Assembly: GCF_039654945.1 (NCBI RefSeq) | Contig: NW_027361856.1 | Coordinates: 3,162,001 to 3,226,000, forward strand | Length of the DNA: 64,000 nt | Reading direction: 5' to 3' | Source: Dendrobates tinctorius | Taxonomy: Eukaryota | In this document: piece by piece, positions 1 through 64,000 of the stretch | Layout of the letters: the number at the start of each line of letters is the position of its first letter | Position numbering within the stretch: position 1 is the first letter of the stretch | Program-made: the position numbers and the translations under genes | Notes under the pieces: generated by a model | What the model saw: the letters and a program-made list of their open reading frames with translations, nothing else | Told to the model about the DNA's origin: nothing | Databases searched by the model: none

Positions 1-835
1 CACAATCCAAAAGTGTCCAGTGTCCACTAGTGTCTGCAGAAATTCAAAATCTCCCTTATCCTGTAGTCACTTTTTTCACAACTGTGCCATCGAGCCTGTG
101 ACATAGCGCTCTGATATTCAGTGGGCCTCACACAATCCAAAAGTGTCCAGTGTCCACTAGTGTCTGCAGAAATTCAAAATCTCCCTTATCCTGTAGTCAC
201 TTTTTTCACACCTGTGCCATCGAGCCTGTGACATAGCGCTCTGATATTCAGTGGGCCTCACACAATCCAAAAGTGTCCAGTGTCCACTAGTGTCTGCAGA
301 AATTCAAAATCTCCCTTATCCTGTAGTCACTTTTTTCACACCTGTGCCATCGAGCCTGTGACATAGCGCTCTGATATTCAGTGGGCCTCACACAATCCAA
401 AAGTGTCCAGTGTCCACTAGTGTCTGCAGAAATTCAAAATCTCCCTTATCCTGTAGTCACTTTTTTCACACCTGTGCCATCGAGCCTGTGACATAGCGCT
501 CTGATATTCAGTGGGCCTCACACAATCCAAAAGTGTCCAGTGTCCACTAGTGTCTGCAGAAATTCAAAATCTCCCTTATCCTGTAGTCACTTTTTTCACA
601 CCTGTGCCATCGAGCCTGTGACATAGCGCTCTGATATTCAGTGGGCCTCACACAATCCAAAAGTGTCCAGTGTCCACTAGTGTCTGCAGAAATTCAAAAT
701 CTCCCTTATCCTGTAGTCACTTTTTTCACACCTGTGCCATCGAGCCTGTGACATAGCGCTCTGATATTCAGTGGGCCTCACACAATCCATAAGTGTCCAG
801 TGTCCACAAGTGTGTGCAGAAATTCAAAATCTCCC
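1..835. repeat. Tandem array, 130-bp unit, at least 6.4 copies (runs off window start), upstream of the hAT ORF
   Basis: cacaatccaaaagtgtccag recurs at 1, 131, 261, 391, 521, 651 and 781 (one mismatch); copies are near-identical. Confidence 0.97.
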
Positions 836-911
836 CTGTCCTATAGACACCTTGTACCTTGTTTTACATTACTATATAGTTTGTTGGATTTTGCCTACAT
901 TTCTACAAAAA

Positions 912-3155
912 ATGAGGAAGGCTGGTGGAAGAGGCCATGGAATTGGGCGGGGGTTGGCAGCTGGTAATGATGGTGTTGGTGGTGGATCTGATGGTAGTGG
1001 CAAGAGCAAAATAGGACCGAATGCAGGAGGTGTTGAGCCTGCGTCATCGTCTGGCTCCATAAGGCCTCGAAGGCTTAGTTTTCAAGGAGTTGGCAAACCG
1101 CTTTTAAAGCCAGAGCATCAGGAAAAAGTTTTGTCTTACATTGCTGACTCAGCCTCCAGCTCTATCGCCTCCTCTTCTGAAGTTGTAAAAAGTAAAAGCA
1201 CTGAGTCGTCATTGGAGGCTCATGTTCATGAACCACACCTTTCCTTGTGTCCTTCACCCCAACCAAGATTGAAGGATGACGCAGGCCATACTACTGATTA
1301 CTCCATGGAGCTGTTTTCACATACCATGCCTGGATTATCAAGTGAAATGGTGAATTACCCAGGCCAAGATGAATCTGACATTGAGTGCACTGATGCACAG
1401 CCGCTGATGGATGATTCTGCTGGTACATTCACTCAGAGCACTACATTGTCCTCGCAGTGTACAGAGCCAGATTCTGACCCTGATGAGACTCAGGTGCCCC
1501 TTCCCGCACACTATACCACCATACACGGTGACACAGAGGAAGGTGCACATGACATTGAAGAGGAGGTGATGGATGACCCAGTTGTTGACCCAGATTGGCA
1601 TCCATTGGGGGAAGAGGGTGCTGCTTCCAATAGCTCAGATGAGGAGGAGCATCCACAGCAGACATCGACATCGCAACAGCTGTTATCTGGCAGGCCCGGA
1701 GCACTCCAAAGACAGGTTCCAAAAATCAAAAGAGTTGCTGGACAGCTTGTCCAGACGGTCAAAAGATCACAGCGTGCTAAGCCGCAAAATGTCTGCCAAA
1801 GTAGGAAGAGTGCAGTGTGGCACTTTTTTGAACAAAATCCTCATGATCAGGCCAAGGTTATCTGTAAGAAGTGCGCAAAGACCTTTAGCCGAGGGAAAAA
1901 TCTGAAAAATTTGAATACCAGTTGCATGCTTAGACATTTAACCAGCATGCACTTGCAAGCGTGGACACAACACCAAACCACATGTGCAACTGATCACAAA
2001 GAAGGTAGTCAGCAACGCTACATTGTTTCCCCCACTGTAAGCCCACCGGTTAGCACAGCAGCAAATGTTGAGGTGTCGTTGCAAGGCCACAGCAGTCAGG
2101 GAATCCCACTGTTATATCAACGAAATACTGAATCTAGGCCATCAGAAAGAACACCAACTCCATCACCATCATCAACCCTCTCTCAGTCCGCCCTGTCCAC
2201 CGCTACTTCCACCATATGCTGCTCTCAAGTCCAGCTCACCCTCCCAGACACTATGAGTAGGTCAAGAAAGTACTCAGTCTCTCATCCGCGTACACTGGGT
2301 TTGAACGCCCACATTGCCAAACTAATCTCGTTTGAGATGATGCCCTATCGGTTGGTGGAAAGCGCAGCTTTCTGCGAACTCATGGCCTATGCAGTACCAC
2401 GCTATGACCTACCCAGTCGCCACTTCTTCTCTCGCAAAGCCATCCCAGCCCTCCACCATCATGTAAAAGACCGCATTGTCCATGCACTCAAGCAGTCAGT
2501 GAGTGGAAAGGTGCACCTCACAACTGATTCATGGTCCAGTCGGCATGGCCAGGGCCGTTACGTGTCCATCACTGCGCACTGGGTTAATGTGGTGGATGCA
2601 GGGTCCACAGGGGACAGCGGTGGTGGGACAGTGCTGCCTAGCCCACGGTATAGCCCAGCACACAGCAGCGGTGATGGTTCTCACACGAGCCGTACGGGCC
2701 GGGGTCAGCTTGGCAGAGGTGTTCGTGGTGCACACAGCAGAAGTGGCGTTGGAGACAGGGGTTTCATTACAATGTTGTGGACTGATTTTTCAAGTACCGC
2801 TCACACAACTGGTAATACTGCATCGATGGAAAGTGACAGGAGACAGCAGTTGTCAACTATGGTTACAAACTACTTTTCCTCCCATATCGATGTTCTCCCA
2901 CACAGGTCATTCCCCTTTGACTATTGGGCCGCTAAACTGGATACCTGGCCTGAATTGGCACAATATGCCTTACAGGAGCTCGCTTGCCCAGCTGCAAGTG
3001 TGCTATCGGAAAGAGTCTTCAGTGCAGCTGGATCAATCCTGACAGAAAAAAGGACCCGTCTGTCAACCCAAAATGTGGATGATCTAACCTTCATTAAAAT
3101 GAACCACGCATGGGTTTCCAAGGATTTTGTCCCACCTTCCCCTGATGACACATAG
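912..3155 (+). CDS. hAT transposase (BED finger + C-terminal dimerisation domain) with an in-frame internal deletion, 747 aa
   Basis: BED: SAVWHFF..KVICKKC..TSCMLRHLTSMH; first catalytic Asp in VHLTTDSWSS..YVSITAHWV; C-terminus PFDYWAAKLDTWPELAQYA..CPAASVLSERVFSAAG; first ATG at 912 (track start 771 is a GTG inside the repeat). Confidence 0.88.
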   Translation: MRKAGGRGHGIGRGLAAGNDGVGGGSDGSGKSKIGPNAGGVEPASSSGSIRPRRLSFQGVGKPLLKPEHQEKVLSYIADSASSSIASSSEVVKSKSTESSLEAHVHEPHLSLCPSPQPRLKDDAGHTTDYSMELFSHTMPGLSSEMVNYPGQDESDIECTDAQPLMDDSAGTFTQSTTLSSQCTEPDSDPDETQVPLPAHYTTIHGDTEEGAHDIEEEVMDDPVVDPDWHPLGEEGAASNSSDEEEHPQQTSTSQQLLSGRPGALQRQVPKIKRVAGQLVQTVKRSQRAKPQNVCQSRKSAVWHFFEQNPHDQAKVICKKCAKTFSRGKNLKNLNTSCMLRHLTSMHLQAWTQHQTTCATDHKEGSQQRYIVSPTVSPPVSTAANVEVSLQGHSSQGIPLLYQRNTESRPSERTPTPSPSSTLSQSALSTATSTICCSQVQLTLPDTMSRSRKYSVSHPRTLGLNAHIAKLISFEMMPYRLVESAAFCELMAYAVPRYDLPSRHFFSRKAIPALHHHVKDRIVHALKQSVSGKVHLTTDSWSSRHGQGRYVSITAHWVNVVDAGSTGDSGGGTVLPSPRYSPAHSSGDGSHTSRTGRGQLGRGVRGAHSRSGVGDRGFITMLWTDFSSTAHTTGNTASMESDRRQQLSTMVTNYFSSHIDVLPHRSFPFDYWAAKLDTWPELAQYALQELACPAASVLSERVFSAAGSILTEKRTRLSTQNVDDLTFIKMNHAWVSKDFVPPSPDDT

Positions 3156-3402
3156 GGTGACAGAAAAATGGCTTGCTTTGGTCCACCTCTTCCTGGGACT
3201 TGACCTATTTCACCTTTTGCATCAGCTGAATGTCCAACATCAACATATGCCACTTTCTAAAACTCCCTAACTGTGCTGCCTCCCCCCCCATGGCCGGGGT
3301 CACCACCTAGCGCACGACACCGTGCGAGTGCCGTTGCCCTGGACAGGTGGGTAGGCCGACTCTTGGGCGCGGGCACTGGCACAGGGTCCCTCATAGTGCA
3401 AT

Positions 3403-3608
3403 TATTATTATTATTATTATTATTTATTGTTATAGCGCCATTTATTCCATGGCGCTTTACATGTGAGGGGGGTATACATAAAAACAAGTACAATAATCTT
3501 AAACAATACAAGTCATAACTGGTACAGGAGGAGAGAGGACCCTGCCCGCGAGGGCTCACAATCTTCAAGGGATGGGTGATAATACAGTAGGCGAGGGTAG
3601 AGCTGGTC
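3403..3608 (-). mobile_element. Short 3' fragment of an L2-like LINE/SINE
   Basis: (ATT)n tail followed by TATAGCGCC..GGCGCT stem; flanked by GTGCAAT direct repeats at 3396-3402 and 3609-3615. Confidence 0.7.
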
Positions 3609-3788
3609 GTGCAATCAAGTGTCTCTGACGGTGGTGGTGCACACCCGCCGTCAGACACACCGCCGTACTATGAGGGGCCCAGTGCCAGTACCGACGCCCA
3701 CGAGTGGGCCCCCCTTGCTTGGGCAGGGCCCCAGCATTTGCAATCTTTACCTCTCCTTGCTCCTCCGCTGTGTAGTCTGGGCCGTCAA

Positions 3789-4840
3789 ATCCATACTGTG
3801 CCTGACACCGTTTGAGCCTGCCTCCTGATGTATAGACATATATTTTGAATGTGTACGCTATCCATACATGTTATCTGGGGATACGGTACCCTTTCTCACC
3901 TTTGTGCAATCACGTGCAATCCATACTGGGCCTAACACCGTCTGAGCCTGCCTCCTGATGTATAGACATATATTTTGAATGTGTACACTATCCATACATG
4001 TTATCTGGGGATACGGTACCCTTTCTCACCTTTGTGCAATCACGTGCAATCCATACTGGGCCTAACACCGTCTGAGCCTGCCTCCTGATGTATAGACATA
4101 TATTTTGAATGTGTACGCTATCCATACATGTTATCTGGGAATACGGTACCCTTTCTAACCTTTGTGCAATCACGTGCAATCCATACTGGGCCTAACACCG
4201 TCTGAGCCTGCCTCCTGATGTATAGACATATATTTTGAATGTGTACGCTATCCATACATGTTATCTGGGGATACGGTACCCTTTCTAACCTTTGTGCAAT
4301 CACGTGCAATCCATACTGGGCCTAACACCGTCTGAGCCTGCCTCCTGATGTATAGACATATATTTTGAATGTGTACGCTATCCATACATGTTATCTGGGG
4401 ATACGTACCCTTTCTAACCTTTGTGCAATCACGTGCAATCCATACTGGGCCTAACACCGTCTGAGCCTGCCTCCTGATGTATAGACATATATTTTGAATG
4501 TGTACGCTATCCATACATGTTATCTGGGGATACGGTACCCTTTCTAACCTTTGTGCAGTCACGTGCAATCCATACTGGGCCTAACACCATCTGAGCCTGC
4601 CTCCTGATGTATAGACATATATTTTGAATGTGTACGCTATCCATACATGTTATCTGGGCATACGGTACCCTTTCTAACCTTTGTGCAATCACGTGCAATC
4701 CATACTGGGCCTAACACCGTCTGAGCCTGCCTCCTGATGTATAGACATATATTTTGAATGTGTACGCTATCCATACATGTTATCTGGGGATACGGTACCC
4801 TTTCTCACCTTTGTGCAATCACGTGTAATCCATACTGGGC
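3789..4840. repeat. Tandem array, 130-bp unit, about 8 copies, downstream of the hAT ORF
   Basis: ccatactgggcctaacaccgtctgagcctg recurs every 129-130 bp; sequence unrelated to the upstream array. Confidence 0.97.
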
Positions 4841-4944
4841 GTGAGAATGGCTGGCGAGCTGTTAAGCAAGTTACAGCACCTGTGGTTTGCACACGTAAGT
4901 TTTTCATTTTTTCAGGAATGACGGTTAGGCCTAATTCCAGAACT

Positions 4945-5425
4945 GCGGTTGACCTGCACTTACTGGGAAATCATTGTTCGCGGGTAATAATTGTAATCAG
5001 TGATCCCCATCACTAACGTTGTTCAGCGGGTTATCTGCACCTGTAAGCGACAAACGCTGGCCTTTTCAGTGTAGCGCACATGCAGCCACGGACATGTAAG
5101 GGCATGACACACCAGTTATTGGCCAATCTCATGTGCCAGAGCCTCACGTGTCCCTCTAGTAAGCCGGACTCGGACCGCGGGGCATGACGGAGTCTCGTTC
5201 GTTAACGGAATTAAGCTTGCAATGTGTGCATCTGTTCTGTAGCTGGCATGGTTGAGGTTTCCCAGGTGGAGTCGAATTTAACCGTAGGCTCCACTCCTGG
5301 TGGTGCCATTCTGGACATTCCTTTAAGGTTCAGCTTTGCAACCATACTGCCCACGTAAAACAAACACTTTGCCATCATGAACGCTGTTTGGAGGGTCATG
5401 ACTCGTGGGAATAACGCCGCCCAAT
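4945..5425 (-). pseudogene. Degenerate 18S rRNA fragment (3' half) inside the hAT element
   Basis: Collinear matches to reverse-complement vertebrate 18S: GCACTTACTGGGAA, GATCCCCATCAC, CAGTGTAGCGC, AGTCTCGTTCGTT, GGCTCCACTCCTGGTGGTGCC, CAGCTTTGCAACCATACT, GGGAATAACGCCGCC; many substitutions and deletions. Confidence 0.88.
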
Positions 5426-5530
5426 CAGTTAACCTGCTAGAGAGATCGTTCTTTGCTCCCAAGCATGACATCACACTCCCTAGGAAGAAGGTAATGCCAC
5501 TGTGGCGACCGTACTCCTGGGGGCGACACA

Positions 5531-5820
5531 AGTGCACTGATGCCCAGCCACTGCTCGATGAATCTGCTGGTACATTGACCCAGACCACTACATTCCCCTC
5601 GCACGCTACCCGGCCTGAATCTGACCCTGATGAAACTCAGGTTACCCTTCCCATATACAGTTCCATCTTACACGGTGACAAAGAGGAAGCTGCAAATGAA
5701 AGTGCAGGTTCGGCCCACCCGCCATCAGACACACCACCGTACTATCAGGGGCCCTGTGCCAGTGCCGTCACCAACGAGTGGGCCCCCCCTGCTTGCTCAG
5801 GATCACAGCACTTGCAAAGT
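5531..5820 (+). repeat. Internal duplication of hAT sequence (transposase 1384-1552 fused to 3' region 3620-3745)
   Basis: CTDAQPLLDESAGTLTQTTT..PESDPDETQV parallels CTDAQPLMDDSAGTFTQSTT..PDSDPDETQV; HPPSDTPPYY segment present in both places. Confidence 0.85.
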
Positions 5821-6674
5821 TGAAATACTGTGTACTGTGCAGTGAGATGGAAGATGGGGACGACGAGGAGTCCAGACAAGTACAGGGATTCCCTAGCGAG
5901 GAGACTTATTTGATTGTTTTCAATGTTGGGACAGCAATTTTTGGGGAGCATTATACTCTGGAGAATGATAGATGGGGCCCACCATACACTGGAACATTCC
6001 AAAGGTGGACATCATACACTGGAGCAGCATTTACAGGGCCCATTATACACTAGAGCATTAGAAATGGGGCCCATTATGTTTGGAGCATTATTTGGGCCCA
6101 TAAGACAGTGGAGCTTCATCCATGGGGACCAACATATACTGTAGCATTAAGTGGAGCTCATCATATACTGTTTCAAACATTATATGGGACCAATGATTCT
6201 GTATGGAGAAATAGATGGGCCTCGTCATGAGATGTAAAAAGTGAAGTATTTTTCATTGTACTATACCGCTATTTCTCTGCCGTATCGGAGCATGATGAGT
6301 TGTGGTATGTGTTAAAGGGGCACTCTTTCGCCCAGGGCACATGAAAACCTGGAGCCAGCCCTCCCCCCCCACAACTGTAGCCAAATAACCCCCATTTTTC
6401 AGTGCGTAACTTGTATTATGAAGTTAATTAAGGTTGACAAGCTTAAGTAAGAAGAATTGATGCTTTTGGCATTCAAATGGGCACTGTTGGTGTGTTTCCT
6501 GTCCTCCTCTCACTGCCGACTTTTATTCCCCATTGACTTACATTGGGTTTCGTGTTTCGGGACGACCCCGACTTTTCCCTATAATCGGACGATCTTGCGC
6601 GACCCGACTTTTGGAAAAGTCGGGTTTCACGAAACGAAACGCGACCCTAAAAAACCAAAAGTCGCTCAACTCTA

Positions 6675-9600
6675 CTGACCTCAACCTATCTGCAGAACGC
6701 GAGCTCGACCTCATGGTAAAATGGTTGGGTCCTGACTCCACAAATCATATCAAGAGTCTTCGGACCGTCTACGTGGGGCCAGCTGAAGCAGGTCTCGCTG
6801 CTGCCTGGCTGAGACTCGAAAAAACCTATGGCAGTGCTGAAGCCATAGAAAAGTCCCTATTCAAGAGACTGCAGAAGGTTCCAAGGATCAACCTTAAGAA
6901 TGCCCACCAGCTTCCGGACTTAAGTGATCTGCTTATGGAGCTGGAACTTGCAAAAAAAGACCCTTGTCTGTCTGGATTATGCTACCTGGACACCGCCCAT
7001 TGGGTGAACCCAATCGTCTCAAAGCTGCCGCATAGTCTGCAAGAGAAGTGGGCAGTATGCGTTTCCAGGTACAAAAAGTCACATGATGTCACCTTTCCTC
7101 CGTTCAATCAGTTCTGCAAGTTTGTCGATGAACAGGCCCAAATGAGGAATGACCCTAGCCTAGACTTCCTGGAGTCTAACACTACAGGTCCAGCAACACC
7201 GTCATCAAGGTATGAAAGCATCTCACATAGACTTGAGGAGCAGTATAAGTGTCAGAAAGACTAACCTGCCACCACCTGCAATAACTGCCGATAAACAGTA
7301 CACTATTCCATCGAGAGATAAGTCTTTCAATCGTGAGTGTCCCATTCACAAAAAAACACACTCATTTAACAAATGTAGAGGCTTCAGGTCCAAAACCATG
7401 CAGGAGCGCAAGAAAATCCTCAGCGAACTTGGGGTATGTTTCAAGTGCTGTGCCTCATTAGAACACATGGCCAAGGACCGTAAATCTGCCATTAAGTGTG
7501 AAGAGTCTCATAGTGACAAACACCCTTCAGCTTTGCATCCAACCTCAGCCACCAGCGATCCAGCAGTTGCAGTTATCTCTAGTCCGGCTACATTCCATGG
7601 CGGGGGCCACAGAATAACGCCAATTCTACCACGGCTGTCTCCTGCTCATGCTCAGAAGTATGTGGGGAGAGCCAAAGTGATAAATGCTGTGCCAGGATAT
7701 GCCTAATCAGAGTTTATCCAGAAGGGCAACCAGAGAAGGCAGTAAAAATGTATGCCATCATTGACGATCAGAGCAATCGATCCCTAGCTGGACCTAAGTT
7801 CTTTGAAACCTTTGGAATCAAGGGACCAGCAACGCCATATACTCTGAACACTTGCTAAGGCCGCATAGAGACTAGCGGCAGAAGGGCATAAGGTTTCATT
7901 GCTTCTCCTGTCAACGGAGGCATAGAAATACCCCTACCTACGCTAATCGAATGCGATCAAATACCCAGCCAAAGGGATGAGATCCCTACCCCGGAAGCTG
8001 CGTTCCACCAACCACACCTAAGGCACCTAGTCAGCGTTATCCCACCTATGGACTCAGGTGCTGAAATCCTACTTCTGCTCGGCAGAGACAATTTAAGGAT
8101 GCATAAGATCTGCCAACAGTGCAATGGTCCTGACTACGCCCCCTACGCACAGAGACTCGACTTGGGGTGGGTAATCATAGGAAATGTGTGCTTGGACCGA
8201 ACAAGAGTCGATTCCTTTAAGACCTATGTACGCAGAGACGGACGAGCTACTCTCTGCAAACCATGACCTCATCACTACGAGGTGAAAGAGAAGCCTCCAG
8301 ATCCAGTACAGTTGCCTGATGTCATTCCTTCTCCCTATGCAGATGACTTGGGAAGATCGGTGTTTCATACAACTAAGGATGACAACAATGTAGCCCCGTC
8401 AATGGAAGACAAGGAATTTGTCAGGATAATGGACAATGAGTTCCTTAAGGACGAGACCAATCACTGGGTTTTTCCCCTACCCTTCCGAGCTACCAGGGTA
8501 AGACTCCCGAACAATCGTGACCAAGCCTTGTCCAGATTCAACTCTCTCCAGCGCACACTTAGCAACAAACCGGAGATGAAAGGACACCTTCAGTTTCCAA
8601 ATAAACTGTGCAGAAAAACCATTCACTAAACGTGGTGTCCTGTCAGTGGTGAATAGCTTATACGACCCGCTGGGGTTCGTAGCACCAGTTACCATACAAG
8701 GTAAATCCCTTCTGAGACAGCTTTCCGAAATCGTCAAGGACTGGGATGCCCCACTACCTCCTGATAAGGAACCAAAATGGGAAACCTGGAAGTAGTCTTT
8801 GTGTGCCTTGGATGAAATCCATATACCAAGATGCTACGCCAGAACCTCACTTGCTGCCAGCACTAGGACAGAACTCCATGTGTTCTCAGATGCATCCACG
8901 GAGGCCATTGCAGCAGTTGCCTACCTGAAGGTGACGGGACCCGACAATCAAGATCACGTTGGATTCGCCTTCGGCAAGGCTAAGTTGGCTCCCAAGTCCG
9001 ATCACACTATTCCCAGGCTTGAACTCTGTGCAACCGTGCTTGCAGTAGAACTCGCAGACTTTATACAGCACGAGCTGGACACCAACATAGATGACGTGCA
9101 ATACTACAGTGACAGTAAGGTTGTCTTAGGTTACATCTACAACCAAACAAGGCACTTCTACGTGTACGTCAGTAACCACATCGAGAGAATAAGGAGGTCT
9201 TCCAAGCCTGAACAATGGCACTGTATCCCATCTGAACTTAATCCAGCTGACCATGCCACTAGACCTATGTCTATAAGGTCCTTTGCTAACTCTTCTTGGC
9301 TTTCAGGTCCTAAGTTTCTGTTGGAACAGAAGGGAAGTGAACGTGTCCAGGAAGTCTACAGCATCCAGGATACGGATGGTGATCCAGAAGTCCGCTCCGA
9401 GGTCAGCGCTTTGGCGACGAACACTAAACCAACCTCCAGCCTCGGTTGCCAGCACTTCAAATACTTCTCCAATGGGATGAAACTTCTTAAGACTGTAGCA
9501 AGGTTAGTCCACATTGTGAGATCTTATCACAACTCACATGGAGACAAAGACTGTCACGGTTGGCACGTCTGCCACAAACCACTCTCTACCCAGGATGTTC

Positions 9601-10328
9601 CGGTAGGATGAACCATGAACAGAACACTGCCCTAGTGCTTCGTCTATTGGATTACCGTTGGGTCGGAGACAATTTGGCTTAGTGCGGCTTCTCCGATCCG
9701 AAGATGAGTACCATTGGATTGTCTCAGGAACTGACTGTCATCTACCTCGTTTTGAAGTTGTTATTATTGCATGCATATTTGTATTTCCTTTCTAGGTTAT
9801 TGAACTTTACTTAAACAAAAAACATTAATATAGTGAAATCCCTTACGGAATTTCAGACAGGGAGTGTGCTGTTCCATCTAAGGTTATGATTATATGCTTA
9901 TATAGTTGTGTTATGTTACCTTTCTTTGTGTTCAGTTTTGCATTTGGTCTGCTGCCACGTGCTGTCTTTTTTCTGTATAGCAGACTGCAGCTAATTATTT
10001 TTAGTACATGCCTTCACCTCCTGGTCAGTGACTCCTTCTCTTCCTGCCGGTGGCCATTACTAGTTTCATCTTCACCTGGGAAAGACAAGCTTACCAGGCT
10101 GTGAAAGGCATCAGTTTTTTGATCACTCACAATTTGCTGAATCATCGTGCTGCACACCTTGCTGCACACACATTGCTGTACCACCTCTGTCGTTACACAT
10201 ACATTTCTGGAGAAGTACTGCATTACCAATCATATGCTGTATGTCCAGATTTCCTATGAACAAGTCTGGACTTCACAATATCTGGTGTGTATCATCTCTC
10301 CGGACGCATGAACAGCAAAACAGCAACA
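6675..10328 (+). mobile_element. BEL/Pao LTR retrotransposon, degenerate (gag, protease, RNase H; RT and integrase deleted)
   Basis: Three Cys/His knuckles (CPIHKKTH, CFKCCASLEH, CEESHSDKH); YAIIDDQSNRS protease; TKRGVLSVVNSLYDPLG, ELHVFSDAS, TIPRLELCA, NPADHATR; several stops and frameshifts. Confidence 0.9.
9865..10328 (+). mobile_element. 3' LTR of the BEL/Pao element
   Basis: Purine tract AGACAGGGAG then TGTGCTG...CAGCAACA termini. Confidence 0.6.
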
Positions 10329-10519
10329 ATGGTCCTGTCTGCTCTGCATTGAGGAAACGGAATGTAGGAATCTCTCTCAGCCCCAATCAACTACACCTCC
10401 ATTCGCCTCATGTGGGGACAGAACACTGCATAGGAATACTTGCAGCTGCACACACCTGTCCGGAGTGCCGGCGGCAGTGCTAGGTATTGAGGTGAGAGAC
10501 TCGCGCAAGTTTCTCGCAT

Positions 10520-11639
10520 TCCAGTTGCAAGTTTGACGGCCTAAGTCTGAGGACCAGAGCACTCTGGAAGAGGTTTTCATCTAGGATATCTCTGTACTTA
10601 GCAGCATTCATGTTTCATTCAATTGCAACCAGTCATCCTGCCCCTGCAGCTGAAAAACACCGCAAAGCATGATGATGCCACCACCATGTTTCACTGTTGG
10701 GATTGTATTGGGCAGGTGATGAGCAGTGCCTGGTTTTCTCCACACATACCGCTTAGAATTATCACCGAAAAGTTCTATCTTTGTCTCATCAGACCAGAGA
10801 ATCTTATTTCTCATAGTCTGGGAGTCCTTCATGTGTTTCTTAGCAAACTCTATGCGGGCATTCATATGTCTGGCACTGAGGAGAGGCTTCCGTCAGGCCA
10901 CTCTGTAAATAAAGGCCAGACTGGTGGAGGGCAGCAGTGTTAGTTGACTTTGTGGAACTTTCTCCCATCTCCCGACTGCATCTGCGGAGCTCAGCCACAG
11001 TGATCTTGGGGTTCCTCTGTACCTCTCTCACCAAGGCTCTTCTCCAACGATTGCTCAGTTTGGTTGGACGACCAGGTCTAGGAAGACTTCTGGTGGTCCC
11101 AAACTTCTTCCATTTAAGGATTATGGAGGCCAATTTGCACTTAGAAACCTTGAGTACAGTAGAAATTATTTTGCAACCTTGGCCAGATCTGTACCTTGCC
11201 ACAATTCTGTCTCTGAGCTCCTTGGCCTGTTCCTTTGACCTCATGATTCTCATTTGGTCTGACATGCACTGTGAGCTGGGAGCTCTTATATAGACAGGTG
11301 TATGCCTTTACAAATCAAGTCCTATCAGTTTAATTACACACAGCTAGACTCCAATGAAGGAGTAGAACCATCTCAAGGAGGATCACAAGGAAATGCACAG
11401 CATGGGACTTACATATGAGAGTCTGAGCAAAGGGTCTGAATACTTATGATCATGTGATATTTCATTTTTTCTTTTTAAATTTGCAAAAATTTCTACATTT
11501 CTGTTTTTTTTTCAGTGAAGATGTGGTGCAGAGTGTACATTAATGAGAAAAAAATGAACTTTTTTGACTTTACCAAATGGCGGCAATGAAACAAAGAGTG
11601 AAAAATGTAAAGGGGTCTGAATACTTTCCATACCCACTG
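10520..11639 (-). mobile_element. Tc1/mariner (IR/DR type) transposon, 3'-truncated, frameshifted transposase
   Basis: TIR CAGTGGGTATGGAAAGTATTCAGACCCC next to TA; inner direct repeat near 11431; MRSKE..RDRIVARYRSGQG, WSDETKIELFG, KHGGG. Confidence 0.9.
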
Positions 11640-11852
11640 TATATATTGCATGCTTGTGGTCACAAGACCACCTGTTCCCGTCGCCGGCACCAGACCATCA
11701 TCACAGCACATGGTGCGCTTGATGTGAGGATTCACACATGATGAATGTAGACATGTAGCTTAAGATCCGACAACCCCTTTAAGGATGGGCAACTACTCGT
11801 AGGCCACTGCTGTGTGCTTGCCCCCCAGGCTAAAATTTGCCAGCCAGCCCCT

Positions 11853-12557
11853 GTATAAGACGACCGGGCGTATAAGACGACCCCCCAACTTTTCCAGTTA
11901 AAATAGAGAATCTTCTTAAAAGTCTGGGGGGGTCTTCTTATATGCCATGTGTCATCTTATATGCCGGGTGTGGAGCAATCTGCATATGGCGGGGGAGGGG
12001 TCCTGATGAAGAAGGGAGGGTGTAAGTGGAGTTATCATCCTCCTTTTACCTCATTGGTGGCAGCGGTGCTATCTGCGGGTCTCTGTGCTGGGGATCGGCA
12101 GCTCCTCCATCTGCAGTGTGGCAGCTCTGCGCTGGGGGTCGACGGCGGCTCTGCTTTGTGCAGCGTGGAGGCTCTGTGCTGGGGGCGGCTTCGGCGGCTC
12201 TCTGTCCAGCGTCGGGGCTCCTCCGGCATTTCCCCATAGCCCGGAGGCCCAGGCAGCTTTATTGCTGCGATGCGGTGGCCTCCGGGAAAATGGACACTGG
12301 AGCCAGCGCGAGCTCAGATTCAGATCTCGTCTCCCGAGATCTCAGGATGAGATCTGAATCTGAGCATCTGGACAAAGAGGAGCTGCCGCCACACTGCTGA
12401 AGGAGGAGCTGCGCACCGCTGCCACCAATGAGGTAAAAGGGGGATGATAACACCACCTACACCCTCCCTTCTTCATCGGGACCACTTCCCCACCATATGC
12501 ACTCGGCGTATAAGATGACCCCTTATTTTAAGAAGATTTTCAGGGGTTAAAAAGTCT
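11853..12557. mobile_element. Palindromic non-autonomous element (pogo/Tc2-like MITE)
   Basis: Repeated TATAAGACGA motifs; long inverted arms at 11985-12070 and 12413-12500; central palindrome ctcagattcagatctc..gagatctgaatctgag. Confidence 0.6.
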
Positions 12558-13894
12558 AATGGAAAACACACAGCGGCTTCAAGGACAGTACTCCCACAGA
12601 TGGGGGGGGTAGAGTACACACAGCAGATAAAAGGACAGAACTCCCACAAACGAGGGGATGTAGAGTATACACAGCTGCTTCAAGGACAGCACTCCCGCAG
12701 TCGGAGTGTGCAGAATACACACAGCAGCTTCAGGACAGTACTCCCACAGGCGGGGGTGCAGAGTACACACAGCAGCTTCAAGGACAGTACTCCCACAGGC
12801 AAGGGGGATGCAGAGTACACACTGCTGCTTAAAGCACAGTACTCCCACGGGCTGAGGAAAAAAAGTACGTACAGCTGCTTAAAGCACAGTACTCCCACAG
12901 GCTGAGGATAAAAAGTACGTACAGCTGCTTAAAGCACAGTACTCCCACAGGCGAAGGGTGAAGAAGACACACAACGGTTCCAAGGAGACTACTCCCTGGA
13001 ACGGGGGGGATGCAGAGTACACACAGCTGCTTCAAGGACAGTACTCTCAGGGTGGGATGTGCAGAATACACACAGCAGCTTCCAGGACAGTACTTCCACA
13101 GGCACAGGGTGTAGAGGACACACAGCAGCTTCCAAGACACTACTCCCACAGGTGGGGTGTGCACAGTGCACACTGCGGCTTGCAGGACACTACTCCCACA
13201 GGCCGGTGGTGCAGAGTATACACAGTGGCTTCAATGACAGTTCTCCCACAGGTGGGGGTGTAGAGTACACATAGCAGCTTAAAAGACAGTACTCCCACAG
13301 GTGGGGGTGCAGAGTACACACACAGGGCTGCCACTAGGAATTTCAGGGCCCCATACTGGCAAAATTTTCAGGGCCCCCTTGAGACTCTGCCCTGGCTCCC
13401 CCCAGACCCGCCCTCCACCCCTCAAACTGTCCACAGCCCCACTGCTCTCTCTTGGAAAAACTCCACTTCTCACCAATCACACATTAACAGTTCCCATCTC
13501 CAGATCACACACATAGCCAGCAGCTCTTGTTATGGCCAAAAGATTTTTTAAATCTGCCACCACAAGGTAGACCCTTTTGGCTGGGCCCTACTCTACTCTA
13601 ACCTATTAAACATTTGCTAAAATATCCAGTACAATTTAGGTATATTTTTTATTTATTTTTCAATTTTTTAAATGACCAATAATATCACATCCAAAGGGAC
13701 AAATACCACCACACCATGTCCAGACACCATATTACCACCACATGGTGACCAATAATACCACATACAAGGAACAAATACAGCCACACCATGACCAGACCAC
13801 ATATTACCACCAGTGACAGAATAATAGCACATACAAGGGGCAATTCCCACCGCACCATGACCATTAGAAAAACATATTACTATCACCATAAGTA

Positions 13895-14410
13895 CCATTA
13901 TACACAGGAGATCTGCACTTAGTATGTAGTGTCTGTGTACAGGTAATACACTGATCACCAGTGACATTATACACAGGAGCTCTGTATATAGTGTATAGTG
14001 TACCGGTAATACAGTGATCACCAGTGACATTATACACAGGAACTCTGTATATAGTGTCAGTATACAGGTAATACAGTGATCACCGGTGACATTATACACA
14101 GGAACTCTGTATATAGTGTCAGTGTACAGGTAATACAGTGATCACCAGTGACATTATACACAGAAGCACTGTATATAGTGTCAGTGTACATGTAATACAG
14201 TGATCACTGGTGACATTATGTACAGGACCTCTGTATATAGTGCCAGTGTACAGGTAATACAGTGATCACCGGTGACATTATGTACAGGACCTCTGTATAT
14301 AGTGCCAGTGTACAGGTAATACAGTGATCACTGGTGACATTGTTCAAATTCACTCTGTATATAGTGTATAGTGTCATTGTACAGGTAACACACTGACTCA
14401 CCAGTGACGT
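13895..14410. repeat. ~62-bp tandem repeat inside the hAT element
   Basis: gtgacattatacacagg..gtacaggtaatacagtgatcac repeated about 8 times. Confidence 0.9.
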
Positions 14411-14829
14411 CTCTAGGTAAAGTCCTTCATCTTTGATTTTCATCTTTCATCCAGCACAGATCGCCATCACGTCTTCCAGCCAGGGCTCGTCTCTGCAGGA
14501 AATAACACAGTTATCTAGAGCTCCACTTGCAGAACACATTACTTAATTTTTTTCCCAACTTCTACACTACACCAGATGAAGAAAAAAGGTGACATAGTGT
14601 CACTCTGCACAGTAACAGAACCTCCCACATTTAAAACAGTATCCTCAAAAAAATAAAATAAATACATCACTGCAGTAATAATATCCCTTAATTAGCCCCT
14701 ATGGTAATAATATCCCCCATCCTGGCTCCAGCCATATTTTCTCTCATCCTGCCCTCATGAGTATCCATTTTTCCCCCACATGATCTCCAGATCCTGCCCC
14801 ATCTGTCTACATCGTATCCATCCTGCCCC

Positions 14830-16090
14830 ATGATCCTGCACCATGTGTCTCCCATCCTGCCCCCTGTGTCTCAAATTCTGCCCCCTGCTGTGTCTCACTG
14901 TCACATTCTGCCCCCTCCTGTGTCTCACTGTCACATTCTGCCCCGTGCCTCACATTCTGCCCCCTCCTGTGTTTCACTGTCACATTCTGTCCTGTGTCTC
15001 ACTGTCAAATTCTGCACCCTCCTGTGTCTCACTGTCACATTCTGCCCCCTCTTGTGTCTTACTGTCACATTATGCCCCAATGTCCATTCTGACCCCATTT
15101 CTCACATTCTGCCCCCATGGTCATTCTGCCCCCGTGTCTCGCATTTGGCCCCTCCTGTGTCTCACTGTCACATTCTTCCCCCTCCTGTGTCTCACTGTCA
15201 CATTCTGCCCCCTCCTGTGTCTCACTGTCACATTCTGCCCCATGTCTCACATTCTGCCCCCTCCTGTGTCTCATTGTCACATTCTGCCCCCTCCTCTGTC
15301 TCACGGTCACATTCTGCCCCCATGTCTCACATTCTGCCCCCTCCTTTGTCTCAGTGTCACATTTTGCCCCCTCCTGTTTTACTGTCACATTCTGCCCCCA
15401 TGTCTTGCATTCTGCCCCCACGTCCTGCATTCTGCCCTCATGTCTCACATTATGCCCCATGTCTTGCATTATGCCCCCATGTCTCACATTCTGCCCCTTC
15501 CTGTGTATCACTGTCACATTCTGCCCCCATATCTTGCATTCTGCCTCCATGTCCTGCATTCAGCCCCATGTCTTGCATTTTGCCCCCATGTCTTGCATTC
15601 TGCCCCCATGTCTTGTATTCTGCCCCCATGTCTTGCAGTCTGCCATCAACATCATGTCTGCATTATGCCCCCATGTCTTGCATTCTGCCCCCATGTCTCG
15701 CATTCTGCCCCCATCATGTCTGCATTCTGCCCCCATGTCTCGCATTCTGCCCCCATGATTCGTATTCTGCCCCATGTCTGCATTCTGCCCCCATGTCTCG
15801 CATTCTGCCCCCATGTATCGCATTCTGCCTCATGTCTTGCAATCTGCCTCCATGTCTTGTATTCTGCCACCATGTCTTGTATTCTGCCCCCATGTCTGCA
15901 TTCTGTCCCATGTCTTGCATTCTACCCCATGTCTTGCATTTTGCCCCCGTGTCTACATATTTGCCCCTATGTGTCTCCAATCCTGCCCCCTGTCTCCATA
16001 TCTGCCCCTGTGTGTCTCCAATCTTGTGCCCTATCTCCATATTTGCCCTTGTGTGTCTCAAATCCTGCCCCCATGTCTCCATTCTGCCAG
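14830..16090. repeat. Minisatellite of 20-30-bp units (cacattctgccccc) inside the hAT element
   Basis: Continuous degenerate repeats; source of the low-complexity ORFs in all frames. Confidence 0.92.
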
Positions 16091-16674
16091 GGAAACATAT
16101 TGCCCTTTTGAATAATAAAATAAAATAAAAACTTTCTTCTTACCTGACCTCGCTCCTGCGCTGAAGATGGAGCTGCTGCTGTGTGAGTTGAAAGGACCTG
16201 TGGTGACGTCACTGTCATGTGATCAGGGGGCGGAGCTTATCAATCCTGAAGGCCTGTGATAATGATGACGTCACCACAGGTCCTTCAGCACTTTTCTAAC
16301 TTTCGTATGTCAGGCGCTATGGCGGCTCTGCTGATGTGTGCACTGCAGGCCCGGCCGCAGCGCACACTTGGGGCCCGCCCGACGCCCCTATGACGCACAG
16401 CACTTGGGGCCTGACGACTGGCAGCACAGGAGTGGGGCCCCTGATCTGTGGGCCCCCTTCTGTACTGTTCACCGGGCCCCATCCAGCAGTAAGGGCTGTC
16501 ATGCCCTGATGGCGGCCCTGTACACACAGATTCTTCCACGACACTATTCTCACAGGTGGGGGGGGCAGTTTACACACAGCGGATTCCAAGACACTACTCC
16601 CAAAGGTGGGGTGTGCATAGTGCACACAGCGGCTTCCAGAACAGTACTCCCACAGGTGGGGGGTGCAGAGTACA

Positions 16675-17472
16675 TGTACAGAGATAGACTGGGCTAGGGA
16701 AGCTTCTTGTGCGTCTGGACTGGAACCATCAGAGCTGTCACCATTGTTGCGGGGGGGGGAAGTACTTTCTGACCAGAGCAGACCTTTGCACCTGACTGCA
16801 GGGGGCGGGTTTGGGATAAAAAGGGCTGAGCACGCGAAAGGGGAACTTCTGGCGGGAAGACTGAGAACACGCAAGAAGTTTGACTCCGTCTCCACTGTTC
16901 CTCGCCAATCAGCAGGTCGACGCCATGGCTTACCTCCCTCTATGCACTCAGCCTGCGACCAGAGCTGAGCTCACAACAGACTTCCACACTTGTGAGCTCT
17001 GATTGGACTGCACCCCTCACAGTGCCGGACAGTCATTATCAAACGGACCACGCACAACGCGCTGATAACCAGGTCTCCACTTCGGCCTCCTTTGTTGCCC
17101 ATGTGTTCTTCTATCTTACACCCGAACCCCGCATCAGGTAAAGCCAAGAACCTTCGTTTAGTCAAGAGACATTGCTTCCACGTCATCCAGGATCACTTCC
17201 GAGACTTCTCCTGTCACCTGCGCCGACACAGTGGAATCATGTAACCCTGACCGGCCGGGAGCTACAGGCTGATAAGTTTGATCCATTCCTTTACCAATTG
17301 TTGTTAGCGTTAGACCTACACTGCTCATCTTTCCTGTAATTTTACTAATTTGCTTTTGTGTTCTCCCTGCATGGAGTACTGATTGCCGAATTATCTCTGC
17401 ATAAAATACCCGTTAACTCTTGTTCTGCTTCCTGCTCGTCACTGCATCCTGCTTTCCTGCTAGAACCTTACA
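16675..17472. mobile_element. Solo LTR (798 bp)
   Basis: TGTA...TACA termini with 4-bp TSD TACA, inside the minisatellite. Confidence 0.78.
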
Positions 17473-17715
17473 TACACACAGCAGCTCCCAGGACAGTACT
17501 CCTACAGGTGAAGGGTGCACAGTACACATAGCAGCTTCCAAGACACTACTCCCACAGGTGGGTGTGCAAAGTACACACAGCGGCTTCAAGGACAGTACTT
17601 CCACAGGTGGGGGGTGCACAGTACACACAGCGGCTTCAAGGATACTACTCCCACAGGAGGGGGGTGCAGAGTACATACAGTAGCTTAAAGGACAGTACTC
17701 CCACAGGCGGGGTGA

Positions 17716-20700
17716 GGGTGCCAGCGGAGAAGGTGCCTGACAAGGTAGGATTCGAACTCTGCCAATACCAACAGTCATCCTGGACATTGGTGGTTGAGGT
17801 AGGCCGGACTGAACCCCTACCGAAGAACAGACGGGAGTGGATCGGGAAATACTGACCTCCTTGGAGTTAGAGCAGTTGGAAAGTGTTTTGTGGGAGCATC
17901 AAGAGACCTTTTCACGACATGGGGAGGACTTTGGATGTGCCCAGGCGATTGAGCATGAGATCCCCATGGGGCATACTCCTCCCATTAGGGAAAGATATCG
18001 TCAAATCCCGCCGGCGCTCTATCAAGAGGTGAAGATCGTGGTGGCCAGTATGCTGGACAATCAAGTGATCCGAGAGTGCCAGAGTCCCTGGTCGGCTCCT
18101 GTAGTCTTGGTCCGGAAGAAGGATGGGACCCTTCGATTTTGTGTGCAAAAAAAGTCAAAAATTGAATGCCCACACGGTATGGGATGCATATCCTTTTCCT
18201 CGTATTGAAGAATTCCTGTCGGCATTGGGTCGGGCCAAGTATTTCTCGACGTTGGATTTGGTAAGTGGTTACTGGCAGGTCCCAATGGCCGAAAAAGATC
18301 GGGCCAAGACAGTATTTGTCTTGCCAATGGGGCTCTATGAGTTCAACCGGATGCCCTTCGGCCTCACTACCGCCCCCGGGAACCTTCCAATGTCTGACGG
18401 AACATTGCTTAAGTTCAATATAGAATAACTGCACATGTGGAATATGCTTAAAGTGAACTTTTTATTTTATTTGATGGTGATGAAGCAACAGAAACATTGC
18501 TTAGGCGATCTAAATTTTGAATCAGTCCTGATATATCCAGATGACATCATGGTGTTCGTTGCCTAATTTGAAAATCATCTTGAAAAGCTGCATCATGCTC
18601 TCTGGCGACTCAGTAGCTGCGGCCTGAAAATAAAGCCCAAAAAAGTCAACTGTTCCATAATCAGATTGAGTATTTGGGGCACCTGGTGACCCCAGACGGG
18701 GTGCTACCTGTGGCCAGTAAGGTTAAGGCGGTGCAAGAGTGGCTGCCTCCATGACCTGCAAGAAGTGCAGGCCTTCCTGGGTGTAGCAGGATACTATCGA
18801 CGGTTTGTGCCTCAATTCTCACAAGTGGTGCATCCCCTAAAAGAACTTTTAAGAGGGACAGTGCTGGGTTCTTGAAACTGCCCCATTCAATGAGGGCCCC
18901 AGCAGGAAATTGCGTTTGATGAAGTGAAAACCGCCCAAGCGAGTACCCCGTTGTTGGCATATACCCGGTTTGACACCCCTTTTCTGTTGTACACAGAAGG
19001 TATTCTTCATGGATTGGGGAAAGTACTAGCACAGGTTCACGATGGCTGAAAGCGAGTGATTGCCTATGGCAGCAGGTCTTTAAGAGACTCCGAGCAAAAT
19101 TCGGATAACTACAGCTCCTTCCAGCTGGAATTGCTGGCTCTGGTGTGGGCAATGACAGAAGGCTTTGCCGAGTATCTAACAGGAGCTGAGGTGCTAATCA
19201 TGACAGATAACAACCCGCTGGCTCACTTAGAGAATACAAAACTGGGAATGTTGGAGCAGCGGTGGGTCGCCTGCCTTGCCAAGTTCAATTATCGCATTAA
19301 ATTCCGCTCTGGCCAAGAAAACGGAAATGCAGATGTGTTGTCAAGGGTACCCCTTGGGGACACTGAAATTCCAGCCTTGGGGCAGATGCCTATCTTCCGA
19401 AGTGTGGTACACTCAAGTATGGTGGCATCCGGGATAAAACGACCTCAGACTGGGCAAAGGTCCAGGATGAGTGCCCAGACATTGCACTTGTGCGTCGTTG
19501 GGTACAAAATGAGGTCTGGCCCAGTGCAGAGGACAAGGTTCAACTGTCCACACAAGGAATGAAATTATTGCGACAATTGGATAAGTTGTGTGTGGAATGG
19601 GGCCTTTTGTATCGTAAGGTGTACCTAACCTCTGAGCTGCAGCACCAGTACCAACTGATAATCCCTGTGTCGATGGGTCCAGTGGTTACTCGCAAGGCGC
19701 ATTAGAAGGGCGATCACTTTGGAAGTGAAAAGACACTTCAGTGGTTGCAGAAAGTCCTCTAATGCCCTGAGTTGGGAGGGATGGTGGCAGACGCGTGTCA
19801 GCAGTGTCAGGTCTGCGGGCTCAGCAAAAGCCCTGAGCAGCGGGCTCCCACACAGTCTATTAAGACTTCCGCTCTGCTAGAGCTACTCATGATTGACTAC
19901 GTTCTGATAGAGTACTCTACGTCGGGATACTCCTATTGCCTGGTAATGAAAGATCACTTTACCAAGTATGCTGTAGCTGTGGCCAACCAGTAATTTGCAC
20001 CGTAACATGCTACAACGGTGCTGGTTTGAAGATGCGATTCCCATTCCCATGGAGTCAGAGGCTGCATCCCAAAGAATGGATACTCTTAGTGATCTTTGAT
20101 ATGATGGTGTGCCTTCTCCTGTGCCTGCTTATTTGCCCCCTTTGACCAATCTGTCCCCTTGTGATGAGAGTGTTGAGAATGTGGTTGATCCTGCTGAGGA
20201 GAGAGCATCAAGTCAGCTGCTTGGTCCTGATGCTGTGTCACAGGACGCCGTACCACAGGAGGAGGCAACCTCACTTGCGCCCTCTGACAACTCCACGGAA
20301 GAGGCTTCCGCTCCCTCTGGGGCTGCGCCTGTTGGAGTAGGCCTCAGGTGAACTACCCGATCTATGGCAGAAATACCGCCCCAGCGATATGCTCAGGATG
20401 ACTTTATGTGGGGAGGTATGTTGGGGACGCCATCCTCTAGTGGGGTGGCATGTAAGAGCGTGAACTGTGATTACACCAGGAGAGCACTCGGACCCTGTGG
20501 TGTTTGCCTGCTGCAGCTAAGAGCAGGTGCTGCAAGTGCCTGGGGATCTGTGTGTGCTGGGAGTAGGGCCTAGTGTCAGCTGTCTAGAGCTGTAAGGGAA
20601 GCTTCCAGAAGAAGAGAGACCGCCCTGAGAGACACTGTGTATGGAGCAGCTTGTGAGAAGCAAAGAGATTGAACGCTGTAAGAGACTATTTACTGCAACC

Positions 20701-21457
20701 ACTTCATCTTGGGAGCTTGAGACCTTGCTGTGGAACAAATACTGAGCGCTCCTGAGAGCTGTGTGACTGGGGAGCTCTGTGGATTCCCTGTTGTGATGAG
20801 CTGAGAAGCAATATTGGACAGACATTTTATACAGAAACAGGCATATTGCTTCTAGGAGAATTGGTGAGGACTAAAGGAGGAGAGAGCGCATCTTGAGGCT
20901 ACAGAACTATAAGTTCCCGGCGTTTGGGCTCGACAACGGCTGACAAGACAAGGAACTTTGTGTTGCTGCAACTGATTGGTGCCGAAGATTTGAGACTGGC
21001 TAATGCAATCTATATGCCTGAGAGGAGATTCACCTCAGGTTAAAGGTACCATAGTCATAGATACCCAGGTATCCCTAGTTGAAGCGCTTGAGGACCTTTG
21101 TATTGTACTTATATGTATTGTTATTATAGGTACTGTATGTGTAGGTTATACTCAGTGTGCCATTCCAGGGGGTCCCTTGATATCACTACATTCAATTTAC
21201 ACCTGTTCTCTAAGTACTTGAACTGACCTTTCTGATTTATTTCAAATCCCTGTGTAATACACTTTTCAGGGAACCTTGGATTGGCATAGTAATTTCAGCT
21301 CTGGCTGAGTGAGTGTACTGCATAAGGGTATTCAATTTGTTTCTTCCATATACTAAGTTCTACTTTATCTGCTGTTTGAGTAAAAACTCTTTTGGGATTT
21401 CTGCCTCAGTCTCGGTTTGTAACCTACTCCATCTTATTCGGACCTCTGGTCATTACA
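17716..21457 (+). mobile_element. Gypsy/Ty3 retrotransposon, 5'-truncated pol (RT, RNase H, partial integrase) plus 3' LTR at 20451-21457
   Basis: SPWSAPVVLVRKKDGTLRFCV, FSTLDLVSGYWQVPM, MPFGL, IAYGSRSL, TDNNPLAHL, KDHFTKYA; purine tract GTGGGGTGGCA then TGTAA...TTACA. Confidence 0.9.
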
Positions 21458-22039
21458 GGTGAAGAGTACACATAGCGGCTTAAAATACAGTTCTCCCACA
21501 GGCGAGGGGTGCAGAGTACACATAGCGGCTTAAAGGACAATACTCCCACAGACGGGGTGGCGCAGTGTACACACAGCAGCTTAAAGGACAGTACTCCCAC
21601 GAGTAGAGGGGTGCAGTGTACACACAACAGCTTATAGGCACAGTACTCCCACAGGTGAGGGGTGCAGATGGAGCGCCCCTAGGGTCGCGGGTTACTCGGT
21701 ACCGGGCCGGTGACTTAAATGGATGTGTCACGGCAGCAGTGACCCTGTCCGTGGCCCTGGGCGTCCAATGGAAGGGAAATATTTACAAAGGAAATAAGAG
21801 TTTGTAATAAAGTGTTCGTGACGCCACCTGTGGTTTCTGATCAGAGGTGACCAGTGCTGCAGAGCAGATCCTCTGGGATTGATGGTAATGCAGCAGAGTT
21901 GGTATAGCTCTCCACAGGCAGAGCTTTGTCTCAGGGCAGCGGTGTAGTCAAGATGTTGTGTTTGATGGTGGTAGATGTAGCAGAGTTTGGTAGGTGACCC
22001 AGGAAGAATTAGAGGACACAGCTGGGTGCAGTTCCAAAG

Positions 22040-22705
22040 ATTTATTCAGTAATGAAAAAGTTTCCAGCTTCCAAAAACATACAAAAATTTATTCAAGACA
22101 TAAGAACAAGGATAAACAGACATGCCCCATCATAGCGGAAAGACAAAGCAACGCGTATCGAACAATATGTTCTTTTTCAAGCTGCTTTGGGGTGAACATA
22201 ATGGGAGATATATACTACCACCCACCAATCAAGTTACAACACGCATGGTGTATAATCACAATAAAATTACATACCAAAAAAAAAAGCAATAGCTAAAAAC
22301 AATCTAATATAAGATGTATTACCAGGTATGGAAAATATATACATGAACAATTCCAATGTGCAACAGAGAAAAAAAAATATATGTACATTCAATAGTGAAA
22401 CATAATCTCTTTGCGTGCATTCAATCCATTTGGGACACAGGTTTTAAGCTGAAACATCCAGAAAGCTTCTCTCATCATAAGGCGTCTTTTAAGATCACGG
22501 CCTCTCAACGGAACACATACTTTCTCAATTCCCATCACTTGAAACAAAGATATATTTCTTTGATGTTGGAAAATAAAATGTTTGGAGGCAACAGATATAT
22601 TCCGAATGGAGCTGCCAAGAGAAATTATGTCAGTTATGTAATCAGAAATTCTTATTTTTAACTTTCTCATGGTACAACCCACAAAATTCAGTTTGTAATC
22701 TGTGC
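22040..22705 (-). mobile_element. Penelope-like element 3' fragment (GIY-YIG endonuclease C-terminus)
   Basis: FVGCTMRKLKIRISDY..SKHF..GIEKV..REAFWMFQLKTCVPNGLN. Confidence 0.75.
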
Positions 22706-25503
22706 ACATAGTAACATAGTTATTAAGGTTGAAGGAAGACTTTAAGTCCATCTAGTTCAACCCATATCCTATCCTAACTTGCCCTAACATGTTGATCCAG
22801 AGGAAGGCAAAAAAAACCCATGTGGCAAACAGTAAGATTCACATTGGGGAAAAAAATTCCTTCCCGACTCCACATACGGCAATCAGACTAGCTCCCTGGA
22901 TCAACGCAATATTAAGGAAACTAGTGTATATACCCTGTAATATTATACTTTTCAAGAAAGGCATCCAGTCCCTTCTTAAATTTTAGTAGGGAATCACTCA
23001 TTACAACATCATATGGCAGAGAGTTCCATAGTCTCACTGCTCTTACAGTAAAGAATCCGCGTCTGTGAGAATGCTTAAACCTTCTTTCCTCCAGACGTAG
23101 AGGATGCCCCCTTGTCCCCGTCACAGGTCTAAGAGTAAAAAGATCATTAGAAAGGTCTTTGTACTGTCCCCGCATATATTTATACATTGTAATAAGATCA
23201 CCCCTAAGCCTTTGATTTTCCAAACTAAATAACCCCAAGTGTAATAACCTGTCTTGGTATTGCAGACCCCCCAGTTCCCTAATAACCTTGGTCGCTCTTC
23301 TCTGCACCCGCTCCAATTCAGCTATGTCTTTCTTATACACCGGAGACCAGAACTGTACACAGTATTCTAAGTGTGGTCGCACTAGTGACTTATATAGAGG
23401 TAAAATTATGTTCTCCTCATGAGCATCTATGCCTCTTTTAATGCATCCCATTATTTTATTTGCCTTTGCAGCAGCTGCCTGACACTGGCCACTAAATGTG
23501 AGTTTGTCGTCCACCCATACACCCAGGTCTTTTTCAGTGACAGTTTTGCCCAGTGTTTTACAATTAAGCACATAATTATACATCTTGTTCGCTCTACCCA
23601 AGTGCATGACCTTACATTTATCCCCATTAAAGCTCATTTGCCATTTATCAGCCCAAGCTTCTAGTTTACATAAATCCTCCTGCAATATAAAATTGTCTTC
23701 CTCTGTATTGATTAGCCTGCAGAGTTTAGTGTCATCTGCAAATATTGAAATTCTACTCTCTATGCCCCCTACAAGGTCAATAATAAATATGTTAAAAAGA
23801 AGCGGGCCCAAAACTGACCACTGTGGTACCCCACTGCTAGCCGTGACCCAGTCCGAGTGTGCTCCATTAATTACCACCCTTTGTTTCCTATCCCTGAACC
23901 AGCTCTTAACCCACTTACACATATTTTCCCCTATCCCCATTGTTCTCATTTTATGTATCAACCTTTTGTGTGGCACCGTATCAAAAGCTTTTGAAAAGTC
24001 CATGTACACCACGTCACTGCATTCCCTTTGTCCAGTCCAGAAGTTACCTCTTCATAAAAGCTTATCAGACTAGTCTGACAGGAACGGTCCGTTGTAAACC
24101 CATGTTGATATTGGGTCATGAGGTTATTCTTCTCCAGATACTCCAGTATAGTATCTCTTAGAAAACCCTCCAGGATTTTACCCACAGTTGAGGTTAAACT
24201 TACTGGCCTATAATTTCAAAGTTCAGTTTTTGTCCCCTTTTTGAATATTGGCACCACATTTGCTATACGCCAGTCCTGTGGTACAGAACCTGTTATTATG
24301 GAATCTTTAAAGATTAAAAATAATGGTCTATGTTATGAATGTGTAACCGAGGAGTAAAAAAACACAACAAGCTAAGTCTCAGAAAACCAGAGAAGTTGGT
24401 AACTAAGCAGATTGCAGATCCCTGATCTTAACCGCACAACTAGCAGCAGTCGTGGAGCATTCCTATGATGGTTCTAGATGTCTCATCACAACCGGAGAAC
24501 TACATAAGCCTAAAGCAGGAAAAAAGGAAAACTAACTGCCCCAGAGCAGACCCCAAAGGAAAGACAGCCCCCCACATGTATTGACGGTGAAAAAAGATGA
24601 AAATACAAACAAAGGCAGGAAAATAGGCTGAGCAAACGATGGGGCCTGGCTAACTAAAAAGGACAGGAAAGGAAAAACACTGTCTGCCATCTGCCAAAAA
24701 GAAACCTACAAAAATATTGTCCAACACTTCAGATAGCAAAATTATCCCTGAAGTCACTAGACTTCTGAACCTATATCAGCACTCTGAAATATTCTGAGAC
24801 AGAGCAAAAAATAGGCCAATCTAATAAGGAACAAAAAGCAGAATGGCAAATACTGATTAATAGGAGTGGAAATTCAGCATAACCCCAGCAGGGGCAGACT
24901 GATTACACAAAAAACTGAATTGACCAACAAGCGCAAGTGTGAACATTAGCAAAAAACAAACTTAACTTGAGAAAACTGGAAGAGAGCTGAAGCCCAGGAC
25001 CTGAGAAGCAGACTGAATCACCAGCAACAGGATAGGGCGTCGGCTGTCTTATATCCAGTCTGATACTCCAGAGATCCAATCATTATCTTCCTCATCAGGT
25101 GGCAGATCACTACCACTTAAACCAACCGCACTACCTCCTGTCACCACCAGAGGGAGAATGAAAGGGGAACTCTCAACTGGTGAAGCAGAAAATGAGTTCA
25201 TGACAGGTCTATCTATGACTGTACTTAATTCCTGCAGTACTCGTGGGTGTATCCCATCCGGGCCCGGGTATTTGTCAATTTTAGTGATTTTTAGACGCCG
25301 CCGTACTTCCTGCTGGGTTAGGCAGGTGACATTTAATGGGATTTTATTGTGTAAATGCTGTTGAAAAAAAGTAATTTAGCATATTGGCTTTTTCCTCATC
25401 CTCATCCACCATTTCACCCAGACTATTTTTAAGGGGACAAACACTATCATTTTTTAGCTTCTTACTATTTATGTAGATAAAGAATATTTTGGGATTATTT
25501 TTA
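22706..25503 (-). mobile_element. CR1 LINE, 5'-truncated ORF2 (reverse transcriptase)
   Basis: DFSKAFDTVPH, GVPQWSVLGP, FADDTK, LYKSLVRPHLEYC; ACTATGTT-type tail at 22706. Confidence 0.93.
24331..25205. mobile_element. Solo LTR nested in CR1
   Basis: TGTTATGA...TCATGACA termini flanked by GGTCTA direct repeats. Confidence 0.78.
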
Positions 25504-26150
25504 CATGTTCTTGTCGGGAATAACCTCTAGGACCCTGGATCCTATGTGTCTGCCTTTTCAGTGAATAATTGTGGATTTGACTGCAGCACTTGCAATGCTC
25601 GTAGCCTCTGGTTGATCTAGCTGAGTCCTTTGTTCACTCCACTAGTTTTAGGACCAGTCCCTATACTGCGACTTGATCCCTCCACCAGACGTTAGCTGGT
25701 GTGGAACAGCCCCTTAGACATCTGCCTGTGCCTCTAGGATCCCTTCCCTCTTCAGGGAGCTTCCTTCCTTAGAGCGCCTCCTGACAGGGAGCTGCTTCAC
25801 ACACATGTTTCCACTTCCTCCCCTACTGACAGACTCCTGACTAAACTCTTTTCTCGCTCTCATCCCACTAGCTCCACTCACCTCTCAACACCCTTTACCA
25901 CCCAGGAAGGGTTGAGATCCTCCTATAGGGTACATCCAGATGCCCTGCTGCTATAGGGTGTGTGTTGGGTGCAGGTATTAGAGTCCTGTGAGGTGCTCCC
26001 TCCTTACCTGAGAGTAGGGTATCACACCTCTGGTTGAGGTGCAGTACCTCTATGGCTACTGAACTCTCAGGGGCGCCACACAGAGTACACACAGCAGCTT
26101 AAAGGCACAGTGCTCCCACAGGTGGGGAGGCAGAGTACACAGCGGCTTAA

Positions 26151-29100
26151 CCCCTTCACTACCAAGGGTGGTTTGCACGTTAACTACCGGGCCAATTTTT
26201 ACAATTCTGACCACTGTACCTTTATGAGGTCATAACTCTGGAACGCTTCTATGGATCCCGGTGATTCTGACATTGTTTTCTCGTGACATATTGTACTTCA
26301 TGTTAGTGGTAAAATTGCATTCAAATAACTTGCGTTTATTTGTGAAAAAAACGGAAATTTGGCGAAAATTTTGAAAATTTCGCAATTTTCCAACTTTGAA
26401 TTTTTATGCCCTTAAATCACAGCGATACGGCACACAAAAAACTTAATACATAACATTTCCCACATGTTTACTTTACATCAGCACAGTTTTGGAACCAAAA
26501 TTTTTTTTTGTTAGGAAGTTATAAGGGTTAAAAATTGACCAGCGATTTCTCATTTTTGCAACACCATTTTATTTTTAGGGACCACTTCACATTTGAAGCC
26601 ACTTTGAGGGGTCTATATGATAGAAAATACCCAAAAGTGACACCATTCTAAAAACTGCACCCCTTAAGGTGCTTAAAACCACATTCAAGAAGTTTATTAA
26701 CCCTTTAGGTGCGTCACAGGAATTTTTTGAATATTAAAAAAAATGAACATTTAACTTTTTTTCACAAAAAAAATACTTCAGGTTCAATTTTCTTTATTTT
26801 ACCAAGGGTAACAGGAGAAATTGGACTGCAAGACTTATTGTGCAATTTGTCCTGAGTACGCTGATACCTGATATTTGGGGGGGAACCACTGTTTCGGCGC
26901 ATGGCAAAGCTCAGAATGGAAGGAGCGCCGTTTGACTTTTTCAATGCAAAATTGGCTGGAATTCAGATCGGACGCCATGTCACGTTTGGCGAGCCCCTGA
27001 TGTACCTAAACAGTGGAAACCCCCCCAAGTGACCCCATTTTGGAAACTAGACCCCCCAAGGAACTTATCTAGATATGTGGTGAGAACTTTGAACCCACAA
27101 GGGCTTCACAGAAGTTTATAACGTACAGCGGTACAATTAAAAAATCATATTTTTTCCACAAAAATGATCTTTTCACCCCCAATTTTTATTTTTCCAAGGG
27201 TAACAGGACCCTAAAAGTTATTGTGCAATTTGTCCTGCGTACGCTGATACCCCATATGTGGGTGTAAATGACTATTTGGGCGCATAGCAGAGCTCGGAAG
27301 GGAAGCAGCGCCATTTGACGTTTTTGGCTAGAATTGAGATCGGACACCATGTCGCGATTGGAAAACCCCTGATGTACCAAAACAGTGGAAACCCCCCACA
27401 AATGACACCATTTTGGAATCTAGACCCCCCAAGGAACTTATCTAGATGTGTGGTGAGAACTTTGAACCCCCAAGGGCTTCACAGAAGTTTATAACGTACA
27501 GCAGTACAATTAAAAAATCATATTTTTTCCACAAAAATGATCTTTTCACCCTCAATTCTTATTTTTCCAAAAGTAACAGGACCCTAAAAGATATTGTGCA
27601 ATTTATCCTGAGTACGCTGATACCCCACATGTGGGGGTAAACCACTATTTGGGCGTATGGCAGAGCTCGGAAGGGAAGCAGCGCCATTTGACGTTTTTGG
27701 CTGGAATTGAGATCAGACACCATGTCGCGTTAGGAAAGCCCCTGATGTACCAAAACAGTAGAAACCCCCCACATATGACACCATTTTGGAAACTAGACCC
27801 CCCAAGGAACTTATCTAGATGTGTGGTGAGCACTTTGAACCCCCCAGTGCTTCACTGAAGTTTATAACGTCCGGGCGTGAAAATAAAAAAATCGTATTTT
27901 TTCCACAAACATGATCTTTTAGTCCCCATTTTTTTATTTTCCCAAGGGTAACAGGAGAAATTGGACCCCAAAAGTTGTTGTCCAATTTGTCCTGAGTACG
28001 CTGTTACCTCATATGTGGGAGAAAACTACTGTATGGGCACACGTCGGGGCTCGGAAGGGAAGTAGTGACGTTTTGGAATGCAGACTTTGATGGAATGGTC
28101 TGCGGGTGTCATGTTGCGTTTGGAGAGCCCCTGATGTACCTAAATAGTGGAAACCCCCCACAAGTGACCCCATTTTGGAAACTAGACCCCCTAATGAACT
28201 TATCTAGATGTGTGGTGAGCACTTTGAACCCCCCAGTGCTTCACAGAAGTTTATAACGACCGGGCGTGAAAATAAAAATATCGTATTTTTTCAACAAACA
28301 TCATCTTTTAGTCCCCATTTTTTTTATTTTCCCAAGGGTAACAGGAGAAATTGGACCCCAAAAGTTGTTGTCCAATTTGTCCTGAGTACGCTGATACCTC
28401 ATATGTGGGAGAAAACTACTGTATGGGCACACGTCGGGGCTCGGAAGGGAAGTAGTGACGTTTTGGAATGCAGACTTTGATGGATTGGTATGCGGGTGTC
28501 ATATGCGTTTGGAGAGCCCCTAATGTACCTAAACTATTGAAACTCCCCACAAGTGACCCCATTTTGGAAACTAGACCCCCCACCGAGCTTATCTAGATGT
28601 GTGGAGAGCACTTTGAACCCCCAAGTGCTTCACAGAAGTTTATAACGCCTGGGCGTGAAAATAAAAAAAACATTTTTTTCCGCAAAATTATATTTTTGCC
28701 CCCAATTTTTTATTTTCCTAAGGGTAACAGGAGAAATTGGACCCCAAAAGTTGTTTTGTAATTTGTCCTGAGTAGGCGGATACCCTACATGTGGGGGTAA
28801 AACACTGTTTGGGCACATGGCAGAGCTTGGAAGGGAAGGAGCACCATTTGACTTTTTCAACGCAGAATTGGCTGGAATTGAGATCAGACGCCATGTTGCC
28901 TTTGGAGAGCACCTGATGTGCCCAAACAGTGGAAACCCCCAATTATAACTCCAACCCGAACCTCAACACACCGCTAANNNNNNNNNNNNNNNNNNNNNNN
29001 NNNNNNNNNNNNNNNNNNNNNNNNNNNNNNNNNNNNNNNNNNNNNNNNNNNNNNNNNNNNNNNNNNNNNNNNNNNNNNNNNNNNNNNNNNNNNNNNNNNN

Positions 29101-30571
29101 NNNNNNNNNNNNNNNATAAATACATTTTCTTTTAGTTTTATTATTTTTCCCTAACTAAGGGGGTGATAACGGGGGGTTTGATTTACGATTTATGGCGGTT
29201 TTTATGTTTGGCGGCTGTCGCACGCTAAAAGACGCTTTTTATTGTAAAAATAGTTTTTGCATCACCACATATTGTGAGCTATAATTTTTCCGTATTTTGA
29301 CCCACCGAGTCATGTGAGGTCTTATTTTTTGCGGGACGAGTTGACGTTTTTATTGGTACCATTTTCGGGCACGTGACATTTTTTGATCGCTTTTTATTCC
29401 GATTTTTGGGACGCAGAATGAACAAAAACCAGCGTTTCATGAATTTCTTTTGGGGGGGTGCGTTTACACCGTTCCGCGTGCGGTAAAATTGATAAAGCAG
29501 TTTTATTCTTCGGGTCAGTACGATTACAGCGATGCCTCATTTATGTCGTTTTTTTATGTTTTGTCGGTTTTTTGCAATGAAAACTATTTTATATAAAAAA
29601 TAATTATTTTTGTATCGCTTTATTCTGCGAGCTATAACTTTTTTATTTTTTTGCGGATGATGCTGTATGGTGGATCGTTTTTTGCGGGACAAGATGACAT
29701 TTTCAGCGGTACCATGCATATTTATATGCGTCTTTTTGATCGCACGTTATTGCACTTTTTGTTCGGTGGTATGATAATAAATCATTATTTTTTGCTTCGT
29801 TTTTTATTTTTATTTTTTAAGGGGTTCGCCAAAGGGGTTAACTAATGGGACAGTTTTATAGGGCAGGTCATTACGGACGCGGCGATACCAAATATGTGTA
29901 CTTTTATTGTTTTTGTTTTTTTTTTATTTTGAAAAAATGGATTTATTGGGGAATATTTTTTTTTTTTTACTGATTTATTTAGCGATTTTTTTTAAATTAT
30001 TTTTAACACTTTTTTTTTTTTTTTTTACTTTATTACCTTGTCCCAGGTGGGACATCGCTGTCCTGTGACAGATCGCTGATCTGTCACATCACAGATCACT
30101 GTGACAGATCAGCGATCTGTCACAGGCACTGCTGCAGACTTCCTCATGCCTGCGCTTTGCAGGCACTGAGGAAGCCAGCTTCCTCAGGCCCCCGAAGGCC
30201 CCCGTCGCCATCTTGGATCCGGGGGCCTGTAGGGAAAGAGCCCCCCGCAGCAGCGCTGCACATTGCGCTGCCGTGGGGGGCTCAGGGAAGCACGGAGGGA
30301 GCCCCCTCCCTGCCGATGCTTCCCTTTAACCCCCGGTACACCGCGATCGCGTTTGATCGCGGTGTGCAAGGGGTTAACGTGTCGGGGGCGGTCCGTGACC
30401 GCCCCTGACACATTGTGCCGGGTGTCAGCTATGATAATTAGCTGACACTCGGCCGCGATCAGCGGCGCTCACCACGTGGGCGCCGCTGATCGCGATGACG
30501 TAATATTCCGTCCATGGTAATTAGGTCCATGGTCACATGGACGGAATATTACATCAATTGTAGGTAAGGGG
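26151..30571. mobile_element. Non-autonomous TTAA-specific (piggyBac-type) element with internal 375-390-bp tandem repeats; spans an assembly gap
   Basis: TTAA-CCCCTTCACTAC ... GTAGGTAAGGGG-TTAA; internal array about 26780-28940. Confidence 0.8.
28978..29115. other. Assembly gap (N run)
   Basis: Run of n bases. Confidence 0.99.
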
Positions 30572-32819
30572 TTAAAGAGCAGTACTCCCACAGGTGGTGG
30601 TGCAAAGTACATACAGCAGCTTAAAGGACAGTACAGGCGGGGGGTGCAGAGTACACACAGCATCTTAAAGGACAGTACTTCCACAGGTGAGGGGGGTGCA
30701 GAGCACTCACAAATGCTTAAAGTACAGTACTCCCACAGACGGGGGATGCAGAGTACACAGAGTGGCTTAAAGGACAGTACTTCCACAGGCGGGGGGTGCA
30801 GAGTGCACACAGCATCTTAAAGGACAGTACTCCCACAGATTGGGGGATTCAGAACACACAGAATCACTTTCAACACAGCACTAGCACATTACTACCACAT
30901 ATAGAGGTTTCAGGGTACACACAGCATTTCTTTTGCAGAGTGCACAGTCAGACTCTGTCCCTCACTCCAGCTGCATCCTATCCCTACACTAATGGGAGCA
31001 TAATGGAGGCTGGTCACATGCTGTGCTGGCCAACACTTGTCATGGATGTGATAGCTCTGGAAGTTTGCACACTCTGAGGGCATGTTGATTGGCTGCGCTA
31101 GTCTTTCAACAAGCTTTATTAGACTGGTGAACCCAAACAGGAAACTGAGCATATAGTAAAATGTCCATGCTCTGTGTTTCCAGTTCAGGTTTGCTCATCC
31201 CTACTCCAGACCTTTTCGCTTCCTTCAAAGTGTACCATGCAGAACATTGTGCCCTTCAAACCCATTATTGCAGAACTCTGTCTCCTTAAGAAACATTGGT
31301 CACCTTCTACACCGCTCCTGCCATTTTTGATATCTCTATACCTTTCTGATCCTTCCAGACATATTCACAACTGACAGACGTCTGTCTTCTCCAATACTTT
31401 GCTTTCTCCATGCCCATACCAATGTAGATACGTGTGCCGACCGGGGGTGGCCCCTTTCTTCACCGCGAACAGACTGAGACAGAGACTGATGTGCGTCCAA
31501 CAGGTCCTCCTTTATTGGCCGTCCTCTCAACGCCCGCAGCACCACACAGCTGCTGCACAACGAGCTCCACACACAGGCCCGGGTACCTTTCCCTTTCTTC
31601 TGTCTTCCTGAATGACGTCCCTGGCTGCTCTTTCACTGTGGGTGCCCTAGGCCTACCACCACAGCGCTTCACCTGTCCAAGTCCATCCGTCTCTGGTACC
31701 CCCGGGCTCTCTCTGTCCTGCGACTCTCCTGTCAGGGCCACCCCCCTGACCGTCTCCCTCACCAGTCCTTCCCGGAGCTTCTTCTTGTCCTGCCTCTCCC
31801 TCCCGTCTTCTTCACTCCTAAGCTCCTCTCCCTGGACTGACTACTTCTGGAACTCTCCCCAACTACAGTATATAACCCCTCCCTGGGAATTCCCCCTCTA
31901 GAGCACCTGTAACCCCGCCCCCCATGACTTTGTGGTTTCATAGCCTTAAGCTGCTGTTAAGCCCTGTCCTCACTGCTCCCTGCTCCCATCTTGTGGCCAA
32001 ACTGCAGTACTACACCTTCTGCTGTTTCTGCTGTCCTTGGTCTCCCCATAGTGGCAAAACCCAGTATTTCACCTCTGCCTAGCTGTCTCCCACCTTCATA
32101 TCCAGCAGTCTATGTTCGGCACTGCACACTGCACATTAACCTTCCCACTGCAGACCGGTCCATAAGTTGGCCCATTTCCCCTACACCTTCACCTTAAGTC
32201 TGTTCTTTCCAGATAAATGTAGACCCTTTGTCACCTCCACACTTCACTATCACCTACAGAATTTTCTGACCTTTCTGTCGGCTGGGTGCCCACGATCTGG
32301 GACTAGCAGCGTTTTGGACACAGTGCATGTCCGCTGCTGGCTAATGAATGCAGGTTACTCCTCTGTGATCACTGAACTTTGCAGATTCACTGCATCCAAC
32401 ACATTCTATGGGTGAAATTTCTGTAGCACAGACTCGTGTCTCCACAAGATAAATAGACACCCTGCTGTCTTGGGAGACACGCCTCATATCCGTCTGTGCG
32501 GGGGAGCCGCGGGCGTCTCTGGACGCATAGTGGACATGAGATTTCTTGAAATCCCACCCAATATGCTGTAACAGCTGGACGCTGCTGGCTGGATGCTGTA
32601 CAGGTATTCAGCGGTCAACTCGCAGAATTTACTGATCGTGTGTACATACCCATAGCCCTTGTCACCTCCAGACCCCTCAGTTTCTCCTCCTAACTCCACC
32701 ATCTGCCTGATTATTGTGACACCTTCCTTTGGCTGCCATTTTTTTCCAGAGTGGTATTTACTGTGCTATCTCCATGGTCTCCATGGTCTGTCTCACACCT
32801 TGTGTTCCATCTCCCACAG

Positions 32820-32948
32820 TGGTGACAGCAGCGCAGATGGCAGGGGCAGCTATGTACGAGCTGGTGCGTGTGGGTCACTCTGAGCTGGTGGGTGAGATCA
32901 TCCGACTAGAAGGCGACTTGGCTACAATTCAGGTTTATGAGGAGACCT
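32820..32948 (+). CDS. ATP6V1A: V-ATPase catalytic subunit A exon (equivalent to human exon 3), 129 nt
   Basis: [42 protein letters not shown]; AG acceptor; GTATCCTTT donor. Confidence 0.95.
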
Positions 32949-34330
32949 GTATCCTTTCCAAAATGCAGTCTTTAGGGTGGTGCTGTTCTCCCCTCTCAAG
33001 CCAATGAAGAAACCTGCCCTGCTGCGCTGCAGACAAGAAAGCTTCCAGGGCTGATAAATTGTGTTTCCTTTATTGCAAGGAAGAGAAAGGGGCAATTTAT
33101 GGGGACATTGTCTTATTCTATGGAAATTTCTGAAGATAATAAAAATCTTCAGGTATAAAATGTGGATCCATGGATTTCCTGAAATCTCAATGGTAGAGAT
33201 GGGCGGACACCTGGATGTTCGGGTACGGCCGGTTCGGACGAACAGTTACAAAAAGTTTACCCAGAAGTGTACCCAGATCCAATCCTGGACCTCATTCACT
33301 TTAATGGGGGGCCCAAAAATCCAGTGTTTGCCATGCTGTCATGTGCATGAAAGCGTGGCAAACACCACTTTTGACGGCGATAAAATTATCACCGCCGGCA
33401 AGACAGCCGCGGTTCCCATGCTGTCAAAGAGAGTGAGTGTGCAGCTGTAATCGAAGGTATAAAGTTTACCTCTGGTCACTGGTGTCAGCTGATGGGACTA
33501 CTGCACCCATCACACTACGCCTGCTGCCGCTAATAACAGCGAGAGTAGGTGGTGGCTGATGGAAATATTCATAAGCCTACTCTTGCACTGTAAATAAATA
33601 ATTTTAAAAAATGGCATTTATTCCCCTGTGTTTTTAATAACCAGCCAGGCAAATCTGACAGCTGCAGGCTGCAACCTTAAGCTGGGTGACTGCAGGCTGC
33701 TATTTTTAAGCTGGGGGCAATATCCATGGCCCTTATCCATCCTGAGAATTCCAGCCCCCAGCTGTCTGTTTTAGCCTGGCTGGTTGTCAAAAATGGTGGG
33801 GACCCCATGCCGGTTTTTAAAATTATTTATTTAAATAATTAAAAAATATGGCATGGGGACCCCACTATTTTTGATAACCAGCCTTGCTGAAACTGACAAC
33901 TGAGGGTTGCTGCCTCCAGCTGAGAGTTTTGACTGGCTGGTTGTCAAAAAAACAGAGGAACCCACACTGGAGTTAAACTTTATACCTCTGATCACTGCTG
34001 CGGGCTCACACTGTCATTTGACAGCATGGGATCTGCGGCTGTCTAACTGGCGGTGATGGTTTTACCACTGATCAGAAGCAGTGTTTGTCGCGCTGTCATG
34101 TGCATGACAGCGCGACAAGCACCCGGTGTTCGGGGGGCCGAACCTGAACAGTAACACGGACTTCCTGGAGAAGTCCGTGTTTGTTGTCCGTGCCTGAACA
34201 GTAGTTGTTTAGTATGGACGCCAAACTTTACTGTTTGGGTTGGCCCATCTCTACTCAATGCCAATTTATTTGACTTGCCTATCAAATTCCCCATGCATAC
34301 CAAAATCTTTCCTTAATCTGAGTCCTTCAG
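32949..34330 (+). other. U12-type (minor spliceosome) GT-AG intron
   Basis: 5' splice site GTATCCTTT; branch point TTTCCTTAAT at 34308-34317, close to the acceptor AG. Confidence 0.9.
33194..34253. mobile_element. hAT MITE inside the U12 intron
   Basis: TIR TAGAGATGGGC / GCCCATCTCTA; 8-bp TSD CTCAATGG/CTCAATGC; long internal inverted arms. Confidence 0.85.
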
Positions 34331-34545
34331 CTGGAGTGTCTGTTGGTGACCCAGTCCTGAGGACTGGAAAGCCTCTGTCCGTAGAGCTCGGCCCTGGAAT
34401 TATGGGGAACATCTTTGATGGGATCCAACGACCATTGAAAGATATTGCAGAACTGACGAAAAGCATCTACATCCCTCGCGGAATCAATGTGACTGCTTTA
34501 TCACGCGATATTAAATGGGAATTTATTCCAGATAAGAACATCAGG
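34331..34545 (+). CDS. ATP6V1A: V-ATPase A exon (exon 4 equivalent), 215 nt
   Basis: [42 protein letters not shown]; AG/GTAAGT. Confidence 0.95.
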
Positions 34546-34673
34546 GTAAGTAACCGCATAATAGGCGATGAGCGTACATTTACTTACATCTTCAAAAGAA
34601 TGATTACTCCTTTGGTAATATCCACCAGCAGAGACACGGTCATTATTTCATTTTTTACACTCTTCATAAATTA

Positions 34674-36264
34674 CAGTTGTGTGAAAAAGTGATTGCCCCC
34701 TTCCTGATTTCCTATTATTTTGCATGTTTGTCACACTTAAATGTTTTGATCACCAAACAAACTTTAATCTTAGACAAAGATAACACAAGTAATCACAAAA
34801 TGCAGTTTATAAATGAAGGTCTTTATTATTAAGGGAAAAAGAATCCAAACCTACAGGGCCCTGTGTGAAAAAGTGATTGCCCCATCCCTTAAATCATAAA
34901 GTAAACTGTCGTTTATCACATCTTTACGAAGCTGAGATCAAATTCCCTAACCACACCCAGGTCTGATTACTGCCACACCTGTTCTCAATCAAGAAAACGC
35001 TTAAATAGGACCTGCCTGACAAAGTGAAGTAGACCAAAAGATCCTCAAAAGCTAGGCATCATGCAGCGATCCAAAGAAATTATGGAACAAATGAGAAACA
35101 AAATAATAGAGATCTATCAGTCTGGGAAAGGTTATAAAGCCATTTCTAAAGCTTTGGGACTCTAGCGAACCACAATGAAAGCCATTGTCCACAAATGTTG
35201 AAGACACGGAACAGTGTTGAATCTTCCCAGGATTGGTCAGCTGACCAAAATTACCTCTAGAGCACAGCGACTACGCATCTAAAAAGGAACAATAAAACCT
35301 CACAACAACATCCAAAGAACTACAGGCCTCACTTGCCTCAGTTAAGGTCAGTGTTCATGACTCCACCTTAAGAAAGAGACTGGGCAAAAAATGGCCTGCA
35401 TGTTAGAGTTCCAAGACTAAAACCACTGCTGAGCAATAAGAACATAAAGGCTCGTCTCAGTTTTGCCAGAAAACATCTTGATAATCCCCAAGACTTTTGG
35501 GAGAATACTCTGTGGACTGATGAGACAAAACTTAAACTTTTTGAAAGGTGTATGTCCCATTACATCTGGTGTAGACGTAACAGAGCATTTCAGAAAAGGA
35601 ACATCAAACTAACAGTAAAATATGGTGGTGGTAATGTGATGGTTTGGGGCTGTTTTGCTGCTTCAGGACCTGAAAGACTTGCTGTCTGCCAAAAAATCCT
35701 GAAGGAGAATGTCTGGTCATCTGTTCATGACTTCAAGCTGAAGCACACTTGGGTTATGCAGCAGGACAATGATCCAAAACACAACAGTAAGTCCAAGTAA
35801 GTCCACCACTGAATGGCTTAAAAAAATTATGACTTTGGAGTGACTTAGTTAAAGTCCTACCCTTGAGATGCTGTGGCATGACCTTAAAAAGACGGTTCAT
35901 GCTTGGAAACCCCCAATGTGGCAGAATTACAGCAATTCTGCAGAGATGAGTGACCAAAATTCTACAGAGCGCTGTAAAAGTCTCATTGCCAGTTATCACT
36001 AACGCTTGATTGAAGTTGTTGCTGCCAAAGGTGGCCCAACCAGTTATCATGTTTAGGGGGTGATCACTTTTTCACATAGGGCCCTGTAGGTTTGGATTTC
36101 TTTTTCCTTTAATAATAAAGACCTTCATTTATAAACTAAATTTTGTGATTATTTGTGTTTTCTCTGTCAAATATTTACCTTTGTTTGGTGATCTGAAACA
36201 TTTAAATGTGACAAACATGCAAAAGAATAGATCAGGAAGGAGCAAATACTTTTTCACACAACTG
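34674..36264 (+). mobile_element. Near full-length Tc1 transposon, transposase pseudogenised
   Basis: TA-CAGTTGTGTGAAAAAG...CTTTTTCACACAACTG-TA; ~210-bp IR/DR arms; WTDETK, KYGGG, QQDNDPKH; multiple stops. Confidence 0.93.
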
Positions 36265-36456
36265 TATATCAAACTGTAAAAAATAAGCATACTCTAGGAG
36301 CCAGACTTTGGCTAGTCATGACCACATATCACTTCATGCTTTATAGGAATTCCCAGAGGGGAAAGTTTTATTATTGACTCTCGTCTGAATTTTAGTAATT
36401 TAGAGCAAGACTTTCCAGGTAGAAGCCCTAATCCTACAGTTTGTCTTCTCTCGCAG

Positions 36457-36594
36457 GCCGGGAGTCACGTCACTGGAGGAGATATTTATGGAATAGTCAA
36501 TGAAAACTCACTCATCAAACAGAAGATCATGGTTCCTCCACGCAGCTGCGGCACAGTCACATACATTGCACCGCCGGGGAACTACGATGTGTCG
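36457..36594 (+). CDS. ATP6V1A: V-ATPase A exon (exon 5 equivalent), 138 nt
   Basis: [46 protein letters not shown] (not in ORF track); AG/GT. Confidence 0.93.
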
Positions 36595-36675
36595 GTATGA
36601 TACCCAAGCCATTCAGTAGCGTGATGAGTAGACATACACACAATGGCCAAGCAAACCCTGTAATTCTCTTGTCAG

Positions 36676-36827
36676 GATGTGGTCATGGAATTAGACTTTG
36701 AAGGCATCAAGGAGAAGCTGACCATGATCCAAGTATGGCCCGTCCGACAGATTCGTCCAACCACAGAAAAACTCCCAGCAAACAACCCCCTGCTGACTGG
36801 GCAGAGAGTCCTGGATGCCCTCTTTCC
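36676..36827 (+). CDS. ATP6V1A: V-ATPase A exon (exon 6 equivalent), 152 nt
   Basis: [51 protein letters not shown]. Confidence 0.95.
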
Positions 36828-37667
36828 GTATGTCTTTCATGCTTTATTTGTATTTCAGGGTCTGTCAGGAAAAAAAATCACTGTTCACTTCAAACCAAGC
36901 ACAGCACTTTGTATGAGGAACATTGTCTGACTATAAATTGTGCCTTCATGCCCAGCCACTGATCCATTTGCCAGACTTTCTTCTTTATTGATAAACCTGC
37001 TGGGTACAACCTGGGTTTGGCCAAGCTTTTCAGAACAACTTTTCAGCTACTGATTTTTCTTCTTTCTCCCCCTTCCTCCATCTCCTGTTGATCTAGAACC
37101 ATCAAGCATGCCAAACGAGAAGCTGGGAAGGGACGTGAATTGTCCGCCCTTGCCAAAGGTGCATTGAGCACTTAATTAGCACAACTGAATGAAGATAAAA
37201 TTCTGACAGCAACGATTTAGGCATTACGGTTTTATTAGGCTTAATTCCCCTTCAAGGTGCTGTGCTTAGTTTGACCAGTCAGTTTCTGCTGACAGACTTC
37301 CTTTAACCTATTAACCTACAGTAGTCTCCTAGAGCTATAGATGGTGACCATATTGATGACCGTGGGCACCTCTTGTGCCATCTCATTGACTCCAAATCCT
37401 TTCTTTAGTATCTGGGAGTAGTGTTACACAGGGAACTGCTTGCTAGAGCTATGGCTCTAGAGGAGAACCATATTTTAAGCTGGGCTGCAGTATCTGCTCC
37501 TTTTCCAAGCACAGTCACCTGTGTCTAAGGTGAGGACACCTGCAAACAGAGGGCGTTAATCTATAGATCTGCAAGTATAGGCGGATTTATTCCAGAGCAT
37601 TTTGTGAAACAATTGAGGCATTGATGGCACTTTTCACTATAATACAGATCATATTTGTATTTTCCAG

Positions 37668-37830
37668 ATGTGTCTTAGGTGGAACAACAGCAATTCCTGG
37701 AGCTTTTGGTTGTGGGAAAACAGTCATCTCTCAAGCCCTCTCCAAATACTCAAATAGTGATGTGATTGTCTATGTGGGCTGTGGAGAGCGTGGCAATGAA
37801 ATGTCTGAGGTGCTGAGAGATTTCCCTGAG
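37668..37830 (+). CDS. ATP6V1A: V-ATPase A exon (exon 7 equivalent) with P-loop, 163 nt
   Basis: Walker A GAFGCGKT; [15 protein letters not shown]. Confidence 0.96.
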
Positions 37831-37942
37831 GTAAGGCCATAAATAACCCATCTGAGTATACTGAAAGACCACAAATGCCTGCCATCAATCTGTAAGAGGG
37901 TCACTTGTGTGTGGCACCTGGCCACAAACAGCTTTTACTTAA

Positions 37943-38086
37943 AGGGAATCTGTCACCAATTGTTTTGCCTATAAGCTGCCGGCACCGCCATCAGGGGCTT
38001 ATCTACAGCATTACAGAATGCTGTAGATAAGCCCCCGATGGCGATGCCGTCAGCTGATACACGAAAAATGGGGTGACAGATTCCCT
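37943..38086. mobile_element. Kolobok/T2-type MITE
   Basis: TTAA-AGGGAATCTGTCACC...GGTGACAGATTCCCT-TTAA. Confidence 0.85.
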
Positions 38087-38349
38087 TTAATGTGATATGT
38101 ATCAGTTGCCATCTTTAAATGAGACTTGAGCTAGGAGGTTACACATTAAAACTGAGGGGCAGAGCTTAGCAGTTACGCATTACTACTGAGGCCTGAACAA
38201 GGAGGTTACACATCAAAACTGAGGCACAGAGCTTTGCAGTTATGAATTGGGACTCAGACCTTAACAAGGAGGATAAACATCAAAACTGAGGCACAGAGCT
38301 TAGTATTTACTCAAAATTAAGGCCAGATCTAGGAGGTTACAAATCAAAA

Positions 38350-39498
38350 GGATCTCCCGATACCGGAGGTTTGGGGGAAATCTGGAATTAAAAGGGTGGG
38401 GGATGTTTTTAGTGGAGTGGAGTTCCTGAAATTCGGTGAGATCAGGGTTAAATATAATTTACCGTCATCTGAGCTAGTCTTTTACACCATGTTGAAAGAT
38501 AGAATTTGGAAATTCATAAAAGGGAAGACTTTGAATTATGAAATGCTATCTTCACTATTGTGCAACCTTAAAAATAAAAACCTCTGGAGTCTGCGTAATT
38601 TGTATAGATCTGTCGTCAAAGACCTAACGAGCCACAAAAACATATACATGAAGAGATGGGAGTCCGATTTTGGTGCTGATATCCGTCTCTAGAACTGGAA
38701 CGATGCCATCAAAAACACTTACAATTCCAACATATCAATGGGTCTTCATGAGAGTTATTTCAAATTATTAAATAGATGGTACTATACCCCGACGAGGTTA
38801 TCGCATTTTAACACAGAGCTATCTTCCTTGTGCTGGAGAGATTGTGGACACCAAGGGAACCTCTACCATATTTTCTGGGGTTGTTCAAAAATCAAAAACC
38901 TCTGGCTTCAAGTCACACAGCACATTAACCTCATTGCTAAGGACTTCACAATTACACCCGAAAGAGCACTTCTTTCATTAGACATGGAACAATTTGATGA
39001 TTCGGTAAGACACATTATCATACACATCCTCTTAGTGACCAAGACCATGTTAGCACAATGGTGGAAGAAAGCAGAGGTTCCCAAGTTTTCGGTCATACTT
39101 GACAAGATAGGCCAACACAGTGATTTAGAACGCAGATTTGCGATTAACAACAATCACATTCACAAATACTCAAAAAAATGGAAGACCTGGAACAACAAAT
39201 TTCATATCAAATAGACTTAACAAGAGGCACTATATTTTGAAGTTTAAACCTGGGCGCTTTAGTACAGGGATGCTGTATCTCCTTCCAAGAATGTTACCCC
39301 ATAATAAGGATTGTCGATTTTTTTTTTCTTTTATGTTGTTCGATATATGTTATTCTATGCCTATTTGTGGGTTCTCTAGTTTTTAAAAAATTTTTCCGTA
39401 CCTGTACAAGGTTGTTTATTCCCCACTCCCTTCCCTCCCTTCCTACCTTCCTTTCCCTACCCTGTTTATTTCTAAAAAACCAATAAAATTATTTGAAA
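38350..39498 (+). mobile_element. L1/Tx1-like LINE 3' fragment inserted in a minisatellite
   Basis: RWYYTPTRL..CWRDCGHQGNLYHIFWGC; AATAAA and A-rich end; 11-bp TSD ACAAATCAAAA. Confidence 0.85.
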
Positions 39499-40447
39499 AC
39501 AAATCAAAACTGAGGTATCATGTAGTTGTACATTAAATTCGAGACACAGGGCTTAGTAGTTACGTTTCAAAACTGAGGCCAGTTCTGCAACGTTACACAT
39601 CAAAACTAATGCTCAGAGCTTAGCTGCTACACTTCAGGACTGAGGTCAAACCTTTGAAATGACAGATTAAACTGAAGCACAGAGTTTAATAGATTAGGCA
39701 TCAGCATTGATGCACAGAGATGGGAAGATATAACTTCCAAATAATGTGTGCAATGAAGAGATGAAGTGATTGTGAAGAACTTTGGTAACAGTTGCAGAGA
39801 AATACTGAGACTGGTGAGACCCACAAAACCATGTTTTTTTCCCCCTGGAGTGTCCCATGTAATAAAAGACAACAAACATAATTAGCCAAATACTTTTTTC
39901 TTTTAATGGTCAGTTACAGCGAATGGGGCGTGCACAGCACGTAAGTATCAAAATCACCGATAAGGCACAATTGGCCATAAGAACAGGTACGAATCGATAT
40001 GCCCAGCTGGACTCCCAGCCCAAGTCTGACTTCGTACATACAAAAATCTTATGGTGCAACAATTTGACCACCAAGGAGGAACAAAGTATTTATACTGCGC
40101 TCCGACCCCCATCCATTTGGTACAAGGCCTGTTCAATACTGTCCTGTAGACCAGGGAGAAAAATATCCAATCCTATTTCTGTGATATGAACACCATCAGG
40201 CAAAATCAGACTAGAATTGCCTCCCTCCAGCTGATGATGCTTGATAACCACTCTGGCTTTAAAGTGTTTAAAGCAGGACATGCGCGCGTCTAGCGTGTGC
40301 CTCGAGCACTCTACAGCCACCACATCTCTCACACTTTGCCATGCAACATGGGAAATAACCTCCAACCAGACTAAAGTTAGTTCTGGGAAGAAGCCATGAA
40401 ATTTATCAACATCCGAATGCATCATAGTGAGTAGTTTGGCTAGGTGG

Positions 40448-41280
40448 TGGGTATGTCACCACAGAACCGAGACAGATCAAAAGTTAAAGGGTTTTGTTTT
40501 CAGGGATATGATACTCCTCGCAGGGAGAGCGCAGTCGGGGTTAAACTGGTTTTAAACCAGTATATCAAATACTCAAAAAGAATAACAGTTAGAAACGGGT
40601 GTTCTTGGAACTTATCAGTCTGCTGAGTACTTGCTTGTAGGGTCGTCTTCTCCCGCGTCGGTGCCGTCAGCAGCGGCACTTGTCGTCTCTCTAGTCGCTG
40701 TAGGCTCTGCAGTCTCTAAGGACCCACAACAGGGGTCTCGGGGGTTAATAAAGAAAGCAGGGGGAACACAAGGCATTCCGGGTCCCCCTGCTATGAGTCT
40801 ATGCTTCAAAACTAGCAGTCTCTCCGCAGGTATGGTGCTCTGTGTCTCTATAAGTCTCTCAACAGGAGTCAGGGGCTCTGCACCAACAACACAGGTACCA
40901 GGGCTACCCACGGGGGTCATTGTCTCTGCATGGGGTCAAAGCACACCTCTCCAGTCACTACAGGCTCTGGTCTCATGTACTCACAAGATGCAGTCTCTCT
41001 GCACAGTCACCCTGGATTTGTCCTCTGAACGGGAGTTCTCTCTTCTCCCCTGTGTGCAGCTGCAACCTGCCCTGTCCCCTGTACACGCTGTTCTGAGCTT
41101 CATGCGCTCTCAGGCTGCCCTCCTTCCTGTTCCTATCTCCTCCCAGCAGTCACATGACCCAGCACGTCCAGGGCAGAAAGTCTTCCCCCTAGTAAGCCTG
41201 CTGTCTGGCCAAGTGGTTCCAGATCAGGAGCAGAGAAGGTAACCCCCCTTCTGAGTTCTCTTGTGCTTCACCCCCTTACA
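40448..41280. mobile_element. Probable solo LTR inside the Ngaro hydrolase ORF
   Basis: TG...TTACA flanked by GTGG direct repeats; Ngaro coding sequence resumes on both sides. Confidence 0.6.
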
Positions 41281-41703
41281 GTGGAAAGATCATTTCTGGC
41301 CGCATGGACAACCAAAATTATGGGAGATGAAGCGGCGCAAGCTTTGCGAACAACTTCGGGGGAACCTGAGACCAGGTCAATCCCCTGGTTCATCTCCAAA
41401 AGACATCAATGCCGTGGAAATCAAGGCCTCTTCCACCTGGCCGACACTCTGCCCTTTGTGATTGCCATAAAATGTATGAATGCCCAAGAATCCACACAAC
41501 GGGTTTCGCACCTCCTCAAAAACAAACACTGAAGTTAATGGAGAATAAATCCAGTTTGATATACCTTGAAAAACAAGAGGAACGCCCTCTACCAATACAC
41601 TGAATTTCAGGGTCAGACAAACCAACTGGGCCGCCTCTGTCACCACTCCAATACTGAAAGAGTGGGTACCAAACTCACTATGGGGAGGCCCAGGTGAAGT
41701 AAG

Positions 41704-42880
41704 TGGAGCGCCCACCAGGGCAGTGGGGAATACTCGATATTGGGCCGCTTCTTAAAGGGTCAGTGTCACAGCGGCGGTGACCCGGTCCGTGGCCCTGGGC
41801 GTCCAATAAACGGGGTATATTTACAAGGGATGAAAAATAAAGAGTTTTGTATTAAGTGTCTGTGACGCCACCTGTTGTATCTGACCAGAAGCGACCAGCG
41901 CTGCAGTGCAGATCCTCTGGGACCGATGGTGTGATGCAGCAGAGTTCGAATAGCTCTCCACAGGCAGAGCTGAGTCCAAGGGCAGATGAGAGATTTTGAG
42001 AGATGGTGAAGTAATGAGAAGCAAGAGATGTAGCAGTGCTGAGTAGGTGACACAGGAAGAAGACAGAAGACACAGATGAATGCAATTCCAAAGCTTTACT
42101 CACAGTTCTCAAGAGCCGGCGATGCCCACTTGGTACTACGTCCTCCAGGTGAGGGATCCAGCCAACTTCCAGGCACATAGAGAACACCTTTCCAGAACTC
42201 CCTGTCAGTATATGTCTTCCCTGGCTATCTCACTGTGCTGATTTCCATTCCTCTTCCTTCCCAGCACCTCACAGTCATTGTCCCCGGCCAGCAGCTGCGG
42301 ATCCTGTCGGATAACGTGCCCAAATCGTTTCCTTGATCCTTTCTGGCTGCCTTTCCAGAAAAGATAACTGTGGTAGTTGGCTGTGGCCCCTAAAGTTGCC
42401 ACAGCTGTCAGCTTGCTAGCTGAGCCCTGTTGTACACTCCACAAGGCTAAGGGGCCGAGACCCTTCTGCGACGTCCGTCAGTGTGGAACGAGCCCCACGG
42501 GGTGCACTCTCCACTCGTGCCTCTGGGAATCCCTTTCCCACTCCAAGGAGCTTCCTTCAGTCTTTCAGTCTGTACCAGAACTTCTTCCAGCAGCCCCTAC
42601 TGACAGAGAGCTGCTTCACACATCCTCTTACTTCCATCCCAAAGGGGAGACAGTCCTCACTTCCCTCTATTCTCCTGCTCTGAACCCAAGCTCCACCCAC
42701 CTTCTAACACTCTTTCCTAGCCAGCAGGGATAAAGGAGCACCTGCTGCTTTAGTCTGTGGTGGATGCAGTGTTGTGTAAGAGCCTGGTTAGGTGTCTCCA
42801 TCTTACCTGCAAGGTGGGATACCACACCTCTGGTTGAGGTGCAATACCTCTGTGGCGACTGGACCCTCAGGGGTGCCACA
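41704..42880. mobile_element. Solo LTR inside the Ngaro recombinase ORF
   Basis: TGGAGCGCCC...GGGTGCCACA; TSD TAAG. Confidence 0.85.
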
Positions 42881-44971
42881 TAAGGATTTACAAAAGAGAG
42901 ATTGAAACTGAAATACCATCAGGGGGAACCATCCTCATGGGAGAAAAAGCATCACCAGAACGGCAAACTGCTAAATGATTGTGAACTAAATTTAAAGGAC
43001 ACATAGGACCAGAAAATGCAAAAAGAGACACCCAGGAGCCCAGACCTGATAGGTCAGTCTTGGATTTACGAATACGAATACGAAGATCCCCATCGCAGTC
43101 GGAGATGCCATCATGACGAATACACCCAAAGTATGCTTTGACGCAGGAATTAACTCACTGATACGTAAAGCACTGGAAAATGCATTACCAAAAGTGGCAG
43201 ATAAAAAAGCAGAGACAAAATTAGAGGAACAGATGACGGAGGTGACGTTACCCAAACAGGTAAGCAAATTGAAAGAAGTCGGCCATCTGTTCTCCTGATG
43301 AATCTACCCTCTCTTCTGACCTATGGTAGCCTGACAAATGACACAAAAGTTGGTAACATCCATCCAACCAAAAAGGCGGAAATAAAAAACCAAACCAGAT
43401 ATGATGTTCTGAGCAACAGGCCCAGATGCCCCCATGGATTGAAGATGAAGTAGGTAATCAATACTGACTTCCAAATGAATGTCCTGGGAGGAAAAAAATC
43501 GGTCTGTCCCCAACTAAATCATACCATTCCCTCCACGCCTTACCGTAAGAATGCCATGTAGAGGATCTCACCAGGTCTATTAAATGTCCTCCACCACTTG
43601 CCACAAGAGGGACGGGCATGGGTGCCCCTCCAGATTGACTGTGAGCAGACAGTCCTCAAATTTCTGCCAATCAAAGTGAGAAAGAGAGTCAGCGATTACA
43701 TTGTTAGTACCTGGGATATGTTGAGTTCTGAACCAGATGTTAAAATTCAAACATTGTAAAATCAAAAACCTAAGCAGTTTGATGACATGGGGGAATACGA
43801 TGCCAGGTGATTTATGCAGTGTACCATGCTCATATTATCTGCCCAAAAACAAATTTGCCTATCCCCAGATGGCAATAGCCATGACAATGGGGAAGAACTC
43901 TTAACAAAGTGAGATTTTTTACCCAGCCTGAGGAGATCCAGGACTCCAGCCAACGTTCTGTACACCAATGATTCCCAAAATAACACCAAAACCTGAGGAC
44001 CCTGCTGGATGAGAAAAAGAGAGAGATCCTCATTAGTGACTTCCGGGGACTGAAAACATGTGTGACCTTTGTAGGACAAGAGAAACTCTTTCCAGACCAG
44101 CAAATCAGCTTGCAAACGTGGTTTTATATGAATTTTGTGATGGGGAAGCTTGATACCTCTGATTGACAGAGACAGCCATATAAAAAAAGGTTTCCCATGG
44201 GCATTACACGACATGCAAATGTGAGAAGCCTCAACAATGACTGCATCTGTCGTAGAGTAACTTTTCAGACAGAGCAAAAACCTTCAATCAATGGCAGCAG
44301 TTTTGAATTTTTTTCAGATGGAAGATGAAAAACCATTGCCGTGGAATCGATCTCAATCTCTAAAAAAGATAGTATGGTGGAACAACCAAAAGTTTTTTCT
44401 TCGGATACAGGAACATCGAAGCGTGACATAAAACTACTGAAAGTGTCCAACAAAATCTGGCAGGAACCGGAGTCCTTTGGATCTACAAACAAAAAATCAT
44501 TGAGATAATGGGTAATCGCTTGGGAACAGTCTCATATTTGAGTACCCACTCTAGGAAAGTACCAAATTATTTGAAATAAAAGCAAGAAATAGAGCAACCC
44601 ATAGACAAGCATGTGTCGTAATAGTAAGAACCGTCTACAAAAGTAACCCAGCAGGTGATGACAATCCAGATGAGTTGGCAAAAGACTGAAAGAAGACTCA
44701 ATATCTGATTCCGACATTAAAGCCCCTGGGCCAGCATCCTTGATCAACATGACAGCCCGATCAAAGGAAACGTATGTGACCGGCGCATTGCTTTCTGTAA
44801 TATCGACGTTTACCGACAATCCTTTCGGGTAAAAAGGGGGTTGAACGAGCTGAAACTTGCCAGGCTCTTTTTTAGGAACAACTTCTAACGGCGAAATGTG
44901 CAAATTGTAAAATGATGGGGTGGAGAATGGACATTTATTTTGCCTAGGGAGACCTCTTTCTGAACCTTATC

Positions 44972-46270
44972 TGTAAGAATTAAGGTTTATTTAGAGGGGA
45001 ATACTCCTCATGGGGAGGTGAAGGGTTAAACCGTATAAAGGGCAAAGTGAAGTACAACAGTTGAAATAACGATAATTCGGTAACAAGCATATCAAGAAGT
45101 CCCAACACTGCAGCTCCTGCTACATACTCAATAGCGCCAGCAACGGCGGGTGCGGTATCTTTTCTAGTGGGGTCCGGCAAATGACAATACCCTGTCTTCC
45201 GGTGACAGTGGTCGGTCTCCGGTATCTTCCACTGTCCCTAGTCCATATACTGTAGTGGCTAAACAACGGTGAGGGCCAAAGTCCTGTATGAGTCCAACGT
45301 GGCTCCTTAACTATCTTAGCTGGTGAAGTCAGGTCACAAAGGTCAGGGCAACTAACAGCTGGCAATGTCAGGGTGCAATTGTCAGTCTCGTATGCGGTCC
45401 CTCTTAGGCAGCGTGTGTGCGGTACTCACAGTAAAGTAGTATACGGTACCTGATTCTATGGCAGACACCGGACCCACACTGCACGTCCCGCTCTCCATGG
45501 TCTCCGTTGTTGACGGTGGGCGACGGTGGACATTCGAATGCGTGCCGCTGGTACTCTCGGGACAGAGCACTCCTCTCTTTGGCTGCTACAAAACTCGGCT
45601 CGGCTCTGCTTTGTTGGCTCTGCACGGCTCTGCTCTGCTGGCACAGCTCTGCTGGCTCGGCTCTGCTACATGGGCATGACTCTGCTTTGCATGGCTCTCT
45701 CTGCTGGCATGGCTCTGCACCACTGGCACAGCTCTGCTCTGCTGGATCGGCGCTCTCTGCTGGCACGGCTCTGCTCCACTGGCACGGCTCTGCACGACTC
45801 TCTCTGCTGGCACGGCTCCACTCCACTGGCACGGCTTTCCTCTGCATGGCTCACTCTGCTGGCACGGCTCTGCTCCACTGGCACAGCTCTGCTCTGCACG
45901 ACTCTCTCTGCAGGCGACCGGGGCTCCTTCTATATGGCCCGTCGCCACATCGGTACCTTCTGGTGGGAGAAGCAGGGCGTGCCGCTCACCGCTCTGCATG
46001 CTGCTCTCTGTGCTGCCCTCTGCACTGTTCTCTGCCAGTGCCAGACTCCACTGCTTCGTGCGCTTTCTCTTTTTATGCCTCCGATGCTGCATACCCTTTT
46101 CAGGTTCTCCCGCCCTCCTGGGACAGCAGGAAGCTCGGTCTCACTAGGGCTTCCCCCAGGCTGCAGGAGAAGGTCCAGCTCTCTCAAGCTTCCCCCCGGA
46201 AAAAGTGGATGCAGCCCTTTTAGTTCCAGACCTGGCACGCAGGTACTATGATCTCGTCGACCTCCTTACA
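44972..46270. mobile_element. LTR-like insertion in the Ngaro RT, with internal ctctgctggcacgg repeats
   Basis: TGTAAG...CTTACA termini; no matching TSD. Confidence 0.55.
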
Positions 46271-47154
46271 AAAAAACCCTAACTGAAACCGAAGCACAAC
46301 TGAGCTCCCACTTCCTTATTGGGGTAGATGTCGAGCTAAGGCCCCATCGTGGTTATGCTCACTGGGGTCCTTAGGATCTGAATGGTTGTTGGATTTTGTG
46401 GGCAATTTCAAGGAGGGACGAGGGCATTTGATTGACACATGGAGGCCTCCAGAAGTCAAACACTCATGTTTGTATTTGCATAATCCGAAAAAATGACAGT
46501 GCCCTTCATTGAACAACCAACAGGAGCCGGGTCTGTGGATGGCCACTGACCCTGCTCCAGAAGTATGGGCAGATGCTACCATGTGAAAGGGGGGTGAAAC
46601 TTTTGGGGCCAACATAAGTCGAATCCATGTATTCGTCGCTCTTTCTCCCCAATGCAGATAAGGTTGTAGGGCTAAACTCCTCCTGAATTCTTCAACGTAG
46701 CGCTACCGCGTGGGCCTTTTATGAATTATAAATGGTGTCCATATATATGAACATCTCAGAGCAGTGCTCTGGGTGTTTCTGGCTCATGACACAGCCCATA
46801 ATGAACATCACCTGTAACCAATTATTAATCATTTTTGCGACTATTGGTTTACGTTCAAATGGGCTTTCCGCGGGGCACCGTTCTTTATTGATTGCGTGTC
46901 AGGGGACACAAGGGTCCAAATAGCAACATAATCATTAGCCCAAATCTAATCGTCTAATTGAGTCCCAAGGGGGCATATGCCGCAGAAAAACGCATCTTTA
47001 TGTACGCTGGACCGAGCAGGGGAATCTATTCTAGGAGTTTTGTCTAACGCACGGGGGTTAACTAGGATCTTTGGACCCGGTGGGAAATTGATTCAATATC
47101 GCTTTTAAGGCTGGAAGCAAACCTGAACCCTCCCCCCTAGCCCCTGCATACTGG

Positions 47155-47430
47155 TACTCACCGATTGAATTTAAGAAAGGAATGGATGCTTTTCTTGTGA
47201 GTAACAGTATAGAAGGTTACGTATAACATAATATAGATAGATAGTAGATGTTTGACCCAGCTTAGGGAAAGGAATTTTTTTCCCTATGGAGAAAATTGGC
47301 ATCTACTCTGTGGGTTTTTTGCCTTCCCTAGGATCAACAATGCAGAACAGCTGCACTAAAAATAGGCTGAACTAGATGGACATAAGGTCTTCCTTCAGCC
47401 TTCAAAACTATGTTACTGTGTTACTATGTT
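47155..47430 (+). mobile_element. Short CR1 3' end
   Basis: FKKGMDAFL-coding end, CR1-type 3' UTR and ACTATGTT tail resembling 22706-22990. Confidence 0.8.
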
Positions 47431-47908
47431 GCTGAAATGACTGAATGGGAGGAGCCTGAGCAACCTGAGCAGGAATAGCCACGTCCTGAGAATGATCAGG
47501 AACCATAGAGATTCCAGGGGAGCGACGAACTATGATGCAAATTCCCTCTCGATCCGTCAGACAAGGAAGGTGATCGCCAGCAAGATGATCTGGATCAGCG
47601 ACTATGTCTAGAAGATTTTTAGCGGTATGACAAATGCCTGCTTCGCCTGCTATGAGAGCGTGCAGAGCGACGGCGCCGATCAGGACTTTAAGATGAGGAT
47701 GGAGATGAGGACCCTTCAGTGCGGTTACTGCGCCCATGAAGGCGCGGAAACAAGGCTGGGGGTCCAGCACCCTCCATAACATGGGCCATAGGTGATGCCG
47801 ACAAAATATGGAGAGCTCAGCAGTTACACATCAGGGGTGAGGTGCATAGCTCAGCAGTTACACATCAAGGGTGAGGTACAGAGCTCAGCAGTTACACATC
47901 AGGGGTGA

Positions 47909-48298
<390 letters not shown>

Positions 48299-48775
48299 TG
48301 AGAAAAGTGATCTGTGAAAAAAGTAGAGAAAACTTCACATCCCAAATTCCTTGTATAAGAACTTCCAAACTTTATTCCATTTTGCTAGACAGACAGCTGT
48401 GGGTTGATATTAATAGCCTAGGAAGGGGTCATGGATATTGGCCTCCTCCCAGACTAAAAACATCATCTCTCAGCTACTCCAGAAAAGGCGCATCAATAAG
48501 ATGCTCCAAATCTGGCACTTAGCTTCACACTTCCCACTTGCTCTGTTGCGTTGGCAAGTGGGTTGACAGTATTGGAGATCTTGTCAGACTTGTATTGGCA
48601 GCTGATACGAAGCCCAGGTTAGTAATGGTTAGACGTCTATAAGACACCCCCACTACTAACCCCATAGTGATATTGTATACAAAAATACACTTCCAGAGCA
48701 GAGTCCTTTATTTGAAAAAAGTGACACAGACTCTTTTATTAACCCCTTTAACCCAAAGCGTGGTTTGCATGTTAA

Positions 48776-49291
48776 AGGGGTTGTCCACTACTTTAAATAC
48801 CCCCCAATGTATACCCCCGGGGCCCCTAATGAATTTTGTAAATACCTCATGTTGCCTATCACTGGCCGCTCACAGGCAGCACGTGACCCCCGGCTGCAGC
48901 CGGCTCTTGCTTCCGCTGACGTACCGTCAAGTGCTGGCAGCAGCCGGAGGTCCCTCTTCCTCCTTCTGCGCGTTCTACCAGGCTGTAGGTGGGGTTATCC
49001 CCCCATGTCACACCCAGCATCCACCGTGTGCCCATTCATTGAGAAAGCGCACGGTGGATGCTGGGTGTGATGTGGGGGTAACCCCGCCCACAACCCAGCA
49101 GCCACCGCGGGGACCCAGCACTGAGTCACGCCTCACTTGTCGTGACATCAGTGCTGGGTCACGTGCTGCCTGTGAGTGGCCATAGATACTGCCTGTGAGC
49201 GGCACTATAGGCGATATAAGGTATTTACAAACTTCATTAGGGGCCCCGGGGGATACATTGGGGGGTTAATTTAAAGTAGTGGATAACCCCT
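48776..49291. mobile_element. Kolobok/T2-type palindromic MITE nested in a TTAA of the piggyBac-type element
   Basis: TTAA-AGGGGTTGTCCACTAC...GTAGTGGATAACCCCT-TTAA; almost fully palindromic. Confidence 0.88.
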
Positions 49292-50759
49292 TTAATGATC
49301 AGGCCAATTTACAATTCTGACCACTGTCCCTTTATGAATTAATAACTCTGGAATGCTTCCATGGATCCCGGTGATTCTGAAAATGTTTTCTTACTACATA
49401 TTGTACTTCATGATAGTGGTAAAATTTCTTTGATATGACTTGTGTTTATTTGTGAAAAAAATGGAAATTTGGAGAAAATGTTGAAAATTTTGCAATTTTC
49501 CAACTTTGAATTTTCGTGCCCTTAAATCACAGAGATATGTCACAAAAAATACTTAATAATTAACATTTCCCACATGGTTAATTTACATCAGCACAATTTT
49601 GGAACCAAAATTTTTTTTCGTTAGAAAGATATAAGGGTTAAAATTTAAACAGCGATTTCTCATTTTTACAACACCATTTTTATTTTGGGACTACATCACA
49701 TTTGAAGTCACTTTGAGGAGTCTATATGATAGAAAACACCCAAAAGTGACACCAGTCTAAAAACTGAACCCCTGAATGCACTTAAAACCACATTAAAAAA
49801 GTTTATTAACCCTTTAGGTGCTTCACAGGAATTTTTGGAATGTTTTAGAAAAAATGAACATTTAACTTTTTTCACAAAAAATTTAATTCAGATCCAATTT
49901 TTTTTATTTTACCAAGGGTAACAGGAGAAATTGGACCCCAAAAGTTGTTATACAATTTGTTCTGAGTATGCTGATACCCCATATATGCAGGTAAACCACT
50001 GTTTGGGGGCATGGCAGAGCTCGGAAGGGAAGGAGCGCCTTTTCAATGCAAAATTGGCTGAAATTGAGATTGGACACCATGTCGCATTTAGAGAGCCCCC
50101 CGATGTGCCTAAACAGTGGAAACCCCCCACAAGTGACACCATTTTGGAAACTAGACCCCCTAAGGAACTTGTATAGATGTGTGGTGAGCACTTTGAACCC
50201 CTAGGTTTTTCACTAAAGTTTATAACGCCTGGGTGTGAAAATAAAAAATCATATTTTTTCCACAAACATGATTTTTAGTCCCCAATATTTTATTTTCCCA
50301 AGGGTAATAGGGGAAATTGGATGCCAAAAGTTTTTGCCCAATTTGTCCTGAGTACGCCAATACCCTATATGTGGGAGATAACCACTGTTTGGGCACACGG
50401 AAGAGCTCGGAAGGGAAGGAGCACCGTATGACTTTTTTAAACCAAAATTGGCTGGAATTGAGATCAGATGCAATGTCGCATTTGGAGAGCCCCTGATGTG
50501 CCTAAACAGTGGACACCCCCCACAATTGACCCACTGTTGGAAACTAGACCCCCTAAGGAACTTATCTAAATGTGTGGTGACCACTTTGAACCCCAAAGTG
50601 ATTCACAGAAGTTTATAACGTTGAGCCGTAAAAATAAAAAATCATATTTTTTTCACAAAAATGATCTTTTCGCCCCCAAGGAGCACATTTGACTTTTTCA
50701 ATGCAGAATTGGCTGGAATTGAGATCAGACGCCATGTGCCTAAACATTGCATACCCCCC

Positions 50760-50965
50760 AATTCTAACTCCAACCCTAACTCCAACACACCCCTAACCCT
50801 AATCCCAACCCTAACCACAAACCTAATCCTAACACACCCCTAACCAACTCTAGTCCCAACCCTAACGCTAACTTTAGTCCCAACCCTAACCCTAACTTTA
50901 GCCCCAATCCTAACCCTAATTTTAGCCCCAACCCTAACCCTAACTTTAGCCCAATCTAACCCTAA
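50760..50965. repeat. Degenerate telomere-like (CCCTAA)n tract inside a TE
   Basis: ccctaaccctaa / cccaaccctaa variants. Confidence 0.8.
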
Positions 50966-52924
50966 TGGGAAAATGGAAATAAATACATTTTTTTATTTTT
51001 CCCTAACTAATGGGGTGATAAAGGGGTTTTGATTTATTATTTTTTTATTTTGATCACTGTGATAGGGCCTATCACAGTGACCAAAGTAAACCAATCGGAA
51101 AAAATCTATTGTTGCTGGGTGCCGGCTGGCAGATCTCGGCGGGCGCCCGCCATTTTATCCCAGCGACCCAGGGGACTTCAGGGGGGCTTGCAGGGACAAC
51201 GGAGGTACTGGGGGGGGTGATCGGAGGACCCTATTTCTCTCTCCCCTGATGTGCAATCACATCAGAGGAGAGAGAAATTAAATGGAAAATCAGACTTTTT
51301 TTTTGTGGTCACTGTTATACCATTAACAATGGCGATCGCAACAACGGGGTTGGTAAAAACCAACTTGAATCATGTTCTCTGGGGTCTCGGCTATGCCTGG
51401 CAACCGAGACCCTGGAGAAATTCCGACGCTGGGGGGCGCTATAACCTTAAACCTCAGCGCCATTAAAAAGCAGCGCTGTGGTTTAAGTACCCTTAATTGC
51501 CACTGCTAAAAGGCATATCGACGGTCATAAAGAGGTTAAAATGTAACTCTCATCATTCTCCCCTGCTCGCGCCAATCGCCGGCAGAGCAGAGGAGAATGA
51601 CGAGAGCCGTGTTCAGCACCTGGCGCTGGGGAACAGTGCTTACTGCAACGCTTCTTCACTGGTGCCGTACATGATGCGGCACACACATGCCACATGTGTG
51701 CCACAAGCATTACACACACGGACACTGACATCTCCGATACCAGAAATATATATCAGGACATGTGAAAGAGGCATTACAGCGGGTTTTTATGTTTGGCAGC
51801 TGTCAGATGCTAAAAGATGCTTTTTATTGCAAAAAATAGTTTTTGCATCACCATATTTTGAGAGCTATAATTTTTCCATATTTTGGCCCACAGAGTCATG
51901 TGAGGTCTTGTTTCTTGTGGGACGAGCTGACATTTTTATTGGTATAATTTTCAGGCACATGACATTTTTTGATCGCTTTCTATTCCAATTTTTGGGAGAC
52001 AAAATGAGCAAAAACCAACAATTGATGAATTTCTTATATTTTGGGGGGGGCGTTTACACCGTTCCACGTGTGGTAAAATTGATAAGGCAGTTTTATTCTT
52101 CGCATCAGTTCGATTACAGCGATACCTCATTTATATATTTTTTTAATGTTTTGGCGCTTTTGTATAATAAAAACTATTTTATAGAAAAAATAATTGTTTT
52201 TGCATCAATTTACTCTGACAGCTATAGCTTTTATATTTTTTCGCTGATGATGCTGAATGACGGATCGTTTTTTTGCGGGACAAGATGTTATCAGCGGTAC
52301 CATGTTTATTTATATCCGTATTTTTTACCGGGTGTTATTCCACTTTTTGTTTGGTGGTATGATGTGTGAGGTAGCGCTGTCATGTAAGTAGGGGGTTCTC
52401 GCTTGCAGCGATCAAAAAAACACATCCGGCACCGGATTTTCAACAAATCATAGTCCAAGAGGTTTATTCATCCTTCATAAACCTCCAGCAGTAATATGCA
52501 ACAGTCTTATAGCAGACAGCAGGGTATCTTCACACTGGAGCTTTGCTCCCCTATAGCCCTCTAGTCACACAGGCTGTGCTTCATCTAGCCAGCAGGCTAT
52601 ACAGTCTCTCAGTTGTAGTCCTGTCTCCGGGTTACCTTGCATGCTGCTTTACACTGCTAACGTTCCTTCCCTCTCCCTGGGAACGGTCAGGCACACATCG
52701 CCATTAGTCACAGCGTCCACACGTGCTGTTAGTGAGGAGATCCTTCTCCTCACGGGACCTTCCAAACTGGACCAATCAGGTCCCAGCATTCACCCCCATG
52801 TGACCAGACCTCAGGTACCTTTTATGGTCTATAACCACACCCACAAGTGATCACATGACTATGACCTCACCCAAGGTCCTATTGCACACAGGCTTCCCTG
52901 ACACATTGTAACGGAACGTACTAC

Positions 52925-54616
52925 TCAGCAGTACCTCTGCTGATCATTATGATCGTTCAGTATCCTACACCTATCAGGGTAATGGAAATGCTTATACGGT
53001 TGTCCTGGGACACCCACACAGCGCCCCCTAGCGGACACAGCGATCACTGCACCACATACCTCCCCCCTATGTTCAAACCTGTGGGGTTGAACACACAGCA
53101 TAACCCCCAGCTCTCGAGACTGGGCACTCACTACACCTTGCCCACCAGGTCGAGAGAACCGTCTCCATTTGTCAAACGGCCTCATCTCTACGTTAGGCCT
53201 CCCCCGCTCCCAGCGGTCATAATACCGGTCATTGTCTTTGACCCTCCAGTCACGGTTTGTCTGCGTCATCAGACACTCTCTAGTCTCCACCTGTCTGCAG
53301 TACGCTTCGTCACCTGATCTTTCTCTCACTGACCGTCTCTCTCGGTTGGTGCGGTCATAAGTCTTAGTAGAGCCTGCTGTCTGGTCTGAGTCTGACTCAG
53401 TCAGCGACTCACAGGAACTATGGTCTTTCAACGTCATCCTGCCAGTCGAACTACCCCTTGCTGACACTCTTCTGCCACCTGCCATGTCACTTCTTGGAGG
53501 AACCGTTCGGGTCCTTACATTTTGGGTTGGAGGCGGCCGCCACCTGGTATTCTGCATTTCTTTATTAATTCGCCGACGGTCCAGCCTCAACTGCTCAATT
53601 TCTTGCAGGTACTCCACTCGATACTCCACGAGCATCCGAAAGTCTCTCAGGCTTTCCACGGAGCCAACCACCATGATGGAAATCCTATCCACTTCCCTGG
53701 ATACATGGTCTTCATCATCAGGAGGGATCCTCACCCTCACCACACCGGAGATATTCACAAGGTCTTGCATTACCTTCCCGGACCTTCCAATGATTCTCCC
53801 AATCAGAGTTTTGGGTACCAGAACCACATCTTTCCTCAAACCCAACCGATCCATAGCCTCTCTTGCTATCTCTAGGCGTCGAGCAGCCTTCATATTACTC
53901 TGCCTAACCAATTGTTTGACACGTAGACACTGCAAATGCATCTCCTTCAGGACAGCTACTCTGTTTGATGTATCTTCCCTGGCTGATACTATCACCAACT
54001 GCCGAGTCTCAGGTGCCCAGTGCACCTCACACGCTTTGACCGCCTCTTTGAAAGCCTCATGTACCCCTTCATCCGCGCAGGCTTCTTGCATGTCTTGGGG
54101 TACCTCGATCACAGATTTGAAGGTCGTGGTCTTGCTCTCTTCCTGGACAGAAGACTCTGGCTTTACCACGGACACTTCCCTCACTACAGTTGACCCGACT
54201 GGGTGACTGTCTTCTTCGGCTCTTTGCTCACCAACTTCAGGAGATTTTATCTCTTCGCGAGCCTTTGCCAAGATAGGTACCGGCAGGTCCGTCTTGTTAT
54301 CACTCGGACCCAGCTGCTGCACATCTCCGTCCAAGATCTTCTCCCGCAGAAGACCTTCTACTACTCCTCTGAGTTCCTCCATCTCTTCCTTAAGGCTCTT
54401 GTTCACACTTTGCCAGGTGGACAGGTGACCTCTGAGCTCCAAGACATCTTTCTTGAGCCCCTCCACCTTGTGCTCGGCCAATTGTCTCAAGATTCTCTCT
54501 TGTTTGACATGTTCTTCCACTGTCTCTTTTATTAGTTGTATCTCCTGATCTTGTTCTCTTTTGGCCAGCACATGTCGCACCACTAATTCTTTAACTATAT
54601 CGTCAAAGGGTACCAC
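52925..54616 (-). CDS. FXR1-derived KH-domain ORF (coiled coil + KH0 + KH2 + NES + C-terminal motifs); track start is GTG
   Basis: IEVPQDMQEACADEGVHEAFKEAV, VPKTLIGRIIGRSGKVMQDLVNISGVVRVRI, YLQEIEQLRLDR and TESDSDQTA..TNRERRS parallel FXR1 motifs; intronless. Confidence 0.85.
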   Translation of the reverse strand: MVPFDDIVKELVVRHVLAKREQDQEIQLIKETVEEHVKQERILRQLAEHKVEGLKKDVLELRGHLSTWQSVNKSLKEEMEELRGVVEGLLREKILDGDVQQLGPSDNKTDLPVPILAKAREEIKSPEVGEQRAEEDSHPVGSTVVREVSVVKPESSVQEESKTTTFKSVIEVPQDMQEACADEGVHEAFKEAVKACEVHWAPETRQLVIVSAREDTSNRVAVLKEMHLQCLRVKQLVRQSNMKAARRLEIAREAMDRLGLRKDVVLVPKTLIGRIIGRSGKVMQDLVNISGVVRVRIPPDDEDHVSREVDRISIMVVGSVESLRDFRMLVEYRVEYLQEIEQLRLDRRRINKEMQNTRWRPPPTQNVRTRTVPPRSDMAGGRRVSARGSSTGRMTLKDHSSCESLTESDSDQTAGSTKTYDRTNRERRSVRERSGDEAYCRQVETRECLMTQTNRDWRVKDNDRYYDRWERGRPNVEMRPFDKWRRFSRPGGQGVVSAQSRELGVMLCVQPHRFEHRGEVCGAVIAVSARGRCVGVPGQPYKHFHYPDRCRILNDHNDQQRYC

Positions 54617-55548
54617 TGAGTCAGTCCTATCAGTCGAGTGAACCCCCGATTACCCTCTGACTGTGCTTCTATTCCCGTTATCCTCTCGATCAGGTTACCA
54701 CCAGTCCTGTCACGAGTTTCAGTCAGCACAGCATTAGATTCTGTCCTTGTGGTGGCTACTGGCAACAACACATCACAGTCACACCACATCGTACGGTGAA
54801 CCCCCAAGACACTCTCTATCCGTGTGACAGCTCCGCTCTTTTCGTTTACCACACCATTCTCATTCACACTGTGGTACCCTTCAGGTGACGTCAGGTCAGT
54901 AAATTCGTCTGACGCAATTCTTTCTCCGGTCACCCTTACGTCTAGCCTGTCCACGTTAGGAGGTGTCAGCGTCTCAGTGTCTGCTAGCACTACCGTAGAA
55001 ACGTCTCTATCGTCCTGCCCCACATCTTTAAATATGACACGGCGCCTCTCAAAGGTATGCACTAGGTTTGGTGGCGTACTACCACCTTGGCACTCCCCCT
55101 TCGTCTTCTCATTTAGGACTCTGTCCACCTTATAATTCACGATGACCCTGTGGAGGCAGCGAACTCTGACGTTTTTCTCGGTCAGAGCTAAACCGAGCGG
55201 AGTTCCTGTCAGAGTCACCTGACTCTTTGAGTCCAGCCAACCAGGGACTCCTTCCCGATGCAGCATCACAGTACACACCTGCGGCCCATCATCACTATCC
55301 GGAAAGGATATCCCACATTCTGACCAAGTCATACACACACACTGCGGTACTCCAGACATACCCACTGAGCCATCCAGTGCTGTCATTTCTTCAAACTTGG
55401 CCCCTTTCTGGACCACCACCCCACTATGGGTTGCCGGCCCCTCCCAGGACTCCACCCCTTTTTGGGTTACCGCGCCCTTTTGGGACTCCACCCGCTTTTG
55501 GGCTACCACCCCAATTTGGGTCACCGCCCCCTTTCTGGATTTCCCCAT
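54595..55548 (-). CDS. Upstream ORF with N-terminal repeats and a degenerate retroviral-type protease segment (317 aa)
   Basis: ATG in strong Kozak context (GACATGG); QKGAVT/QKGVES repeats; PQVCTV..GWLDSKSQVTL..VRCLH resembles a Gypsy LLDSGS protease. Confidence 0.55.
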   Translation of the reverse strand: MGKSRKGAVTQIGVVAQKRVESQKGAVTQKGVESWEGPATHSGVVVQKGAKFEEMTALDGSVGMSGVPQCVCMTWSECGISFPDSDDGPQVCTVMLHREGVPGWLDSKSQVTLTGTPLGLALTEKNVRVRCLHRVIVNYKVDRVLNEKTKGECQGGSTPPNLVHTFERRRVIFKDVGQDDRDVSTVVLADTETLTPPNVDRLDVRVTGERIASDEFTDLTSPEGYHSVNENGVVNEKSGAVTRIESVLGVHRTMWCDCDVLLPVATTRTESNAVLTETRDRTGGNLIERITGIEAQSEGNRGFTRLIGLTQWYPLTI

Positions 55549-57501
55549 GTCCGTTCTGCAGAACTTCTTATGCCACAGTTCACACACTACAGTTTATGTA
55601 TTTTTTTTTTTTACGATACCACACAAGTCTTTGTTGGCACCACCACAGCTCCTGCTGTCACCGATCACCGGCTGCTGTTCACGCACACACAGCGGCTGGT
55701 GTCACTGCAGCTCCTGCTGCGCCGTCTTCGTGGACGCGCCGATCCACCCGAAGCCGCTTGTCTCCTTCGTAACCCCGCCGGGTTACCGGAAGCCGCTTGT
55801 CAACCTCGAAGATAAAAGAAACCACAAAAGCTCGCCCATAGGGCCTTTCCAGTGCGCAGGTATAATGGGTATAAAGAAATAATACAGGGTACTCACCCTT
55901 AATAGTTGTGTAAAGCCACAACTACTGTATCCGCTTAGTCACATGCAATAAAGCTGCAGCAAGATGGTGTAGACAGACAGCGTCTGCTACCAATGGTCAA
56001 AGAGGAGATCCCAAAAAAGGAAAAACACCAGGTCCCTGTGCTGTGAGACGTTCGTGACCCCACTGAGCCACAGCAAGCACCTTCAGGTTTTTTTGCAGAG
56101 GAAAAAGAAAAAACACATGCACGAAAAAACTCCAAAAAACTCACGTATACTGTCTGTGCGCTATTCAGGATGTACCGTCTCCGCCTGAGACCGTCCAACA
56201 CACAGGGCACACCGGGTGCTATTCAGGGAGCCGACCCTCCTCCCAGGGTCTCCCAACACACCGGCTTCACCAGGTCCAAGGTCGTATCACGTGTTCCAGG
56301 GATCCGATTCCTCTCCCAGAACCTCCCAACACTGACCCTCCAGGACCTTGCTCACTGACCCAGGTCAGTACAACAACGAACACCTGTCCGTTACCTGTGT
56401 CGGCCACACAGGTCGTCGGGTACCTCTTATCCGCAGAGGCACCCTAGCAATCACCAGTCTCTTTCACTGAGCTGCTGTCAGTATACGGCTTCCACAACAG
56501 TCAGTCCTCCTGGCTCAGCGTTGCCAGCACTGCAACATGTGCTGTTGGAACCGCAGCCCTTAGCAACAACGTTTTTTTTTTTTTCTTGGCAGTCCTTTTC
56601 TGTTGCCCCCAGCAACAAGGCTACTATATTGCCCTTAGCAACTCTCCACCATTTGTGAGGTAGCGCTGTCATGTAAGTAGGGGGTTCTCGCTTGCAGCGA
56701 TCAAAAAAACACATCCGGCACCGGATTTTCAACAAATCATAGTCCAAGAGGTTTATTCATCCTTCATAAACCTCCAGCAGTAATATGCATCAGTCTTATA
56801 GCAGACAGCAGGGTATCTTCACACTGGAGCTCTGCTCCCCTATAGCCCTCCTAGTCACACAGGCTGTGCTTCATCTAGCCAGCAGGCTATACAGTCTCTC
56901 AGTAGCAGTCCCGTCTCCGGGTTACCTTGCATGCTGCTTTACACTGCTAACGTTCCTTCCTTCTCCCTGGGAACGGTCAGGCACACATCGCCATTAGTCA
57001 CAGCGTCCACACGTGCTGTTAGTGAGGAAATCCTTCTCCTCACGGGACATTCACCCCATGTGACCAGACCTCAGGTACCTTATATGGTCCATAACCACAC
57101 CCACAGGTGATCACATGACTATGACCTCACCCAAGGTCCTATTGCACACAGCCACACACAGGCTTTCCTGACACATTGTAACGGAACGTACTACTCAGCA
57201 GTACCTCTGCTGATCATTATGATCTTTCAGTATCCTACACCTATCAGGGTAATGGAAATGCTTATACGGTTGTCCTGGGACACCCACACAGCGCCCCCTA
57301 GCGGACACAGCGGTCACTGCACCACAGATGATAAAGCATTGTTTTTTGCCTTGTTTTTACTTTATGGTGTTCACTAAAGGGGTTAACTAGTAGTTCATAT
57401 AATGGAGCCCAATGACAGATTAAAACACAAATGAAAGAATAGATATATACACATAGAATACATATATATACTGTATATATATATATACACATGTCATTGA
57501 G

Positions 57502-57533
<32 letters not shown>

Positions 57534-59996
57534 TTATAGTTCATAGAGTTCTACATAACACAATAGCCGCTAAATCAATTGCCGGCTTCTGTAAAATCAT
57601 TACAAAACTCGACATGAAATGACACATGGTTTACATACAGTAAACCATTTCATTTAGTATTTTATATGTCTTTGACTAATAATTAAATTAGTGTATGTGT
57701 GTAAAATTTTGGACATGTAGGTGTTAAATTGCGTGGGCTCCTGCGGTAATTTCTCCACCAGAGAGGGAAAGCCAGTGAGCGAGGGCAGATTTTAATAGCC
57801 TAGAGAGGGGCCATTGTTTTTGCCCCCTCCCCAGCTAAAAAAATCTGCCCCCAGTCACTTAGACTCTCTATTCCCATTGCCTTTAGCAGAGGCTCATGGG
57901 TTAATAATGGGTTAATGTCACCTTGCTATTGAAGGGTGACATTAAGCTGAGTTAATAACGGAGAGGTGTCAAAGGACAGGGGTGCGTATTTCTCGCAAGT
58001 CACACTTGTGGTTCGTGTGTAATCCATTTTTCTCTCGCACCCATAGACTTGCTTTGGCGAGTCTCGGCAGAGAATCGGTGACAATCGCAGCAAAACCGGA
58101 TGATGGGAGCTGCCCCATATATTAACATTTGGGACGAGTGCAATGCGATTTTTCATCGCATAGCACTCGTCCGTTTTTCTAGCTGGTGTGACTCCGGCCT
58201 TAGTTCCACTATGGGACACTCAGTTTTTGCTGTCTGATCGCTTCTATAGCGTGCAGATGAAGCAGCATCTGCATGCTACAGAAGTTGTCAGCACTGCATT
58301 CTGTGCACACTGACCTGAGAGACTTCCTGACATGCACTGCACATGACAGGAAGTTTCTCAGCTTTGGCAACCCGGATGTCGTCATGACGACATTGGGTTA
58401 CCAAGGAAGCGATCCAAAGGCAGCCCTCTACCTGCTCCCGGTATGCTGCGATCGTGTTCGTCCATGGGAAGTAAAGTCCAGGTCACATAGACAGAATAGT
58501 ATGTCTAATATCAGAGAGGGTTAAATCTAAATCTACCGTTCTCACCGAATGCCTAATCCTCAATGCCCATGTCCCCTCTAAACAATCAAAAATAACCACA
58601 TAATCCAGAGTGTCCCACGGCGACCTCAGTTGAAGGACATTCATAACGGGAGATGTGATTGCTCTAACCAGCCGCCGGCTAAACAGTGACAGGAGCGTCA
58701 TCAGTCCCGCAGTCTATAGTGCTGAGCTGCCGTGATAGAGGGCACACGAGTTCATTAGCTAATTGACGAGCATAGGAAACACCTTAGGAAGTTCGTAAAA
58801 ACACAAGCAGATCCTCAGCAAATTTGCAAACATTTTTATACCTGCATTTTTACTGTGGATTTGACTAACTCAATTGAAGTCAATGGTTGAAAAATGCTAA
58901 AAATTCACACAAAGAATTGACATGCTGCAGAATATAACATACTACAAATTCAAATACTTAACGGAAAATTACTAATCGTGTGCACAGCACTTCAGGATTC
59001 TTAGTGAATTAGCTGGCATAATGATTCTCTAACATTTTTGGCCCAATTCCGCTCAGAAAAAACGCACCATGTGCACATAGCCTAAGGCCTCATTGACACA
59101 TCAGCAACCGACCAGCAATCTGGATCAGTGTTTGCATGTCAGAACCAGGAGTGAAACCCACAGAGATAGAGTGCTTTGTGTCCTGGAGACATTCACGGCC
59201 TCAGCACACAAACAGAAAACAAAAATCTGACCCAAACCACAGACGTAATTCAATAGTAAATTCATATGCAGCATTGGCCAATTTGTGATAAACTCGGCGA
59301 GGCCTCCCACCAGGTTGAAAGGCAATATAGAAATAGAGGCACCAACCAGGAGGTTCTTGGTTAAAAAAGATGTGTTTTTTATTCCACGTCATCATCACAG
59401 GAAGACACAGCAGGCAACGTTTTCCCCAAAATTGGTCTTTTTGAAGCCCGATTTTAAGAATTTGGGGGGGGGGGGCTTGAAAAATTAAAATTTTGGCTGA
59501 AACATTGCCTCCTGTAATGTAGCTCGTCAGCGACATATCCAGATTATATTCCATCTTGATTGTAAAAAAAACAGCATGTTATGATTTACTCGTCGTTTAT
59601 TGGCTACTAAGGGTTTAAATTGTGTTTAGTTTTGCTTTTTTATTATTTTCTATGTTTTCTATGGAATATGCACAATACTATGACATGCTTTTCTAAAAAA
59701 TCAAGATGGAATATAATTTGGATGTTTTTATACAAGGAATTGGGAAGTCCAGTTTTCTCTACTTTGTCAACGAATACAACTGATGATCTGCAAGTTACAG
59801 GGCGCTCCACATTCAGGACCAGCTTCTTTCCATTTCAGCAGGATTATAAACGTGGTCAGCCATGATTTGTTCATGTTTTTTCATACAAAAGAGTAATACA
59901 GAAAATATACCAGGATGTGACTCCACACCATGATGTCCGTGAAGGCTTGCATGCATTGCTTTTAAATTCAAGCTCCACAGCTTTTTTTGTCCTTAG

Positions 59997-60119
59997 GTAT
60001 CACCCTTTCCGAGTACTTTCGAGACATGGGGTACAATGTCAGTATGATGGCCGACTCCACATCTCGGTGGGCTGAAGCTTTAAGGGAAATATCGGGTCGT
60101 CTGGCAGAAATGCCCGCTG
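59997..60119 (+). CDS. ATP6V1A: V-ATPase A exon (exon 9 equivalent), 123 nt
   Basis: [40 protein letters not shown]; Walker B; AG/GTAAG. Confidence 0.96.
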
Positions 60120-60387
60120 GTAAGATTCTTTCATTGCAGAAGATCCAGACTTTGCACAAAGATGATTACACTTCTATGATGCTCATTGGTCTTTCACACT
60201 TGTATCAACTAAAGTAGCAGTAGAGACAAGGAACAGAAAGTTGGTGGCCCATGATGGTCTGTTGCCATGTTCTGGCACCCATGTTTGTGCCTATATAACT
60301 GTAGGCTTTCATCCCAGGAGAGGCATCTCTGAAGATTCAGCATTTATTCTTAATTATGCTAGATGTGTTTTTCATTAGGTCAAGATT

Positions 60388-60490
60388 CAGTGGGGGTAAT
60401 AAGTATTTGATCCCTTGCTGATTTTGTAAGTTTGCCCACTGACAAAGACATGAACAGTCTATAATTTTAAGGGTAGGAAAATTTTAACAT
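60388..60490 (+). mobile_element. Tc1-like left-end fragment
   Basis: CAGTGGGGGTAATAAGTATTTGATCCC terminus-like sequence. Confidence 0.55.
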
Positions 60491-60739
60491 TAAGGCCGGT
60501 TTCACATTAGCTCTTTTTAAGCGCACGCACGGCCGGGGGTAGCTCCGCCCCCGAGCCGGCTCTCTGGCCGGCGTGCCCGCCCCTTGCTTGTAGCGCCGCC
60601 TCCTAGCGCACAGCGGCGCCTGCGATCGGCGCACCCTATCTTTAGCATAGGGTGCGCAGATCGTGCGCAGGCCGTGCGCTAGTTGCGCTTTGACCTGCGC
60701 TGCGCACTTTTGACGGTGCGCCGTGCGCGCCAAAATCAA

Positions 60740-63700
60740 ACTGTACCTTTATGAGGTCATAACTCTGGAACGCTTCCATGGATCCCGGTGATTCTGACAT
60801 TGTTTTCTCATGACATATTGTACTTCATGTTAGTGGTAAAATTTCATTCAAATAACTTGCGTTTATTTGTGAGAAAAACGGAAATTTGGCGAAAATTTTG
60901 AAAATTTTGCAATTTTCCAACTTTGAATTTTTATGCCCTTAAATCACAGAGATACAGCACAAAAAAAACTTGATAACTAACATTTCCCACATGTTTACTT
61001 TACATCAGCACAATTTTGGAACCAAAATTTTTTTTTGTTAGGAAGTTATAAGGGTTAAAAGTTGACTAGCGATTTCTCATTTTTACAACACCATTTTATT
61101 TTTAGGACCACATCACATTTGAGGTCACTTTGAGGGGTCTATATGATAGAAAATACCCAAAAGTGACACCATTCTAAAAACTGCACCCCTTAAGGTGCTC
61201 AAAACCACATTCAAGAAGTTTATTAACCCTTTAGGTGCGTCACAGGAATTTTTTTGAATATTTAAAAAAAAAAATGAACATCTAACTTTTTTTCACAAAA
61301 AAAATACTTCAGGTTCAATTTTTTTTATTTTACCAAGGGTAACAGGAGAAATTGGACTGCAAAAGTTATTGTGCAATTTGTCCTGAGTACGCTGATACCT
61401 GTTATGTGGGGGGAACGACTGTTTCGGCGCATGGCAGAGCTCAGAATGGAAGGAGCGCCGTTTGACTTTTTCAATGCAAAATTGGCTGGAATTCAGATCG
61501 GACACCATGTCACGTTTGGAGAGTCCCTGATGTACCTAAACAGTGGAAACCCCCTAAAAGTGACCCCATTTTGGAAACTAGGCCCCCCAAGGAACTTATC
61601 TAGATATGTGGTGAGAACTTTGAACCCACAAGGGCTTTACAGAAGTTTATAACGTACAGCAGTACAATTAAAAAATCATATTTTTTCCACAAAAATGATC
61701 TTTTCACCCCAATTTTTATTTTCTCAAGGGTAACAGGACCCTAAAAGTTATTGTGCAATTTGTCCTGAGTACGCTGATGCCCCACATGTGGGGGTAAACC
61801 ACTATTTGGGCGCATGGCAGAGCTTGGAAGGGAAGCAGCGCCATTTGACGTTTTTGGCTGGAATTGAGATCGGACATCATGTCGCGATTGGAAAACCCCT
61901 GATGTACCAAAACAGTGGAAACCCCCCACAAATGACACCATTTTGGAAACTAGACCCCCTAAGGAACTTATCTAGATGTGTGGTGAGAACGTTGAACCCC
62001 CAAGGGCTTCACAGAAGTTTATAACATAAAGCTGTACAATTAAAAAATCATATTTTTTTTCCACGAAAATGATCTTTTCACCCTCAATTCTTATTTTTCC
62101 AAGGGTAACAGGACCCTAAAAGTTATTGTGCAATTTGTCCTGAGTACGCTGATACCCCACATGTGGGGGTAAACCACTATTTGGGCGCATGGCAGAGCTC
62201 GGAAGGGAAGCAGCACCATTTGACGTTTTTGGCTGGAATTGAGATCGGACACCATGTCACGATTGGAAAACCCCTGATGTACCTAAACAGTGGAAACCCC
62301 CCACAAATGACACCATTTTGTAAACTAGACCCCCCAAGGAACTTATCTAGATGTGTGGTGAGCACTTTGAACCCCCCAGTGCTTCACAGAAGTTTATAAC
62401 GCCCGGGCGTGAAAATAAAAAATTTGTATTTTTTCCACAAACATGATCTTTTAGTCACCATTTTTTTATTTTCCCAAGGGTACCAGGAGAAATTGGACCC
62501 CAAAAGTTGTTGTCCAATTTGTCCTGAGTATGCTGATACCCCATATGTGGGAGAAAACTACTGTATGGGCACACGTCGGGGCTCGGAAGGGAAGTAGGGA
62601 CGTTTTGGAATGCAGACTTTGATGGAATGGTCTGCGGGTGTCATGTTGCCTTTGGAGAGCCCCTAATGTACCTAAACAGTGGAAACCCCCCACAAATGAC
62701 CCCATTTTGAAAACTAGACCCCCTAAGGAACTTATCTAGATGTGAGGTGAGCACTTTGAACCCTCAAAGGCTTCACAGAAGTTTATAATGCCATGGCATG
62801 AAAATAAAAAAATCGTATTTTTTCCACAAACATGATCAATTAGTCGCCAATTTTTTTATTTTCCCAAGGGTAACAGGAGAAATTGAACCCCAAAAGTTGT
62901 TGTCCAATTTGTCCTGAGTACGCTGACACCCCATATGTGGGAGAAAACTACTGTATGGGCACACGTCGGGGCTCGGAAGGGAAGTAGTGACGTTTTGGAA
63001 TGCAGACTTTGAGGGAATGTTCTGCGGGTGTCATGTTGCCTTTGGAGAGCCCCTAATGTACCTAAACAGTGGAAACCCCCCACAAATGACCCCATTTTGG
63101 AAACAAGACCCCCTAAGGAACTTATCTAGATGTGTGGTGAGCACTTTGAACCCCCAAGGGCTTCACAGAAGTTTATAATGCCCGGGCATGAAAATAAAAA
63201 AATCGTATTTTTTCCACAAACATGATCAATTAGTCCCCAATTTTTTCATTTTCCCAAGGGTAACAGGAGAAATTGGACCCCAAAAGTTGTTGTCCAATTT
63301 GTCCTGAGTACGCTGACACCCCATATGTGGGAGAAAACTACTGTATGGACACACGTCAGGGCTCGGAAGGGAAGTAGTGACGTTTTGGAATGCAGACTTT
63401 GATGGAATGGTCTGCGGGTGTCATGTTGCCTTTGGAGAGCCCCTAATGTACCTAAACAGTGGAAACCCCCACAAATGACCCCATTTTGGAAACGAGACCC
63501 CCTAAGGAACTTATCTAGATGTGTGGTGAGCACTTTCAACCCCCAAGGGCTTCACAGAAGTTTATAATGCCCGGGCATGAAAATAAAAAAATTGTATTTT
63601 TTCCGCAAACATGATCAATTAGTCCCCAATTTTTTCATTTTCCCAAGGGTAACAGGAGAAATTGGACCCCAAAAGTTGTTGTCCAATTTGTCATGAGTAC

Positions 63701-64000
63701 GCTGACACCCCATATGTGGGAGAAAACTACTGTATGGACACACGTCAGGGCTCGGAAGGGAAGTAGTGACGTTTTGGAATGCAGACTTTGATGGAATGGT
63801 CTGCGGGTGTCATGTTGCCTTTGGAGAGCCCCTAATGTACCTAAACAGTGGAAACCCCCACAAATGACCCCATTTTGGAAAAGAGACCCCCTAAGGAACT
63901 TATCTAGATGTGTGGTGAGCACTTTGAACCCCCAAGGGCTTCAAAGAAGTTTATAATGCCCGGGCATGAAAATAAAAAAATTGTATTTTTTCCACAAACA
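60740..64000. repeat. piggyBac-type element body with 375-390-bp tandem array, running off the window end
   Basis: Near-identical to 26211-28900; at least 7 units. Confidence 0.88.

What the first reader, a model, noticed from the sequence alone, without database searches (positions are those of the whole stretch)
52365..57326. Young LTR retroelement that has captured host FXR1 in place of pol
Seen: a complete insertion with GATG TSD, two LTRs differing by only scattered substitutions and small indels, a tRNA-Ala-like primer-binding site and a purine tract. It has no RT, RNase H or integrase. Its internal region holds a 563-codon open frame whose aa ~163-440 align by eye to FXR1. Known: FMR1/FXR proteins are KH-domain translational regulators. 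C-terminal motifs (GRRVSARG..LKD, TESDSDQTA, TNRERRS..DEA versus FXR1 RSVSGGRG..LKD, TESDQTA, TNRRRRS..DEDA) point to FXR1 rather than FMR1 or FXR2. Inference: the protein is far diverged from FXR1 yet still open, while the LTRs are young. This suggests an old capture maintained by selection in a still-mobilised family, i.e. a retroelement-borne RNA-binding protein.
Basis: partly seen in the sequence, partly recalled or inferred. Interest (0 to 1): 0.92.

Follow-up and report, generated by a model that had tools for sequence, protein, structure and literature searches.

The report
Frog LTR element carrying captured FXR1
A 5-kb mobile element in a poison-frog genome has no replication enzymes of its own. 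It carries a stolen piece of the host RNA-binding gene FXR1 that its family has kept under selection across several frog genera, and a related tree-frog element carries the sister gene FMR1 instead.

Summary
Window 52365-57326 is a complete, pol-less LTR element on the minus strand. It has 673/692-bp LTRs, a GATG target-site duplication, TG..CA ends, a PBS-like TGGTGGAGAG and a purine tract.

Its 563-codon frame holds an intron-less FXR1 fragment: KH0 (Pfam 5e-15), KH2, and traces of the C-terminal core. The Agenet domains, KH1 and the RGG region are missing. This copy is damaged. A frameshift near 54650 splits what is one fused ORF of 837-928 codons in intact relatives.

The family is multi-copy in Dendrobates tinctorius, Ranitomeya imitator, R. 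variabilis and Anomaloglossus baeobatrachus. Eight of the ten relatives examined showed an LTR pair, 95-100% identical. Four of these have a clean 4-bp duplication of their own.

All the element-borne modules form one clade (100/99) nested inside frog FXR1. Codon models give omega of about 0.33 on KH0+KH2 (2dlnL 119), against 0.6-1.1 elsewhere in the ORF.

One relative carries a MYH9 tail where the FXR1 module sits. A related Hyla sarda element carries an FMR1-type module, and the AU test rejects a shared origin (p 0.003).

What the protein does is inferred. My best guess is a self-binding RNP or packaging protein. I found no helper element and no publication describing this.

The parts
52361..52364 (.). 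Target-site duplication GATG, left copy
   Evidence: Read directly. The same 4 bases follow the other LTR at 57327-57330.
52365..53056 (-). 3' LTR in the element's sense (692 bp), starting TGTG and ending CACA. AATAAA lies on the minus strand at 52463-52468.
   Evidence: Direct repeats 97-99% identical in ungapped blocks. 15 substitutions and 3 indels against the other LTR. AATAAA position.
53057..53069 (-). Polypurine tract (..AGGGGGGAGGTA) abutting the 3' LTR
   Evidence: Read directly. The same motif sits at the same junction in L001, L002, L004-L007 and in Hyla L009.
52925..54649 (-). ORF2. The frame is open from 54649, the first start codon is at 54616, and the stop is at 52925-52927. It runs coiled-coil, KH0, KH2, remnant of the FXR1 C-terminus, then an LTR-encoded tail.
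   Evidence: Homologues P0001-P0007 at 47-77% identity.
54167..54616 (-). Predicted coiled-coil / linker segment of ORF2 (aa 1-150), origin unknown
   Evidence: Conserved in relatives. Omega 0.69. Only weak coiled-coil Pfam noise.
53177..54130 (-). FXR1-derived segment (ORF2 aa about 163-480), intron-less, lacking KH1 and the RGG region
   Evidence: Pfam and PDB hits. Alignment with host FXR1 P0292 and P0306. Tree.
53879..54133 (-). KH0 domain
   Evidence: Pfam KH_9 at 5.1e-15. The AF2 model overlays FMRP KH0 (4QVZ) at rmsd 1.3 A over 77 residues with 43% identity. Omega 0.31.
53606..53827 (-). KH2 domain with an intact GxxG loop (G-R-S-G)
   Evidence: Pfam KH_1 at 6.4e-07. 2QND KH2 aligns to aa 251-337. 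G277 and G280 are invariant across family and host. Omega 0.36.
52928..53056 (-). Last roughly 43 codons of ORF2, encoded by the U3 end of the 3' LTR
   Evidence: The same peptide is read from the 5' LTR. P0001 and P0002 end the same way.
54598..54649 (-). Overlap of the two frames. This is where the copy is frameshifted relative to intact relatives.
   Evidence: Three-frame translation. P0002 and L001 read through the homologous stretch in one frame.
54595..55548 (-). ORF1 from its ATG (55548-55546). It holds N-terminal 6-aa/18-nt repeats (about 55401-55546), then a conserved backbone domain of about 110 aa and a spacer.
   Evidence: It matches the N-termini of P0002 and P0008 at 57-61% identity. 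Omega 0.66.
55549..56633 (-). Untranslated leader of about 1.1 kb, the presumed site of a packaging signal
   Evidence: No ORF with a Pfam hit. 80-83% identical to the L001 leader. The packaging role is an inference.
56634..56651 (-). Primer-binding-site-like sequence TGGTGGAGAGTTGC.., two bases from the 5' LTR
   Evidence: Read directly. TGGTGGAGA is shared by L002, L004, L007 and Hyla L009. tRNA identity not tested.
56654..57326 (-). 5' LTR in the element's sense (673 bp). On the minus strand, TATAAG lies at 57079-57084 and AATAAA at 56752-56757.
57327..57330 (.). Target-site duplication GATG, right copy
   Evidence: Read directly.

Best explanation
SHOWN. The window holds one slightly decayed copy of a non-autonomous LTR retroelement family of dendrobatoid frogs. 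Its layout is LTR, PBS, a 1.1-kb leader, one long ORF, PPT, LTR. In intact members the ORF fuses four parts:
- an element-specific N-terminal module (short repeats plus a conserved domain of about 110 aa);
- a coiled-coil stretch;
- a processed, intron-less piece of host FXR1 running from KH0 to near the C-terminus;
- a tail that reads into the 3' LTR.

The FXR1 piece was captured once, from a frog FXR1 mRNA, before Aromobatidae and Dendrobatidae split. It then lost KH1 and the RGG region in Dendrobatidae. It has evolved far faster than the host gene. Even so, KH0 and KH2 have stayed under purifying selection and the KH2 GxxG RNA-binding loop has been kept. Lineages recombine, and copies have kept inserting until very recently.

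INFERRED. The element has no RT or integrase, so it must be copied by a helper element that I could not find. Selection on a protein carried by a parasite of a parasite makes most sense if the protein acts mainly on the RNA that encodes it. I therefore propose that the coiled-coil-plus-KH protein multimerises on its own transcript, as LINE-1 ORF1p does with a coiled coil plus an RRM. This would stabilise that RNA or deliver it into the helper's particles or into FXR-type granules, taking the place of a Gag/NC RNA-binding function.
For: Structure of the element.

No pol.

FXR1 identity:
- Pfam KH_9 5.1e-15 and KH_1 6.4e-07.
- PDB FMRP hits.
- AF2 model with mean pLDDT 82, matching FMRP KH0 at 1.3 A and KH1-KH2.

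Single origin inside frog FXR1: the element clade has support 100/99, within anuran FXR1 at 99/97.

Processed origin: L008 is colinear with host FXR1 residues 126-567, E 2e-121.

Family and mobility:
- L001, L002, L004-L008 and L010 each have an LTR pair, K = 0-0.037.
- Clean 4-bp duplications: GTAC (L002), ATAT (L004), ATAC (L006), GCAC (L007).
- Single uninterrupted ORFs of 928, 837 and 919 codons in L001, L004 and L005.

Selection:
- GY+F3X4 gives omega 0.31 for KH0 (2dlnL 53), 0.36 for KH2 (55.6) and 0.33 for both together (119).
- The rest of the ORF gives 0.66 (N-terminal module), 0.69 (coiled coil), 0.62 (tail) and 1.07 (disordered FXR C-region).
- Pairwise NG86 omega is 0.12-0.25 on KH0 for distant pairs.
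- GxxG glycines are invariant.
- The closest pair, W-L002, shows omega of about 1.2 on KH2. That fits neutral decay after insertion.

Recombination: L001 and L006 differ by dS 0.08 in the 5' module but dS 1.06 in KH2, and the gene trees conflict.

Context from the literature:
- Several RNA viruses recruit host FXR proteins to build replication condensates (PMC4980055, PMC11001562).
- L1 ORF1p complexes contain FXR1, FXR2 and FMR1 (PMC10289378).
Against: The function is not demonstrated. There are no expression, binding or mobilisation data.

No Gag or NC homology is supported. The Gag_p30 hit (E 2.6e-4, below Pfam's cut-off) occurs only in the window copy and in none of the other six N-terminal sequences scanned from five relatives.

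The helper element was not found.

The copy with identical LTRs (L006) has a frameshift inside KH0. So a copy with a broken ORF may have been mobilised in trans. Alternatively the break is post-insertional or an assembly error.

Loci were found through annotated proteins, which enriches for long open frames.

Omega of 0.3 is moderate, not strong, constraint.

Only seven elements entered the codon models, and recombination violates the single-tree assumption.
Confidence: 0.55

Rival explanations
1. Counter-defence or decoy. The truncated FXR1 keeps KH0 (which in FMRP-family proteins overlaps the homo- and heteromerisation region) and KH2, but lacks the Agenet and RGG parts. It could pair with host FXR1, FXR2 or FMRP, or compete for their RNA targets. 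That would blunt a host pathway that silences or sequesters retroelement RNA, or redirect translation in germ cells.
For: The domain losses are selective. Agenet was never captured. KH1 and RGG were deleted later. KH0 and KH2 stayed constrained. The coiled-coil and KH0 region is retained in every copy. FXR-family proteins are found in L1 RNP bodies (PMC10289378) and are targeted by viral proteins (PMC10897489, PMC4980055).
Against: A trans-acting decoy would benefit every element in the cell, including broken copies and competitors. Selection on each copy's ORF should then be weak, yet omega is 0.33. The module is only 31-40% identical to host FXR1, so pairing with the host protein is not assured. 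No interaction data exist.
Confidence: 0.2
2. An endogenised, replication-defective retrovirus of the acute-transforming type. The element-host fusion protein would spread horizontally with a helper virus, and the FXR1 part would act on the infected cell's growth or translation. It would not act on the element's own RNA.
For: The layout resembles gag-onc viruses: a 5' element-derived part fused in frame to host cDNA, no pol or env, and a frame that runs into the 3' LTR. A sibling copy carries a MYH9 tail instead, so host cDNA has been captured more than once. In the KH trees a D. tinctorius copy (L006) groups with Ranitomeya copies.
Against: No gag, env or retroviral protease homology could be confirmed. 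All copies seen are germline insertions, with several per genome in four species. That pattern fits intragenomic retrotransposition. The cross-species grouping is equally explained by old sub-lineages plus recombination.
Confidence: 0.12
3. Neutral passenger. An FXR1 retrocopy landed in an LTR element and is carried along without function. The open frames are chance survivals in young copies.
For: The window copy, L002, L006, L007 and L008 all carry frameshifts or stops. Non-autonomous LTR elements need no coding capacity.
Against: Omega = 1 is rejected for KH0 and for KH2 (2dlnL 53 and 55.6). The adjacent disordered segment of the same ORF is neutral (omega 1.07). The GxxG loop is invariant across copies that differ at dS above 1. 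ORFs of 837-928 codons (1363 in Hyla) stay open in copies from different genera.
Confidence: 0.05
4. Domesticated host genes: a small FXR1-like gene family that merely sits between LTR-like repeats.
For: NCBI annotates the ORFs as host genes, with names such as 'RNA-binding protein FXR1-like', 'restin homolog' and 'uncharacterized protein'.
Against: The eight copies with an LTR pair also have a PPT at the 3' LTR junction, and most have a readable PBS and TSD. The copies lie at unrelated loci. LTR pairs are up to 100% identical. Many copies are broken.
Confidence: 0.03

Closest known systems
Acute transforming retroviruses with element-host fusion proteins, e.g. gag-abl and gag-myc types (from established knowledge, not tested here)
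   Same: Replication-defective LTR element. Spliced host cDNA is fused in frame behind a 5' element-derived coding part. Pol is missing. It depends on a helper. Host cDNA has been captured repeatedly in one backbone (FXR1, MYH9).
   Different: This element is germline-resident and multi-copy in several genera. The insert is an RNA-binding protein, not a growth-signalling gene. The insert has been kept under purifying selection over a long period, where transforming viruses arise and die within single hosts. Gag homology was not confirmed.
Host-derived accessory genes of complex retroviruses, e.g. the retroviral cyclin of walleye dermal sarcoma virus, an epsilonretrovirus (established knowledge)
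   Same: A host-derived gene is retained by selection within a retroelement lineage of lower vertebrates, and is far diverged from its cellular parent.
   Different: Those viruses keep gag, pol and env and add the host gene. Here the host gene is the main coding content of an element without pol.
Non-autonomous LTR elements mobilised in trans, e.g. mouse ETn by MusD, and plant LARD/TRIM (established knowledge)
   Same: LTRs, PBS and PPT are kept while RT and IN are absent. The family is young and multi-copy.
   Different: Those elements have no conserved ORF. This family maintains a long ORF with constrained domains.
Gene capture by plant LTR retrotransposons, e.g. maize Bs1 (established knowledge)
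   Same: Processed host gene fragments sit inside an LTR retrotransposon and are read as a fusion ORF.
   Different: Plant captures are mostly single or low-copy and evolve neutrally. Here the capture defines a family spread over a frog superfamily, and a relative carries the paralogue.
LINE-1 ORF1p (functional analogy only)
   Same: A coiled-coil followed by an RNA-binding domain, encoded by a retroelement and needed in cis. FXR proteins co-purify with ORF1p (PMC10289378).
   Different: There is no sequence relationship. ORF1p uses an RRM plus CTD. The analogy is my inference.
Host FXR1
   Same: KH0 and KH2 folds, the GxxG loop, the helix after KH2, and traces of the C-terminal core.
   Different: No Agenet/Tudor domains, no KH1, no RGG region. 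31-40% identity, whereas host FXR1 is 93-99% identical among frogs. No introns. It is fused to element-derived sequence.

Membership tests
LTR retroelement (structural definition) | Two long direct terminal repeats with TG..CA ends | tested here: met
   52365-53056 and 56654-57326. 15 substitutions and 3 indels.
LTR retroelement (structural definition) | Short target-site duplication made by an integrase | tested here: met
   GATG on both sides. Relatives have clean 4-bp duplications of their own: GTAC, ATAT, ATAC, GCAC, and ATGC in Hyla L009.
LTR retroelement (structural definition) | PBS next to the 5' LTR and a polypurine tract next to the 3' LTR | tested here: met
   TGGTGGAGAG.. at 56634-56651 and the purine tract at 53057-53069. 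Which tRNA primes was not testable.
Autonomous LTR retrotransposon / retrovirus | Encodes reverse transcriptase, RNase H and integrase | tested here: not met
   No such Pfam domain in any ORF of at least 80 aa on either strand. The interior is only 3.6 kb.
Autonomous LTR retrotransposon / retrovirus | Recognisable Gag (CA/NC) and protease | tested here: inconclusive
   Gag_p30 at E 2.6e-4, below the cut-off, in the window copy only. The D-S-G .. I-I-G-R-D motifs in Ranitomeya copies look protease-like by eye. They got no Pfam hit, no PDB profile hit, and an AF2 model at pLDDT 39.
FMR1/FXR protein family | KH0 domain | tested here: met
   PF17904 at 5.1e-15. The model overlays 4QVZ KH0 at 1.3 A.
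FMR1/FXR protein family | Tandem Agenet/Tudor domains at the N-terminus | tested here: not met
   Absent. Homology starts at host residue about 125.
FMR1/FXR protein family | Both KH1 and KH2 type-I KH domains with GxxG loops | tested here: not met
   KH2 is present with G-R-S-G. KH1 is deleted (60 host residues) in all Dendrobates and Ranitomeya copies. KH1 is present but has lost GxxG in the Anomaloglossus copies.
FMR1/FXR protein family | C-terminal core (PF12235) and RGG region | tested here: inconclusive
   PF12235 scores E 4.5 in the window copy, 2.9e-07 in P0005 and 7.3e-17 in L008. The RGG stretch is absent from the Dendrobates and Ranitomeya copies.
FXR1 orthology (versus FXR2 or FMR1) | Groups with FXR1 in a family tree | tested here: met
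   Nested in anuran FXR1 (99/97). FXR2 and FMR1 form separate clades.
LINE-mediated processed retrocopy | Poly(A) tail and a long (7-20 bp) TSD directly flanking the host-derived cDNA | tested here: not met
   The FXR1 segment is fused in frame to element sequence on both sides, with no poly(A).
LARD/TRIM-type non-coding non-autonomous LTR elements | No conserved open reading frame | tested here: not met
   The long ORF is conserved with omega 0.33 on the KH domains.

The most novel reading that the evidence does not exclude
A lineage of small LTR elements in hyloid frogs has taken an RNA-binding module from the host FMR1 family at least twice: FXR1 in Dendrobatoidea and FMR1 in Hyla. It uses that module, behind a coiled coil, as its own structural, cis-acting RNP protein in place of Gag/NC. 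This would be an LTR-element counterpart of LINE-1 ORF1p, built from a host translational regulator. It would also be a case where a helper-dependent 'parasite of a parasite' is held together by selection on a stolen host gene.
Probability: 0.3. Interest if true: 0.9.

Novelty: new variant of a known kind. Interest (0 to 1): 0.8.

Why it matters
Capture of host genes by retroviruses and LTR retrotransposons is well known. The captures are usually short-lived (oncogenes) or neutral (plant chimeras). Here the captured gene defines a whole element family. It has been kept under purifying selection while the host superfamily diversified. It has also been pruned to two KH domains. A related backbone in tree frogs carries the paralogue FMR1, and a sibling copy carries a MYH9 tail.

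That makes three questions testable:
- Can a non-autonomous retroelement be selected for a protein of its own?
- What do FMR1-family KH0/KH2 domains offer to retroelement RNA? RNA viruses and L1 recruit the same host proteins.
- How often is host cDNA swapped into one backbone?

There is also a practical point. NCBI gene models in these frogs list the ORFs as host genes, under names such as 'FXR1-like', 'restin homolog', 'myosin-9-like' and 'Rad50 ATPase'. That will mislead gene-family and expression studies.

Tried and rejected
Helper element. A word-indexed protein search with the backbone part of P0008 (residues 60-700) returned only family members. No tool here searches frog genomes by DNA.

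Retroviral protease idea for the conserved backbone domain. Pfam at E up to 10 gave nothing. A profile search of the PDB gave nothing relevant. The AF2 model on an 8-sequence alignment had pLDDT 39 and was unusable, so I ran no fold search on it.

Gag. The Gag_p30 hit is confined to the window copy. I treat it as chance.

PBS identity. No tRNA genes in the window or in loci L001-L011 to compare with.

Rfam on the element. Only sub-threshold microsatellite-type hits outside it.

Literature. Four searches and one full-text check of the D. tinctorius genome paper found nothing on FXR1 or FMR1 inside retroelements.

Tree. The site-heterogeneous 'careful' tree did not finish in two runs. Its quick version and a finished LG+G4 bootstrap tree agree on the relevant nodes.

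L011 (P0122). No LTR pair was resolved, because a tandem array swamped the self-comparison.

L003 (MYH9 copy). Only the 3' LTR was found.

L005. The 3' LTR end was not resolved, so no duplication could be read there.

Rejected ideas: a chance ORF, a LINE-type retrocopy, a segmental duplicate, and a domesticated gene. See the rival explanations.

Full report
**What is in the window**

Positions 52365-57326 hold a complete LTR element of 4962 bp. Two direct repeats, 52365-53056 and 56654-57326, start TGTG and end CACA. GATG flanks them on both sides. Aligned with gaps, the LTRs differ by 15 substitutions and 3 indel events over 662 bases, K = 0.023.

All long frames run on the minus strand, so 56654-57326 is the 5' LTR. 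Two bases inside it lies TGGTGGAGAG.., the complement of a tRNA 3' end. A purine run (..AGGGGGGAGGTA) abuts the 3' LTR. Each LTR carries AATAAA on the sense strand. No other copy of the LTR or of the interior occurs in the window.

The interior is 3.6 kb. It holds a leader of about 1.1 kb, a 332-codon frame (55593 to 54598, ATG at 55548) and a 574-codon frame (54649 to 52928).

Pfam finds no reverse transcriptase, RNase H, integrase or envelope in any ORF of at least 80 aa on either strand.

**The FXR1 homology is real**

- ORF2 matches the FMRP KH0 domain (PF17904, 5.1e-15, aa 162-246) and a type-I KH domain (PF00013, 6.4e-07, aa 264-321).
- Against the PDB it aligns to FMRP residues 121-214 and to KH2 of the KH1-KH2 crystal structure.
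- An AlphaFold model of aa 150-400, built on a 22-sequence alignment, has mean pLDDT 82, with most of residues 13-215 above 90. It shows two KH folds joined by a long helix.
- Foldseek puts FMRP KH1-KH2 (2QND) and FMRP KH0 (4QVZ, rmsd 1.3 A, 43% identity) at the top.
- The Agenet domains are absent. About 60 host residues, making up KH1, are missing. The RGG-rich stretch is missing.
- The last roughly 43 codons are encoded by the 3' LTR itself.

**This copy is one damaged member of a family**

The closest database proteins (47-77% identity) are 'uncharacterized', 'FXR1-like' or 'restin homolog' models from Dendrobates tinctorius, Ranitomeya imitator and R. variabilis. An exhaustive HMMER search added more from these species, plus two from Anomaloglossus baeobatrachus.

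I fetched the DNA around ten of these proteins.
- Seven are encoded by a single uninterrupted stretch. Three gene models do not translate straight from the DNA (L005, L008, L010).
- Eight sit between an LTR pair.
- LTR divergence K is 0.009 (L001), 0.024 (L002), 0.005 (L004), 0.003 (L005), 0 (L006), 0.037 (L007) and 0.009 (L008). L010's pair is 97.2% identical.
- The 4-bp duplications differ between loci: GTAC, ATAT, ATAC and GCAC. L001's flanks match at only 3 of 4 bases, and L005's could not be read.
- For L003 only the 3' LTR was found. For L011 no pair could be resolved.

These are independent, mostly recent integrations.

In L001, L004 and L005 the whole coding region is one open frame of 928, 837 and 919 codons. 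P0002 reads without interruption through the stretch where the window copy changes frame, near 54650. So the window copy has a frameshift that splits the family's fusion ORF. L002, L006, L007 and L008 also carry one or more breaks.

**Layout of the family protein**

1. An N-terminal run of 6-residue (18-nt) repeats.
2. A conserved backbone domain of about 110 aa. In Ranitomeya copies it carries D-S-G and I-I-G-R-D motifs that look protease-like by eye. In the window copy these motifs are degenerate.
3. A spacer.
4. A predicted coiled coil.
5. The FXR1-derived part.
6. A short tail into the LTR.

I could not confirm the protease reading. Pfam, a PDB profile search and a low-confidence AlphaFold model all gave nothing. 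The weak Gag_p30 hit is limited to the window copy. The class of the backbone therefore stays open, and the helper that must supply RT and integrase was not found.

**Origin of the captured module**

The Anomaloglossus element (L008) is the least reduced. Its module is colinear with that species' own FXR1 from residue 126 to 567. Identity is 50%, E is 2e-121, and there are no introns. It still contains KH1 and the RGG region, though the KH1 GxxG loop is already lost.

I built a bootstrap tree (LG+G4, 297 columns) of 13 element-borne modules, 15 host FXR1, and FXR2, FMR1 and invertebrate outgroups.
- All dendrobatoid element modules form one clade (100/99).
- That clade nests within anuran FXR1 (99/97). 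It is unresolved among hyloid host FXR1, including Dendrobates and Anomaloglossus (88/92).
- The branch leading to the element clade is tens of times longer than the host FXR1 branches.
- The window ORF groups with three D. tinctorius copies (100/100). The window probably comes from that species or a close relative.

My reading is a single capture of a spliced frog FXR1 mRNA before Aromobatidae and Dendrobatidae split. From general knowledge that split is tens of millions of years old, which I did not test here. KH1 and RGG were deleted later in the dendrobatid lineages.

**Selection**

I anchored codons of seven elements to the window protein with tblastn, then fitted GY+F3X4 models.

| Segment | omega | 2dlnL against omega = 1 |
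|---|---|---|
| KH0 | 0.31 | 53 |
| KH2 | 0.36 | 55.6 |
| KH0 + KH2 | 0.33 | 119 |
| N-terminal module | 0.66 | 9.6 |
| Coiled coil | 0.69 | 5.3 |
| Tail | 0.62 | 5.35 |
| Disordered FXR C-region | 1.07 | 0.06 |

- Pairwise Nei-Gojobori values agree. KH0 gives 0.12-0.25 for distant pairs.
- The two GxxG glycines of KH2 are invariant across the family and host proteins.
- The closest pair of copies shows omega of about 1.2 on KH2. That is expected if copies drift once inserted.
- The constraint therefore acted in the replicating lineages.

Caveats: there are only seven sequences, the loci were found through annotated ORFs, and the lineages recombine.

Recombination is evident. L001 and L006 differ by dS 0.08 in the 5' module but by 1.06 in KH2. 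The 5' and KH gene trees also conflict.

**Further captures in the same backbone**

MYH9. A D. tinctorius locus (L003, protein P0087, named 'myosin-9-like') has the family's 5' modules and 3' tail. Where the FXR1 module sits, it carries about 250 residues of the non-muscle myosin IIA tail. The evidence is Pfam Myosin_tail_1 at 9.3e-75 and best PDB match Myosin-9 residues about 1669-1940 at 1.4e-89.

FMR1 in Hyla. In Hyla sarda a 5272-bp element (L009:4176-9447) has these features:
- identical 577-bp blocks at the two ends, with the LTR proper ending two bases earlier;
- TSD ATGC;
- the same TGGTGGAG.. PBS start and the same PPT-LTR junction as the dendrobatoid family;
- one 1363-codon frame made of two copies of the backbone domain, about 400 residues of coiled coil, and a KH0-KH1-KH2 module that reads into the LTR.

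Its backbone domain is homologous to the Anomaloglossus one (BLASTP 4e-08, hhalign probability 84%). Its KH module, however, is of FMR1 type. It groups with FMR1 (100/99 and 97/89). Forcing it together with the dendrobatoid modules costs 42 log-likelihood units (AU p 0.003).

A second Hyla copy, 97% identical over 4.4 kb, lies 170 Mb away on the same chromosome.

Related backbones thus carry paralogous host modules. This happened either by two captures or by replacement of one module by the other.

**How it most likely works**

Shown:
- The element is non-autonomous and has been mobilised recently and repeatedly.
- It expresses, or at least encodes, one fusion protein.
- The KH0 and KH2 parts of that protein have been under purifying selection.

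Inferred:
- It is copied by an unidentified helper.
- Selection on the ORF of a helper-dependent element is easiest to explain if the protein acts preferentially on its own RNA.
- A coiled coil followed by KH domains suggests a multimeric RNA-coating protein, analogous to LINE-1 ORF1p. Such a protein could stabilise the transcript or take it into the helper's particles or into FXR-type granules.

Support is circumstantial. RNA viruses recruit host FXR proteins to assemble replication condensates (PMC4980055, PMC11001562, PMC10897489). FXR1, FXR2 and FMR1 co-purify with L1 ORF1p (PMC10289378).

I put about 0.95 on the structural and evolutionary description and about 0.35 on this mechanism. The main rivals are a decoy of host FXR proteins and a helper-dependent endogenised retrovirus of the transforming type. 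A neutral passenger and a domesticated host gene are poorly compatible with the data.

**Comparison with what is known**

The element works like a replication-defective retrovirus with an element-host fusion gene, and like a trans-mobilised LTR element such as ETn. It differs from both. The host-derived gene is conserved family-wide, is an RNA-binding protein, and has been acquired from two paralogues.

As a protein it is FXR1-derived, but it fails the family's domain definition: no Agenet, no KH1 and no RGG.

I found no paper describing it. The D. tinctorius genome paper reports young ERV1 insertions but nothing on FXR1.

**Limits**

- Copy number, expression, the helper element and the priming tRNA could not be addressed with the tools at hand.
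- The age estimate depends on an assumed substitution rate.
- The N run at 28978-29115 was left untouched.
- Nothing in the window looked human.

Noticed in passing
L009:4176-9447 and L012:~6055-11409 (Hyla sarda, GCA_029499605.1 CM056039.1): A related 5.3-kb LTR element carries an FMR1-type (not FXR1-type) KH0-KH1-KH2 module behind two backbone domains and a coiled coil of about 400 aa, all in one 1363-codon frame. L009 has identical LTRs and TSD ATGC. The L012 copy is 97% identical. NCBI models splice these ORFs to distant exons and name them 'uncharacterized' and 'Rad50 ATPase'.
   Followed up: partly
L003:~3700-8088 (D. tinctorius, JAYMGB010000310.1): A family member in which a MYH9 (non-muscle myosin IIA) tail fragment of about 250 aa occupies the place of the FXR1 module. 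It is annotated 'myosin-9-like' and lies within the span of a SERAC1-like gene model. Only the 3' LTR was found.
   Followed up: partly
L008:7857-7859 (Anomaloglossus baeobatrachus): The 405-codon and 702-codon frames of this element are in the same phase and are separated by a single stop codon. This is either a point mutation or a read-through arrangement. I did not examine it further.
   Followed up: no
window 49902-50679 and 61320-64000: Arrays of a tandem repeat of about 390 bp (2 and 7 copies, 82-89% matches) lie on both sides of the element. The insertion sits in a repeat-rich stretch.
   Followed up: partly
window 771-3155 (+): A 794-aa ORF with a BED zinc finger and a hAT dimerisation domain: a hAT transposase.
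   Followed up: partly
window 6533-9611 (+): BEL/Pao-type retrotransposon remains (DUF1759 gag-like and Peptidase_A17).
   Followed up: partly
window 22921-24012 (-): A 363-aa ORF with a reverse-transcriptase domain (RVT_1, 7e-22), unrelated to the element under study.
   Followed up: no
window 28978-29115: A run of 138 N (assembly gap or mask). Left as it is.
   Followed up: no
L001 and L006 (D. tinctorius): These copies use a different PBS start (TGGTGACAGACTGCGGGC) from the window, L002, L004 and L007 (TGGTGGAGA..). The family therefore uses at least two primer sites.
   Followed up: no
L001:11830-14688: A long array of a 42-bp tandem repeat (over 60 copies) lies downstream of that element. 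It is unrelated to the finding.
   Followed up: no
Public annotation: RefSeq models in four frog species name these retroelement ORFs as host genes: 'RNA-binding protein FXR1-like', 'fxr1-B-like', 'restin homolog', 'myosin-9-like' and 'Rad50 ATPase'.
   Followed up: yes

Follow-up and report, generated by a model that had tools for sequence, protein, structure and literature searches.

A locus on the minus strand of the window (the whole 64,000-nucleotide stretch of the Dendrobates tinctorius genome analysed here; contig NW_027361856.1, positions 3,162,001 to 3,226,000) raises the question of what a mobile element does with a remodelled piece of the host gene FXR1. A sequence-only reading had proposed a captured FXR1 from which the Agenet domains and KH1 were removed in frame and in which the KH2 GxxG loop and the NES were kept, and had suggested that the product oligomerises with or competes against host FXR proteins, or exports or packages the element's own RNA. 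The Gmr1-type Gypsy carrier, the selection on the module, and a sister subfamily with a myosin cassette were missed in that reading. Taking the evidence below together, we are very confident that the window element is a non-autonomous derivative of a Gmr1-type Gypsy retrotransposon carrying a selectively maintained FXR1 module; what the module does is a matter of graded probabilities.

The element, its putative helpers and the cargo slot

Repeats delimited a non-autonomous LTR element of 4,962 bp at 52365-57326 on the minus strand, with the following features:

52361-52364 and 57327-57330, no strand: target-site duplication GATG, 4 bp, flanking both element ends
56654-57326, minus strand: 5' LTR, 673 bp, TG...CA
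56634-56651, minus strand: primer-binding site for tRNA-Ala(AGC), two bases past the 5' LTR
54595-55548, minus strand: 5' portion of the only ORF, with short repeats, a degenerate protease, and a linker; 317 codons owing to a frameshift
55030-55281, minus strand: degenerate Gypsy aspartic protease, in which DSG reads DSK
54697-54885, minus strand: fragment like the gammaretroviral capsid p30 N-terminal domain (PF02093, E 2.5e-4, below the cut-off; MLV capsid, E 6e-4)
54338-54600, minus strand: coiled coil with generic coil matches
53297-54300, minus strand: cargo slot, occupied by the FXR1-derived cassette in the window copy and, in a sister subfamily, by a myosin-9 tail
53054-53095, minus strand: Gypsy pol C-terminus remnant (CVQPHRFEHRGEVC), enclosing the polypurine tract (53057-53067)
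52365-53056, minus strand: 3' LTR, 692 bp, TG...CA ends, into which the ORF extends

Between the two LTRs, 14 of 662 aligned bases are mismatched, which would correspond to about 4 million years at the rate of 2.5e-9 given in bioRxiv 2023.11.06.565769. Target duplications of 4 bp also flanked seven of the seven other elements displayed, and the polypurine tract precedes the 3' LTR. The primer site of the window copy is mutated, its first 9 bases matching, and other copies carry the full 18-mer of the tRNA-Ala(AGC) 3' end. A one-base frameshift near 54647 interrupts the ORF of the window copy, whose 3' frame occupies 52925-54649 on the minus strand; in several other copies the ORF runs to about 900 codons. 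The protease DSG is intact in older subfamilies. The coiled coil had no match to the helper elements described below, and its database matches were to generic coils only. Contigs of four sequencing runs guessed to be RNA covered 28-30 of 30 element bins, an uncontrolled figure that does not bear on whether the element is transcribed.

The degenerate protease ties this architecture to the autonomous element L204, against whose protease it scored z 12.9 in the window copy and z 34.9 in the Ranitomeya protein P0008; the Pfam RVP profile gave E 0.19-0.2 only, in two of five sequences. L204 and a second autonomous element, L206, encode SCAN, zinc knuckle, protease, integrase, reverse transcriptase, and RNase H in that order. 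Gmr1 elements are defined by a SCAN gag and an integrase upstream of the reverse transcriptase (PMC8220671, PMC4131045), and by domain order and SCAN the autonomous elements are assigned to the Gmr1 type. They share with the window element the 4-bp duplication, an ORF whose end lies within the LTR, and the 3' end, and an autonomous element LTR was 76% identical over about 220 bases to that of the P0005 subfamily, the youngest. The tRNA-Ala 18-mer had 1,632 exact matches in the genome, with both autonomous and non-autonomous kinds among the 30 loci inspected, and young copies with identical LTRs coexist in the genome with young autonomous elements. The autonomous Gmr1-type elements are the likely helpers, which would supply particles and enzymes. 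The window element is not itself an autonomous Gmr1: the SCAN gag and PR-INT-RT-RH are missing, and no SCAN capsid, zinc knuckle, integrase, reverse transcriptase, or RNase H was found in it. Nor is a retroviral gag-pro-pol-env present; an endogenous retroviral origin, raised by the Gag_p30 match, was rejected because the capsid-like piece is merely a short insert of about 60 residues that occurs in one subfamily only and is missing from L086/L087-type copies.

In the sister subfamily (878 candidates, the best 150 of which were scored), a myosin-9 tail lies between the same flanks (window positions 54300 and 53297), which mark the bounds of an exchangeable slot. Since this subfamily spread with the myosin-9 tail, mobilisation does not depend on the FXR1 module.

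Content, origin and remodelling of the FXR1 module

The module was compared with the FXR1 gene of the same genome, spliced from its exons, with residues numbered after P0064 (in which N202, G266, I304, and V361 fall at those numbers). Its parts are the following:

53870-54130, minus strand: KH0 and coiled coil CC1 (FXR1 exons 5-7; PF17904, E 4.5e-15), with the N202 equivalent at 53894-53896
53852-53869, minus strand: KH1 deletion junction, joining the first codons of FXR1 exon 8 to mid exon 9, with 180 bases lost
53606-53851, minus strand: last helix of KH1 and KH2, with GxxG as GRSG at 53777-53788, I297 at 53789-53791, and position 304, a Met, at 53768-53770
53567-53608, minus strand: CC2 helix (FXR NES region), in which V361 reads Ile and the NES leucine L435 reads Arg
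53303-53494, minus strand: degenerate FXR1 C-terminal remnant (exons 14-15; z 6.5, 0 of 300 shuffles), the RGG box gone

The module is intronless; it matches the host FXR1 at 43-56% of amino acids and 57-64% of nucleotides, and synonymous sites are close to saturation. It comprises 202 residues against 262 in FXR1, a 60-codon deletion in frame, and its single KH domain, which aligns to FMRP KH2, directly follows KH0; the proposed in-frame loss of KH1 was therefore borne out. The sequence-only reading had also suggested comparing the breakpoints with exon boundaries, and the deletion could be mapped against FXR1, but its ends match no boundary and lie inside exons 8 and 9, where the join is a short shared AA(A/G) codon. 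Skipping of exon 8 was rejected as the cause, as that exon has 171 bases, 180 are missing, and its first codons are retained. Because the breakpoints fall within exons and the loss is not exon-sized, the deletion arose in the element rather than by capture of a skipped isoform. The loss of the Agenet domains likewise held up: six upstream regions, compared with shuffled sequences, contained no remnant (z -1.1 to 0.4); a genome search with Pfam Tudor_FRX1 gave zero matches even at the intron-split host genes and is uninformative on this point.

The copies of the family were sampled in several ways. A same-genome search with the module returned 6,525 candidates, the best 150 of which were scored and were all 87-100% identical, and a search with a second subfamily added 150 more scored at 98-100%; search candidates are not copy numbers, and we put the family at no fewer than hundreds of copies. 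The motif sample consists of the first 30 of 207 loci matching a 3' DNA motif, from which four were left out (one without the module, three partly deleted), and the remaining 26 cover the module, which is free of stops and frameshifts in 13 and broken in the other 13. KH1 is absent from all 86 module-covering copies (these 26 plus 30 and 30 top protein matches), and the identical deletion is found in four Ranitomeya proteins; the deletion, which the sequence-only reading had suggested checking across copies, is thus common to the sampled copies, and KH1 was lost before the Dendrobates and Ranitomeya copies diverged. Two KH1 searches (nine and eight candidates; eight matches) recovered only three host genes and five intronless, decayed copies of a sister lineage, in which KH0, KH1, and KH2 are all present and the GxxG loops of KH1 and KH2 are both destroyed. 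Two of these five share the element's N-terminal part. They were rejected as direct ancestors of the module, as they share a loss of both loops of their own and form a sister clade.

In a phylogeny built from 35 rows and 202 columns, from which the KH1 columns were removed and in which the same-genome gene was the one frog FXR1, KH1-bearing and KH1-less copies formed a single clade (100/98) beside that gene (99/94). Groupings with FMR1 (p-AU 0.018) and FXR2 (p-AU 1e-5) were rejected, as was a separate capture of the KH1-bearing copies (p-AU 0.012); these placements come with the tool's warning that two long branches meet. The FXR1 capture proposed earlier stands in this respect: by this tree, the donor is FXR1 and not FMR1 or FXR2, captured once as a spliced sequence. 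We read the subsequent history as a split, in which one lineage destroyed both RNA loops and died out, and the other excised KH1, retained the KH2 loop, and multiplied. Among named proteins, the closest are those of D. tinctorius, Ranitomeya imitator, and R. variabilis. When the N-terminal part was run as a profile against 1.84 billion representatives, nine matches resulted, eight dendrobatid-named and one an unrelated repeat, and an atlas search with the protease-like part gave no usable match.

What was kept differs in part from what had been proposed. The KH2 GxxG loop is retained, as claimed, in 25 of the 26 motif-sampled copies, and the N202 equivalent in 26 of 26. The former GKNG of the loop now reads GR(S/L/F)G, and Met has taken the place of Ile at position 304, changes that may have altered or abolished RNA specificity. 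The sequence-only reading had taken the Ile of IIG for the site of FMRP I304N, which was mistaken: that Ile (53789-53791) is I297, and position 304 is the residue after GxxG-K-V, a Met in the window copy and in 25 of the 26 motif-sampled copies. G266E and I304N lie at identical positions in FXR1 and FMR1 (PMC10635158). The claim of an intact NES also failed. The FMRP NES is 424-LKEVDQLRLERLQID-438 (PMC6232958), with the core QLRLERLQID (PMC3380850), and the corresponding stretch of the window copy reads LQEIEQLRLDRRRI. At the L435 position, Leu occurs in 0 of the 26 motif-sampled copies; L432 is replaced by Arg or Gln in eight of these 26 copies and by Gln in the P0005 subfamily, and the Ranitomeya proteins P0008 and P0009 retain both leucines. 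The CC2 helix is retained and the NES leucines are not, which weakens the suggested role in RNA export.

Selection on the module and its predicted structure

Ratios of dN/dS were calculated by the Nei-Gojobori method between single natural copies. For KH0, KH2, and CC2 together, the ratio was 0.31 (0.19-0.58) for L084-L086, 0.29-0.31 over L084-L086/L087, and 0.22 (0.13-0.34) for L084-L114, a pair in which dS was 1.14 in the module against 0.4-0.5 in the flanks, so that the subfamilies are mosaic and single pairwise ratios mix histories. KH2 gave 0.33; pairwise values elsewhere were 0.42-0.45 in the protease, 0.30-0.34 in the coil, 0.68-0.85 in the linkers, and 0.73-0.87 in the tail. Among the 26 motif-sampled copies, divided into a young and an older group by the tail (grouping by module dS is biased), the module ratios were 0.64 among young copies, 0.42 among older ones, and 0.33 between the groups, and those of the tail 0.89, 0.81, and 1.00.

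A comparison of private with shared changes in the same 26 copies points the same way. Synonymous to nonsynonymous changes in the module numbered 55:119 when private and 46:49 when shared (Fisher p 0.008); in the tail the counts were 44:99 and 32:78 (p 0.78), and the linker comparison gave p 0.24. Purifying selection that appears in shared and not in private changes acts during element replication and not after insertion. On these codon comparisons, KH0/CC1, KH2 with its GxxG, and CC2 are judged to be under purifying selection. The myosin cassette gave no sign of it (private 26:72, shared 6:16), at the low power of 11 copies, L220 having been left out as a near-duplicate.

The AlphaFold check that had been suggested was run, and AlphaFold2 modelled the module at a pLDDT of 90.4. 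The last helices of KH0 and KH1 are fused in the model into one 42-residue helix (59-100), KH2 is left whole, and KH0 superposes on that of FMRP at 1.2 A. A complex prediction of the module with residues 118-382 of lizard FXR1, a stand-in partner, run without alignments, scored 0.65, against 0.00 for the best of three controls, with runs agreeing in no less than 90% of their contacts and a partner pLDDT of 80-81. Of solved microbial pairs, 51 of 78 attain the mark that it passed, against 2 of 108 mismatched ones; the eukaryotic figures are 39 of 65 and 2 of 126. The predicted interface sets FXR1 346-379 (CC2, including V361) on element residues 62-98 (CC1, including the N202 equivalent). FXR1 itself is reported to dimerise through heteromeric CC1-CC2 binding that N202P or V361P breaks and for which the Tudor domains are dispensable (PMC10635158). 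The module is therefore predicted to fold and to dock its CC1 on FXR1 CC2. Close relatives of a true partner also pass such docking, so the result means that the surface is retained and does not thereby demonstrate host binding; similarity within the family may account for the pass, and self-association could be the sole use of this CC1-CC2 contact. The proposal that the product oligomerises with host FXR proteins is favoured by the conserved coiled coils and by the passing prediction, which does not separate self-binding from host-binding.

What the module may do, and its relation to known systems

The reading that we place first, at a little below an even chance, is that the module acts in cis as an adaptor that links host FXR proteins to the RNA of the element itself. 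Helper elements would provide particles and enzymes; the nascent module protein would bind its encoding RNA through KH2 and oligomerise with itself and with FXR1, FMR1, and FXR2 through CC1-CC2; and this FXR oligomerisation would protect or localise the element RNA, favour its packaging, or give access to helper particles. Deletion of KH1 and the RGG box would strip away binding to ordinary FXR1 target mRNAs. Isolated FXR1 KH2 is reported to bind kissing-complex RNA at about 42 nM, and KH1 does not (PMC2722981). A benefit in cis would explain why single copies keep the protein although free riders could exist (cf. PMC13534243), and population logic favours such a benefit.

The main rival, rather unlikely in our estimate but a serious contender, is a dominant-negative decoy that pairs through CC1-CC2 with FXR1, FMR1, and FXR2, forming mixed dimers without KH1, Agenet, or RGG that would be unfit to form the FXR network or to act in small-RNA silencing, which would relieve repression of the element and its helpers. 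Exactly the dimerisation parts were retained and the mRNA-binding parts lost, the complex prediction with FXR1 passes, the KH1 point mutation G266E alone is reported to disrupt the FXR1 network (PMC10635158), and loss of dFmr1 activates transposons in fly gonads, according to a review (PMC5454977). The extinct KH1-bearing lineage, in which both GxxG loops were inactivated and the folds kept, is easier to reconcile with a decoy than with an RNA binder; yet it is this RNA-dead lineage, known from five decayed copies, that died out. A pure decoy, moreover, has no need of the conserved KH2 and GxxG (dN/dS 0.33; 25 of 26 copies), and a benefit common to all copies should exert weak selection on each, whereas the shared changes show purifying selection. 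The portions of the literature covered by our search yielded no vertebrate evidence of FXR1 restricting LTR elements.

It is less probable still, and quite unlikely, that the module is a homo-oligomeric RNA-binding scaffold that replaces lost Gag functions with no engagement of host FXR proteins. The element lacks the SCAN capsid and zinc knuckle that the helpers have, CC1 and CC2 lie within one chain, and another oligomerising rod, the myosin-9 tail, fills the slot in the sister subfamily; that cassette, however, bears no sign of purifying selection (at the low power given above), and the predicted FXR1 interface passes and uses conserved positions. We consider it improbable that the cassette is a passenger without protein function, useful only in that a long open frame is maintained up to the 3' LTR, whether for the stability or for the size of the RNA. 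The deletions are all in frame, the ORF enters the LTR as it does in the helpers, the myosin cassette in the same slot looks neutral, and half of the sampled modules (13 of 26) carry stops or frameshifts, but selection within the same frame is domain-specific (0.22-0.33 in the module against 0.75-1.0 in the tail) and 21 of 202 module positions are invariant in 42 element and host sequences, by which the passenger reading is already largely refuted. A host-domesticated FXR1 retrogene family, which the NCBI names of some copies ('FXR1-like', 'fragile X messenger ribonucleoprotein 1 homolog') would suggest, is very improbable, given that copies lie between LTRs with target duplications, some LTR pairs are identical, private changes look neutral, and half of the sampled copies are broken. 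Least probable of all is an attack at the RNA level, in which small RNAs from the captured stretch would silence host FXR1 as in Drosophila telomeric elements, a precedent for captured silencing genes (PMC13534243), since about 79% nucleotide identity was deemed too low for targeting in that source, the stretch has 57-64%, and selection is on amino acids.

Returning to the cis-acting adaptor, a bolder composite picture can be drawn, which we offer as speculative and on the whole doubtful: a vertebrate LTR retrotransposon would have swapped Gag-Pol for a mini-FXR1, with CC1-CC2 plugging into the FXR1/FMRP network, KH2 carrying RNA, FXR silencing poisoned at thousands of copies, an exchangeable slot (FXR1, myosin-9 tail, ERV capsid piece), and inflation of poison-frog genomes.

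Capture of host genes by transposons is known, and a selected, remodelled captured protein in a high-copy vertebrate LTR element is rare. We found no prior description of an FXR1-carrying element in the literature searched, including the main texts of poison-frog genome papers, from which 'fragile', 'FMR', and 'FXR' are absent. The element amounts to a natural deletion analysis of FXR1, in which Agenet, KH1, and RGG were dispensable and KH0/CC1, KH2, and CC2 were retained, and it makes a natural KH1-less FXR1 available for structural and dimerisation work. It suggests that fragile-X family proteins and retrotransposon RNA meet at an interface, and it renders a role of FXR in vertebrate transposon control directly testable. 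Dendrobatid 'FXR1-like' gene models are explained as ORFs of mobile elements, and the family would be an active contributor to the very large poison-frog genomes.

Like Gmr1-type Ty3/Gypsy elements, the window element has TG...CA LTRs, a 4-bp duplication, a tRNA-Ala primer site, a polypurine tract within the ORF end, and a homologous protease and pol C-terminus; unlike them, it has a host cassette in place of capsid, zinc knuckle, integrase, reverse transcriptase, and RNase H. With vertebrate FXR1 it shares KH0/CC1, KH2 with GxxG, the CC2 helix, and the exon 14-15 remnants. It differs in having no introns, Agenet, KH1, or RGG box, in its unconserved NES leucines, in following a protease remnant and a coiled coil in one fused chain, and in being multicopy and mobile. 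Captured host sequence is also carried by Pack-MULEs, Helitrons, and acutely transforming retroviruses, and crocodilian ERVs are described as bearing spliced host sequence on a mobile element (PMC4299795). Compared with what is described for these four, the frog case involves a Gypsy derivative in which domains were remodelled step by step and purifying selection spans subfamilies and genera. Xenopus 1A11 and Xretpos are likewise amphibian, pol-less, one-ORF LTR elements expressed in embryos; as described in PMC4585706 they are Gag-like, with no mention of FMR or fragile in that account. The Drosophila telomeric elements (TART and relatives) captured fragments of nxf2, piwi, and aub, for which counter-defence has been proposed, and they resemble the frog family in that part of a host gene for RNA regulation became fixed in a selfish element, at raised copy number; as reported, however, they are non-LTR elements acting through small RNAs at about 90% identity, whereas the frog capture is in frame, at 57-64%, and selected as a protein (PMC13534243).

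Exchange of parts between subfamilies

The subfamilies of the FXR1-carrying element are mosaic, as the sequences of the loci L084, L086 and L114 in the Dendrobates tinctorius genome indicate. Because L086, an FXR1-carrying copy, joins an N-terminal half of the P0005 type (named for the protein of a related element) to an FXR1 module of the type found in the window, we infer that the FXR1 cassette recombines between subfamilies. The P0005-type subfamily (L114-L143, L210 and L211) is very young, with 98-100% identity among the 150 copies scored and 0 mismatches between the paired LTRs of L210 and of L211. In older subfamilies (P0007, another related protein, and loci L144-L173) the DSG protease motif looks intact, and P0007 has two protease-like domains. 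Four further young Gmr1-type Gypsy elements (L204-L206 and L208) are autonomous, their single ORF extending into the 3' LTR.

A short stretch similar to gammaretroviral capsid p30 is present in the window's subfamily and missing from loci L086 and L087; it counts as a third captured fragment.

54697-54885, capsid p30-like stretch

A sister subfamily (L216-L227) has the ends, protease remnant and coil of the FXR1-carrying element, with FXR1 replaced by a myosin-9 tail cassette of 240 residues that contains an internal deletion. Identity was 89-100% among the 150 copies scored of 878 candidates in the genome search, and a comparison of 11 copies gave no sign of purifying selection on the cassette.

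G000:C159:1830664-1833960, example locus of the myosin-9 subfamily in the D. tinctorius genome (G000)

Decayed FXR1 copies that retain KH1

Five intronless, decayed FXR1 copies (L069-L073, on contigs C1, C308, C108, C153 and C191) retain KH1, and all five have lost both GxxG loops in common. The N-terminal part of the element is also present in L069 and L072, and in L070 the decayed KH1-bearing copy is interrupted by a younger piece lacking KH1.

Surroundings of the insertion

Six further ORFs in the window resemble other transposons and, from their motifs, are presumably a hAT-like transposase, BEL/Pao, Tc1, Gypsy RT and two LINE RT ends; the first is bordered by 130-base arrays. A tandem repeat with a unit of about 373-393 bases forms three arrays.

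912-3155, 6713-9611, 10840-11265, 18123-19562, 22921-24003 and 38738-39214, transposon-like ORFs
26787-28940, 49902-50679 and 61320-64000, tandem repeat arrays
34258-34692 and 47990-48301, exon-like pieces

Elsewhere in the genome, a large tandem array of tRNA genes (Ala, Tyr, Asn, Leu) comprises hundreds of units (G000:C250:10381670-10682649).

The insertion site at 52360/57327 was bridged by contigs in three of the four sequencing runs. Such contigs would come either from an allele lacking the element or from further copies of the repeat that hosts the insertion. The exon-like pieces, which we take to resemble V-ATPase subunit A, suggest that the element lies inside or adjoining that gene.
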